Below, piece after piece: positions 1 through 64,000 of a DNA stretch of 64,000 nt. Position 1 is the first letter of the stretch; each line of letters begins with the position of its first letter. Under the pieces are notes generated by a model that searched no databases, was not told the DNA's origin, and saw only the letters and a program-made list of their open reading frames with translations. The DNA is from Octopus sinensis (taxonomy: Eukaryota). Where the stretch lies: assembly GCF_006345805.1 (NCBI RefSeq), contig NC_043011.1:16876464-16940463 (forward strand), read 5' to 3'. The position numbers were made by a program, and so were the translations under genes.

Positions 1-198
1 TGTCCCCCTAGCATTGCTTGACAACCGATGCTGGTGTGTTTACGTCCCTGTCACTTAGTGGTTCGACAAAACAGACCGATAGAATAAGTACTGGGCTTAC
101 AAAGAATAAGTCCTGGGGTCGATTTGCTCGACTAAAGGCGGTGCTCCAGCATGGCTGCAATCAAATGACAAACAAGTAAAAGAGTAAAAGAGTAAAAG
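1..198 (+). mobile_element. SINE family A (CORE-like tRNA-derived SINE), 3' half, cut by window edge
   Basis: Matches the 3' half of full copies at 27284-27680 and 40375-40777 and ends in the (AGTAAAAG)n tail. Confidence 0.85.
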
Positions 199-233
<35 letters not shown>

Positions 234-270
234 TATATATATACATATATACATATATACATACATAAAT

Positions 271-426
271 ACAACAGGCTTTCAGTTTCTGTATATCAAA
301 TACACTCACTTTGGTCAGCCTGAGGCTATAATAGGAGACACTTGCCCAAGGTGCCACACAGTGGGACTGAACCAAGAACCATGTGTTTGGGAAGCTGGCT
401 TCTTACCACACAGCCACTCCTGTGCC
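271..426 (-). mobile_element. SINE family A, 5' half
   Basis: Reverse complement reads GGCACAGGAGTGGCTGTGTGGTAAG...GGTTCAGTCCCACTG...CCTTGGGCAAGTGTC (tRNA-like A/B boxes plus CORE-like segment). Confidence 0.8.
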
Positions 427-1479
427 TATATATATATGTAAAACGTTATATATATATCTATATATGCATACGTGTGTATGTGTATGTGTGCACACATACA
501 CTCACACAATGTGTGTAAGTGTATAATCAATATTACCGAACATGTGCAACTGTCATACAATGTTACTTCTTAAGTAAACATACTGAAATTGCTAATCTTA
601 AATGTTGAATAGATAAAAAAAGTTGCAATAACATCACTTTCAATTTAACCTTTAGGTATTTACAGTAAACTCTATGAGACGATACACACCTCTGAAATGT
701 GGATTGTAATTATATGTGTGTACACAATTCTTTCTATAAATAATATGAAGATATCGTTTTTCTCTTCTCTTTTCAGTTTACTTTCTTCGTATCACTAATT
801 CCTAATTATTCCACTCCCCGTTCATTCTTTGATGTTTACTAATTTCTTGCCATTAGTATATTACTGTTATTTTGCCTCGTCTTACGCACCTGTTAAGTGT
901 AGCTTTTGTTTAATGTCCTATGATAAGTTAGTTGAAATGATTATTTCCTTTGACACGTACTTTATTGTTCTGATGTTTTAGAATTGTTTGTGCATTATAG
1001 ACATTCTCGATGACACTAAGAAAGACTTCTTGACACACCAGGGACAAGCCTTGATTGTGCACTATTTGCATCTTATTCTATGGATTAAATGCCTATGAAG
1101 AAAGAGCATCAAGATTGCCATTGCCTTAATGATACATGCTCAAGGTTTATTAAAAGAACCGAAATCATCTCATGGTATGTACACAAGAACAAATAAATTT
1201 ATGAACACATTTGACCCTGTCTACTATTGTTGTATAATATGGAGTAGACTTTGCTGGCTACTGCTAGCATGCTGAGCAACAGGCCATTCAGATTTTCATA
1301 CTTTAAAAGAGCACTATGACTGATATTGTTATTGACAAAAGCACATAATATGAAACAGTGTGAAGGGCTTCTGAAGCTTAGTGGGGGACAAGGATTCCTG
1401 ATGTAGCTACTTGAAGAAGGAGGAGGAGGAAAAGAAAAAGGAGGGTAGAACAAAGGAAGGTGCAGATGGAGAATGAGAA

Positions 1480-1770
1480 GAATGATGATGATGCTGATGG
1501 TGGTGGTGGTGGTGGTGATGGTGGTGGTGGTGGTGGTGGTGGTGGTAGTGGTGATGATGATGATGATGATGAAGAGAGGGAAGAGTAAGAGAGGAAGAGA
1601 GGAGATGGGAGGGTGATGTGAGGAGAAGGAGAAAATGAAGAAGCAGAAGAAGGAGGAGGAGGAAGAGGAGGAGAAGAAGAAGGATAAGAAGAAGGAGAAG
1701 AAGAAGAAGAAGAAGAAGAAGAAGAAGAAGAAGAAGAAGAAGAAAAGAAGAAGAAGAAGAAGAAAAGAAG
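1480..1770. repeat. Compound (GAT/GGT)n, GA-rich and (GAA)n microsatellite
   Basis: Direct inspection. Confidence 0.95.
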
Positions 1771-1990
1771 CAGCTGTAGCAGACTTTTTTTAAGAATTGA
1801 TGTTGGATAATTACGCCAACACTGATAAATTTTAAAACATATATTTGATAGTAATTAAATTCTGCCTACTGCTAGTAGTTATTAACAATCAACAGTTACC
1901 GATAATTGACTCTTATGTATGTTTAAATTGTACCATTAGCAAGAAATTTCAAAATATTTATTCACTTATAATTTATCACTAATAAGCTCT

Positions 1991-2314
1991 CCCTTTAGCT
2001 CTGTCAGGTGCAATGTTTTTTTTACTCAAATTGTTTTAAATTAATCATGCATCGTTTCATAGCTTTGAGATTTTGATGATGTCTCTCTCTTTACTCTTTA
2101 CTCTTTTACTTGTTTCAGTCATCTGACTGTGGCCATGCTGGAGCACTGTCTTTTAATCGAGCAACTCGACCCCACGACCTATTCTTCTCGTAAGCCCAGT
2201 ACTTATTCTATCGGTCTCTTTTACCGAACTGCTAAGTAACCGGGGCATAAACACACCAGCATCGGTTGTCAAGCAATGCTAGGGGGACAAACACAGACAC
2301 ACAAACACACACAC

Positions 2315-2355
<41 letters not shown>

Positions 2356-2672
2356 TATATATATAATATATATATACATATATACGACGGGCTTCTTTCA
2401 GTTTCCGTATACTAAATCCACTCACAAGGCTTTGGTCAGCCTGGGGCTATAGCAGAAGACACTTGCCCAAGGTGCCACGCAGTGGGACTGAACCTGGAAC
2501 CATGTGGTTGGTAAACAAGCTACTTACCACACAGCCACTCCTGCGCCTAATATGTCACTAATATTTTTAGAATAACATTGTGGTGTAGGTATGAGAAGCC
2601 AGATCTTGTCAGAGCATAAAAACAGGTAAAATATTTGGGCTGGTTATAGCCAGCTTAAATGTTAAAGGGTTA
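1991..2672 (-). mobile_element. piggyBac-type (TTAA) MITE interrupted by a SINE A
   Basis: CCCTTTAG at ~1991 and TAAAGGGTTAA at ~2670. The internal sequence is the reverse complement of the intact copy at 50353-50572. The left TTAA is not preserved. Confidence 0.6.
2087..2547 (-). mobile_element. SINE family A, full length
   Basis: Head (CACTCCTGCGCC on +), central TA/CA microsatellite and (CTTTTACT)n tail. Confidence 0.9.
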
Positions 2673-2999
2673 AATTTTTGAAACCTTTTAATATGTTGTT
2701 TTACACACAAACCAGATTACTTCAAATCTTGTACGTTTCTTAATACCTTTAATTAAGAAAACAGGTATAATATTATAAGTAAATTATGATCTTACATTTG
2801 TTCAATTTTTCATTCATTTTACTATCTCTCCAATAAATTTTGTTTTGCACATAATCAAATTAAATTATGATCATGAACATCATCACCATCATCATCATAA
2901 TCCTCATCACCAGCAACATGATATTTATTGCTTTATATTCTGTTTAGCCCTAAGTCAGATTTGACTGAATAGATATATGATCTAGATATATATAAATAG

Positions 3000-3600
3000 A
3001 TGAAAGTCCTGTCAGAGTTCAGCTGGGAAAAAAAAAAAAAATCTTTCTTTGGACTTAATTGAAATATTTTATAAAGATAATATTTCCCCTCGTGATTGAT
3101 AACATAATGGCATCTAAAGTGGCAAATTGTTGATTCCTCAAGCATAAAATTCTTTAGCTTTTGAAACAAAGAAAAATTTCAATATCATATTTAACCTCTT
3201 CACAGTTAATAAACTGTTTCCTTTCTAAATAAGGTTGCAAATATCTGAAAAGACGATTGACAGAACAAGTTCCGGGGAGTGAGAAGGATGAGACAAATCT
3301 TTCATATTTAATGCCAGAATCTTTTCCTGAGCTTCTTGGGTAATATGTGGTCTGGCATTATCCCTTTATGATTTACCATTGATGAGTACTTTTGCAGTAA
3401 ATTTTTGTTCAGTTTCTAATTGACAACAATACTTAATACATTAATTTTGGTTTACTGTTTTGGTTAACTCTTTTGAGAAGACGAGCAATTTCATGTCCAC
3501 GAAAATCAGAGCAAAAGTTTTGTTGGATGTGTCCTGGTTTGGTGATGAAATCTTCTTCATCATTGCTTTCAAGTTTTGGTACAAGGCCAGCAATTTCATG
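3000..3600 (-). pseudogene. Degenerate mariner transposase, C-terminal half
   Basis: Minus-strand translation across stops and frameshifts gives DNARPHITQEAQEKILAL..HPSHSPEL..RYLQPYLERKQF..KEFYA*GINNLPLR..VINHEGKY. These match the mariner DNARPH, HPPYSPDL and GI..LP.RW motifs. Confidence 0.8.
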
Positions 3601-4334
3601 GAAAGGATAAGTCAATTAGATCAGCCCAAGTACTCAACTTATTTTATTGACCCTGAAAGTATGAAGGAGGGCAAAGTTGACCTCTGCAGAGTCTGTACTC
3701 AGAACAAAAAGCTGGACAAAATGGAGCTAAGCATTTTGTCCAGCTTGCTAATGATTCTACCAGCTTACCACCTTGTATCTTCTTCATCAGTGGTTGCTAA
3801 GCATTATTGTTTCCATTAGATATAACTACAGAGAACCCACTTCACATCATTTTAAATGAATGAATGTATATATCTATATATGTATGATCCAACCCTGGGA
3901 AGGTTTGCCAGCAAGTTTAGTCTTTAATGATGATAAGAGGGTAATGCCTTGGTTAAGCTGAGAAGTAGATAGATGGTGAAGGACTCACTGATCAAATTTA
4001 GATACTTTTGTAGTTCGTGAAGATGTTTTATGGTTCAAGTGTGACTAGAATTGAACTGTTTTGCTAATTCTTATGTTTGGTTTGGACTTTCTTCAATTAC
4101 AGTTTTTAAAAATGCAATATTGACAGAACTTCGATTACTAGATCAATGACTATCTGTGGGAGAAAACTTTCCCAAGCAAAACTGATCAACTCATTGTGAG
4201 CATATCTGGACTCTTAAAGATACATTTCCATAGACAAAACCCATTTCTTTGATACTTCCATTGTTGAAGAGTCTGTTTTGAATTCATATAGTATGTAATG
4301 TCCAACTCATGCCAGCATAGAAAAGGGGACATTA

Positions 4335-4588
4335 GATGATGATGATAATGATGATGATGATGACGATGATGGTGGTGGAGGTGGTGGTGGTGGTGGTGGT
4401 GGTGGTGGTGATGATGGTGATGATGGTGGTGATGACGGTGGTGATGATGGTGGTGATGATGGTGATGGTGATGATGGTGATGGTGATGATGATGATGGTG
4501 CTGGGGGTGGTGGTGGTGGTGGTGATGGTGGTGGTGTTGATGATGGTGATGATGGTGGTGATGATGGTGGTGGTGGTGGTGATGGTGG

Positions 4589-4622
<34 letters not shown>
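4335..4622. repeat. (GAT/GGT)n compound trinucleotide microsatellite
   Basis: Direct inspection; explains the poly-S/P and poly-M/V ORFs. Confidence 0.95.
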
Positions 4623-4876
4623 AGCGTGGTCAAGCTATATTTCTTTACAGTCACATTGTCTTCAGAGTGTCATTATTCACCTTAAGATGGTAAGGTATGA
4701 GGGGAAAGTGGTCAGGGTTGACATGATACTTAATATAAACAGCATGAAACAGTAACAGCTTTGGGTGATTTGTAATGAAATAACCAAATGTGAAGTTCCT
4801 AATTGCATCAGCTGAAGAAATCTGAGGAATATAAGATACAGCAATTTTAATATATAATTTTAAGCAGAAGTTTCAC

Positions 4877-4926
4877 ATTTCGTATGACACTGCTAGAAAA
4901 AACTGCCGTTCAAACCGAAAAGATCC
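4877..4926 (-). mobile_element. Terminal fragment of the GGATC MITE family
   Basis: Reverse complement GGATCTTTTCGGTTTGAACGGCAGTTTTTTCTAGCAGTGTCATACGAAAT matches the start of 5318-5739. Confidence 0.8.
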
Positions 4927-5096
4927 ATGATCTATGTTTGGTGCCAGCTTGGAAACTGGAAATGTGAGGTTCGATTCTAAGTCTAACTACAGTTGTATCA
5001 AAGAGGCTGGAGAAGAGTATGATTGTAACTACAGTATTGCTACTACTGGTGGTAATGGTGACACTGATAATGGTTATGAAAGTGGGAAGGATGATC

Positions 5097-5263
5097 AATT
5101 TGTCAAATTTGCAAAATATCGCTATCTAAAGCTAAAAATGATGTAAAGCAATGCAAAATAACTTCAATGATGTAAGTATCGATAAAAGGGTGAGCCAGAA
5201 TAATGAACAGTGGTGATTATGACAACTACGCAACTATGAAAGATGCAGGAAAAAAGCAGGAAT
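5097..5263 (+). repeat. 167-bp direct duplication, copy 1
   Basis: Identical by eye to 6448-6614. Confidence 0.9.
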
Positions 5264-5317
5264 TGGTGATGAAGCTCATATTAATACTGGGTTAAAATAT
5301 AATAAAGAAGAAATAAA

Positions 5318-5739
5318 GGATCTTTTCGGTTTGAACGGCAGTTTTTTCTAGCGGTGTCATATGAAATTGTCACCCATAATTATGACCCTAATATCGAACT
5401 ATTGCATTTCAAACTATTTTAGGGTTAGGGTTAGTTAGGGATGGGGGGAAGGGTATATTTTTTTCTTCACAAATGTAAATAAACCCAATCTGTTTCTTAA
5501 ATGAGGGACGTATTCATACGACACAGAATGTTTTTTACCTCAATAGACATCACTGATTGGTTGAAACTGCAGAAATTAAAGAAAAAACAACAACAAATGT
5601 CTTACAAACCATAGAATTTTCTCAATAAAGACAAGAGAAAAAGATGTTTTATAAACACATTCTACCAGTATGTAAAATTTAAAATGTTTTAGTTATCTAG
5701 AAATTATGTTAAAAATTGCCGTTCAAACTGAAAAGATCC
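5318..5739 (+). mobile_element. MITE with ~28-bp TIRs (GGATCTTTTCGGTTTGAACGGCAGTTTT), 8-bp TSD and internal TTAGGG repeats
   Basis: TIRs at both ends; TSD GAAATAAA at 5310-5317 and 5740-5747. Confidence 0.9.
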
Positions 5740-6447
5740 GAAATAAATTCCAGATAAAGACAGCATGAACATCACAGCTTCATTTTCCTTCTTTACTCTG
5801 AGTAACACAAACCTCCATAGATTTATTTGAAAACTCATTAATTTTGTTATTTTGGTGAAATGAAGTATGTATTCCTGTATGATTATAATCAAATATATTG
5901 GTTTTAACTAATGAATAATTTAACAATTAAGAAGAAAATAATGGAAAACAGAGGATAAATATGTTTAACAGAATTAGAATTTAAATGTAGAATTTTTAAA
6001 AAAACACAACTGAATGTCATTTAATTAATGATGATTAATTACATGAAGGTGGGGGGTAAATACAAATATAAAACTTCTTCATTGCATGTGAATATACTCA
6101 GAAATTAATCAAAGTAGTTTGCTTTGGTAAAAATAGACCAAACACATCTGAATTTCATTTGAATCAATGATCAAACACCCTCTTTGATAGTCTGTAGTTA
6201 AAGCATTTGATATAAGCTGTGATTTAATGAATTTCAATAATTAAAACAAAATAATAATAAAAAAATGATTTTAGAATTTAACTGAAGACTAAAAAAAAAT
6301 CTGCTGACTCAAATAAAATTTAACAAAGAGATAAAATAAATTTCATACGATATAAAAGCAAATTACTAAATTATCTTTAGATAGAGATAAATAATAATTA
6401 ACATTGCAGCTCTCACCCTCCTCCTCACCAAGAGATGAAAAGAAACT

Positions 6448-6614
6448 AATTTGTCAAATTTGCAAAATATCGCTATCTAAAGCTAAAAATGATGTAAAGC
6501 AATGCAAAATAACTTCAATGATGTAAGTATCGATAAAAGGGTGAGCCAGAATAATGAACAGTGGTGATTATGACAACTACGCAACTATGAAAGATGCAGG
6601 AAAAAAGCAGGAAT
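6448..6614 (+). repeat. 167-bp direct duplication, copy 2
   Basis: Identical by eye to 5097-5263. Confidence 0.9.
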
Positions 6615-6714
6615 ATAGAAAGGATGAGAAGTATGATGGTGTATAAAAAAAAAACAACCCAAAACGAGAAGACAGCAATTGTTATCTTGTTCTTCATAAA
6701 AATAGTGAGGAAAT

Positions 6715-6955
6715 GTATGTGTGTGTGTGTGCGTGTGTGTGTGTGTGTGTGTATACATGCATACATATATATGAGTATATATATGTGTGTGTATAAATGC
6801 ATATATATATATGTATGTATGTGTGTGTGTATTATGTGTGCATGTGTCTATATGTATGTATATATGTATATATATATATATATATAATTATATTTATTAT
6901 ATATATATATTATATTATGTATATATTCATATATATATATATGTGTATGTGTGTG

Positions 6956-7004
<49 letters not shown>

Positions 7005-7015
7005 GTGTGTGTTTG

Positions 7016-7046
<31 letters not shown>

Positions 7047-7230
7047 ATGTATGCATGCATGTATATGTATGCATATATGTATGTATGTGTGCATATATGT
7101 ATGTATGCTTGAATGTAAGTATGTATGTATGTATGTATGTTTGAATGTAAGTATGTATGAATGAATGAATGTATGTATGTATGTATGTATGTATGTATGT
7201 ATGTGTGTGCATGTGTGTATATATACATGC
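6715..7230. repeat. Compound (TG)n/(TA)n/(ATGT)n microsatellite
   Basis: Direct inspection. Confidence 0.95.
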
Positions 7231-7750
7231 ATAATTTCTTATCATTCAAGATCGTTTTGAGGTTAGGTTTTGTTCAAATATTGAATGCCAGTGTTATAGT
7301 TACTGACACAGAAATCACAGAAACATCTAATAAGCAAGAAAACAAAAAAAAAAAAAAACAGATAAAAAGATGAAGAAGAATGCATATTGATCTGTGATTA
7401 TATTTATTTGGCACCAAGCTGGCACCAAAGAAAATTTAAACTATCACAAGAAATAATATTATGTATAGCTGAAATCATGGAAAATATATAATATAAAAAA
7501 AAAAATATCAAAGGCAATTTATTGCCAACTGTAATAAGGATAATGAAAGAAAACGAAAATAAATGGGAGGATGAATCCATCAACCTATGGTTTCTGTCTC
7601 AGAAGGTTTTTTTTTTTGTTTTTTTTTTGTCTTTTATGGATCTTTTCATCCCTTTATATTTCAATGTTTCTGTATTGTAATGTAGTTTGTATACAACTTT
7701 TGGAGTAGTTTCACTCTGCAACTGTCTTAGGTAGATGTAGTATTATTGTA

Positions 7751-7915
7751 TATTACAAGGATGTTGGGTGAAAATTAACATTCATATTTGCGAGTTAACT
7801 TTGGCATTCTTTCATCGACCTTTCACAAATCATAGTGCCACATAAAAGGCACTGGTACTGCTGCCACATACAAAGCACTTGTGCTGATGCCTTATAAAAA
7901 ACGCTGGGGATGGTT
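7751..7915 (+). repeat. Left arm of the 165-bp inverted repeat bracketing the satellite
   Basis: Ungapped match to the reverse complement of 21423-21587 with 13 mismatches; the inner half carries degenerate satellite monomers. Confidence 0.95.
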
Positions 7916-8009
7916 CCACATGAAGAACACTGTTGTTAGTGTCGCATAAAAAGTGCTGGTGCCATATAAAAAGCACTGGTGCTAGATCAACATAAAAAAT
8001 ACTAGTGCA

Positions 8010-11000
8010 GGTTCCACATAAAAAGCATTGGGACAGGTGCCACATAAAAGTACTGATGAAGGTTACACATAAAAAGCATTGGGACAGGTGCCACATAAAA
8101 GCACTGATGAAGGTTCCACATAAAAAGCATTGGGACAGGTGCCACATAAAAAGCACTGATGAAGGTTACACATAAAAAGCATTGGGACAGGTGCCACATA
8201 AAAAGCACTGATGAAGGTTACACATAAAAAGCATTGGGACAGGTGCCACATAAAAAGCACTGATGAAGGTTACACATAAAAAGCATTGGGACAGTGACAC
8301 ATAAAAAGCATTGGGACAGGTTCCACATAAAAAGCACTGATGAAGGTTACACATAAAAAGCATTGGGACAGGTGCCACATAAAAAGCACTGATGAAGGTT
8401 ACACATAAAAAGCATTGGGACAGAGACACATAAAAAGCATTGGGACAGGTTCCACATAAAAAGCACTGATGAAGGTTACACATAAAAAGCATTGGGACAG
8501 GTGCCACATAAAAAGCACTGATGAAGGTTACACATAAAAAGCATTGGGACAGTGACACATAAAAAGCACTGATGAAGGTTCCACATAAAAAGCATTGGGA
8601 CAGGTGCCACATAAAAAGCACTGATGAAGGTTCCACATAAAAAGCATTGGGACAGGTGCCACATAAAAAGCACTGATGAAGGTTACACATAAAAAGCATT
8701 GGGACAGTGACACATAAAAAGCACTGATGAAGGTTCCACATAAAAAGCATTGGGACAGGTGCCACATAAAAAGCACTGATGAAGGTTCCACATAAAAAGC
8801 ATTGGGACAGGTGCCACATAAAAAGCACTGATGAAGGTTACACATAAAAAGCATTGGGACAGAGACACATAAAAAGCATTGGGACAGGTGCCACATAAAA
8901 AGCACTGATGAAGGTTACACATAAAAAGCATTGGGACAGGTGCCACATAAAAGCACTGATGAAGGTTACACATAAAAAGCATTGGGACAGGTGTCACATA
9001 AAAGCACTGGTGAAGGTTCCACATAAAAAGCATTGGACAGGTGCCACATAAAAAGCACTGATGAAGGTTACACATAAAAAGCATTGGCAGTGACACATAA
9101 AAAGCATTGGGACAGGTGCCACATAAAAGCACTGATGAAGTTCCACATAAAAAGCATTGGGACAGGTGCCACATAAAAGCACTGATGAAGGTTACACATA
9201 AAAAGCATTGGGACAGGTGTCACATAAAAAGCACTGATGAAGGTTACACATAAAAAGCATTGGGACAGGTGCCACATAAAAAGCACTGATGAAGGTTACA
9301 CATAAAAAGCATTGGGACAGTGACACATAAAAAGCATTGGGACAGGTGCCACATAAAAAGCACTGATGAAGGTTCCACATAAAAAGCATTGGGACAGGTG
9401 CCACATAAAAGCACTGATGAAGGTTACACATAAAAAGCATTGGGACAGGTGTCACATAAAAAGCATTGGGACAGGTGCCACATAAAAAGCACTGATGAAG
9501 GTTACACATAAAAAGCATTGGGACAGTGACACATAAAAAGCATTGGGACAGGTGCCACATAAAAAGCACTGATGAAGGTTCCACATAAAAAGCATTGGGA
9601 CAGGTGCCACATAAAAGCACTGATGAAGGTTACACATAAAAAGCATTGGGACAGGTGTCACATAAAAAGCACTGATGAAGGTTCCACATAAAAAGCATTG
9701 GGACAGGTGCCACATAAAAAGCACTGATGAAGGTTACACATAAAAAGCATTGGGACAGTGACACATAAAAAGCATTGGGACAGGTGCCACATAAAAAGCA
9801 CTGATGAAGGTTCCACATAAAAAGCATTGGGACAGGTGCCACATAAAAGCACTGATGAAGGTTACACATAAAAAAGCATTGGGACAGGTGTCACATAAAA
9901 AGCACTGATGAAGGTTACACATAAAAGCATTGGGACAGTGACACATAAAAGCATTGGGACAGGTGCCACATAAAAAGCACTGATGAAGGTTACACATAAA
10001 AAGCATTGGGACAGGTGCCACATAAAAGCACTGATGAAGGTTACACATAAAAAGCATTGGGACAGGTGCCACATAAAAAGCACTGATGAAGATTACACAT
10101 AAAAAGCATTGGGACAGGTGCCACATAAAAGCACTGATGAAGGTTACACATAAAAAGCATTGGACAGGTGTCACATAAAAAGCACTGATGAAGGTTACAC
10201 ATAAAAAGCATTGGGACAGGTGCCACATAAAAAGCACTGATGAAGGTTCCACATAAAAAGCATTGGGACAGGTGCCACATAAAAAGCACTGATGAAGGTT
10301 ACACATAAAAAGCATTGGGACAGTGACACATAAAAAGCATTGGGACAGGTGCCACATAAAAAGCACTGATGAAGGTTACACATAAAAAGCATTGGGACAG
10401 GTGCCACATAAAAGCACTGATGAAGGTTCCACATAAAAAGCATTGGGACAGGTGTCACATAAAAAGCACTGATGAAGGTTACACATAAAAAGCATTGGGA
10501 CAGGTGCCACATAAAAAGCACTGATGAAGGTTCCACATAAAAAGCATTGGGACAGGTGCCACATAAAAAGCACTGATGAAGGTTCCACATAAAAAGCATT
10601 GGGACAGGTGCCACATAAAAAGCACTGATGAAGGTTACACATAAAAAGCATTGGGACAGTGACACATAAAAAGCACTGATGAAGGTTACACATAAAAAGC
10701 ATTGGGACAGTGACACATAAAAAGCACTGTGAAGGTTCCACATAAAAGCATTGGGACAGGTGCCACATAAAAAGCACTGATGAAGGTTCCACATAAAAAG
10801 CATTGGGACAGGTGCCACATAAAAAGCACTGATGAAGGTTACACATAAAAAAGCATTGGGACAGTGACACATAAAAGCACTGATGAAGGTTACACATAAA
10901 AAGCATTGGGACAGGTGCCACATAAAAAGCACTGATGAAGGTTCCACATAAAAGCATTGGGACAGGTGCCACATAAAAAGCACTGATGAAGGTTACACAT

Positions 11001-14000
11001 AAAAAGCATTGGGACAGTGACACATAAAAACACTGATGAAGGTTACACATAAAAGCATTGGGACAGGTGCCACATAAAAAGCACTGATGAAGGTTCCACA
11101 TAAAAAAGCATTGGGACAGGTGTCACATAAAAAGCACTGATGAAGGTTACACATAAAAAGCATTGGGACAGGTGCCACATAAAAGCACTGATGAAGGTTC
11201 CACATAAAAAGCATTGGGACAGGTGCCACATAAAAAGCACTGATGAAGGTTACACATAAAAAGCATTGGGACAGTGACACATAAAAAGCACTGATGAAGG
11301 TTACACATAAAAAGCATTGGGACAGGTGTCACATAAAAAGCACTGATGAAGGTTACACATAAAAAGCATTGGGACAGGTGCCACATAAAAAGCACTGATG
11401 AAGGTTCCACATAAAAAGCATTGGGACAGGTGTCACATAAAAGCACTGATGAAGGTTACACATAAAAGCATTGGGACAGGTGCCACATAAAAAGCACTGA
11501 TGAAGGTTCCACATAAAAAGCATTGGGACAGGTGCCACATAAAAAGCACTGATGAAGGTTCCACATAAAATGAACTGATGAAGGTTCCACATAAAATGAA
11601 CTGATGAAGGTTCCACATAAAAAGCATTGGGATAGGTCCCACATAAATGGCACTGGTGAAGGTTCCACATAAAAAGCATTGGGACAGGTGCCACATAAAA
11701 AGCACTGATGAGGTTACACATAAAAAGCATTGGGACAGTGTCACATAAAAAGCACTGATGAAGGTTACACATAAAAAGCATTGGGACAGTGACACATAAA
11801 AGCACTGATGAAGGTTACACATAAAAAGCATTGGGACAGGTGCCACATAAAAAGCACTGATGAAGGTTCCACATAAAAAGCATTGGGACAGGTGCCACAT
11901 AAAAAGCACTGATGAAGGTTCCACATAAAATGAACTGATGAAGGTTCCACATAAAATGAACTGATGAAGGTTCCACATAAAAAGCATTGGGATAGGTCCC
12001 ACATAAATGGCACTGGTGAAGGTTCCACATAAAAAGCATTGGGACAGGTGCCACATAAAAAGCACTGATGAAGGTTACACATAAAAAGCATTGGGACAGG
12101 TGTCACATAAAAAGCACTGATGAAGGTTACACATAAAAAGCATTGGGACAGTGACACATAAAAAGCACTGATGAAGGTTACACATAAAAAGCATTGGGAC
12201 AGGTGTCACATAAAAAGCACTGATGAAGGTTACACATAAAAAGCATTGGGACAGGTGCCACATAAAAAGCACTGATGAAGGTTCCACATAAAAAGCATTG
12301 GGACAGGTGTCACATAAAAAGCACTGATGAAGGTTACACATAAAAAGCATTGGGACAGGTGCCACATAAAAAGCACTGATGAAGGTTCCACATAAAAAGC
12401 ATTGGGACAGGTGCCACATAAAAAGCACTGATGAAGGTTACACATAAAAAGCATTGGGACAGTGACACATAAAAAGCACTGATGAAGGTTACACATAAAA
12501 AGCATTGGGACAGGTGCCACATAAAAAGCACTGATGAAGGTTCCACATAAAAAGCATTGGGACAGGTGTCACATAAAAAGCACTGATGAAGGTTACACAT
12601 AAAAAGCATTGGGACAGGTGCCACATAAAAAGCACTGATGAAGGTCCACATAAAAAGCATTGGGACAGGTGCCACATAAAAAGCACTGATGAAGGTTCCA
12701 CATAAAAGCATTGGGACAGGTGCCACATAAAAAGCACTGATGAAGGTTACACATAAAAAGCATTGGACAGTGACACATAAAAAGCACTGATGAAGGTTAC
12801 ACATAAAAGCATTGGACAGTGACACATAAAAAGCACTGGTGAAGGTTCCACATAAAAAGCATTGGGACAGGTGCCACATAAAAAGCACTGATGAAGGTTC
12901 CACATAAAAAGCATTGGGACAGGTGCCACATAAAAAGCACTGATGAAGGTTACACATAAAAAGCATTGGGACAGTGACACATAAAAAGCACTGATGAAGG
13001 TTACACATAAAAAGCATTGGGACAGTGACACATAAAAAGCACTGATGAAGGTTCCACATAAAAAGCATTGGGACAGTGACACATAAAAAGCACTGGTGAA
13101 GGTTCCACATAAAAAGCATTGGGACAGGTGCCACATAAAAAGCACTGATGAAGGTTACACATAAAAAGCATTGGGACAGGTGCCACATAAAAAGCACTGA
13201 TGAAGGTTACACATAAAAAGCATTGGGACAGGTGCCACATAAAAAGCACTGATGAAGGTTCCACATAAAAAGCATTGGGACAGGTGCCACATAAAAAGCA
13301 CTGATGAAGGTTACACATAAAAAGCATTGGGACAGGTGCCACATAAAAAGCACTGATGAAGGTTACACATAAAAAGCATTGGGACAGGTGCCACATAAAA
13401 AGCACTGATGAAGGTTCCACATAAAAAGCATTGGGACAGTGACACATAAAAAGCATTGGGACAGGTGCCACATAAAAAGCACTGATGAAGGTTACACATA
13501 AAAAGCATTGGGACAGGTGCCACATAAAAGCACTGATGAAGGTTCCACATAAAAAGCATTGGGACAGGTGTCACATAAAAAGCACTGATGAAGGTTACAC
13601 ATAAAAAGCATTGGGACACATTGGGGCACTGAGCAGGTGCACATAAAAAGCCTGAAAGGTTACACATAAAAAGCATTGGGACAGTGACACATAAAAAGCA
13701 TTGGGACAGGTGCCACATAAAAAGCACTGATGAAGGTTACACATAAAAAGCATTGGGACAGGTGCCACATAAAAGCACTGATGAAGGTTCCACATAAAAA
13801 GCATTGGGACAGGTGCCACATAAAAAGCACTGATGAAGGTTACACATAAAAAGCATTGGGACAGGTGCCACATAAAAAGCACTGATGAAGGTTCCACATA
13901 AAAAGCATTGGGACAAGTGCCGCATAAAAAGCACTGATGAAGGTTCCCCATAAAAAGCATTGGGACAGTGACACATAAAAAGCACTGGTGAAGGTTCCAC

Positions 14001-17000
14001 ATAAAAAGCATTGGGACAGGTGCCACATAAAAAGCACTGATGAAGGTTCCACATAAAATGAACTGATGAAGGTTCCACATAAAAAGCATTGGGATAGGTC
14101 CCACATAAATGGCACTGGTGAAGGTTCCACATAAAAAGCATTGGGACAGGTGCCACATAAAAAGCACTGATGAAGGTTACACATAAAAAGCATTGGGACA
14201 GGTGCCACATAAAAGCACTGATGAAGGTTCCACATAAAAAGCATTGGGACAGGTGTCACATAAAAAGCACTGATGAAGGTTACACATAAAAAGCATTGGG
14301 ACAGGTGCCACATAAAAAGCATTGGGACAAGTGCCGCATAAAAAGCACTGATGAAGGTTCCACATAAGAAGCATTGGGACAGGTGCCACATAAAAAGCAT
14401 TGGGACAAGTGCCGCATAAAAAGCACTGATGAAGGTTCCACATAAGAAGCATTGGGACAGGTGCCACATAAAAAGCATTGGGACAAGTGCCGCATAAAAA
14501 GCACTGATGAAGGTTCCCCATAAAAAGCATTGGGACAGGTGTCACATAAAAAGCACTGATGAAGGTTCCACATAAAATGAACTGATGAAGGTTCCACATA
14601 AAAAGCATTGGGACAGGTGCCACATAAATGGCACTGGTGAAGGTTCCACATAAAAAGCATTGGGACAGTGACACATAAAAAGCACTGGTGAAGGTTCCAC
14701 ATAAAAAGCATTGGGACAGTGACACATAAAAAGCACTGGTGAAGGTTCCACATAAAAAGCATTGGGACAGTGACACATAAAAAGCACTGGTGAAGGTTCC
14801 ACATAAAAAGCATTGGGACAGGTGCCACATAAAAAGCACTGGTGAAGGTTCCACATAAAAAGCATTGGGACAGGTGCCACATAAAAAGCACTGGTGAAGG
14901 TTCCACATAAAAAGCATTGGGACAGTGACACATAAAAAGCACTGGTGAAGGTTCCACATAAAAAGCATTGGGACAGTGACACATAAAAAGCACTGGTGAA
15001 GGTTCCACATAAAAAGCATTGGGACAGGTGCCACATAAAAAGCACTGGTGAAGGTTCCACATAAAAAGCATTGGGACAGTGACACATAAAAAGCACTGAT
15101 GAAGGTTCCACATAAAAAGCATTGGGACAGTGACACATAAAAAGCACTGGTGAAGGTTCCACATAAAAAGCATTGGGACAGTGACACATAAAAAGCACTG
15201 GTGAAGGTTCCACATAAAAAGCATTGGGACAGGTGCCACATAAAAAGCACTGGTGAAGGTTCCACATAAAAGCATTGGGACAGGACACATAAAAAGCACT
15301 GGTGAAGTTCCACATAAAAAGCACTGATGAAGGTTCCACATAAAAAGCATTGGGACAGTGACACATAAAAAGCACTGGTGAAGGTTCCACATAAAAAGCA
15401 TTGGGACAGTGACACATAAAAAGCACTGGTGAAGGTTCCACATAAAAAGCATTGGGACAGGTGCCACATAAAAAGCACTGGTGAAGGTTCCACATAAAAA
15501 GCATTGGGACAGTGACACATAAAAAGCACTGATGAAGGTTCCACATAAAAAGCATTGGGACAGTGACACATAAAAAGCACTGGTGAAGGTTCCACATAAA
15601 AAGCATTGGGACAGTGACACATAAAAAGCACTGATGAAGGTTCCACATAAAAGCATTGGGACAGTGACACATAAAAAGCACTGGTGAAGGTTCCACATAA
15701 AAAGCATGGGACAGTGACACATAAAAAGCACTGTGAAGGTTCCACATAAAAAGCATTGGGACAGGTGCCACATAAAAAGCACTGGTGAAGGTTCCACATA
15801 AAAAGCATTGGGACAGTGACACATAAAAAGCACTGGTGAAGGTTCCACATAAAAAGCATTGGGACAGTGACACATAAAAAGCACTGGTGAAGGTTCCACA
15901 TAAAAAGCATTGGGACAGTGACACATAAAAAGCACTGGTGAAGGTTCCACATAAAAAGCATTGGGACAGTGCCACATAAAAAGCACTGGTGAAGGTTCCA
16001 CATAAAAAGCATTGGGACAGTGACACATAAAAAGCACTGGTGAAGGTTCCACATAAAAAGCATTGGGACAGTGACACATAAAAAGCACTGGTGAAGGTTC
16101 CACATAAAAAGCATTGGGACAGTGACACATAAAAAGCACTGGTGAAGGTTCCACATAAAAAGCATTGGGACAGTGACACATAAAAAGCACTGGTGAAGGT
16201 TCCACATAAAAAGCATTGGGACAGTGACACATAAAAAGCACTGGTGAAGGTTCCACATAAAAAGCATTGGGACAGTGACACATAAAAAGCACTGGTGAAG
16301 GTTCCACATAAAAGCATTGGGACAGGTGCACATAAAAAGCACTGGTGAAGGTTCCACATAAAAAGCATTGGGACAGTGACACATAAAAAGCACTGGTGAA
16401 GTTCCACATAAAAGCATTGGGACAGTGACACATAAAAAGCACTGGTGAAGGTTCCACATAAAAAGCATTGGGACAGTGACACATAAAAAGCACTGATGAA
16501 GGTTCCACATAAAAAGCATTGGGACAGTGACACATAAAAGCACTGGTGAAGGTTCCACATAAAAGCATTGGGACAGTGACACATAAAAAGCACTGGTGAA
16601 GGTTCCACATAAAAAGCATTGGGACAGTGACACATAAAAAGCACTGATGAGGTTCCACATAAAAAGCATGGGACAGGTGCCACATAAAAAGCACTGGTGA
16701 AGGTTCCACATAAAAAGCATTGGGACAGTGACACATAAAAAGCACTGGTGAAGGTTCCACATAAAAAGCATTGGGACAGTGACACATAAAAAGCACTGAT
16801 GAAGGTTCCACATAAAAAGCATTGGGACAGGTGCCACATAAAAAGCACTGGTGAAGGTTCCACATAAAAAGCATTGGGACAGTGACACATAAAAAGCACT
16901 GATGAAGGTTCCACATAAAAAGCATTGGGACAGGTGCCACATAAAAAGCACTGGTGAAGGTTCCACATAAAAAGCATTGGGACAGTGACACATAAAAAGC

Positions 17001-20000
17001 ACTGATGAAGGTTCCACATAAAAAGCATTGGGACAGTGACACATAAAAAGCACTGGTGAAGGTTCCACATAAAAAGCATTGGGACAGTGACACATAAAAA
17101 GCACTGGTGAAGGTTCCACATAAAAGCATTGGGACAGTGACACATAAAAAGCACTGATGAAGGTTCCACATAAAAGCATTGGGACAGGTGCCACATAAAA
17201 AGCACTGGTGAAGGTTCCCCATAAAAAGCATTGGGACAGTGACACATAAAAAGCATGATGAAGGTTCCACATAAAAAGCATTGGGACAGGTGCCACATAA
17301 AAAGCACTGGTGAAGGTTCCACATAAAAAGCATTGGGACAGTGACACATAAAAAGCACTGATGAAGGTTCCACATAAAAGCATTGGGACAGTGACACATA
17401 AAAAGCACTGGTGAAGGTTCCACATAAAAAGCATTGGGACAGTGACACATAAAAGCACTGGTGAAGGTTCCACATAAAAAGCATTGGGACAGGTGCCACA
17501 TAAAAAGCACTGGTGAAGGTTCCACATAAAAAGCATTGGGACAGTGACACATAAAAAGCACTGATGAAGGTTCCACATAAAAAGCATTGGGACAGGTGCC
17601 ACATAAAAAGCACTGATGAAGGTTCCACATAAAAAGCATTGGGACAGTGACACATAAAAAGCACTGGTTAAGGTTCCACATAAAAAGCATTGGGACAGTG
17701 ACACATAAAAAGCACTGATGAAGGTTCCACATAAAAAGCATTGGGACAGGTGCCACATAAAAAGCACTGATGAAGGTTCCACATAAAAAGCATTGGGACA
17801 GTGACACATAAAAAGCACTGATGAAGGTTCCACATAAAAGCATTGGGACAGTGACACATAAAAAGCACTGATGAAGGTTCCACATAAAAAGCATTGGGAC
17901 AGTGACACATAAAAAGCACTGGTGAAGGTTCCACATAAAAAGCATTGGGACAGTGACACATAAAAAGCACTGGTGAAGGTTCCACATAAAAAGCATTGGG
18001 ACAGGTGCCACATAAAAAGCACTGATGAAGGTTCCACATAAAAAGCATTGGGACAGTGACACATAAAAAGCACTGGTGAAGGTTCCACATAAAAAGCATT
18101 GGGACAGTGACACATAAAAAGCACTGATGAAGGTTCCACATAAAAAGCATTGGGACAGTGACACATAAAAAGCACTGATGAAGGTTCCACATAAAAAGCA
18201 TTGGGACAGGTGCCACATAAAAAGCACTGGTGAAGGTTCCACATAAAAAGCATTGGGACAGGTGCCACATAAAAAGCACTGGTGAAGGTTCCACATAAAA
18301 AGCATTGGGACAGTGACACATAAAAAGCACTGGTGAAGGTTCCACATAAAAAGCATTGGGACAGTGACACATAAAAAGCACTGGTGAAGGTTCCACATAA
18401 AAAGCATTGGGACAGGTGCCACATAAAAAGCACTGGTGAAGGTTCCACATAAAAAGCATTGGGACAGTGACACATAAAAAGCACTGGTGAAGGTTCACAT
18501 AAAAAGCATTGGGACAGTGACACATAAAAAGCACTGGTGAAGGTTCCACATAAAAAGCATTGGGACAGGTGCCACATAAAAAGCACTGGTGAAGGTTCCA
18601 CATAAAAAGCATTGGGACAGTGACACATAAAAAGCACTGGTGAAGGTTCCACATAAAAAGCATTGGGACAGTGACACATAAAAAGCACTGGTGAAGGTTC
18701 CACATAAAAAGCATTGGGACAGGTGCCACATAAAAAGCACTGGTGAAGGTTCCACATAAAAAGCATTGGGACAGTGACACATAAAAAGCACTGATGAAGG
18801 TTACACATAAAAAGCATTGGGACAGGTGCCACATAAAAAGCACTGGTGAAGGTTCCACATAAAAAGCATTGGGACAGTGACACATAAAAAGCACTGATGA
18901 AGGTTACACATAAAAAGCATTGGGACAGGTGCCACATAAAAAGCACTGGTGAAGGTTCCACATAAAAAGCATTGGGACAGTGACACATAAAAAGCACTGA
19001 TGAAGGTTCCACATAAAAAGCATTGGGACAGGTGCCACATAAAAAGCACTGATGAAGGTTCCACATAAAAAGCATTGGGACAGTGACACATAAAAAGCAC
19101 TGGTGAAGGTTCCACATAAAAAGCATTGGGACAGTGACACATAAAAAGCACTGATGAAGGTTCCACATAAAAAGCATTGGGACAGTGACACATAAAAAGC
19201 ACTGGTGAAGGTTCCACATAAAAAGCATTGGGACAGTGACACATAAAAAGCACTGGTGAAGGTTCCACATAAAAAGCATTGGGACAGGTGCCACATAAAA
19301 AGCACTGATGAAGGTTCCACATAAAAAGCATTGGGACAGTGACACATAAAAAGCACTGATGAAGGTTCCACATAAAAGCATTGGGAAGGTGCCACATAAA
19401 AAGCACTGGTGAAGGTTCCACATAAAAGCATTGGGACAGTGACTCATAAATGGCACTGGTGAAGGTTCCACATAAAAGCATTGGGACAGTGACACATAAA
19501 AAGCACTGGTGAAGGTTCCACATAAAAAGCATTGGGACAGTGACACATAAATGGCACTGGTGAAGGTTCCACATAAAAAGCATGGGACAGTGACACATAA
19601 AAAGCACTGGTGAAGGTTCCACATAAAAAGCATTGGGACAGGTGCCACATAAATGGCACTGGTGAAGGTTCCACATAAAAAGCATTGGGACAGTGACACA
19701 TAAAAAGCACTGGTGAAGGTTCCACATAAAAAGCATTGGGACAGGTGCCACATAAATGGCACTGGTGAAGGTTCCACATAAAAAGCATTGGGACAGTGAC
19801 ACATAAAAAGCACTGGTGAAGGTTCCACATAAAAGCATTGGGACAGGTGCCACATAAATGGCACTGGTGAAGGTTCCACATAAAAAGCATTGGGACAGTG
19901 ACACATAAAAAGCACTGGTGAAGGTTCCACATAAAAAGCATTGGGACAGGTGCCACATAAATGGCACTGGTGAAGGTTCCACATAAAAAGCATTGGGACA

Positions 20001-21245
20001 GTGACACATAAAAAGCACTGGTGAAGGTTCCACATAAAAAGCATTGGGACAGGTGCCACATAAATGGCACTGGTGAAGGTTCCACATAAAAAGCATTGGG
20101 ACAGTGACACATAAAAAGCACTGGTGAAGGTTCCACATAAAAAGCATTGGGACAGTGACACATAAAAAGCACTGATGAAGGTTCCACATAAAAAGCATTG
20201 GGACAGGTGCCACATAAAAAGCACTGGTGAAGGTTCCACATAAAAAGCATTGGGACAGGTGCCACATAAAAAGCACTGGTGAAGGTTCCACATAAAAAGC
20301 ATTGGGACAGGTGCCACATAAATGGCACTGGTGAAGGTTCCACATAAAAAGCATTGGGACAGGTGCCACATAAAAAGCACTGATGAAGGTTCCACATAAA
20401 AAGCATTGGGACAGGTGCCACATAAAAAGCACTGGTGAAGGTTCCACATAAAAAGCATTGGGACAGGTGCCACATAAATGGCACTGGTGAAGGTTCCACA
20501 TAAAAAGCATTGGGACAGTGACACATAAAAAGCACTGGTGAAGGTTCCACATAAAAAGCATTGGGACAGTGACACATAAATGGCACTGGTGAAGGTTCCA
20601 CATAAAAAGCATTGGGACAGTGACACATAAAAAGCACTGGTGAAGGTTCCACATAAAAAGCATTGGGACAGGTGCCACATAAATGGCACTGGTGAAGGTT
20701 CCACATAAAAAGCATTGGGACAGTGACACATAAAAAGCACTGATGAAGGTTCCACATAAAATGAACTGATGAAGGTTCCACATAAAAAGCATTGGGACAG
20801 GTGCCACATAAATGGCACTGGTGAAGGTTCCACATAAAAAGCATTGGGACAGTGACACATAAAAAGCACTGGTGAAGGTTCCACATAAAAAGCATTGGGA
20901 CAGTGACACATAAAAAGCACTGATGAAGGTTCCACATAAAATGAACTGATGAAGGTTCCACATAAAAAGCATTGGGACAGGTGCCACATAAATGGCACTG
21001 GTGAAGGTTCCACATAAAAAGCATTGGGACAGTGACACATAAAAAGCACTGGTGAAGGTTCCACATAAAAAGCATTGGGACAGGTGCCACATAAATGGCA
21101 CTGGTGAAGGTTCCACATAAAAAGCATTGGGACAGTGACACATAAAAAGCACTGGTGAAGGTTCCACATAAAAAGCATTGGGACAGGTGCCACATAAATG
21201 GCACTGGTGAAGGTTCCACATAAAAAGCATTGGGACAGTGACATA
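8010..21245. repeat. ~13.2-kb satellite of alternating 25-26-bp monomers (51/52-bp dimer)
   Basis: Monomer X is CACATAAAAAGCACTG(A/G)TGAAGGTT(C/A). Monomer Y is CACATAAAAAGCATTGGGACAGGTGC (26 bp) or ...GGGACAGTGA (25 bp). Degenerate monomers grade out to ~7835 and ~21335. Confidence 0.98.
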
Positions 21246-21422
21246 TAAAATGCACTGGTGCTGGTTCTGCATAAAATGTACTGGTGTTGGTTTCCCATAA
21301 AACTCTCTGATGCTGGTGCTACATAAAAACACTCATAAAGAACACAATGCATCTCATAAAGAGCACAATGAGGTGGAGAGACATATGATCTGGGAGTAAT
21401 TGAATAAAGGTGATACAAGAAT

Positions 21423-21587
21423 AACCATCACCAGTGTTTTTTATAAGGCATCAGCACCAGTGCTTTTTATGTGGTACCAATACCAGTGCCTTTTATGTGG
21501 CACTGTGATTTGTGAAAGGTTGATGAAGGAATGCCAAAGTTAACTAGCAATTATGAATGTTAATTTTCACCCAGCATCCTTGTAATA
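21423..21587 (-). repeat. Right arm of the 165-bp inverted repeat bracketing the satellite
   Basis: Reverse complement of 7751-7915, about 92% identical. Confidence 0.95.
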
Positions 21588-21877
21588 CACATCTCATAAA
21601 GAAAACAGCTCATAAAGAACTCAATGCATCAACAAGTCCAGAAAGCAAAACCATGACCTTACAATCATGAGTTCAGCTCCCTAGCCACAGAGCCTCCACA
21701 AGAAATGTGATGAGCTGGCAGAATCAAAATCATTAGCCAATGAAACAAAATGCTTAGCAACATTTCTTCCAAATTGTTATATTCTGTGTTTAAATTCTTC
21801 AATGGTCAATTTTGCCATTTATTTTAACAAGGTTGATAAAATAAAATCCAGTTGAGCAGTGGGCGTCAATATATATA

Positions 21878-22074
21878 AAGGGGACAAACAAGGACAGACA
21901 AAGGGATTAAGTTGATTACATCAACCCTAGTGCGTAACTGGTACTTAATTTATCGACCCCGAAAGGATGAAAGGCAAAGTCGACCTCGGCGGAATTTGAA
22001 CTCAGAACGTAACGACAGACGAAATACCGCTAAGCATTTCGCCCAGCGCGCTAACGCTTCTGCCAGCTCGCCAC
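21878..22074 (-). mobile_element. SINE family B monomer (Nin-domain-like central region)
   Basis: Central GAGGTCGACTTTGCCTTTCATCCTTTCGGGGTCGATAAATTAAGTACCAG; TSD TGGGCGTCAATATA at 21860-21873 and 22075-22088. Confidence 0.85.
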
Positions 22075-23070
22075 TGGGCGTCAATATAATCAACTTGCTT
22101 CACCCCACAAAATTGTGGGTCTTGTGCTAATATTAGAAAGAATTACAAGAAGTAAGGTGCAAATGAATCCAAAGAGAGTAGTTTTTCAGTTTTTTGGGTT
22201 TTTTTTAGATGCGACAATGTTAACATTATTATGTTATATTAGTAAAATGGTGAGATGGCAAAATTGTTAGCATGCTGGCTAACAATTTCTTCTGGCTTCA
22301 TGTTTTAAGTTCAAATTCTGTTGAAGGTGACTTTGCTTTTCAAACCCTGATGTCACGTTAATCAATTAGTTCCATCTCCCTCTAAAATGTCAAGCCTTAA
22401 GCTCTCTCAAGAGAAGAACTGCAGTGCATACTTAGGGTTGGTGTCCATGGTTGTGTAATCAGCTAATGAAAGATTCATTATGACACGAGTTTCAATTCAA
22501 ATTTGTAATAATGGAATTGGATGGTGAGAGTGTAATGGGAATTTGTGAAAGCAAAGATAAAGAATAGTAATTGAAACTCTATTACTTTTGCCATTGAGCA
22601 CTTAGGTGCTTAATTAAATGAACTGATGACTTATTAAATTACCTTGTAAACTGTAATATGCTTCATAGCCATATCTACATTTATCGCAATTTCCAGTGTT
22701 ATACAATACATGACAAGGCTGGACTTCTGAATTACATGAACAATTCATCCTTTGAGCTTTTGCAGAATTTAAGTCTACTCATATTTATTGACAAGTCAAG
22801 AGTCGATCCAAGGCATTAATAATGATATTTGCCCCAAACGTAACACAGAGGAATTCAATATAAGACCTCATGATTCACAAGCAAATTTAAGTTAAGGAAT
22901 CACTCAGTCATTCCTATGTCAACATGTAATATGATTTCTTCTTCATTGGGTTTTACTCAATGTTGAAACATAAATTGCTGTGAATAATGAATATTTGTTT
23001 AAGAAACTGTTATCACTATAATTCTGATATTTTGAAGGTAAAGTTAAGAACATGTCAAACAGTTTTCCTT

Positions 23071-23215
23071 AACCCTTTAGCATTTAAACCAGTCATATCC
23101 AGCCAAATGATTTTACATGTTTTGTGTTCAAACTGACCAGATCTAACCTCTCCCTATCTACCCTATTATGTCATTCTATAAATAAACACTGACATCATCA
23201 AAATTTCAAAGTGAA
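23071..23215 (+). mobile_element. Partial piggyBac-type (TTAA) MITE
   Basis: TTAA-CCCTTTAGCATTTAAAC start; similar to 50353-50500. Confidence 0.65.
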
Positions 23216-23216
23216 T

Positions 23217-23455
23217 TCATCATCATCATCATCATCGTTTAACGTCCGTTTTCCATGCTAGCATGGGTTGGACGGTTCGACTGGGGTCTGGGAAGCCAGG
23301 GGGCTGCACCAGGCCCAGTCTGATCTGGCAGTGTTTCTACAGCTGGATGCCCTTCCTAACACCAACCACTCCATGAGTGTAGTGGGTGCTTTTTATGTGC
23401 CACCGGCACAGGTGCCAGGCGAGGCTGGCAACGGCCACAATCGGTTGGTGCTAAT
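23217..23455 (-). mobile_element. SINE family E (ends in (GAT)n tail), 3' part
   Basis: On + it reads (CAT)n CGTTTAACGTCCG..CCATGCTAGCATGGGTTGGACGG...GGATGCCCTTCCTAAC; shared with 35926, 41746 and 63382. Confidence 0.8.
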
Positions 23456-23910
23456 AATAATAATAATAAAGTGAGATAAAAGGGAAGATAAGAAGAGAAG
23501 TAGCAAAGAAGGAAGAAAAAAAGGAGATGTTAGTGCTGATTGACCAATGGGGAAAAGCAGTCGATGGACAGTTGGGTGGAAGGTGGAACAGTGATGCCAG
23601 TAATGCTAGGGGACAAGAACTTTGAACAAAGTGTCTCTTTTAACCATTTGCAGTACCATAGACTTGATTAATTCAAAACAATGGGAACTAGTAGGCATCA
23701 CATTTGATGGATCAGTCTGAATAGTAGAGGGATAAATATCCTTGTGAGACATTTATTACATTTCATTTTCTGCTCCATTTTTCTAATAGCCATGTAAGAT
23801 TGTAGTGTAGAGCAATAATTTGGGTGACTTCAAAAGAAATAGATTTATAACAGCTCAGAAGTAGAGTTTGAGAAGTGCATTTTAGGATATCCAACACCAA
23901 AATCTTTCCT

Positions 23911-24109
23911 GTGGCAGTGTGGTAAGAAGCTTGCTTCCAAATCACATGGTTTCAAATTCATTTCACTGTGTGACACCTTGGGCAAGTGTCTTCTGCTATA
24001 GCCTTGGACTGACCAAAGCCATGTGATTGGATTTGGAAGCAGAAACTGAAAGAAGCCTGTTATATATATATATATATATAATATAATATATATAATACAA
24101 TATATATAT

Positions 24110-24143
<34 letters not shown>

Positions 24144-24339
24144 ATATAATATGATATAATACATATAAATATGTATATATATATATATATAGATATAGAT
24201 ATATATAATATAATATGATATAATATAATATAAATAATATATAAATATATGCATATATACATACATATATGTACATACCTACATATACTACATATATATG
24301 TATCTATACATGCATATATGGGTACAGGACATAAAAAAA

Positions 24340-24424
<85 letters not shown>

Positions 24425-24690
24425 ATATACATATACACATATATGTATATATATCTATGTGTGTGTCTTTGTGTCTGTGTTTGTTCCTCACCACTACTCA
24501 ACAACTGGTGTTGGTGTGTTTACATCTCTGTAACTTAGTGGTTTGACAAAAAGTGACTGATAGAATAAGTATTAGGTTTTAAAAAAATATAAGTTCTGGC
24601 ATTGATTTGTTCTACAAAAATCGTTCAAGGTGGTGCTCCAGCATGGCCACAGTCAAATGACTGTAAAAAGTAAAAGATGGAAGATAAAAG
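23911..24690 (+). mobile_element. SINE family A with central (TA)n expanded to ~400 bp
   Basis: 5' half at 23911-24060, TA-rich run, then 3' half at ~24460-24690. Confidence 0.75.
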
Positions 24691-25324
24691 AACTATTCAG
24701 TCTCTCTACACAACACATGCTTCTGCTGTGTCTTCTTCCTCTCTAAATAATCTCTCATCCTCGGCACCTACTGAATGTGGATCCTCCATCAATCCAAATA
24801 ACTAGATACTTGCACAATTCTTCCTATCACTTCTATTGTATATACCTTCCCATATTTCATAATAAATATTTTTTTTTTTTTTTTTTTTTTTCTGACGTGA
24901 CCCTGTAAAGACTAATTACTTCTTTTATATGTTCCCTGCAAATATTAAACTGCAAGAGTCCAAAATTGTGCTAATGGCTGTAATTGAAGTTTCTTGTTCC
25001 TATTGTCCTTTCCAGGCAAGTGCCTGAAACTCTTTGGTCATTATTATCCTTTTCATATTCAGACAGAGTGTAATGATATGGTTGCCTTTAGAAATAGCTA
25101 ATAACACCAGAATTTGGCACCAATAAATATAATCATTAAGGTAATCTTGTGGTCATGGTAACTGAGTCATCATTGCAGTTGAAGGTCTCAGCAAGCTGAC
25201 AGACTTTTATGTTGGTGAGAACCATTTCCATCTTGTTAAAAGTGAATAACATAATATTCTCATTCTCACTTTTTCTTCCTTTACACAGAACCATATATGT
25301 GTGTGTCTATATATATATATGTGT

Positions 25325-25645
25325 GAGGGCGCGTGGCTTAGTGGTTAGGGCATTCGGCTCATGATCGTAAGGTTGTGAGTTCGATTCCCGGCAACGCGTT
25401 GTGTCCTTGAGCAAGACACTTTATTTCACGTTGCTCCAGTCCACTCAGCTGGCAAAAATGAGTTGTACTTGTATTTCAAAGGGTCAGCCTTGTCACTCTC
25501 TGTGTCACGCTGATTATCCCCGAGAACTACGTTAAGGGTACACGTGTCTGTGGAATGCTCAGCCATTTGCACGTTAATTTCACGAGCAAGCTGTTCCGTT
25601 GATCGTATCAGCTGGGACCCTCGTCGTCGTAACCGGCGGAGTCTT
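25325..25645 (+). mobile_element. SINE family C (tRNA-like head), inserted in a TA microsatellite
   Basis: A box TGGCTTAGTGG, B box GAGTTCGATTCCC, then GTGTCCTTGAGCAAGACACTT. Confidence 0.85.
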
Positions 25646-25663
25646 TTTTTTTATATATATATG

Positions 25664-25731
<68 letters not shown>

Positions 25732-25892
25732 AATTAAATTAGAGATAAAACCACTATTAAGCAAATCAAACAGTGAAAGACACAAACCAAAATATAAAAA
25801 TAAATATAATTAATATAATATACAAAATATACAAAATATAAAATTTAAAATTTATATTATTAAAAAATTTTTTTTTTTAAATTATATTTATA

Positions 25893-25939
<47 letters not shown>

Positions 25940-26014
25940 CACACATATAATGTATGTGTATGTATTTATGTGCATGTATAATGTGTATGTATATATATAT
26001 ATATATAACATGTG

Positions 26015-26229
26015 ATCACATGACCAAAGCAGACTATCAGATGTTGGTACACATCACTGGTCACAATGCACTTTGTATTATTTTAGCCATTGAATGATGC
26101 CATCCCACTGGAGCAATATGAAACAAAGTGTCTCGCTCAAGAACACAATGTGCTGCTTGGTCTGGGAATCAAGCCTACAGTCTGGCAATCCTGAGGGCAG
26201 CAGCCTAACCACTCAGCGATGTGCCTCCA
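26015..26229 (-). mobile_element. SINE family F, short variant
   Basis: About 92% identical to 30515-30729 in the opposite orientation. Confidence 0.8.
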
Positions 26230-26614
26230 TGTGTGTGTGTGTGTGTGTATGTATTATACACACATATGCTCACGCACATACACACACATATATTTATATA
26301 TATACATACATATATACACAATAATAATAAAGGGTAAAATTAATTAATTAGTTAATAATTAATAATTTTACCAAGTAGTTTGGTATGTTAAAAGAACCAT
26401 TATCGGTAACCTTATACAAAAATTCTATAATTACAATCATGATTAGAATTAGGGTTCAGCAAAAATTGAATATTATTTAACTGCTATTTCTAAATTTCGG
26501 TATGTGGTGAAGCAATTTTTGCTGAACCCTAATTATAATTATACTTATAATTATAGAATCTTTACATATATATACATGTATATGCAAATTTGTGTGTATT
26601 TGCACTTTTATTTC

Positions 26615-27121
26615 CACATAAGCATTGATAATTCACAGCAGTTGGATGAAATCCTCTGGTTTATTGGGCATGGACACATTGAAACTCCGACATCTGGCAG
26701 CTGACTTGGAAGAACCCATAAAATTATTAACCATCTTACAAGCAATAACTCTGAGCACCTTTTCAAACTCCACCTGTCTAACACTTGTGGACATGTTTAC
26801 AAAGTCAGAAAACAACACAGCTCCCATGACTTTTGGAAATAGTTTTTTCATGCTAAGAGTTGCTGAAGCATGGAACAGACTGCCGGCATATGTTGTTAGT
26901 TGTCAGAGCACTGCATCCTTCAAAGCTTTCTTGCTTCCTGAGATTTTCTAACACTACACCTGATTGTCTCCCGTCCATACACACGCAAATATGTATCTGA
27001 CTCGTACACTGTTCACTTTCCAGACATTTGTACATTACTGCATATGCTTTATACGCACTTTTGACATGTTGTGGTGCACCTGAGCACTGTATACAATAAT
27101 TTCATTATTATTATCATTATT

Positions 27122-27198
<77 letters not shown>

Positions 27199-27226
27199 CA
27201 TTATTATCATTAGTATTATTATTATT

Positions 27227-27257
<31 letters not shown>

Positions 27258-27280
27258 TATTATTATCATCATCATCATCA
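26615..27280 (-). other. Placeholder span note: see the plus-strand CR1 call for this interval
   Basis: The minus-strand ORFs 26633-26851 and 27049-27288 are antisense shadows of the CR1 fragment and the (ATT)n run; not independent features. Confidence 0.3.
26615..27280 (+). mobile_element. CR1/L2-group LINE 3' fragment with 3' UTR and (ATT)n tail
   Basis: LGMDTLKLRHLAADL...FFMLRVAEAWNRLPAYVVSCQSTASFK is typical of CR1 ORF2 C-termini (FF..RV...WN.LP..VV); followed by ~170 bp of (ATT)n/(ATC)n. Confidence 0.85.
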
Positions 27281-27283
27281 TGA

Positions 27284-27680
27284 GGCACAGGAGTGGCTGT
27301 GTGGTAAGTAGCTCTTGTTTACCAACCACATGGTTCCGGGTTTAGTCCCACTGCGTAGCACCTTGGGCAAGTGTCTTCTACTATGGCCTCGGGCCGACCA
27401 AAGCCTTGTGAGTGGATTTGGTAAACGGAAACTGAAAGAAGCCCGTCGTATATATGTATATATATGTGTGCGTGTATGTTTGTGTTTGTCCCCCTAGCAT
27501 TGCTTGACAACCGATGCTGGTGTGTTTATGTCCCCGTCACGTAGCGGTTCGGCAAAAGAGACCAACAGAATCAGTACTGGGCTTACAAAGAATAAGTCCC
27601 GGGGTCAAGTTGCTCGATTAAAGGCGGTGCTCCAGCATGGCCGCAGTCAAATGACTGAAACAAGTAAAAGAGTAAAAGAG
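27284..27680 (+). mobile_element. SINE family A, full length
   Basis: Head GGCACAGGAGTGGCTGTGTGGTAAG to tail AAGTAAAAGAGTAAAAGAG. Confidence 0.9.
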
Positions 27681-27685
27681 TATGA

Positions 27686-27732
<47 letters not shown>

Positions 27733-29934
27733 GATGCTGGTTTTAGGCCTACTTATACATGATGGCTAATAATGTGTTGAGCAGCACCCTTGTATAGCCG
27801 GTTGGTTAACCCTAGTCATTACTACATAAGGTGGCACTTGAACATAGAATGCAAAGAACCAGAATAGGCATCATAAGGCATCTGTTCAGCACTAACTATT
27901 CTGCTAATCCACTGCAACTAGAATGGCAGTTTATTTATCAACTTGAAATGGATGGAAAGCAAAGTTAGTCTCCATGGGATTTGAACACCGGAGGCTGCAA
28001 TGAATACAAGTGGCATAGTGGGATATTTAATAATGAGACGACTCTCAACTTGCTGCCTGTGTATAAATGAATGTGTACACACTCACACACACACACACAC
28101 AAACACACATACACACATACACACACACACAAACACACATGCACACACATGCACATACACACTGAACCTTCACCTCCATATCATTTGACCATCTTCCAAT
28201 TTTGAATATCCTTTCAAAAGCTCTTTAATTCTGAGTCATTAACCCTGTCATCATTTTGAATTAGAATTTTGAAAACAAAGCCTGCAATTATTCATCTATG
28301 AAGAATTCCACTGCAAATGTTGACTCATTTTCATGACAAGAATCAGTAACTAATATATATACAATTAACCTAAAATTGTTTTTGCATTCCATATCTTACA
28401 GTTTTTTTTTTTGGTTTTTGTTTTTTTTTTAACATTATGAATATTTATGAGATGCTTAGAGAAATATATATAACATCTGCATCTTACTCTTAATTCATTC
28501 CTGATAAATTACAGTTGGTCTACTGAATACTGTGAACATTTTGATAAATTAATGTTTTTTTTTGTTTGTTTTGTTTAAATGTGATGCCAGATGGTCTACA
28601 ATCATAATATGGATAAACTTTCCAAAAAACTTTGGCTATATTATACAAAACTGCCATTATCACTTTGGTAACTGTCAGGCAGTTTCTTAGAATATTTCTC
28701 AAATTGTGTTATAATTCTTATATTCAACATCTCAGGCTGTTACACTTACAGACATTGTAGATCACAGCCGATAAAAGGCTAAGCAACTGATTGGCATGAA
28801 GTCAATTGGAAACAAACTCCAAAATCTGGCCTACAGATATGATGTACACTTTCTCTACCTTTCCTGCTGTTACAGCACCAGAGCAGGTTATTCTTGTGTC
28901 ACCTTTATTCAATTACTCCCAGCTCATATGTCAGTTATATTGATACCCTTTCTCAAGCTCCATCCTGCCAACAGCACCTTATTTTTATTTCATCAGACAT
29001 GAACTTTCTGGTATTCTCCTCTTATGCTTGTGTTCTTCCTACTGCTCTCAGATTTTATCTACTGCAGAGGAACATTGATGACACTGTGCTTAATGATTTT
29101 AAAGGGCCAAGAAATGCCATGGGCACAGCCCTCTTCTTTCAGATCAAATAGAAAGTTTTCACAACTATAACATCAGGGAATCTCGTTACAAGGAAAATAG
29201 GTAAAAAAAAAAAGAAAGATAATAAAAGAAAAGAAAGAAAATGAAAGATGTAAAAGCAGCAGAAAGTAGAGGGGAGAGATGGGCCACACACCCTGGAACA
29301 AATGGTGTGCTCAGCCATGCCCTGCAGTAATGACCGTAATGGTGTTGCTGTAATGAATGGCCAACAATACTCACTACAGCAGCAACTCATGGGGCTCATT
29401 TCTCATACAGGCCACCATCATTTCAATTTTGCAGAGGAAATCAGTAATGTGGGGTTCATGAAAATCTAACATCTCAACAGCAGACAATCAGGTCCCTGAA
29501 TTTATTGAATTTTCTTTCCTTCCCATGGCAGGTGGTGACACCTAGGTTTGTCCCTGATACTGCGAGGTTGGAACCAGAGAATACGTCACTGCATGTCATA
29601 TCTCAGACTAGGGATCGATCTCCCTTGAATGGGAAGAAGAGTATTCCAACAGGGCACTTCCTTTTTTCATCTTACTTTTTTTTGTTTCTTTGTAAATTGA
29701 TTTCATGATAATAAAGGTTCAATAGAACCATTATAACATAAATCCTTTATCTTTCTTTACAAACCTCCAAACATGCATCTATTGTTTTCTTTGGGCTTTA
29801 CTATTAATTTAAACTGATTTTGAATTCAGCTATTTTTAATAATGATCGTATACATTTATATTCAGAACCAAAAGTTGCATTTATCTCTCTATGAAAGTAA
29901 CTAATTGTTTTTTTACTCTGCCTTTTTAGCAAGC

Positions 29935-30285
29935 CATAGTGAATGGCAAAGTTTCCTGTCCCTCAGTTTGATAGTACTTACCTTTTTGAGTTCTAGGGTT
30001 ACATTCAAGAAATCAAACTTTTTTAAGTCATGAAAGACAGTTATAGTTATGTCAAATTCTTTGAAAATTCTTAAAACATTCTTCATGAACTTATCCATCG
30101 TACAACCAGTCATATGGCTTGAAATTGCCAGGCTGTCATCCCTGTTCATGCCTGAACTTGGTGGATGAGGTTGTACGTTTTATATTTTTAGAGTGTTCTG
30201 AAAAATAAACTGATTTTGCCAGTGACCTCAACCCCATTGTAGTTCCTCATGGATATGTCAGTCCCATAGATATATCTCTAATCCT
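29935..30285 (-). pseudogene. Penelope-like retroelement reverse transcriptase relic
   Basis: DISMRNYNGVEV (MGS.DGAE-like) followed by NRDDSLAI...KIF-like RIFKEFDITIT..LKKFDFLNVTLEL (YRDD and DFLDVTL motifs of Penelope RT). Confidence 0.7.
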
Positions 30286-30514
30286 TTAAAAAATTTTGTT
30301 TTACTTTACAGAAAAAATTGTGAAGCTGCTATCACTTCCTAGCTTCCATAATAGTTCTGATACTTAATACACTAATTTTGATGAATTGCCCACTAAAATC
30401 TTGGGCCTTTAGAGAAGAGGGATTTCAATATTGAAGGGTGTAAATATCTATGGTATCAAACTGGGTGAAATCGCAGGCTACTTTAGTTTTGTTACCATGG
30501 AAACAATTGACACG

Positions 30515-30729
30515 TGGAGGAATATTGCTGCGTGGTTAGGCTGCTGCCCTCAGGATTGCCAGACTGTAGGCTTGATTCCCAGACAAGGCAGCATGTTGTG
30601 TTCTTGAGCAAAACACTTCATTTCATATTGCTCCAGTGGGGTGGCATCATTCAATGGCTAAAATAATAGAAAGTACATTGTGACCAGTGATGTGTACCAA
30701 CATCTTGTAGTCTGCTTTGGTCATGTGAT
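30515..30729 (+). mobile_element. SINE family F, short variant
   Basis: Inverted partner of 26015-26229. Confidence 0.8.
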
Positions 30730-31419
30730 TATATATATATACATACATACACATTATAGAAGCACATAAATACATACAGATACGTTGCAACAACTCCACT
30801 GAATTAATTCTGTAGCCCTTCTGATACTAGAGTTGGTGGCACCAATATATTCTTACTTACAATATCCATCTTGTTCTTAGAGAGACTGATTCGCCTGTAT
30901 TTTAGTTAGCAAACATATTGCCCAAGGCAGAATTGTGTTCTTGAAGGCTAATATTACTTTTCACTGATCAGGAGACTGGTATAAAAATAGAAATTGTTGG
31001 TTTGATACAAGAATACTGGTTAATATAAAAATATTAATTTTGAAATATTGATTATTCATTTACTCCTCTACTAGTTCCAACCATTTTGCTGCGATACCGA
31101 GGTATTTCTATCATAAATGTCAATTTGTATATTTTAGGAACACACACAAGTTATTATTTTTAGCCTTCTTGAAGAACGGCTGCTGCAAAGTATAGTGCAA
31201 AATTTCCAAAGATAAACAGGACTATAAGTGACTATAAAGATAAAACTAAAATGTATAACAAGCCATGCTTATACCGAGACAGGGTATAACAACAAATGTT
31301 GATTAGAATAGCAATAAAAAAAAAAGAAGTTTTTTGCTAATACTAATCATTGCATTGTGGAATAGATCTAGTGTTTATATTCAGATAAGTTAATTATATT
31401 CACTTATTGAATTATATGT

Positions 31420-31455
31420 GAGTGTGTATGTATGTATATATATATATAATATATA

Positions 31456-31495
<40 letters not shown>

Positions 31496-31510
31496 GTGTA
31501 TATATATATA

Positions 31511-31543
<33 letters not shown>

Positions 31544-31579
31544 AATTAGAATAAAATCACTTTTTATTCCCTGATATTA

Positions 31580-31618
<39 letters not shown>

Positions 31619-31633
31619 TATTATTATTATTAA

Positions 31634-31668
<35 letters not shown>

Positions 31669-31725
31669 TATTATTATTATTATTATTATGTATATATATA
31701 TATTATATATATATATATACACGCA
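31420..31725. repeat. (TA)n and (ATT)n microsatellites
   Basis: Direct inspection. Confidence 0.95.
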
Positions 31726-32290
31726 CACATATGCACTATAAAATTCAATGAGAAAATTTTCTTTCTTTTCATTAACGAAGCAGGAATTTCTCAGATAAAC
31801 TTTACAGGCCATTCAAAACTATTGAGATTGGGACTTGATGTTTGGCTTGAACATCTACAAGTCAACAATTGCCATTCAATGTTTGTAAAGATAACGGAGA
31901 ATTGTCCTGAGAATTTAGCATTAGAAGATTTGATTTCTGTCTTTGATATTGATTTCTTACATTAAAAAAGCCACATGTTTGTTAGAGATATGTAAAGAGT
32001 ATTGAATTGACCCAATAAAAGTATTGAAAGTACAACTAATGCATTATCATGTATATGACTTGCCTACCAGGCTAAAGAGACAAGCATGTTTATGAGTTTA
32101 CAAGTTTATTCTCAACTATTTAGTTTTAGGTTTGGTCTCACTGAATGCAGCTTAGGCAAAATACTTCTATTAGAGTCACGGGTTGACCAAAGCCTAGTGA
32201 GTGTGATTTAATAGTCACAAACTATATGCTCTTGTTCTTCAAAAGCAGACTTACTTCATAACCCAGTTTAACACCACTATATAGCCGTAA

Positions 32291-32595
32291 GTGGAGACAC
32301 ATGGCCTAGTGGTTAGAGCAGAGGACTTGCGGTCGAGGGATCGCGGGTTCGAATCTCAGACCGAGCGATGTGTGTGTTTATGAGCGAAAACACCTGAGCT
32401 CCACGCGGCTCTGGCAGAAGGTAATGGCAAACTTCTGCTGACTCTTTCGCCACAACTTTCTCTCACTCTTTCCCCCTGCATCTTGCAGCTTACCTGCGAC
32501 GAACCAGCATCCCATCCAGGTGGGGAATCTATATGCCAGAAACCGGGAAACTGGCCCTTATGAGCCAAGCATGGCTCAAAAAGGAACAAACAACA
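32291..32595 (+). mobile_element. SINE family D, full length
   Basis: A box TGGCCTAGTGG, B box GGTTCGAATC, AAC-rich tail; flanked by direct repeat ATATAGCCGTAAG. Confidence 0.9.
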
Positions 32596-33225
32596 TATAG
32601 CCGTAAGATATTTCAGAAGAGTACATTTCATTACAAGCAACAGGGCCAGGTTTCTGGTTTAAGAATAACTTCACACTTTCCTTTCAAAAATCTTGGAAGG
32701 TGCTGGTGGTGATGGTGGTGGTGGTGGTGGTGGTGGTGGTGAAGTATATTAGCAGTAGTGATGGTAATAGTGTGGTGATACTATTGATATTTTTACTAAT
32801 AATGATATATTGATAGTAATGATAATGATTATGATAATAAAAAATTGTTAACATTTAAAAAGAGATAAGCTGAATAATCAAATTCAGTACTTGATTGGTT
32901 TTTTATTTTATCAAGATTGGAAGGCTGAAAACAAACTTGATATCATCATGATACAAATTCAGTAAAAAGAAGTGACACAACTAAATATCACATGCTGATA
33001 TAATTTTGTATCATGTGTAGTAAAAATTATTTATAAATGTTCAATTTTTCAACATCTTGAACATGATAAATCACCTCTAACACACACATGTATACACACA
33101 TGCATACACGTGCACATGCATGTGTGCATACATGCACACGCACAACTATTAGGACAAACTTTACTGTGGCAGTTACCATGAGAGAAACTCTCACATTGGC
33201 ATTTTGGTGCAAAAATGCACTCTCT

Positions 33226-33628
33226 CTTTACTCTTTCTCTCTTTTACTTGTTTCAGTCATTTGATTGCGACCATGCTGGAGCATCGCCTTTAGTCGAGCA
33301 AATCGACCCCAGGACTTATTCTTTGTAAGCCCAGTACTTATTCTATCGGTCTCTTTTGCCGAACCGTTAAGTAACGGGGATGTAAACACACCAGCATCGA
33401 TTGTCAAGCAATGCTAAGGGGACAAACACAGACACACAAACACACACACACATATATATATACATATATACGACGGGCATCTTTCAGTTTCCATCTATGA
33501 AATCCACTCACAAGGCTTTGGTTGGCCCAAGGCTATAGTAAAAGACACTTGCCCAAGATGCCACGCAGTGGGACTGAACCCGGAACCATGTGGTTGGTAA
33601 GCAAGCTACTTACCACACAGCCACTCCT
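33226..33628 (-). mobile_element. SINE family A
   Basis: Full body in reverse orientation. Confidence 0.9.
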
Positions 33629-35282
33629 AACTCATGTTAGTTGTATTGGTAAAGATGGCAGCAAATAAGCAATCATTAAATCTCTGATAGAATATAGAGT
33701 AGTTGTCATTCTAACCATCTGTACTTATCAACATCATCATTTTAACATTCTTTTTTCCCTACTCGCATGGGTCACAAAGAATTTGTGGAGAGAGATTTTC
33801 CATGGTCAGATGCTCTTCCTGTCAACAACTTTCACATGTTTCCAAGCAAGGTAATATTTCCCTGTGGCCGGACATGTTTTCATGGAAGACTGGAAATGAA
33901 TGGCACCATTTGCATGATGGTGATACAACTGATGTCAAGTCAAAGAGACACAAGTACAAATGCACACACACACACACACACACACGCGCATACTCACACA
34001 CACACACATACACACACACTCACACATACACACACACATACACACACACACTCACACACACATGCACATACACACATGCACATACACACACACACACGCA
34101 GACACACATGTTGATACGATGGGTTCATTCAGTTTCCACTTACAAAATCCACTCACAAGGTTTTGCTCACCCCAGGGTTGTAGCTGAAGACCCTTTTCCA
34201 AATTATAAACCAGTAACCATCAAATCATGCAAGCTTACTCCAATTTTTTGGTCACAAAATCCACTCACAAGGATTTGGTCGGCCTGAGGTTATATAGGTG
34301 AAAACACTTCCCCAAAGTGTCATGCAATGGGACAGAACTCAGGACCATGTGTTTGAGAAGCAAGCTTTTTACTATGCAGCCATGCCCAAGGTGTCACACA
34401 GTGGGACTAAACCTAAAAGTACAAGAGAAGAGAAGGCGACCTCTTAACCATACAGCCATACCATATTCAATGTTTTTTTAACACAAATTTATCTTTTAAA
34501 TACACTATTTCAAATGAAGTTAAAATGAATGGGTGAAGCAATTATTATTTTTTTTTCCATTTTAATTATATTTCATCTCTATATACTTTATCTATTCTTT
34601 CAGAATTTCAGTATTCTATTCAGATTCTGTTCGATGCCAAAAAAAAAAAAATGTATTACCTAATTTTCATTGATGCTGTACTCTACATTAATCGATTTTA
34701 GAATGTTCACATTTTATTAAATTTTATACTGTTTCTTTCATTTGTATTAAAGTTTTTAATCTGAAGAAACATTCTTATCAGTTTTCCACCATGAATATAT
34801 ATATTTGTTTATCTCTTATATATTTTAACAATTCTATGTTATTTCTTATTTATTTATAATTTTCATTTACTATTTGCAAAAATTTATAATTAAAATAGTA
34901 TTTAATTTTTCTTTTTAATTTTGCAAACTTTCTATTTTATTTCAAGAAATGAATTTCAAAATGTTTGTAAAATGCCCAAGAGTCTATTCTTTTTATTTTA
35001 ATATCACCTGGCTTCACTGCGTAAAGTTGCTCAGTGACAATCATTAATATGATATAAAAGCTGAAAATAATTGAAAACAAAAATAGTAGGTGACCTACAG
35101 CGACTGCTACTACTGTCAAAAAAATTATATGCTTAAATAAAGACAGATTAAGTGACTTTAGTTTGCGGTTCTTAATCATGTGTCCATTCCTATTATTAGG
35201 CTCTAATTTTACCACAGTTGCTTTGGATAACAATTACTTTAGCATAATATTTTAGATTTGTGGAGGTTAAAGAAAATATGAG

Positions 35283-35697
35283 GGACCTTTTCGGTTTGAA
35301 CGGCAGTTTTTTCTAGCGGTGTCATATGAAATTGTCACCCATAATTATTACCCTAGTATTGATCTCTTTTAAGGTTAGGGTTAGGGTTAGGGTTAGGGGT
35401 GGGGGAAGGGTATCTATTTTTTCTTCACAAATGTAAATAAATCCAATCTGTTTCTTAAACGAGGGACATATTCATACGGCACAGAATGATTTTTAACTCA
35501 ATAGACATCACTGATTGGTTGAAATTGCAGAAATTGAAGAAAAATAAACAACAAATATCTTACAAACTATAGAATTTTCTCAATAAAGCCAAGAGAAAAA
35601 GATGTTTTATAAACATATTCTACCAGTATACGAAGTTTAAAATTTTTTAGTTAGCTAGAAATTATGTTAAAAACTGCCATTCAAACCAAAAAGATCC
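35283..35697 (+). mobile_element. GGATC MITE, copy 2
   Basis: TIRs, internal (TTAGGG)x3-4, TSD AATATGAG at 35275-35282 and 35698-35705. Confidence 0.9.
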
Positions 35698-35921
35698 AAT
35701 ATGAGGCCACGATGGCTTGCAGTCTTGATAAACATCATCTATAACAAAATAAAACCTGTAATTTCTTAATTAAGTGTAAAAATTTGTATGTTATGAAGAA
35801 ATGAAAATGGTAAGCTAAGTGCAGGAACCATATGTTTGATAACAGCATAATTAGCTGACAGGGCAAGTTTGAAACTAGGGACTGAAAGCAGATTTCAAAA
35901 CAGACTTGAGTTTTGATATGC

Positions 35922-35925
<4 letters not shown>

Positions 35926-35955
<30 letters not shown>

Positions 35956-36330
35956 TGTTTAATGTCCGCTTTCCATGCTAGCATGGGTTGGACAGTTCGA
36001 CTAGGTCTGGGAAACCAGGAGGCTGCACCAGGCCCAGTCTGATCTGGCAGTGTTTCTACAGCTGGGTGCCCTTCCCAACCACTCCGTGAGTGTAGTGGGT
36101 GCTTTTTATGTGCCAGGCAAGGCTGGCAACGGCTACGATTGGTTGGTGCTTTTTACGTGCCACCAGCACAGAGGCCAGTCAGGGCGGCACTGGCAACAGC
36201 CACGTTCGGATGGTTCTTTCACGTGCGACCGGCACTGGTATCACAACTACAATTTCCATTGATTTTTGAGCGATTTCGATTTCGATTCTGATTTCACTTG
36301 CCTCAACAAGTCTCCACAAGCAGAGGTCTT
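35926..36330 (-). mobile_element. SINE family E
   Basis: (CAT)n followed by the same body as 23217. Confidence 0.8.
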
Positions 36331-37099
36331 CATAAGCAGTGAGGTCTTCGTAATCAGATAGATTATAATAAGTATTATATTTTTCATGAAGCATGGAGAG
36401 AAAATAGGGAAGATGCCACATCATGTGTTCCTAAAGGATGCATATAATGCTAATGATCATGATAATAATTTTAAACACAGCAGCTAAACTCCAATGTTTT
36501 TAATGCATGGGTCTGTGTGTGTGTATGAACGTCTGTTTACAATTCATTTTATTCCTATTACTTTTTATAATTATTTTAACAATAATCGAAGGGCTTGAAT
36601 TGCCTCGGTGCATTTACTAACTTTCCTTTATATTCAGATATCAAATCCCAATGGGGCTCATTTAGCCTTTCATTTTACTGGGAGTAGTAGGGATGGGGAA
36701 CAAACTAAATACCAATCAATAATTCTATTGATTGAATCAACAACACCACCTCCTCCCTACCTCTTATATCTTTGTGAACTTGAACCAAAGTCAGCACTTC
36801 ATATTGTAATTAGAGTATTAAATATTGTATTTCATGTATATTATTGTATATTATTGTTGTTGAAATGCAACAGTTGTTGTTTGGCCCCAGTGGAGTCCTA
36901 ATTGAATGAGTAAATAAATCTATGATCAAGGATGCATTGTTGATATGATAGCTTCCATACATTTTGCAGTATTTTTGCAAAGAATGACAATAAAATGAAT
37001 TTAATCTTGTAGTTTAATAGATTTTTTTCTTTTTCATGTAAATTTCATTTTATAGATAAATTATACTTTACATATACTTCAGCTAAAATCTCGAGTATA

Positions 37100-37276
37100 G
37101 GCACAGGAGCGGCTGTGTGGTAAGTAGCTTGCTTACTAACCACATGGTTCCGGGTTCAGTCCCACTGCTTGGCACTTTGGGCAAGTGTCTTCTATTATAG
37201 CCTCAGGCCGACCAAAGCCTTGTGAGTGGATTTGGTAGGCGGAAATTGAAAGAAGCCTGTTGTATATATCTATATG

Positions 37277-37311
<35 letters not shown>

Positions 37312-37505
37312 TTGTCCCCCCAGCATTGTTTGACAACTGATGCTGGTGTGTTTGCGCCCCCGTAACTAAGCAGTTCGGAAAAAGAGAACAATAGAATAAG
37401 TGCTGGGGTCGATTTGGTCAACTAAAGGCGGTGCTCAAGCATGGCCGCAGTCAAATGACTGAAACAAGTAAAAGAGTAAAGAAAGTATAAAAAAAAAGTA
37501 AAAGA
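37100..37505 (+). mobile_element. SINE family A
   Basis: Head to tail, with a small internal deletion. Confidence 0.9.
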
Positions 37506-37582
37506 GAAATATGAAACTAGAAATATAGAAATACTAATGAAGCCAGTTCAGAGAACCTTTTTGCTGTGTGTATTAACAGAGA

Positions 37583-37622
37583 CTAGCACTATGACCCGGC
37601 GTTGCCGGGACATAGTGCTAAG
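37583..37622 (-). mobile_element. Helitron 3' terminus (hairpin plus CTAG)
   Basis: Reverse complement TAGCACTATGTCCCGGCAACGCCGGGTCATAGTGCTAG followed by T; matches the 3' end at 55151-55190. Confidence 0.7.
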
Positions 37623-38055
37623 GCTTGTTGTTCGGTGCTGGATCACAATGAAAATCGTTCAGTAAATCAAGAGCTAAGTTTCTTATCAGATTTCATCCTG
37701 GGCCAGTTTTGTTGCTTTTGAGCTAGCTAGAGGTTTATATGAGGGGTTTGTAAATTTTGGTGCACATATTAAAAGCTGCTGTGTTACAGCCACTCTCTGA
37801 TAGGTTTAAGGTCAAGCTTGTGGCATTTGAGACCTCCAGCATTCTTGGCCCCCAGACCACATCCCTGTTCACCACTATCAGAGCAGAAATTATTGAGTGC
37901 AAGTGCTAACTCTGTGAGTCAGAATGGCTGTTCCAGAACATCTCCCTCACTATCCTCTGGGGCAATGCTGTTTCCATTTTTCCTACAGGTGCCATGAGAA
38001 ATGTTGGACTATGATAGAAGAATAAAGTTCTATATTTAAGAGATGAGGAATTATG

Positions 38056-38217
38056 TACATTATTTACATTGTTCACATTATTTACATTCGACGGATATTG
38101 GTCCTCATATTGTTTGTTGTTAACGCAATGTTTCAGCTGATATACACTCTAGCCTTCATCAGGTGTTTTGACAAATATCCGTCGAATGTAAATAATGTAA
38201 ATAATGTAAATAATGTA
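38056..38217 (-). mobile_element. Short Penelope-type terminal repeat: 44-bp inverted arms enclosing a degenerate minimal hammerhead ribozyme
   Basis: Arms 38056-38099 and 38174-38217 (2 mismatches); minus strand ACAC-CTGATGA-AG-GCTAGAGTGTATATCAGCT-GAAAC-ATT-GCGT. Confidence 0.65.
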
Positions 38218-38629
38218 TGATAGAAGAAAGTGGCCTTTATTTCTGTATTTCTTGAAATAGCCAGTATGTCCATTCTGCTTTCTAGAAAGTTAACGGTTGC
38301 TGTTCCAAAGGGATGACAATGAAACCTGGATAAATGTTTAAAAAGCTTAGGTTAAAATCAAAAACAAAAAAAACATTCATTATCACATTGCTTGTTGCTG
38401 TGATGGTACCCTTGATGGTGTGGCGGTGGTGGTGGTTGGAAGTGTTTGCTCTGTTGCTGCTGCTGCTGCTGCTGCTGCTAATGTTGGCAGTCATGATTGT
38501 ATCATGTCAAAGCAGGTGAGAGAATTAAAACAAGTTAGCTCTCTTTGTTGTCAAAACAACAAAGAGCTACAGATAAAATATTCTGGCAAAATAGCGATTG
38601 ATATCCTTTCAACTCAGTCTCATATACAC

Positions 38630-38782
38630 ACATATGTATATGTTACATTTTATATATGTGCATGCATGTATGTGTATGTATGTGTGTGTGTGTGTATATA
38701 TATGTATATATATATATATTTATGTATATATGCATACATATATATGTATATATGTATATATGTATGTATATATATATATGTA

Positions 38783-38818
<36 letters not shown>

Positions 38819-38978
38819 TATATATATGTATATATGTATGTATATATATATATATATATACATAAATATATATATATAATTGTGTATATATATATATATA
38901 TGTATATATGTATATATATATATATGTATATATGTATGTATATATATATATATATATACATAAATATATATATATAAT

Positions 38979-39013
<35 letters not shown>

Positions 39014-39100
39014 ATATATATATGTATATATGTATGTATATATATATATATATGTGTGTATGTGTGTGTGTGTGTATGTATGCACACACACACACACAAG
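38630..39100. repeat. Compound (TA)n/(TATG)n/(TG)n microsatellite
   Basis: Direct inspection. Confidence 0.95.
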
Positions 39101-39621
39101 CAAAATCAAACACATACACAAGATATGTGTTGTATTGGTTCATGGGTCAGCAGCGGTCGTTAGTCATAACAGTATATATTCTCTATGCACCTGGTGTAAA
39201 AACAACTTGAAAGTAAGTCATAGTCAAGTGAGACAACTCACACAAGTCCCTTCTCAGAGTGACAGACATTGATATTTAACCATTGTTGTCACTTATTTGA
39301 ATGTGCATGTGTGTGTGTGTATAAACAGTAAACTGGAAAATTTTGGTATTTTTTATTCCATCCGACATATGTTTCTTTACCAATAGGAGCTACTTCAGTA
39401 TACATGTGGAAAAACTATAATAAATGTCCCACTAGTAATTCACATATGGATCATAGTATCTAAGGATATACTTTGAATAACTGGAATATGCAAATATACA
39501 TCATGGGGATACAGCATAGATTATAAGCCTATACACACACACACACATACACGTGCATGCATGCACACACACACACACACAAACACACACACTATCTTTT
39601 ATTTTCCATTATTAATTTGTT

Positions 39622-39828
39622 TCAGTCATGTGACTGCAGCCATGGTGGGTTACTACCTTGAAGAATTTTAGTGGAAATTATCAACCCTAGGACTTATTAG
39701 TTTTTGTAAAGCCTAGAACATATTCTATTGGTTTCTTTTGCTGAACTGCTAAGTTACAGGTATGTAAAGATACCAATGGCAGTTGTTCAGTGGTAGTCTG
39801 GGACAAACACATATACATACATATATGT

Positions 39829-39869
<41 letters not shown>

Positions 39870-40065
39870 GAAATACATATAGATAAATAAATAAATACAT
39901 ACACACACACACAAACACACGGCAGATTTCTTTCAGTTTTTGTTTATGAAATCCACTCACTAGGCTTTGGTCAGCCCAAATCTAAAGTAGAAGACTCTTG
40001 CCCATGGTGCCACACAGAAGGACTGAACCTGGAACTATGTGGCTGTGAAGCAAGCTTCCTATCAC
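39622..40065 (-). mobile_element. SINE family A, diverged
   Basis: Recognisable 3' and 5' halves around a TA/CA core. Confidence 0.75.
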
Positions 40066-40374
40066 AGTCACATTTACTGATAAATCATTGTCGTGAGATA
40101 AAAATGTTTGAACTGCCTTTATTCTTAACTTCGCCTTAATTCTTTTCCTATTTTCATTCATTGAACCATATTTATGCTGAGACAGTGCATTCAGGGGCTT
40201 CTCAGTTGACTATATTGATTACAGTAGTAAGTCACTTGTTTGTTATCAGTCTCTATTTACTGAATGGCAAAGTTTCACAATCTCAGTGTAAAGCAGACCT
40301 CTGCACCCACATAGCCATTCGATGTTAGAAAAACTAATGTTATAGATACTTCTTTGAAATTCATTTTTTTTTTA

Positions 40375-40777
40375 GGCATAGGAGTGGCTCTGTGGTAAGT
40401 AGCTTGCTTACCAACCACATGGTCCCAGGTTCAGTCCCACTGCATGGTACCATGGGCAAGTGTCTTCTACTATAGCCTCGGGCCGACCAAAGCCTTGTGA
40501 GCAGATTTGGTAGACGGAAACTGAAAGAAGCCCGTCATATATATGTATATATATATGTGTGTGTGTTTATGTGTTGTGTTTGTCTCCCCCACTCCCATTA
40601 CTTAACAACCGATGCTGGTGTGTTTACGTTCCCGTAACTTAGCGGTTCGGCAAAAGTGTCTGACAGAATAAGTACTAGGCTTACAAAGAATAAGTCCTGG
40701 GGTCGATTTCCTCAACTAAAGGCAGTGCTCCAGCATGGCCACGGTCAAATGACTGAAACAAGTAAATGAGTAAATGA
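40375..40777 (+). mobile_element. SINE family A, full length
   Basis: Head to tail match. Confidence 0.9.
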
Positions 40778-41139
40778 ATATTGAACTAAATGAAATGTTC
40801 AAAACAGAAACTTAGCTGTTTTTTGCAATAAACACATCTTAACCCTTAAAACCCAAAATGCGAGTACATTTGCACTACACCAAGGCCATATATTCCAGAA
40901 ACTGTGGTCTACCGGCACTCCACATGTCTTCATTTTGTTACTTCTTCTTCTTTATCTTCTTCTTCTTTATGCCTTTAACCCTCCAATGCAGAGTATAGGC
41001 CACTGATAGTTGAATTCCATGTCTCATAATTTTTAGCTTCTGTACTTATACTCTGCCATGAAGGTCCCCTTTTCTCTAGTTCCTTTTGTGTTGATCTCCA
41101 CCACGAGTTCTTAGGCCTACCTCTCCTTCCATCTCCATA

Positions 41140-41560
41140 GATGTAGGAGTGGCTGTGTGGTAAGTAGCTTGCTTACCAACCACATGGTTCTGGGTTCAGT
41201 CCCACTGCCTGGCACCTTAGGCAAGTGTCTTCTACTATAGCCTTGGGCCAACCAAAGCCTTGTGAGGGGATTTGGTAAACAGAAACTGAAAGAAACCTGT
41301 TGTATATATGTATACATATATGTATGTGTGTGTATATGTTTGTGTGTCTGTGTTTGTCCCCCAACATTGCTTGACAACTGATAGTGGTGTGTTTATATCC
41401 CCGTAACTTAGTGGTTTGGCAAAAGAAGCCGATAGAATAAGTACTAGTCTTACAAAGAATAAGTCTTGGGGTCAATTTGATTGACTAAAGGCAGCGCTCC
41501 AGCATGGCCACAGTCAAATGACTGAAACAAGTAAAAGAGTAAAAGAGTAAAGTAAAAGAG
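41140..41560 (+). mobile_element. SINE family A, full length
   Basis: Head to tail match. Confidence 0.9.
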
Positions 41561-41745
41561 ACGAAGGCCATCTTTGGTTGTAGAGTTACCATAGAGATGT
41601 TAATTCATAAGGATAGGTATGAACAGTACTGGTGTACAAAAGCTGGCTTTTTGGCTTCAACTCCAGGATTTGGGCAGGTCATGGTAAGGAACAGGTGTTT
41701 TAGCTATATGGTAAATGTTACAATGTGTTGACGACGATGATCCTA

Positions 41746-42198
41746 ATCATCATCATCATCATCATCATCGTTTAACGTCCGCTTTCCATGCTAGCATGGG
41801 TTGGACGGTTCAACTGGGGTCTGGCAAGCCCGAAGGCTGCACCAGGCCAGTCAGATCTGGCAGTGTTTCTTCTGCTGGATGCCCTTCCTAACGCCAACCA
41901 CTCCGAGAGTGTAGTGGGTGATTTTATGTGCCACCGACACAGGTGCCAGACGAGGCTGGCAGACGGCCACGCTCGGATGGTGTTTTTTATGTGCCACCGA
42001 CACAGGTGCCAGACGAGGCTGGCTGACGGCCACGCTCGGATGGTGTTTTCTTATGTGTCACCGACACAGGTGCCAGACGAGGCTGGCGGACGGCCACGCT
42101 CGGATGGTGTTTGTTACGTGCCCTCAGCATGGAGGCCAGTCATTGCGGCACTGGCTACGGTCCGTTGCGGCACTGGCTACGGTCCGTTGCGGCACTGG
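41746..42198 (-). mobile_element. SINE family E with internal 63-64-bp triplication
   Basis: Unit TTATGTGCCACCGACACAGGTGCCAGACGAGGCTGGC.GACGGCCACGCTCGGATGGTGTTT starts at 41924, 41987 and 42051. Confidence 0.85.
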
Positions 42199-42409
42199 CT
42201 AGTAAATAAGAAAGACAAAACATAAGTCACGGCCAATTATCAATTATATCTTGCCAAGGTTTCAAAAACATTTTGTGCCTGAATGTGAGTTATCTTTAGA
42301 TAAAGGCATGATTCTGACCAAAAACACATTATCCATAAAGTGATACATTAAATACAAACCCATCCGTTTGGGCTTGAAGACATTCTTGTTAACAGACAGT
42401 GCAAATGTT

Positions 42410-42718
42410 TTGTTTGTTTGTTCCTTCTCGAGCCAAGTCTGGCTCATAAGGGTCAGTTTCCCGGTTTCCTTGGCATATAGGTTCCCCATCTGGACAGGAC
42501 ACCGGTCCGTCACAGGTAAGCTGCATGATGCAGGAGGAAAGAGTGAGAGAAAGTTGTGGCGAAAGAGTCTGCAGAAGTTTTGCCATTACCTTCTGCTGGA
42601 GCCGCGTGGAGCTTAGGTGTTTCGCTCATAAACACACGCATTGCCCAGTCTGAGATTCGAACCCGTGATCTCTCGACTTCAAGTCCGCTGCTCTAACCAC
42701 TAGGCCATGTGCCTCCAC
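42410..42718 (-). mobile_element. SINE family D
   Basis: Flanked by direct repeat ACAGACAGTGCAAATG. Confidence 0.9.
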
Positions 42719-43041
42719 AGACAGTGCAAATGGTTACATTGAGATCAAACTGCTGGAACAATTGGCACAACAAAGTGCAGTGCCGGAGATAATTTAGTAA
42801 AAAAGACTCGAACACATTGTATTCTATCATTTTCCACCATTTTGTACCCTTGTCTTGAGAAAGAAACATGTGTTTCAGCATATATTCTAAAATTTAACAT
42901 TTTCAGTGAAACTTGCTGGGAGCTTAGGGTGGGGCATTCAATTCCTGCATGGGGTTAGAGTTCAAAGGGTTAAGCAAAGTTTTGTCATAGATCTTCAAAA
43001 TACTATTGTGGGTCCCCAATTTTCTATTTTACTTATGTAAA

Positions 43042-43176
43042 AAGTGGCTGCAGAAAAAACTATGGGCGAAGGAAAAATTCCAAAGAATTGCTGATATTAG
43101 TTGAAAGGTTGGGAAAATGGCTAGAGTAGTGCCACAATAAGGGTAACAAGAGCAAGAAATATGGCATTGAATAATA
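43042..43176 (+). repeat. ~135-bp dispersed repeat, copy 1 (probably part of a hAT/Charlie-like MITE ending TTGGGAACCACT at ~43253)
   Basis: Roughly 85-90% identical to 44616-44752. Confidence 0.6.
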
Positions 43177-43344
43177 CTTATGTATTTTATTTATCCCCAA
43201 AAATCTTATATGGACCCATGAGGCTTATATGGACCCAGATTGGGAACCACTCGTGTGAAGGGAAGTAACTCTATACACCATTTTTACAACAATAAATGCA
43301 AACACACACACACACACATAACATGTTCAAAGTACCCTGTATGC

Positions 43345-43505
43345 TCTATGGTGTGGCTGGCATTAGGAAGGATATCCAACAACAGAAACCATGCCAGGAC
43401 AGACAATGGAGCCTGCTGTGGCCCCTCACCTTACCAGCTCTTGTAAAAACCATCCAACCCATGCCAGCATGGAAAATGGATGTTAAATGATGATGATGAT
43501 GATGA
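43345..43505 (+). mobile_element. SINE family E-related 3' end
   Basis: GGCATTAGGAAGGATATCCA...CCAACCCATGCCAGCATGGAAAATGGATGTTAAATGATGATGATG. Confidence 0.75.
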
Positions 43506-44039
43506 TAACAGAAGTTCGAGTTATTTCTTTTGCCACTGAATTTCACTTACAAGATAAATTTCCGTCAATTCAAGACTATAGAAAAAGAAAACATTCTCGC
43601 CCAATTTACCAATCATAAGATCAAACCTGAATCCCTGTCTTTGAAGAATAAACAACTAATCCACTTGTCCCCCCTTCCCCGCTGCCTCGTCTCTACACAT
43701 TGATGCTGTATTTGACTTGGTGGTAACGGAGTTTGTAGTTGCTCTGTGAAAGTTCCCTTTATGCTTCTTATTTCCATTGCTATTCTAATTGCCTGTCCAT
43801 TTCATTTCACTCATCAATAAACTTGTTTTAATTATCAGTTCATTGATAATACTTTGACATTAATTGAATTAAACCATTTGATTGTGAATGCAGTCCGCTG
43901 AAACATATATAATACTTCCCAAGTATGGAAACTGCTATTCAGAACCATTAAGCCGCACTTGAATCCAAGCTGAAGTATAATCGCAATATTTGACAAAAAT
44001 ACATTGCCAACTGTAAGAGATGATGAAATTTATCACTGT

Positions 44040-44300
44040 CGTCGTCGTAGTCGTCATCATCATCATCATCACTATCCCAATTATCATCCGCACCATCATT
44101 GTCATAATCATCATCATCATTGTTGCTGCTGACCCCTCCACTTCTGCCTCCTCTACCACCACCACCACCTCATCATCATCATCATCCTCATCATCGTTTT
44201 TGGCATCGTCATCGTCGTCGTCGTCATCGTCGTCGTCATCATCATCATCGTCATCGTCGTTATCGTTGTCATCATCATCATCATAATCCTCATCATCATC
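44040..44300. repeat. (CAT/CGT/CAC)n microsatellite
   Basis: Direct inspection. Confidence 0.9.
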
Positions 44301-44615
44301 AATGTTCTATCAGAATTTCCATGTTGGCATGGGCTGCATGAGATCTGATGTACAGATATTGCCAGTCCTTCTGGCCTTTCATTGTCTCTTCTCTGTTTTT
44401 GGCCCCTCTACATATTTTCACATCTTCCTTGGTCTCTCATGTAGAGATCAATTTTTTTTTTGGCTCAGTAAACATCATCTATATATATGATATATCTAAG
44501 AGTCATGCAATTTTCTTAAATCAGTCTATACCATCCACTATTTCATGGTTTCTTCCAAAGCAAAGGTGTGAACCCTGAGCCTTCATAAGCTCTTCATGAA
44601 GCATGAGAATTTCAG

Positions 44616-44752
44616 AAGTGGCTGCAGAATAAAACTATAGGCAAAGGAAGAATTCCAAAGAATTGCTGATCTTGGTTGAAAGGAGTGGGAAAATGGCTAG
44701 AGTAGTGCCACAGTAAGGATAACAAGAGCAAGAAATGTGGCATTAAATAATA
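44616..44752 (+). repeat. ~135-bp dispersed repeat, copy 2
   Basis: Direct repeat of 43042-43176. Confidence 0.6.
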
Positions 44753-45519
44753 AGTTATTCATAGCCCTTGAAGAAAACAATGCTCAAGGCTAGAATGGCT
44801 TTGATCTTCTGTGTGTTTGATGAATGATGACCTGTGCCTAAGAACTATTATCATGAGTATCACATTTCCAGAGAGACCAATGCAATTTTCTGGCTTTCAC
44901 ACTTTGGTTGTCATAACCAATAACTAGCTATACTCTCAGGGCATGTGAGATCCCCGTTTCACATGGCTAGATATTATACAGTAAACATATGAATTATTAC
45001 ATATCTGTTAATAGAAGGGTTAGTTTATATAAGAATTTTATGAGTTCAGTCGACATATGAGGTGAAGAATTTGACACCTTGAATTCTTTTACTTAATCTG
45101 AATATGAGAAGAAAAATAGCGAAACCGTTGCCAGATTGGTCTCAAAGTAGCAAAAGAATAAGAGATTGAAAAGTTTGATAAGTCACTCCTTAGAGAATTT
45201 AGAGTTATCTAATTCTCCTATGACTAACTGTCACCAATAGAGACTATCGCCATCTCCTTCAATTATAGACGTTACTACTTCATTTCTGTAATGCCTCCAC
45301 AGATCAGATCTTCCGCATTGTACTACCCATGTTTGGCTATGATGTGAACACAACAATATCTTGATGTGTTTCATTGTATAGTTTCAGTCATTACACTTCA
45401 AGAGAATTGTTGATTAAATTGTTGCCGATATTCCCTGGGTGTTTGTTTATTTTACCGACATCAGAAGGATGAAAGCAAAGTCAATTTGAACTCATGAAAT
45501 AATAGGATGCAACCAAATG

Positions 45520-45607
45520 ACAGAAGTTATTTATATGTATGCATATACATGTATATATACAAACATACATACATACATAATATATATATACATACATATA
45601 TATATAA

Positions 45608-45659
<52 letters not shown>

Positions 45660-45668
45660 GTATGCATG

Positions 45669-45704
<36 letters not shown>

Positions 45705-45737
45705 TACATATATATATATGTATATATGTATATATAT

Positions 45738-45783
<46 letters not shown>

Positions 45784-46040
45784 TGCATACATATATATAT
45801 ATGTATATATGTATATATATATGTATATATTATATATATAATATATATATATATGCATACATATATATATGTATATATGTATATATATATATATATATAA
45901 TATATATATATATATATACATATATGCATACATATATATATATATATAATATATATATATATATGTATATATATATTATATATACACACATATATATACA
46001 TATATATATACATATATACACACTCACATACATACACATA
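45520..46040. repeat. Long (TA)n/(TATG)n microsatellite
   Basis: Direct inspection. Confidence 0.95.
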
Positions 46041-46413
46041 CACTACATCTCTTTTGTAATTTTCACTCTGTTAGATGCTGAAAAGATTTTGTCAGTGTTA
46101 TTAAATCACTATGAAACCAAACAGTAAAAGAAAGAAAAAAAGACAGAACTTTATGTCTTATCTTATAAAAGTATATCATTCTGTTTAAAACCATATAATT
46201 TCTAAAGGAAACATTCTGCAATTATAAAACATTGTTCTCCCAATAGTTAATTGAAAAGATTAATTTCTCTTCTATAAAGCTTCTCATATTTTCAGATATG
46301 TAGAAATAATTAAGGATTATTCATACCAGGAATTATTTCCTATATTAAAATAAGCAAATTGAAAAAACAATATATATATATATATGTATGCATGTATATA
46401 TATACACACATGC

Positions 46414-46552
<139 letters not shown>

Positions 46553-46871
46553 AGATAATAATAATAATTTTGCTGTTGCACCTTTGATAAAATAAACATA
46601 AATATCGAATTGTATTCTGCTGGTTTCTGTTCTTTTTCTTCCTTTTCCTGGTAATGTTTTCTTAATATGGCAATATTTTCAATTTCAGATGGCTAGCTTT
46701 TATTCACTGAAAGTATTAGAAACAAATTAAGAATGAAAAATGAGCTACTTGAAGTCAGGTAAGCAGTTGCAGGCAGTGCATCCATGGTGATTTCTTCCAC
46801 AACAATACAAAATTAGTAAGAATTAATGTGAATGACAGCACAAGGCAAGTACAGTTTGGTAATGGATGCAT

Positions 46872-47158
46872 GTGGGGGCACATGGCCTAGTGGTTAGAGC
46901 AGTGGACTCACGGTTGAGGGATCACGGGTTTGAATCTCAGACTGAGCGATGTGTGTGTTTATGAGTGAAAACACCTAAGCTCCATGCGGCTCCAGCAGAA
47001 GGTAATGGCGAAACTTCTGCTGATTCGTTCGCCACAACTTTCTCTCACTCTTTCCTCCTGCATCTTGCAGCTCACCTGCGACAGACTGGCGTCCCATCCA
47101 GGTGGGTAACCTATACACCAAGAAACCGGGAAACCGGCCATTATGAAGGAACAAACAA
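46872..47158 (+). mobile_element. SINE family D
   Basis: Flanked by direct repeat AATGGATGCAT. Confidence 0.9.
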
Positions 47159-47332
47159 ATGGATGCATAACAATGTTTGTAGCATGACATTAAGATCACC
47201 AAGGAACCTAAAATTTGGTGCCTCATCCACCTGGATCTATGTTGTTTTTAGGAAGGCCGAAGTCCTTCAGCACAACATCATGGGTAAGTGACTGGATTTG
47301 ATAGTCAGGACCTGAAAGTTGCCAGTCATATA

Positions 47333-47896
47333 CAGTAATACCTCATGCTACAAGGACCTGCTTTACAAGACCCTGGGTTAACAAGTTTTATTTTTCAAGT
47401 ACAAGATCCAAATTTCGAACGAAGTGCAAAAGTTTCTACTGCCATAACAAATGCTTCTGCCTGTTACTGAGAAATTTATAGAGAGTGAAAAAAATGCTTC
47501 TTCTAAGCAAACAACTTTAGACTTGTGTATTTAAAAGTAATCTACAAGTTCATCTATGAGTGCTTGTGAATTGATGTTCGTGTCTACAAGTGATGATGTG
47601 TGCGAGTCTACTGTGAGTGAAAGTGATTCAGAAAACGATAATAATAATAATAATATTTTTTATTATAAATGATCTTGACATTCCTTTTCCTTTACATACA
47701 ATATTTTCGTCTTTCTCCTGGTGTTTTATTGCCATTCATTTACGACTATTATAAATTTTATTGGTAAAATATTTTTCTGATAACCAATTACAATTTATAA
47801 CATTGCTACTATGGGAAATTACTGCTCTGCTTTATGAGTTTTAGCTTTATGAGCAGTCTCCAAGACCAAATTAACTCGTATATCAAGGCATTACTG
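47333..47896. mobile_element. Tigger/pogo-like non-autonomous DNA transposon
   Basis: TA-CAGTAATACCTC at the left and CAAGGCATTACTG-TA at the right (imperfect TIRs, TA TSD). Confidence 0.65.
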
Positions 47897-48010
47897 TATA
47901 TATGTATGTATATATATGTGTGGAAAGATGGACCCAGACAACAATAACTGGACAGTTGTATTTTAACTTGGTAGCTATTTTAATTCTTAAGTTCAACAAT
48001 ATTCTTTTGG

Positions 48011-48251
48011 TGGAGATGCGTGGCTTAGTGGTTAGGGTGTCAGTATGATGATCGTAAGATGTGGTTTCGATTCCTGGACCGGGCGACGCATTGTGTTCTT
48101 CAGCCAAACACTTCATTTCACGTTGCTCCAGTCCACTCAGCTGGCAAAAATAACGCTGCGATGGACTGGCGTCCCGTCCAGTTGGGGAACACATACACCA
48201 TTGAAACCGGGAAACAGGGCCCATGAGCCTGGCTGGGCTTTAAAAGGGCGC
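48011..48251 (+). mobile_element. SINE with family C-like head and family D-like 3' part
   Basis: TGGCTTAGTGG / GGTTTCGATTCC boxes, CACTTCATTTCACGTTGCTCCAG, then GACTGGCGTCCCGTCCAG. Confidence 0.75.
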
Positions 48252-48324
48252 ATTTATTTTATTTATCAAATTCTTTTGACCCATCAGTCTTGATATTTAT
48301 TTATTTATTTTTGTTATCCTGTTC

Positions 48325-48870
48325 CAGACTGTTCTGGCCATCATGTCATGTTTTATGCAAAAATAATATCTAGAAAACACTCTCTCACAGTTGGCAATAA
48401 TGTTATTGATGTTTTCAGTCTACATTTGTTGGTTGTCAATGTTTTCTGCCTTTATTGTTGTAGGCACATGGTAGGGATCTCTTGTTCTTTAATTTCATAG
48501 AGGGAAACTACGAAGTGGGATGTCATAAACTTGTCAGTAATCCATGCCAAGCTTTTGATATTATCCCTTCCTTTTTTGGCTTGTGCTTTTCATGTTTTTT
48601 ATTTTATTCTTTTGATCAACTATTTTTGTCAATGCTCCTTAGGGAGAGATCTGTCTCAGCCCTTATTTCTTAACCCTCCCCCACTCAACTTCATTAGCTA
48701 TTGTAATTATGTTGTTGATACCATGGTCGCAAATTTGGGCAAGATAGTTACTGGCCTCTTTCCTCTGCTGTAGATATTGCTTCAGTGTCACAATAAGTTA
48801 TTCATATGACATAGACAGAGATTTGAGACCATGGCCACCATCCTTGCATGGGAAGTATAGTCTCTCTATA
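48325..48870 (-). pseudogene. RLE-type (R4/Dong/NeSL-like) non-LTR retrotransposon relic
   Basis: Broken minus-strand reading ERLYFPCKDGGHGL...SLAWITDK...KEQEIPT...NKCRL...NNIIANCER..Y...KHDMMARTV resembles RLYLPR..GGRGL, the CCHC knuckle and the RHD motif. Confidence 0.55.
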
Positions 48871-49106
48871 TCTTCATTGATATTGTATTTTCCTGTTATA
48901 CTGAGTAGCTTGTAAATTTGAACATCTGTCAATAGATCAACCTATCTTTGCACCTTTAAAGAAATGTGGAATAAGAGATACTATACTTGAAAAAAGAGCT
49001 TCAGTTTAGAGAAAAGAAATGTATTCACCTGTTAAACAATGCTTCAGTAATACATCTGCTAAACCCATGTTAGCATGGAAAAAGAGACACAAGGACAAAC
49101 AAACCA

Positions 49107-49510
49107 AGCAGGAATGTTAGCATGCCGGGCAAAATGCTTATCGGTATTTAGTCTGCTGCTATGTTCTGAGTTCAGATTCCACCAAGGTTGATTTTGCCTT
49201 TCATCCTTTCAGGGTCAATTAGATAAGTGCCAGTTATGCACTGAGGTCGATATAATCGACTTAATCCATTTGTCTGTCCTTGTTTGTCCTCTCTGTGTAT
49301 AGCCCCTTGTGGGTAGTAAAGAAATAGGTATTTAGTCTGCCACAACGTTCTGAGTTCAGATTCTGCCAAGGTCGATTTTGCCTTTTATCCTTTCAGGGTC
49401 AATTAAATAAGTACCAGTTATGCATTGAGGTCGATATAATCGACTTAATCCATTTGTCTGTCCTTGTTTGTCTCCTCTGAGAGTAGCCCCTGGTGGGCAA
49501 TAAAGAAATA
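49107..49510 (+). mobile_element. SINE family B, tandem dimer
   Basis: Two ~190-bp bodies joined at AAAGAAATAGGTATTT.GTCTGCC. Confidence 0.85.
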
Positions 49511-49863
49511 AGAAATAGTAGAGAACTGAGCTAATGCCTAATATTCTGCAACTGCCAATAGCTACATTCACTGTCTTGCATTCTCACTATTTCATTGTTT
49601 ACTAATTGGAATTTTAGATTTTAACTCCTTATCTTATATTTCAAAATTCTCATCAATTCTAATGATTATCCTTTTCGTTATGGGCACAATTTTGATTTGC
49701 TGGTTAATATATTTTCTTTGGTTCACTGTTTTAAAGTTGCTAGCCTGCACTTAACTACGTTCTGCATGTCGAAAAATACACTGCGGTATTACTGAAAATA
49801 TTTCCATAGTATTTTAGTTCTGTCTGTCTGTATTTCTGTGTACAAATCCAGTCAAGAATGAAT

Positions 49864-50285
49864 GGATCTTTTCTGTTTGAACGACAGTTTTTTAAAATAA
49901 TTTACACTTAACTGAACACTTTTAAACTTCGTATACTGGTAGAATGTGTTTATAAAACATCTTTTTCTCTTGGCTTTATTGAGAAAATTCTATAGTTAGT
50001 AAGATATTTGTTGTTTTTTTTCTTCAATTTCTGCAATTTCAAACAATCAATGATGTCTATTGAGGTGAAAATATTCTGTGCCATATGAATATGTCCCTCA
50101 TTTAAGAAACAGATTGGATTTATTTACATTTCTGAAGAAAAAAGATACCCTTCCCCTCACCCCTAACCCTAACTCTAACTCTAAAACTGATTGAAATGCA
50201 ATAGTTCGATACTAGGGTCATAATTATGGGTGACAATTTCATATGACACTGCTAGAAAAAACTGCCGTTCAAACTGAAAAGATCT
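49864..50285 (-). mobile_element. GGATC MITE, copy 3
   Basis: TIRs, internal CCCTAA repeats, TSD GAATGAAT at 49856-49863 and 50286-50293. Confidence 0.9.
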
Positions 50286-50352
50286 GAATGAATGCTTGTT
50301 TTTTTTTCCTCAGAGAACTTGGGTAGTAGGCTCAGCATGCTGCCTACTTTAA

Positions 50353-50572
50353 CCCTTTAACATTTAAACTGCCATATCCAGCCAAAAGCATTCTGCCTGT
50401 TTTACGTTCAAACTGGCCAGATCTGGTCTCTCACACCAACCCTACAATATTGTTTTAAAAATTAACATCTACCTCATCAAAATCTCATAGCTACAAGATA
50501 ATGCAGGATTAGTTCAAAACGATGTGGATAAAAATGGATTAATTTTGGCAGAATAATGCGAACACTAAAGGG
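50353..50572 (+). mobile_element. piggyBac-type MITE, intact ends
   Basis: TTAA-CCCTTTA ... TAAAGGG-TTAA. Confidence 0.8.
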
Positions 50573-51312
50573 TTAAAGCTATTTCAGGTTAATTTAGTGA
50601 CATTTACTCTGCTGAAAGCATTTGAACACAAACCCAGGTTTTTTCTCCAGCCTATATTTGGCTGCTAAATCTGGTTAGTTTAATAACCATATGTTGGATC
50701 ATATTTTGTGGTAGAAAATTATTTTCATTAGCATTCAATACTGCTATTGATTTTGAGTTGAACATAATCTAGAAATGTGGTATATAAAATGTGATTAATC
50801 TATCTTCAACAGACTATATGCATAGCCTCTGAGAATTTACTATGTTAGAAAGTAAGAAAACTAATTAAAAAATAACTTGCTTGTAAACATATTATGAAAA
50901 GAATCATTGCACGTCAAATAGAGCAGAGCAACAAGTGCTCTTATTCACAATTTTTTAAGTATCTCAGGTTCCAAGCAGGAACCATTTTTATTCACATTGC
51001 TAATATTGTTCAAAGAAGGTGTTAATAATTAATTTGGTTATAGTTTTAATATTCTTTTGAAATTCTACTTGTATTTACAATCTCTTGTAAAAATATTAAA
51101 TTGACCCCCAGCACTGTTACATTATTTTATCAACTCCAGAAGGATGAGAGGCAAAGATGTCTGAAAGATTTTGTACTATAAATATAAACAAACATAAATA
51201 AATACTGCTTTGAAAGCATATCCTTTCAATTATCATTATTTTGTGGTTAACTTTATGAAGTCATATTATTCTCCTACTAGTACAGTGTTGTTGGCATCTT
51301 AAATTCCACTCT

Positions 51313-51726
51313 TATTTCTTTACTGCCCACAAGAAGCTATACACAGAGAGGATAAACAAGGACAGTCAAAGGGATTAAGTCGATTACATCAACCCCAGTG
51401 CATAACTGGTACTTATTTATCGACCCCGAAAGGATGAAAGGCAAAGTCGACCTCGGCGGAATTTGAACTCAGAACGTAGCGGTAGATGAAATACCTATTT
51501 CTTTACTACTCACAAGGGGCTAAACACAGAGAAGACAAACAAGGACAGACAAAGGGATTAAGTCGATTATATCGACCCCAGTGCATTGCTGGTATTTATT
51601 TAATCGACCCCGAAAGGATGAAAGGCAAAGTCTACCTCGGCGGAATTTGAACTCAGAACATAGCCACAGACAAAATACTGTTAAGCATTTCGCCAGGTGT
51701 GCTAACGCTTTTGCCAGCTCACCGCC
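51313..51726 (-). mobile_element. SINE family B, tandem dimer
   Basis: Same junction as other dimers; flanked by direct repeat ATTCCACTCT. Confidence 0.85.
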
Positions 51727-51924
51727 TTTCTAGATTCCACTCTTTAGCAATACAATATATATTCTACTTCACCTTAGGTTAAACTCAATATTACGACTAA
51801 TCTTACTGCCCTTCAAATAAGTCTCCTTTCTTAAGATAAAATGCATAGGAAATGACATAATAATGATACCTGAGGAAATGTTTGGAGGAATTTAATAAAA
51901 CATGAAAATACCAAAAACTTTAAA

Positions 51925-52141
51925 ATACAATATAGTATATTTAAATACATAGAGAATCCACTTATAGAGATTCTACGTGCTAGAAAAGGAATCTAGACAG
52001 TAAATGTTTTTAATTTCCAAATTTATTCCTGTCGAATCTTATCCCCAATTTTTTGTGGTTATAGAACTTAGCTATTCTTTCTAGTGCATAGAATCCCTAT
52101 AAGTGCATTCTCTATGTATTTAAATATACACTATATTGTAT
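51925..52141. repeat. Inverted repeat with ~68-bp arms and ~80-bp spacer
   Basis: 51925-51992 matches the reverse complement of 52074-52141 at roughly 85%. Confidence 0.8.
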
Positions 52142-52499
52142 GACTAATATATAGTCTTTTTGACTAAAATTATTTTTTACACATTGGACCACTGGAATGT
52201 AATTTTTGATTGAATGTTTTTAATTAAATTAAATTCCATTTCCCTTTGATATGATTGAAATTTAAAATACAAATAGACTACTAGTTATCTAAATAAACCT
52301 TACATCATTTTTCATAACAAAAATGTATTACCTCTTCTATTCTCTTTTACTTGTTTCAGCCATTTGACTGTGGCCATGCTGGAGCACCGCTTTAGTCGAG
52401 CAAATTGACTCCAGGACTTATTCTTTGTAAGCCTAGTACTTATTCTATCGATCTCTTTCACCGAAATGCGATGTTGGGGGAACAAATGCAGACACACAG

Positions 52500-52542
<43 letters not shown>

Positions 52543-52546
<4 letters not shown>

Positions 52547-52856
52547 CGTGATCACTGTCACCGACCAGGCTATCAGATGTTGCTACAAATCGCTGGTCAC
52601 AATGCGCTTCGCATTGTTTTTTAGCCTTCAAATGACGCCACCTCACTGGCTAAGCAAGCAGGCCAACAGAAGAAAGTGTGAGAGAAAGTTGTGGTGAAAG
52701 AGTACAGCAGGGATCACCACCACCCCCTGCTGGAGCCTTGTGGAGGTTTAAGTGTTTTTGCTCACTAAACACTCACAACGCTCGGTCTGGGAATCAAAAC
52801 CACGATCCTACAACCGCGAGTCCACTGCCCTAACCACTGTGCCATTGTGCCCCCCA
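52543..52856 (-). mobile_element. SINE family F/D-like, nested
   Basis: tRNA-like head on the minus strand at ~52856; 3' part shared with 26015-26100. Confidence 0.8.
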
Positions 52857-52978
52857 TATATATATATATATATACAATTAAAGTCAAAATAAGGGTGAAA
52901 ACATTGAATGTTAATTTAATAACACCAATTTAAACACCAAGTGGCCTAGCATATAAAAGACTGAGATTCAGTAAATAT

Positions 52979-53224
52979 TATTAATACACAACTATAAGAG
53001 AGAATCCACTATGTGGACGCTCTTACGCTAGATATAGATCCTCAAAGGTAATCCACCACTAAGAATTGTTCTCAAGAAATAATTCAACACACCAGTCCTG
53101 CTCGCTTACATTCTTGATGTGTTGAATTATTTCTTGAGAACAATTCTTAGTGGTGGATTCCCTTTGCGGATCTATATCTAGCATAAGAGCGTCCACATAG
53201 TGGATTCTCTCTTATAGTTGTGTA

Positions 53225-53230
<6 letters not shown>
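52979..53230. repeat. Near-perfect 113-bp inverted repeat with 26-bp loop
   Basis: Arms 52979-53091 and 53118-53230, 3 mismatches. Confidence 0.95.
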
Positions 53231-53263
<33 letters not shown>

Positions 53264-54131
53264 TATATATATACATATACGACGGGCTTCTTTCAGTTTC
53301 CTTCTACCAAATTCACTCACAAGGTTTTGGTCAGCCCAAGGCTATAGTAGAAGACACTTGTCCAATGTGCCACGCAGTGGGACTGAACCCAGAACCATGT
53401 GGTCCGTAAGCAAGATAATTACTACACAGCCCCTCCTGTGCCAAGATAGATATTATTATACCTAGTGGCATTATTATACATTTGCTATAACAAAGTATAT
53501 TAATAACATAACAATACATTAATAATACTGGGTAACATGTTTTGTTCATCTACATGTTTATGCTGCCCATATGTATTTTTGATACTAAACACTATTTTCA
53601 TTTCTGCAAAACATCAATATTTGGGGGAATTCTTTTTAGTTTCTATTTAGTTTTCACATAATGTAACATTCACCTAGAGCTATGTGCTGCTTTCATTTTT
53701 ATTGCTATGATGATAGAAAATAAATCAATTTCATGCTTAATTTACTGGGAATTTTTCAAATAAATGTATTTGACAAGTAAAATTATTGACAAACTTGAAA
53801 TTTTATCCTTAATTTGTTCAAAAATTTCCGACTAAATGTATTTAACACATTAAATGTTTGACAAAGTCAGAAAATATGGAACACAGTAAAAATTAAAAGT
53901 GTTTGAAGACCACATTTTTCTTTCATGCACTCTTCAGTTTTCCTTACCAGATACTGTATCTAGGCTACCACTATGGAAGTTTCCAAGTTGCCTTATTACC
54001 TTCCCTTTATGGTCACGACATCTTCATAAAACCTTCTGTCATGTTTCTTGCCATAAAGAAACTAAGTTATCATGGGGCAAAATAAAGATGTGAATGCAAG
54101 AAATACACTCTTAAAGACATGCAAAAGCCCA

Positions 54132-54502
54132 TACTCTTTTACTTGTTTCAGTCATTTGACTGCAGCCTTGCAGGAATACCACCTTTAGTCGAGCAAATCG
54201 ACCCCAGGACTTATTCCTTGTAAGCCTAGTACTTATTCTTTTGCCGAACCGCGAAGTTACAGGGACGTAAACACACCAGCATTGGTTGTCAAGAGATGTT
54301 GGGGGACAAACACAGACACAAAAACACACACATATATATACACATACATATATACGACGGGCTTCTTTCAGTTTCCATCTACCAAATCCACTCACAAGGC
54401 TTCGGTCGGCCCGAGGCTATAGTAGAAGACACTTGCCCAAGTTGACATGCAGTGGGTTTGAACCTGGAACCATGCGGTTGGTAAGCAAGCTACTCCAGCG
54501 CC
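54132..54502 (-). mobile_element. SINE family A (small deletion in head)
   Basis: Body and tail match; head GGCGCTGGAGT then AGCTTGCTTACC. Confidence 0.85.
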
Positions 54503-54505
54503 TAT

Positions 54506-54583
54506 AAAAAAATATGGAATGCTTCACGAATTTGTGTGTCATCCATGCGCAGGGGCCATTTTAATCTTCTCTGTATTGTTCCA
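54506..54583 (-). pseudogene. U6: 5'-truncated U6 snRNA pseudogene
   Basis: Minus strand TGGAACAATACAGAGAAGATTAAAATGGCCCCTGCGCATGGATGACACACAAATTCGTGAAGCATTCCATATTTTTTT matches the U6 3' ~75 nt (ACAGAGA box, internal stem-loop, U tail) with about 6 substitutions; first ~30 nt absent. Confidence 0.92.
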
Positions 54584-54824
54584 GCCTTGGCAGAGCTTCC
54601 TGTGGTTATAATATTTGTGAATCCCAACCAATCCATAAGCAACAATACAAAATACACATCGTTGTTCCTTTTGCACAAAATTATATCAATTCCTTTCAAC
54701 AATCAAAGCAGCATTTGTTACCCTTGAACATTTCTACATTATTCCCTAAAGAAGTGCCTAAACATTTTGGAAGTAAGATAAAGAAATTCTCTATTTATTT
54801 CCCAAATTATGTGTAATAAAGATA

Positions 54825-55190
54825 TCTCTCTATATATAAAAACGGCAAAATGTCTGTGTGTGTGTCCTTTATACAAATCCACAATTTTTCAGTTAGAGGG
54901 CTCGCACTTTCTATGGTCATTTAAAACCGTTCAAGGGTGGTCGTGCACATCTTTACATTTCCCCAGTCACCCTGCAAAGCCATTAAAAAATCAATAGAAG
55001 TGACTTTTTTGTGAATTTTCTGTCCAAAACCCAATCAAAATGCCCAAAACTTGATACGCCAATTGAATGCCAGCTAGCTGTATGGGATTGGCTGGAGATT
55101 TGGACAGTACTCGCGTGTATGTGTGTATGCACACAGCTGTATATGCATGCACTAGCACTATGACCCAGCATTGCCAGGTCATAGTGCTAG
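54825..55190 (+). mobile_element. Non-autonomous Helitron
   Basis: A|TCTCTCTATATATAAAA 5' end; 3' hairpin followed by CTAG|T; no TSD, A^T insertion site. Confidence 0.8.
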
Positions 55191-56371
55191 TTAATAATAA
55201 TCCTGATCTATGGTACTATAAACATCTCCCTAGATGATGTGAACATCATAGCATTTGATATACCAGATACTAGCTGCTAGATGTTAATATATCTATTTAA
55301 TATTTGAAACTTTTGGACAGGAATATTTCTAAAACTGTAAGAGACTTAGATCCAAAATGAGAATTTTGGGCTAGACATTCTTTTTCAAAAAGGAACATAG
55401 CTGAAAGAGAACTAATCTTTAAAAGTAATGAATGCTCAGAGATTAATTGACAAGTACATTCAATATAATTTCCACCTAAGAACTATATCACATTGCCTAT
55501 ATCACATACATTTGAATATATTCTTCCGAAACTGTTATTATTTGAAGAATCTTGCTTGTGTTCTCATCGGCTGTTCTTATATACCATCATCCATTCACAT
55601 TTCTATGCCTATAAGACAAATATCGGCAGTCCTATTCTGCCCGTGTACAGATTAATACTTAATAGGATTTCAGAAATAGAAATGGTTGTATAAATCTGAC
55701 AAAGAAATGTTTACAGTATATTTGCTATTAAGGTGGAAGACTATCATGTGAAGATGAGTGAGAGAAAACAGCTCTATAGCAGCAACAAATACCAAGAGAT
55801 TATTAAACAAGTGCATTCAATGTAATTCCTTCTTAAGAATCATATCACAATGTTGCTAACTGTCACACTGTATCCACCATAACCAACCTTGAGAGAATTA
55901 TTTCTTATCAGAGTTGTATATCTAGAGTGCACTTGAGTTTTAGATCCATTGCATTTGCAAGCATAAGACTGCTTAAATTAAGCAGATTATATCTACTGAA
56001 TAATAAATATAAACTCGCATTATGTTCAATATCTGGTTACTCCAAAATTAGATCTATTCCATCTAAGTTTATGGTCTCTTAAATAGTGGAAACAATTATA
56101 TGCAATTTGGAAAGTCACCTTTAGAAAGTGACATTCTATTCTCTGTATAAAGTAAAAATCGTCATTATTTTAGAAATTGCTTTCTCCTTGCTTGTATGGA
56201 TTGGTTGAGACTCCTTGAAGTAATGTTCTATGGTTGGCTTCCTCTCATAATAACATTCCTTATTGCTGACTGTTGCAACTGAAAAGCTGAAGTAACTCCA
56301 GGCCATATATGAGTATCACCATTGACCAAACAGTGTTAATCAAGCAACATCAATGAAAAGACACACACACA

Positions 56372-56445
<74 letters not shown>

Positions 56446-56529
56446 ACACACACAAGCACACACATGTAGGAATACACACACACATATATGTATGTATGTG
56501 AATAGCTGTCTGCCTGACATCATCAAGGT

Positions 56530-56790
56530 CCCTTAACTGATGCGGCCAGTTATTGGGGGTGCTACTCTTGATGCTTTTGCAGTCAGCCATCCCCACGCAT
56601 CTCTGTTCTCTGTCATGTAGAGTAGGGTTGGGTATTATGACCTCTCCAGTCCTTGATGTCGTCAGACCAAGATTTTTGCTGTTGTATTCTCTTTCACCCT
56701 ACCTCAACTGTGCCCTGAATGATGGTTTTGGACGGGGCCTTTTAGTGGTGTATGTAACTGTAACAAGCAAGCTTTCATCTTTTTAACTCT
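56530..56790 (-). mobile_element. RTE-clade LINE 3' fragment
   Basis: Minus strand SKTIIQGTVEV..KRIQQQKSWSDDIKDW resembles RTE ..TILQG.VEG.RRRGRQ.K.W.D.IKEW. Confidence 0.65.
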
Positions 56791-57975
56791 AGTCTGATAT
56801 TTGGCATGATTACTGTGGCTGGATGTCCCTCCTAACACCACCCATTTGACAGTGACTGGGTACTTTTTTTTGTGCAACTGGTGTTAGTGAGGTTGTCATA
56901 TAAACTTGAAAGCCAAAAAATATATATATATATAAATAAATAAACAAGAGAAGAGCAAAAAGCCCCCATTACTAAGAGAGGATTATTTGAATGGGAAAGG
57001 TGGAGGTGGGTGGATTTATGTCAAGCATTGTAAGGCTAAAGTATGGTATCAGTAGATAAATCTGGCCATTGTAGAATCAGAACTGTTCCAAGAGAATATC
57101 ATCCTATATCACAACCATTATGAACATTCCTCAACAGATCTTTTATTGACCTTTAGTAATCTAAATTCTTGTCACATTCATTTCCACCCTCAAGTTTTGT
57201 CAATGTTTAAATATATAAATGTCATAATCTGACCTGGTACCAGATGTTTGCTTATTTATACCTTTATTCTATTATATATACACCAGCTCAATTGAAATAC
57301 TGCCTTAGCCAATCTTTACTGGATATATAACTATATATATTCATGCATGCATGCAGCCATACATCCATTCATTCATTCTTTCATTCATATCTATTCTTGG
57401 TTCTATTTCTTCAATTTCTTACCATCAGAGAAAGGAATCTATTTCTAACCTACAAAGAAAATGTAAAGAACTGAAGATGCAACAAAATCCATATCCTCCA
57501 CAAATTTTTCATTATAAAGTTAATTCCCACCTTTTTTAAAACAACAATTGGCCTTCTCAATTCATTAAACCCATCAACACAGAATAACCAATCTGAAAGA
57601 AACTGATTTTATTCAGTTTTGAATTTATTCAACAAATTCCCCTCTCAGATTTACACACTTATTGCAGTGGTCCTTCAGTATTTTTTGAGCCCTGTTAAAG
57701 AACCCAGAACAATGTTGCTGGGAATCAAACTTCTTACCACACATTGACACACAGTTGTTGCACCCAAGTCAGCCCTGATTAAACTGACTTAAAATCAGAG
57801 GTATTCCAGCTGTGACCATCGCATATTTTCACTATATGTGTCTAAGACAACATTACGAAATGTGTGTTTGCATATTCTTTGACTAGATTTCCAAGATATT
57901 CTCCATATTTTTCAATTTTCTATTTTTCATTTATTTATTTAGTGTGATTTGAGAGTGAAATTTGACTGCTAATTC

Positions 57976-58608
57976 TTATTTCTTTATTTCCCACAAGGGG
58001 CTAAACATAGAGGGGACAAACAAGGACAGACAAAGGAATTAAGGTAGTTACATCAACCCCAGTGCATAACTGGTACTTAATTTATCGACCACGAAAAGAT
58101 GAGAAGCAAAGTCGACCTCGGCAGAATTTGAACTCAGAACGTAAAGACAGACGAAATACCACTAAGCATTTTACCTGACGTGCTAACGTTTCTTATTTCT
58201 TTACTGCCCACAAGAGGCTACACACAGACAGAACAAACAAGGACAGACAAGCGGATTAAGTCGATTATATCGACCCCAGTGCATAACTGGTACTTAATTT
58301 ATCAACCCCAAAAGGATGAAAGGCAAAATCAACCTCAGTGGAATTTGAACTCAGAATGTAGCAGCAGACGAAATACCTATTTCTTTACTACCCACAAGGG
58401 GCTAAATGCAGAAGGGACAGACAAGGACAGACAAATGGATTAAGTCGATTACATCGACCTCAATGCATAACTGGTACTCATTTAATCATCCCTGAAAGGA
58501 TGAAAGGAAAAGTCGACCTTGGCGGAATTTGAACTTTGAACGTAGCGGCAGACGAAATACTGCTAAGCATTTCACCCAGCGTGCTAACGTTTCTGCCAGC
58601 TTGCTGCC
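57976..58608 (-). mobile_element. SINE family B, three-unit multimer inserted as one event
   Basis: TSD TTTGACTGCTAATTC at 57961-57975 and 58609-58623 encloses three bodies. Confidence 0.85.
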
Positions 58609-59625
58609 TTTGACTGCTAATTCTAGTAGGTTAAGCAGTGGTACAGAGGTTCCTTTATTAGCATAGTTTGTCAACACTGGAGGGAGACGAAGAAACTCAG
58701 TTTTGAAATAAAAACATCAAAAAGGACAAAACTCTCAAATGCTTGCTGTAATACATTGCCAAATTAGATTAACACAGTTTCAGTGGTATTAAATATATTA
58801 GTTTTACAACAATTTAGAATTTTAAGTGAATGTATTCTGCCAGCAGTTAAAAAGCTGATATAGAAATAACAAAAAAAAAACAAAAAAATCATTAGCTTAC
58901 AATTGTTTGCATGCATGTTTGTATGAGCACACACATGTGTAAATATGCATACCTGAATGTGTGTGTGTGTGTTTATGTGTGTTTGTGTGTGTGTGTGTGT
59001 GCATGAGTGTGTGCACGTGTGAACTAATTTATATGATTTAATTCATTTCCATAATAATAATCATAAAAGTGCATGTCCACACAACTGGATGCAGAAGTAG
59101 TGTTGGAAACATTCTTTCAAATATAAAAACAACCATCACTTCAAAAAAAAATATTCTGTAGCGGTAAAAAGTAACAATTCCTTTGTGATTTTTACATTTC
59201 ATTTGAACTTGCAAGTCAGTCAACAGCTATTCGCCACAGGAAAATGTGTTTTGTTTTTTTTATATTTATTTGTTTATTATTTATTTATTTATTTATTATT
59301 CATTTTTAACTAGACATGTCCTATTTTTCTGAAGAAAATTTCTACTTGGAGAAAATCTGCATTAAAAATATGTTGCAATGACATTAGAAATCAGGCTTAT
59401 TTTGATCAGCAGAGAGGAAAAGTAGCTACTGCATTTACGATATACTTCTTTATTTTTTCATCTGTTTTTTGTTGGGGGTTTTTTTTTCAGTAGAGATAGA
59501 ACAAGGAACTACTTGTGAGAGAACTGTTGCTTGTTAGTATCTCTTTGAGAAACTGTTTCATCTTGATTTCGAGTATTTTCTCTGTGAGCTAGAAAAAAAA
59601 TATGAATTATTTTTTTTATATATAT

Positions 59626-60042
59626 ACTCTCTTTCTCTTTTACTCTTTTACTTGTTTCAGTCATTTGACTGCGGCCATGCTGGAGCACCGCCTTTTAGTC
59701 GAGCAAATCAACCCCAGGACTTATTCTTTGTAAGCTTAGTACTTATTCTATCGGTCTCTTTTGCCGAACCGCTAGGTAACAGGGATGTAAACATACCAGC
59801 ATCGGTTGTCAAGCGATGTTGGGGGGACAAACACAGACACACAAACATATACACACATATACATATACATATATATATACGACAGGCTTCTTTCAGTTTC
59901 CGTCTACCAAATCCACACACAAGGCTTTGGTCGGCCCGAGGCCATAGTAGAAGACACTTTCCCAAGGTGCTGCACAGTGGAACTGAACCCGGAACCGTGT
60001 GGTTGGTAAGCAAGCTACTTACCACACAGCCACTCCTGCGCC
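59626..60042 (-). mobile_element. SINE family A, full length
   Basis: Head GGCGCAGGAGTGG directly abuts the TA of the mariner end. Confidence 0.9.
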
Positions 60043-60044
60043 TA

Positions 60045-61740
60045 CCAGGATTGGCTGAAAAATTCTTAGGCTGATAAAGATATTTTCATGGAAGTTTATT
60101 TTTTCAGTATAGTGCTGCACCTTGAGGTTCACACACTCCTTCCATTCATATATTGCAATGCTCGGACCCCATTAATGAAGAACCTTTCATCCTTTTGGTA
60201 AAAAAAGTCATCAGCAGCAGTTATGATGTCATCCTCACTGTGACACCGGTTCTCAGCCAAGTGTTTCTTCAAGTTGGGGAACAGATGATAATCAGATGGG
60301 GCCAGATTAAGAGAATAAGTGGGTGTGGGGTAGGGGTTGATCAACCAGTTCAAAGCCACAATCATGCACAACAGTCATTGAAATCAAGGACTTGTGTGCT
60401 GGAGCAGTGTCCTAATGAAACAAGATACCTATTTCTTTACTACCCACAAGGGGCTAAACACAGAGAGGACAAACAAGGACAGACAAATGGATTAAGTCGA
60501 TTATATCGACCCCAGTGCGTAACTGGTACCTATTTAATCGACCCCAAAAGGATGAAAGGCAAAGTCGACCTTGGCGGAATTTGAACTCAGAATGTAGCGG
60601 CAGACGAAATACCTATTTCTTTACTACCTACAAGGGGCTAAATACAGACGGGACAAACAAGGACAGACATAGGTATTAAGTCGATTATATCGACACCAGT
60701 GCGTAACTGGTACTTATTTAATCGACCCCGAAAGGATGAATGGCAAAGTCGACCTTGCTGGGTTTTGAACTCAGAACGCAGCGGCAGACGAAATACTGCT
60801 ACGCATTTCGCCCGGTGTGCTAGCGTGTCTGCCAGCTCACCGCCTTTTAATGAAACAAGATACCTTTCATCAGTTTTCCTCGGTATTTGGTCTTGATAGA
60901 CTTTCATAACTGCCGCTGCTAGTTGGTACAATACACTCCATTGCTGGTGTGGTCCTTTTGAAGATAGTCAATAAATACAATATCTTTTCCATCCTCAGAA
61001 ACTGAGGCCATCACCTTTCCTGCAGGTGGAACGACCTTGGCCTTCTTTGGAGCAGGTGAGGATGGGTGTTTTCACCACATGAATTGTCTCTAAGCCAACA
61101 CCCATCCTGGGTTAGGAAATGTACAAGGAAATGAGCTGGATCTACCCCAAACAATGACAAATTTTCTCATAATGGGATCAGCCTGGTACACTTTTGATCA
61201 GGTGTCAATAGATATGACACTCACTGAACAGAAACCTGAACAGAACATCATGCCACCTTCGTTGTGCAGAATATTCTCAACACTTTCACGGGATATGCTA
61301 ATAACTATTCGATTTATCATCAATTGCCTGTAGTGAATATGATCAATGTTTTCCTCAGTGGTGGCAGTTTCAGGACATCCAGATCTTGAGTCATCTTCAA
61401 GACTCTTAACCCCGCCTCCTGAATACAGCTGCCCACTTTTGCACTGTTGTTGAAGCTGGAGTGACATCCAATATTGTAGCAACCATATCAGCACGAATGT
61501 TGTTTGTATTATATTTTTCAGCAGGTTTTTGATAACACCACCATGCCAAATTTTGTCCATTTTCAAGCGAAGTTGCTACTGGTTAGATCTGAAGTCTTCT
61601 TTAAACAGTCAGATGTCAGTTTACCTATAAAGGAACAATGTATTTATTAATAATAAGGGCTGAAATTAATGCATGCAAGGTTTTGCAGCTCTAGTATCTC
61701 TCCTCCATAGTCAGCCTATGAACTTTTCAGCCCACCCTCA
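60045..61740 (-). mobile_element. Full-length defunct mariner (DD34D-type) transposon, interrupted by SINE B
   Basis: Imperfect TIRs CCAGGATTGGCTGAAAAATTCTTAGGCTGA / TCAGCCTATGAACTTTTCAGCCCACCCTCA, each flanked by TA. Frameshifted transposase pieces: MDKIWHGGVIK..., SLEDDSRSGCPETATTEENID, KKAKVVPPAGKVMASV, DTAPAHKS, YSLNLAPSDYHLFPNLKKHL. About 1.26 kb after removing the insert. Confidence 0.92.
60431..60847 (-). mobile_element. SINE family B dimer nested in the mariner transposase
   Basis: 18-bp TSD TAATGAAACAAGATACCT at 60413-60430 and 60848-60865. Confidence 0.92.
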
Positions 61741-61746
61741 TATATA

Positions 61747-62163
61747 GGCAGGAGCTGGCAGAAACGTTAGCACACCGGGTGAAATGCGTAGCTGTATTTC
61801 GTCTGTCTTTACGTTATGAGTTCAAATTCCACCGAGGTCGACTTTGCCTTTCATCCTTTCAGGGTCGATAAATTAAGTACCAGTTACGCACTGGGGTCAA
61901 TGTAATCGACTTGATCTGTTTGTCTGTCCTTGTTTGTCCCCTCTGTGTTTAGCCCCTTGTGGGTAGTAAAGAAATAGGTATTTCGTCTGCCGCTACGTTC
62001 TGAGTTCAAATTCTGCCGAGGTCAACTTTGCTTTCATCCTTTCGGGGTCGAGAAATTAAGTATCAGTTACGCACTGGGGTCGATGTAATCGACTTGATCC
62101 TTTTGTCTGTCCTTGTTTGTCCCCTCTGTGTTTAGCCCCTTGTGGGTAGTAAAGAAATAGGTA
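61747..62163 (+). mobile_element. SINE family B, tandem dimer
   Basis: Head GGCAGGAGCTGGCAGAAACGTTAGC followed by two bodies. Confidence 0.88.
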
Positions 62164-62446
62164 AGCTATTGAGGTAAAGTCTTGTTTTTCTATTAAGCAA
62201 ATAAGGATATAAGGAAAGTAATCCTAATAGTAGTCTCACTTGAGCAGGACTTATCAATAAAAGATTTCCAGACATCCACGGCCATTGTGTCCTTTTTTAT
62301 ATCCATCAATACTTTGTCCAAGATGTTTTGTTTTATTTTCTAATAAGAGAGAGTGAGTTCTGGAGGAGATTTGCCTTTTTATAAACAATCATATTGAAGC
62401 ATCTTCATTGATTTACATAAAGGCAATTTCCAGAATGAGAACATAT

Positions 62447-62752
62447 TGTTGTTTGTTCCTTCTCGAGCCATGCCTTGCTCATAACGGCCGGTTTCCTGGT
62501 TTCTTGGCGTATAGGTTCCCCACCTGGATGGGACGCCGGTCCATCGCAGGTGAGCTGCAAGATGCAGGAGGAAAGAGTGAGAGAAAGTTGTGGCGAAAGA
62601 GTCAGCAGAAGTTACGCCATTATCTTCTGCCGGAGCCACGTGGAGCTTAGGTGTTTCTTTCATAAACACACACATCGCCCGGTCTGAGATTCGAACCCAC
62701 AATCCCTCAACTGCAAGTCCGCTGCTCTAACCACTAGGCCATGTGCTTCCAC
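62447..62752 (-). mobile_element. SINE family D
   Basis: Flanked by direct repeat AATGAGAACATAT. Confidence 0.9.
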
Positions 62753-62789
62753 ACAATGAGAACATATAATCTCTAAGAATTCTTAAATA

Positions 62790-63150
62790 AAGAAGGACAC
62801 ATTTTGACAGTAATGTCATTTGATAAAGTGAGTAAATAAGAGATCAGAGAGGTACTCCATGTAGAGCTGTTGCTTCTCCAAATTGAGAAACCACAGCTCC
62901 ATTACTATGGACATGTGGTAAGGAGGTCTCAGGAAAGAACTACTGGACAGATTTTACAGTCAAAAACCAACTAGCAGGAGACCCAAGTGTAGACCACAAT
63001 CAAGATGGCTGGATGGCATCTATGGGATTGGTTAGTCTTACTTGAGGATCTAGCCAAATTAATTGAAGATATTTGCATTTGACAGGATCCAATGGAAGGT
63101 GGGCTAGAAAACTCTGCCCCTCCGATTATCTTCAGAATAAATGGACAAAA
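62790..63150 (+). mobile_element. RTE-clade LINE 3' fragment
   Basis: FDKVSK*EIREVLHVELLLLQIEKPQLHYYGHVVRRSQER...RRP..RPQSRWLD matches the RTE C-terminal QLRW.GHV.RM and RPRGRP..RW motifs. Confidence 0.8.
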
Positions 63151-63381
63151 AGGATGCGATTAGATGAGACATTTGACAGCAGAGTCCCTGATGCTGGATC
63201 AAAGATCATTAGGAGTTAAACAACAGCTTATTCAGCATTTCTTTATCCGATGTTAACTTTAGTCTTTAATCTTTTATTTGTTTCAGTCATTAAACAGTCA
63301 TTTTACAAATCTTAACATTAAACGGTTATTGCAATTATTAGTATTTTGAATAAACTAGCTGGATTGACAGAGTCAGGAGAG

Positions 63382-63415
<34 letters not shown>

Positions 63416-63790
63416 GTTTAACGTCCGCTTTCCATGCTAGCATGGGTTGGACGATTTTGACTGAGAGCTGGCAAACTAGATGGCTGCACCAGCCTCCAAT
63501 CTTGATCTGGCAAGGTTTCTACAGCTGGATGCCCTTCCTAATGCCAACCACTCCGAGAGTGTAGTGGGTGCTTTTTACGTGCCACCAGCATGGGGATCAG
63601 TCAGGTGGTACTGGCAATGACTTCGTTCGAATCTTTTTACACATGTCACCGGCACAGGTGCCAGTGAAGTGACATTGGTAACAATCACGCTTGAATGGTG
63701 CCCTTTCATGTGCCACGGGTACGAAAGCCAGTTGGCTGCTCTGGCAACGATCACGCTCAGATTGGCACCCTACTAGCACATGCACAAGTG
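63382..63790 (-). mobile_element. SINE family E
   Basis: (CAT)n followed by the conserved body. Confidence 0.85.
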
Positions 63791-64000
63791 CCAAAGAAAA
63801 TTTTTTCAATGACATTTAGTTACATTCTTTTAAAGTCTGTATTCAATTCTTGCCAAGTTCAACTTTGTCTTTCATTTGTCAGGAGTTGGTAAAATAAGAA
63901 TCAATTTGTTACTGGTGGAAAGTGGGTGGTTTTATTATAACTTATCCATCAAATATAAAACCTTGCTCTTTCTTTAGAAATCAATATTTTACTGAAATGG

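What the first reader, a model, noticed from the sequence alone, without database searches (positions are those of the whole stretch)
7751..21587. 13-kb satellite enclosed by 165-bp inverted repeats that contain the satellite's own monomer (foldback-like 'satellite cassette')
Seen: 7751-7915 is the ungapped reverse complement of 21423-21587 (13 mismatches). The outer ~85 bp of each arm is non-repetitive. The inner ~80 bp is three decayed monomers (CACATAAAAGGCACTGGT..., CACATA.AAAGCACT.GT..., CTTATAAAAAAC.CTGG). On the left these run straight into the homogeneous array. One possible end definition is TA|CAAGGATG...CATCCTTG|TA (7756-21582), which would fit a TA target duplication. Known: foldback-type transposons and some MITEs carry subrepeats in their TIRs and can seed satellites. 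Inference: either (a) a 13.8-kb TIR element whose subterminal repeat ran away into a satellite and could move it as a unit, or (b) two inward-facing copies of a dispersed repeat, with only the left one's internal minisatellite expanded. The arms are more diverged from each other than neighbouring array units are, so the expansion postdates them.
Basis: partly seen in the sequence, partly recalled or inferred. Interest (0 to 1): 0.8.

Follow-up and report, generated by a model that had tools for sequence, protein, structure and literature searches.

The report
Satellite array with inverted boundary patch
The inverted repeats around this 13.4-kb satellite are real, but the right one sits in a small 219-bp insertion that looks like a DNA-repair scar copied from nearby sequence, so the array is most likely an ordinary satellite, not a mobile cassette.

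Summary
7747-7915 is the ungapped reverse complement of 21423-21591 (169 nt, 14 mismatches). It encloses a 13.4-kb array of about 520 monomers of 25-26 bp. Each arm is 89 nt of unique sequence plus three old-type monomers.

The foldback or TIR-cassette reading is not supported.
- There is no target-site duplication at the true ends of the repeat. The proposed TA lies inside the repeat and is trivial.
- The right arm is part of a 219-bp insertion (21371-21589). Removing it restores four tandem copies of a 21-bp unit that follows the array, so related sequence lies on both sides of that arm.
- The insertion is composite: 9 nt of filler, then a 47-mer that is the inverted copy of 28886-28932, then the inverted copy of the array's left junction. 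The two copies overlap by 4 nt (AACC), and the outer junction overlaps by 2 nt (CA).

This pattern fits a multi-template, microhomology-mediated templated insertion (inferred). No other copy of the arm occurs in the window.

Separately, the monomer matches 25 of 30 positions of a tandem-prone motif in a dispersed SINE-like family in the window. That family is a likely source of the monomer.

The source genome could not be searched, so a dispersed-element origin of the arms is still possible.

The parts
7747..7835 (+). Outer, non-repetitive 89 nt of the left arm. It is the unique left flank of the array.
   Evidence: Inverted repeat. Not monomer-derived. No other copy in the window.
7836..7915 (+). 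Three old-type 26-bp monomers (GCACTGGTRCTG form) that make up the inner part of the left arm. They are in phase with the array.
7916..8014 (+). Four further decayed monomers forming the left edge of the array.
8015..14646 (+). Array domain 1. Dimers pair a B-type monomer (..GCATTGGGACAGGTGC) with an A-type monomer ending ..CTGATGAAGGTTA/C.
14647..21241 (+). Array domain 2. Dimers pair a B-type monomer (mostly ..GGGACAGTGA) with an A-type monomer ..CTGGTGAAGGTTC. This domain is more homogeneous: 233 of 261 monomers are identical to a type.
21242..21331 (+). Right edge of the array: three decayed old-type monomers and a 12-nt stump.
21332..21370 (+). 21-bp unit U1 (CTCATAAAGAACACAATGCAT) and the first 18 nt of U2.
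21371..21379 (.). 9 nt of filler (AGGTGGAGA) at the inner junction of the insertion. No template was found for it.
21380..21426 (-). 47-mer, the inverted copy of 28886-28932 (45 of 47 identical). Its last 4 nt (AACC) overlap the arm.
   Evidence: E = 5.6e-16. No extension of the match.
21423..21591 (-). Right arm, the inverted copy of 7747-7915.
21590..21629 (+). The last 3 nt of U2 (CAT), then U3 (16 nt) and U4 (21 nt, 20 of 21 identical to U1). This is the continuation of the 21-bp repeat outside the arm.
28886..28932 (+). Second copy of the 47-mer, embedded in otherwise unique sequence. It is the presumed template.
41737..42230 (+). One copy of the SINE-like family whose internal tandem-prone motif is homologous to the satellite monomer. 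It holds a 63-bp unit repeated 3.2 times at 41922-42122. Other copies are at 23217-23450, 35924-36239 and 63383-63659.

Best explanation
This is an ordinary non-coding satellite array. It has 25-26-bp monomers organised as 51-52-bp dimers and roughly 103-bp higher-order units, two homogenised domains, and older monomers at both edges. It is followed on the right by a short 21-bp repeat.

The apparent terminal inverted repeats arose when a break or stalled fork in the second 21-bp unit was repaired by copying two nearby templates in inverted orientation. The first template was 47 nt from 28886-28932. After a switch at the 4-nt microhomology AACC, the second template was 169 nt of the array's own left junction (89 nt of unique flank plus the first three monomers). 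Synthesis then returned to the original template at a 2-nt microhomology, CA. In both copies the + strand served as template, so a single wandering 3' end is enough to explain them. The core of the array was homogenised, and probably expanded, later.

Shown: the repeat, the composite 219-bp insertion, the restored 21-bp repeat, the overlaps, and the absence of a TSD.
Inferred: the template-switch mechanism, the direction of copying, and the timing.

The monomer itself probably descends from the tandem-prone module of a SINE-like family that is common in this window.
For: -: removing 21371-21589 gives a TRF array of period 21 with 4.0 copies (score 104). The actual sequence lacks this array.
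- U2 is split after 18 nt, and the missing CAT follows the insertion.
- 21326-21353 matches 21602-21630 at 93%, E = 2e-6.
- the 47-mer 21380-21426 is the reverse complement of 28886-28932 (E = 5.6e-16). The similarity stops exactly at the junction with the arm.
- the arm (from 21423) and the 47-mer (to 21426) overlap by AACC. Searches show the CA overlap at 21590-21591.
- there is no TSD and no flank similarity beyond the repeat.
- the window has no third copy of the arm, although true dispersed families have 4-12 copies there.
- the left-arm monomers are in 26-nt phase with the array, so the left arm is native to the array and the right arm is the copy.
- PMC8421209: templated insertions linked to MMBIR are inverted copies of nearby templates. 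They can use several templates and have 2-12 nt of junction microhomology.
- Monomer origin: 25 of 30 identity to the SINE-like motif. Score 35 against shuffles (mean 13, maximum 23) and controls of 12-18. The 14-mer occurs only in that family.
Against: - The templates now lie 13.5 kb and 7.3 kb from the insertion. This is far more than the 100 bp or less used to define such events in PMC8421209. It fits only if the array and some interspersed repeats expanded or inserted later.
- Nine nt at the inner junction have no template.
- Microhomologies of 2-4 nt are weak evidence on their own.
- The source genome could not be searched, so a low-copy dispersed element carrying outer part + monomers + 47-mer is not excluded.
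- The direction of copying of the 47-mer is unknown.
Confidence: 0.5

Rival explanations
1. Two copies of a low-copy dispersed element X, made of the outer 89 nt, three monomers, the 47-mer and a few more nt. The right copy is a complete 219-bp insertion of X into the 21-bp repeat. The left copy is the one whose internal monomers expanded into the satellite. The 47-mer at 28.9 kb is a fragment of a third copy.
For: The right insertion has sharp boundaries and removes no target bases. The 47-mer exists elsewhere in the window. Both arms have the same outer end. MITE and foldback elements with subterminal repeats that seed satellites are known: Tetris (PMC4079207) and Xmix/Xstir (PMC9659126).
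Against: There is no TSD. The 219-bp unit has no terminal inverted repeats and no poly(A). There are no further copies of the arm in 50 kb of non-array sequence. The 28.9-kb fragment ends exactly where the monomers would begin and has no diverged arm next to it. Finally, an independent insertion next to the very array that a sister copy seeded would be a coincidence.
Confidence: 0.25
2. A 13.8-kb foldback or TIR element (7747-21591, Tetris-like) whose subterminal repeat expanded, and which can move the satellite as a unit.
For: Both arms share the same architecture, a flanking domain plus tandem subrepeats. This matches the TIR-FD + TIR-220 layout of Tetris.
Against: No TSD of any length from 1 to 14 nt occurs at the ends of the repeat. 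The TA lies inside the repeat. The 21-bp repeat lies on both sides of the right arm and is restored by removing only 219 bp. The left flank holds no such units. No transposase is present and no other copies are in the window.
Confidence: 0.07
3. Some other local rearrangement, such as a fold-back inverted duplication or an inversion combined with a duplication during array turnover, without template switching.
For: Inverted segments at the borders of satellite arrays are common (general knowledge). The repeat has no TSD.
Against: A simple fold-back would give a contiguous inverted copy. It would not give a small patch that sits beside a second patch from 7.3 kb downstream and precisely splits a 21-bp unit.
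Confidence: 0.1
4. An assembly artefact at the end of a collapsed satellite, such as a chimeric or palindromic read.
For: Long satellites are hard to assemble. This cannot be checked without reads.
Against: The arms differ at 14 of 169 positions, spread evenly along their length. Unique filler lies between the array and the right arm. Artefactual palindromes would be nearly identical.
Confidence: 0.05

Closest known systems
Templated insertions linked to microhomology-mediated break-induced replication (MMB-TI; Osia et al. 2021, PMC8421209)
   Same: The inserted DNA is an inverted copy of templates in cis. More than one template was used. Junction microhomology is 2-4 nt. There is no TSD and no loss of target bases.
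   Different: The patches are longer (47 and 169 nt). The templates are now 7.3 and 13.5 kb away, compared with within about 100 bp in that study. One junction carries 9 untemplated nt. The event is old: the copies differ by 4-8%.
Tetris foldback transposon of Drosophila virilis (Dias et al. 2014, PMC4079207)
   Same: The inverted arms consist of an outer unique domain followed by tandem repeats, and those repeats also form kb-sized satellite-like arrays.
   Different: Tetris has TSDs of 8-10 bp, TIRs up to 1.7 kb with repeats expanded within the TIRs, and many genomic copies. Here there is no TSD, the arms are 169 nt, expansion is on one side only, the right arm sits inside a 219-bp composite insertion, and no other copies were seen.
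MITE-borne satellites (Xmix/Xstir and miDNA4 in Xenopus; listed in PMC9659126)
   Same: A tandem array lies between inverted repeats that share sequence with the repeat unit.
   Different: Those are multi-copy MITEs with defined TIRs and TSDs. Neither feature could be shown here.
Satellites derived from internal repeats of SINEs or non-autonomous elements (Hy/Pol III, Xenopus satellite 1, CgHINE central repeats; PMC9659126)
   Same: The monomer is homologous to a tandem-prone internal module of a dispersed SINE-like family present in the same window.
   Different: Only the 26-30-nt motif is shared. The flanks of the array are not homologous to the body of that family.

Membership tests
Foldback / Tetris-like TIR transposon | Long terminal inverted repeats with an outer unique domain and subterminal tandem repeats in both arms | tested here: met
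   The arms are 169 nt: 89 nt unique plus three 26-bp monomers, 92% identical.
Foldback / Tetris-like TIR transposon | Target-site duplication flanking the ends (8-10 bp in Tetris) | tested here: not met
   No direct repeat longer than 1 nt occurs at the ends of the repeat (7747/21591). The only matches are TA/AT dinucleotides inside the repeat.
Foldback / Tetris-like TIR transposon | The element is a discrete insertion: sequence outside the ends is unrelated to sequence inside | tested here: not met
   21-bp units lie on both sides of the right arm. Removing 219 bp restores 4.0 tandem copies.
Foldback / Tetris-like TIR transposon | Multiple genomic copies sharing the same termini | not testable with these tools
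   The source genome is not in any searchable collection: 0 hits in metagenome contigs, genome contigs and viral contigs, and the protein route was empty. Within the window there is no third copy.
Tc1/mariner-type MITE | TA target-site duplication next to the TIR ends | tested here: inconclusive
   TA is present at 7754-7755 and 21583-21584, but the inverted repeat continues 9 nt further out with 8 of 9 matching. The TA is therefore part of the repeat and carries no information.
Templated insertion by template switching (MMBIR-type) | The inserted sequence is an inverted copy of one or more templates in cis | tested here: met
   47-mer = reverse complement of 28886-28932. Arm = reverse complement of 7747-7915.
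Templated insertion by template switching (MMBIR-type) | Microhomology at the switch junctions | tested here: met
   AACC (4 nt) between the two patches, CA (2 nt) at the return junction, and 9 nt of untemplated filler at the first junction.
Templated insertion by template switching (MMBIR-type) | Template close to the insertion site (100 bp or less in PMC8421209) | tested here: not met
   The present distances are 13.5 kb and 7.3 kb. They could have been much shorter before the array expanded, but this cannot be shown here.
Satellite DNA with higher-order structure | Head-to-tail monomers, higher-order periodicity, a homogenised core and diverged edges | tested here: met
   TRF periods 26, 51 and 103. 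Seven monomer types account for 413 of 515 monomers. There are two domains and old-type monomers at both edges.
TE-derived satellite (SINE-like module) | Monomer homologous to an internal repeat of a dispersed element | tested here: met
   25 of 30 identity. Score 35 against a shuffle maximum of 23 and control families at 12-18. The 14-mer is restricted to that family.
TE-derived satellite (SINE-like module) | Array flanked by the remaining body of the parent element | tested here: not met
   The array flanks show no significant similarity to the body or tail of the family. The one high score involves low-complexity sequence.

The most novel reading that the evidence does not exclude
The arm (outer 89 nt plus three monomers, perhaps with the 47-mer) is the end of a so-far undescribed low-copy non-autonomous element without a TSD. 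This element would carry the seed of a satellite and insert preferentially into or next to its own satellite. The locus would then record both the birth of a 13-kb satellite from a mobile element and self-targeted reinsertion.
Probability: 0.15. Interest if true: 0.6.

Novelty: new member of a known kind. Interest (0 to 1): 0.3.

Why it matters
The case shows that a satellite flanked by inverted repeats need not be a mobile cassette. Here the second arm is best read as a repair scar that copied the array's own border.

If that is right, the scar is a dated marker for the array's history. It captured the left junction as it was about 8% divergence ago, when the junction already held three old-type monomers.

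The link between the monomer and a tandem-prone module of a SINE-like family adds one more example of satellites that grow out of dispersed elements.

On a practical level, the minus strand of the array is open for up to 2413 codons and could be mis-annotated as a gene.

Tried and rejected
External searches that found nothing useful:
- DNA scans for the arm and the monomer. Metagenome contigs, genome contigs and the arm in viral contigs gave 0 hits. The 19-mer monomer pattern gave two single matches in viral contigs, probably by chance; they were not inspected.
- The protein route through spurious satellite ORFs and a TE-like ORF gave no homologues and no encoding contig.
- Full-text search for the monomer or SINE sequences in papers gave nothing.
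- Pfam on ten window ORFs gave no family above its cut-off. The only row listed (HR_lesion) is below threshold.

In-window tests that were negative or weak:
- Extension of the inverted repeat into the outer flanks is not significant.
- Extension of the 47-mer match in either direction is not significant.
- No source was found for the 9-nt filler.
- The outer arm is not made of decayed monomers.
- Derivation of the 21-bp unit from the monomer is only weakly supported: 11 of 500 shuffles reach the score, plus a 12-nt intermediate.
- Dyad symmetry or hairpin potential of the monomers is no better than in shuffles, z = +1.0 to +1.4.
- A 13-nt TSD reading (CATCTCATAAAGA) of the right insertion was rejected. 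GCACAATG inside it is clearly part of a 21-bp unit, and there is no poly(A).
- Helitron-type ends were rejected. The insertion lies between G and C, with no TC...CTRR.
- Homology of the array flanks to the body of the SINE-like family was not found.

The third homology search was not spent on naming the organism. The guess that this is a cephalopod genome rests on my memory of the SINE sequences only.
Full report
**What is there.** The window is eukaryotic and rich in repeats. It holds many microsatellites, an interstitial TTAGGG run and several SINE-like families with 4-12 copies each. From memory of the SINE sequences I think it is a cephalopod genome. No tool confirmed this.

TRF finds one large array at 7835-21285, with periods 26 (523.8 copies), 51 (258.7 copies, 92% matches) and 103. 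Cutting the array at the CATAAA anchor gives about 520 monomers of 25-26 bp. Seven sequence types account for 413 of the 515 core monomers. B-type monomers (..GCATTGGGACAGGTGC or ..CAGTGA) alternate with A-type monomers (..GCACTGRTGAAGGTTM). There are two domains, 8015-14646 and 14647-21241. Both edges carry older, diverged monomers of the form GCACTGGTGCTG: 7839-8014 on the left and 21242-21331 on the right.

**The observation.** 7747-7915 is the ungapped reverse complement of 21423-21591. That is 169 nt with 14 mismatches and BLAST E = 4.7e-62. Each arm has 89 nt of sequence that is not monomer-derived, followed by three old-type monomers. The three monomers of the right arm are the only ones on the minus strand in the whole window.

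**Test of the ends.** The proposed end, TA|CAAGGATG...CATCCTTG|TA, lies 9 nt inside the repeat, and 8 of those 9 outer nt still pair. I tested every symmetric end definition from -6 to +13 nt around the true ends. The only direct repeats longer than 1 nt are TA or AT, all inside the repeat, where a self-complementary dinucleotide must match. Beyond 7747 and 21591 the flanks show no similarity. There is no evidence for a TSD.

**The right arm sits in a small composite insertion.** After the last decayed monomers, the array is followed by a 21-bp unit, CTCATAAAGAACACAATGCAT. U1 lies at 21332-21352. U2 starts at 21353 and breaks off after 18 nt, at 21370. Directly after the right arm the sequence continues with CAT, the missing 3 nt of U2. 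Then come U3 (16 nt) and U4 (21 nt, 20 of 21 identical to U1). BLAST links 21326-21353 to 21602-21630 at E = 2e-6. Joining 21370 to 21590 gives a TRF array of period 21 with 4.0 copies and score 104, which the actual sequence lacks. So 21371-21589 (219 bp) is an insertion into a pre-existing short repeat, with no gain or loss of target bases.

The insertion has three pieces:
- 9 nt with no detectable source (AGGTGGAGA).
- A 47-mer (21380-21426) that is the reverse complement of 28886-28932. It is 45 of 47 identical, E = 5.6e-16, and the match does not extend in either direction.
- The arm.

The 47-mer and the arm overlap by AACC (21423-21426). Either source could have supplied those four bases. 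The outer end of the arm overlaps the resumed 21-bp unit by CA.

**Interpretation.** An element that moved as one 13.8-kb unit should have unrelated DNA outside its ends. Here the same repeat lies inside and outside the right arm, and nothing like it lies outside the left arm. The left-arm monomers are in 26-nt phase with the rest of the array, so the left arm is the native border and the right arm is the copy.

The insertion consists of two patches, both inverted relative to sources on the same chromosome segment. Both can be read off the + strand as template, and they are joined at microhomology without a TSD. This is the signature described for multi-template insertions made by microhomology-mediated template switching (PMC8421209). 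I take this as the most likely mechanism, with confidence about 0.5.

The weak points are these:
- The present template distances are 13.5 and 7.3 kb, which fits only if the array and some interspersed repeats grew later.
- The 9-nt filler has no template.
- I could not search the source genome.

All collection scans and the protein-based routes came back empty. The monomer scan of viral contigs gave only two single matches, probably by chance.

**Main rival.** The main rival is a low-copy dispersed element consisting of outer part, monomers and 47-mer, with confidence about 0.25. It would explain the sharp ends and the extra 47-mer. It needs three things the data do not favour: a TSD-less element of no known class, a coincidental insertion next to its sister's satellite, and a third copy truncated exactly at the start of the monomers. 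The unit-moving foldback reading is the least likely (about 0.07). It fails two defining features of Tetris-like elements (PMC4079207): a TSD and a discrete insertion site.

**Origin of the monomer.** The reverse complement of the old-type monomer, GTGCTTTTTATGTGGAACCAGCACCAGTGC, matches 25 of 30 positions of a motif, GTGCTTTTTATGTGCCACCGGCACAGGTGC. This motif belongs to a SINE-like family headed by (ATC)n, with copies at 23217-23450, 35924-36239, 41737-42230 and 63383-63659. The local score is 35, against shuffles with mean 13 and maximum 23. Four unrelated repeat families score 12-18. Outside the array and the arm, the 14-mer GTGCTTTTTATGTG (up to 1 mismatch) occurs only in these copies. In the 41.7-kb copy the motif heads a 63-bp unit repeated 3.2 times. 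The first 26 nt of that unit, up to an internal GGTGC that recurs at the start of the next unit, equal one monomer length. The satellite therefore probably descends from this tandem-prone module (inferred). The array flanks are not homologous to the rest of that family, so the array is not simply an expanded copy in place.

**Function.** Nothing suggests a function. The array is non-coding. Its long minus-strand ORFs, up to 2413 codons, arise because the reverse strand of the unit has no stop codon in any frame, and they have no homologues. The monomers fold no better than shuffled sequence.

**Verdict.** The foldback-cassette interpretation is not supported, and option (b) is partly right. 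The locus is a new example of known kinds: a TE-related satellite with a templated-insertion scar at its border. It is of modest interest unless a genome search shows that the arm is a mobile family.

Noticed in passing
window 23217-23450, 35924-36239, 41737-42230, 63383-63659: A SINE-like family headed by (ATC)n. Its internal motif GTGCTTTTTATGTGCCACCGGCACAGGTGC matches 25 of 30 positions of the reverse complement of the satellite monomer. In the 41.7-kb copy the motif heads a 63-bp unit repeated 3.2 times (41922-42122).
   Followed up: yes
window 14177-21418 (minus strand) and other ORFs across 7830-21418: The reverse strand of the satellite has no stop codon in any frame of the 51-nt unit. 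This gives spurious ORFs of up to 2413 codons that a gene caller could mistake for a repeat protein. No homologue and no encoding contig were found.
   Followed up: partly
window 5097-5263 and 6448-6614: A 167-bp direct repeat, 100% identical, with copies 1.35 kb apart. This is far more similar than any other repeat pair in the window. It could be a recent duplication, terminal repeats of a small element, or an assembly artefact.
   Followed up: no
window 4877-4926 vs 5318-5367; family copies 5303-5739, 35268-35697, 49864-50284: A 50-nt inverted repeat (96%) that belongs to a roughly 430-bp dispersed family (88-89% identity between copies). It is a candidate MITE and could serve as an in-genome comparison for real TIR elements.
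   Followed up: no
window 49143-49510, 51313-51678, 57973-58605, 60425-60796, 61794-62163; single copy at 21870-22069: A 184-bp SINE-like unit that usually occurs as a head-to-tail dimer or trimer (83-92% identity between units). It is another dispersed element that tends to form tandems.
   Followed up: no
window 35369-35398: An interstitial telomere-like run, (TTAGGG)x5.
   Followed up: no
window 7792, 7817, 7903 (left arm) vs the right arm: Three of the 14 differences between the arms are CpG in the left arm against CpT or CpA in the right arm. Two of these (7817, 7903) are CpG-to-CpA transitions. This fits methylation-driven decay of the right copy.
   Followed up: no
window 4335-4622; 24061-24458; 45528-46018: Very long microsatellites: (GAT)n of about 96 units and (TA)n of 200-250 units.
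   Followed up: no
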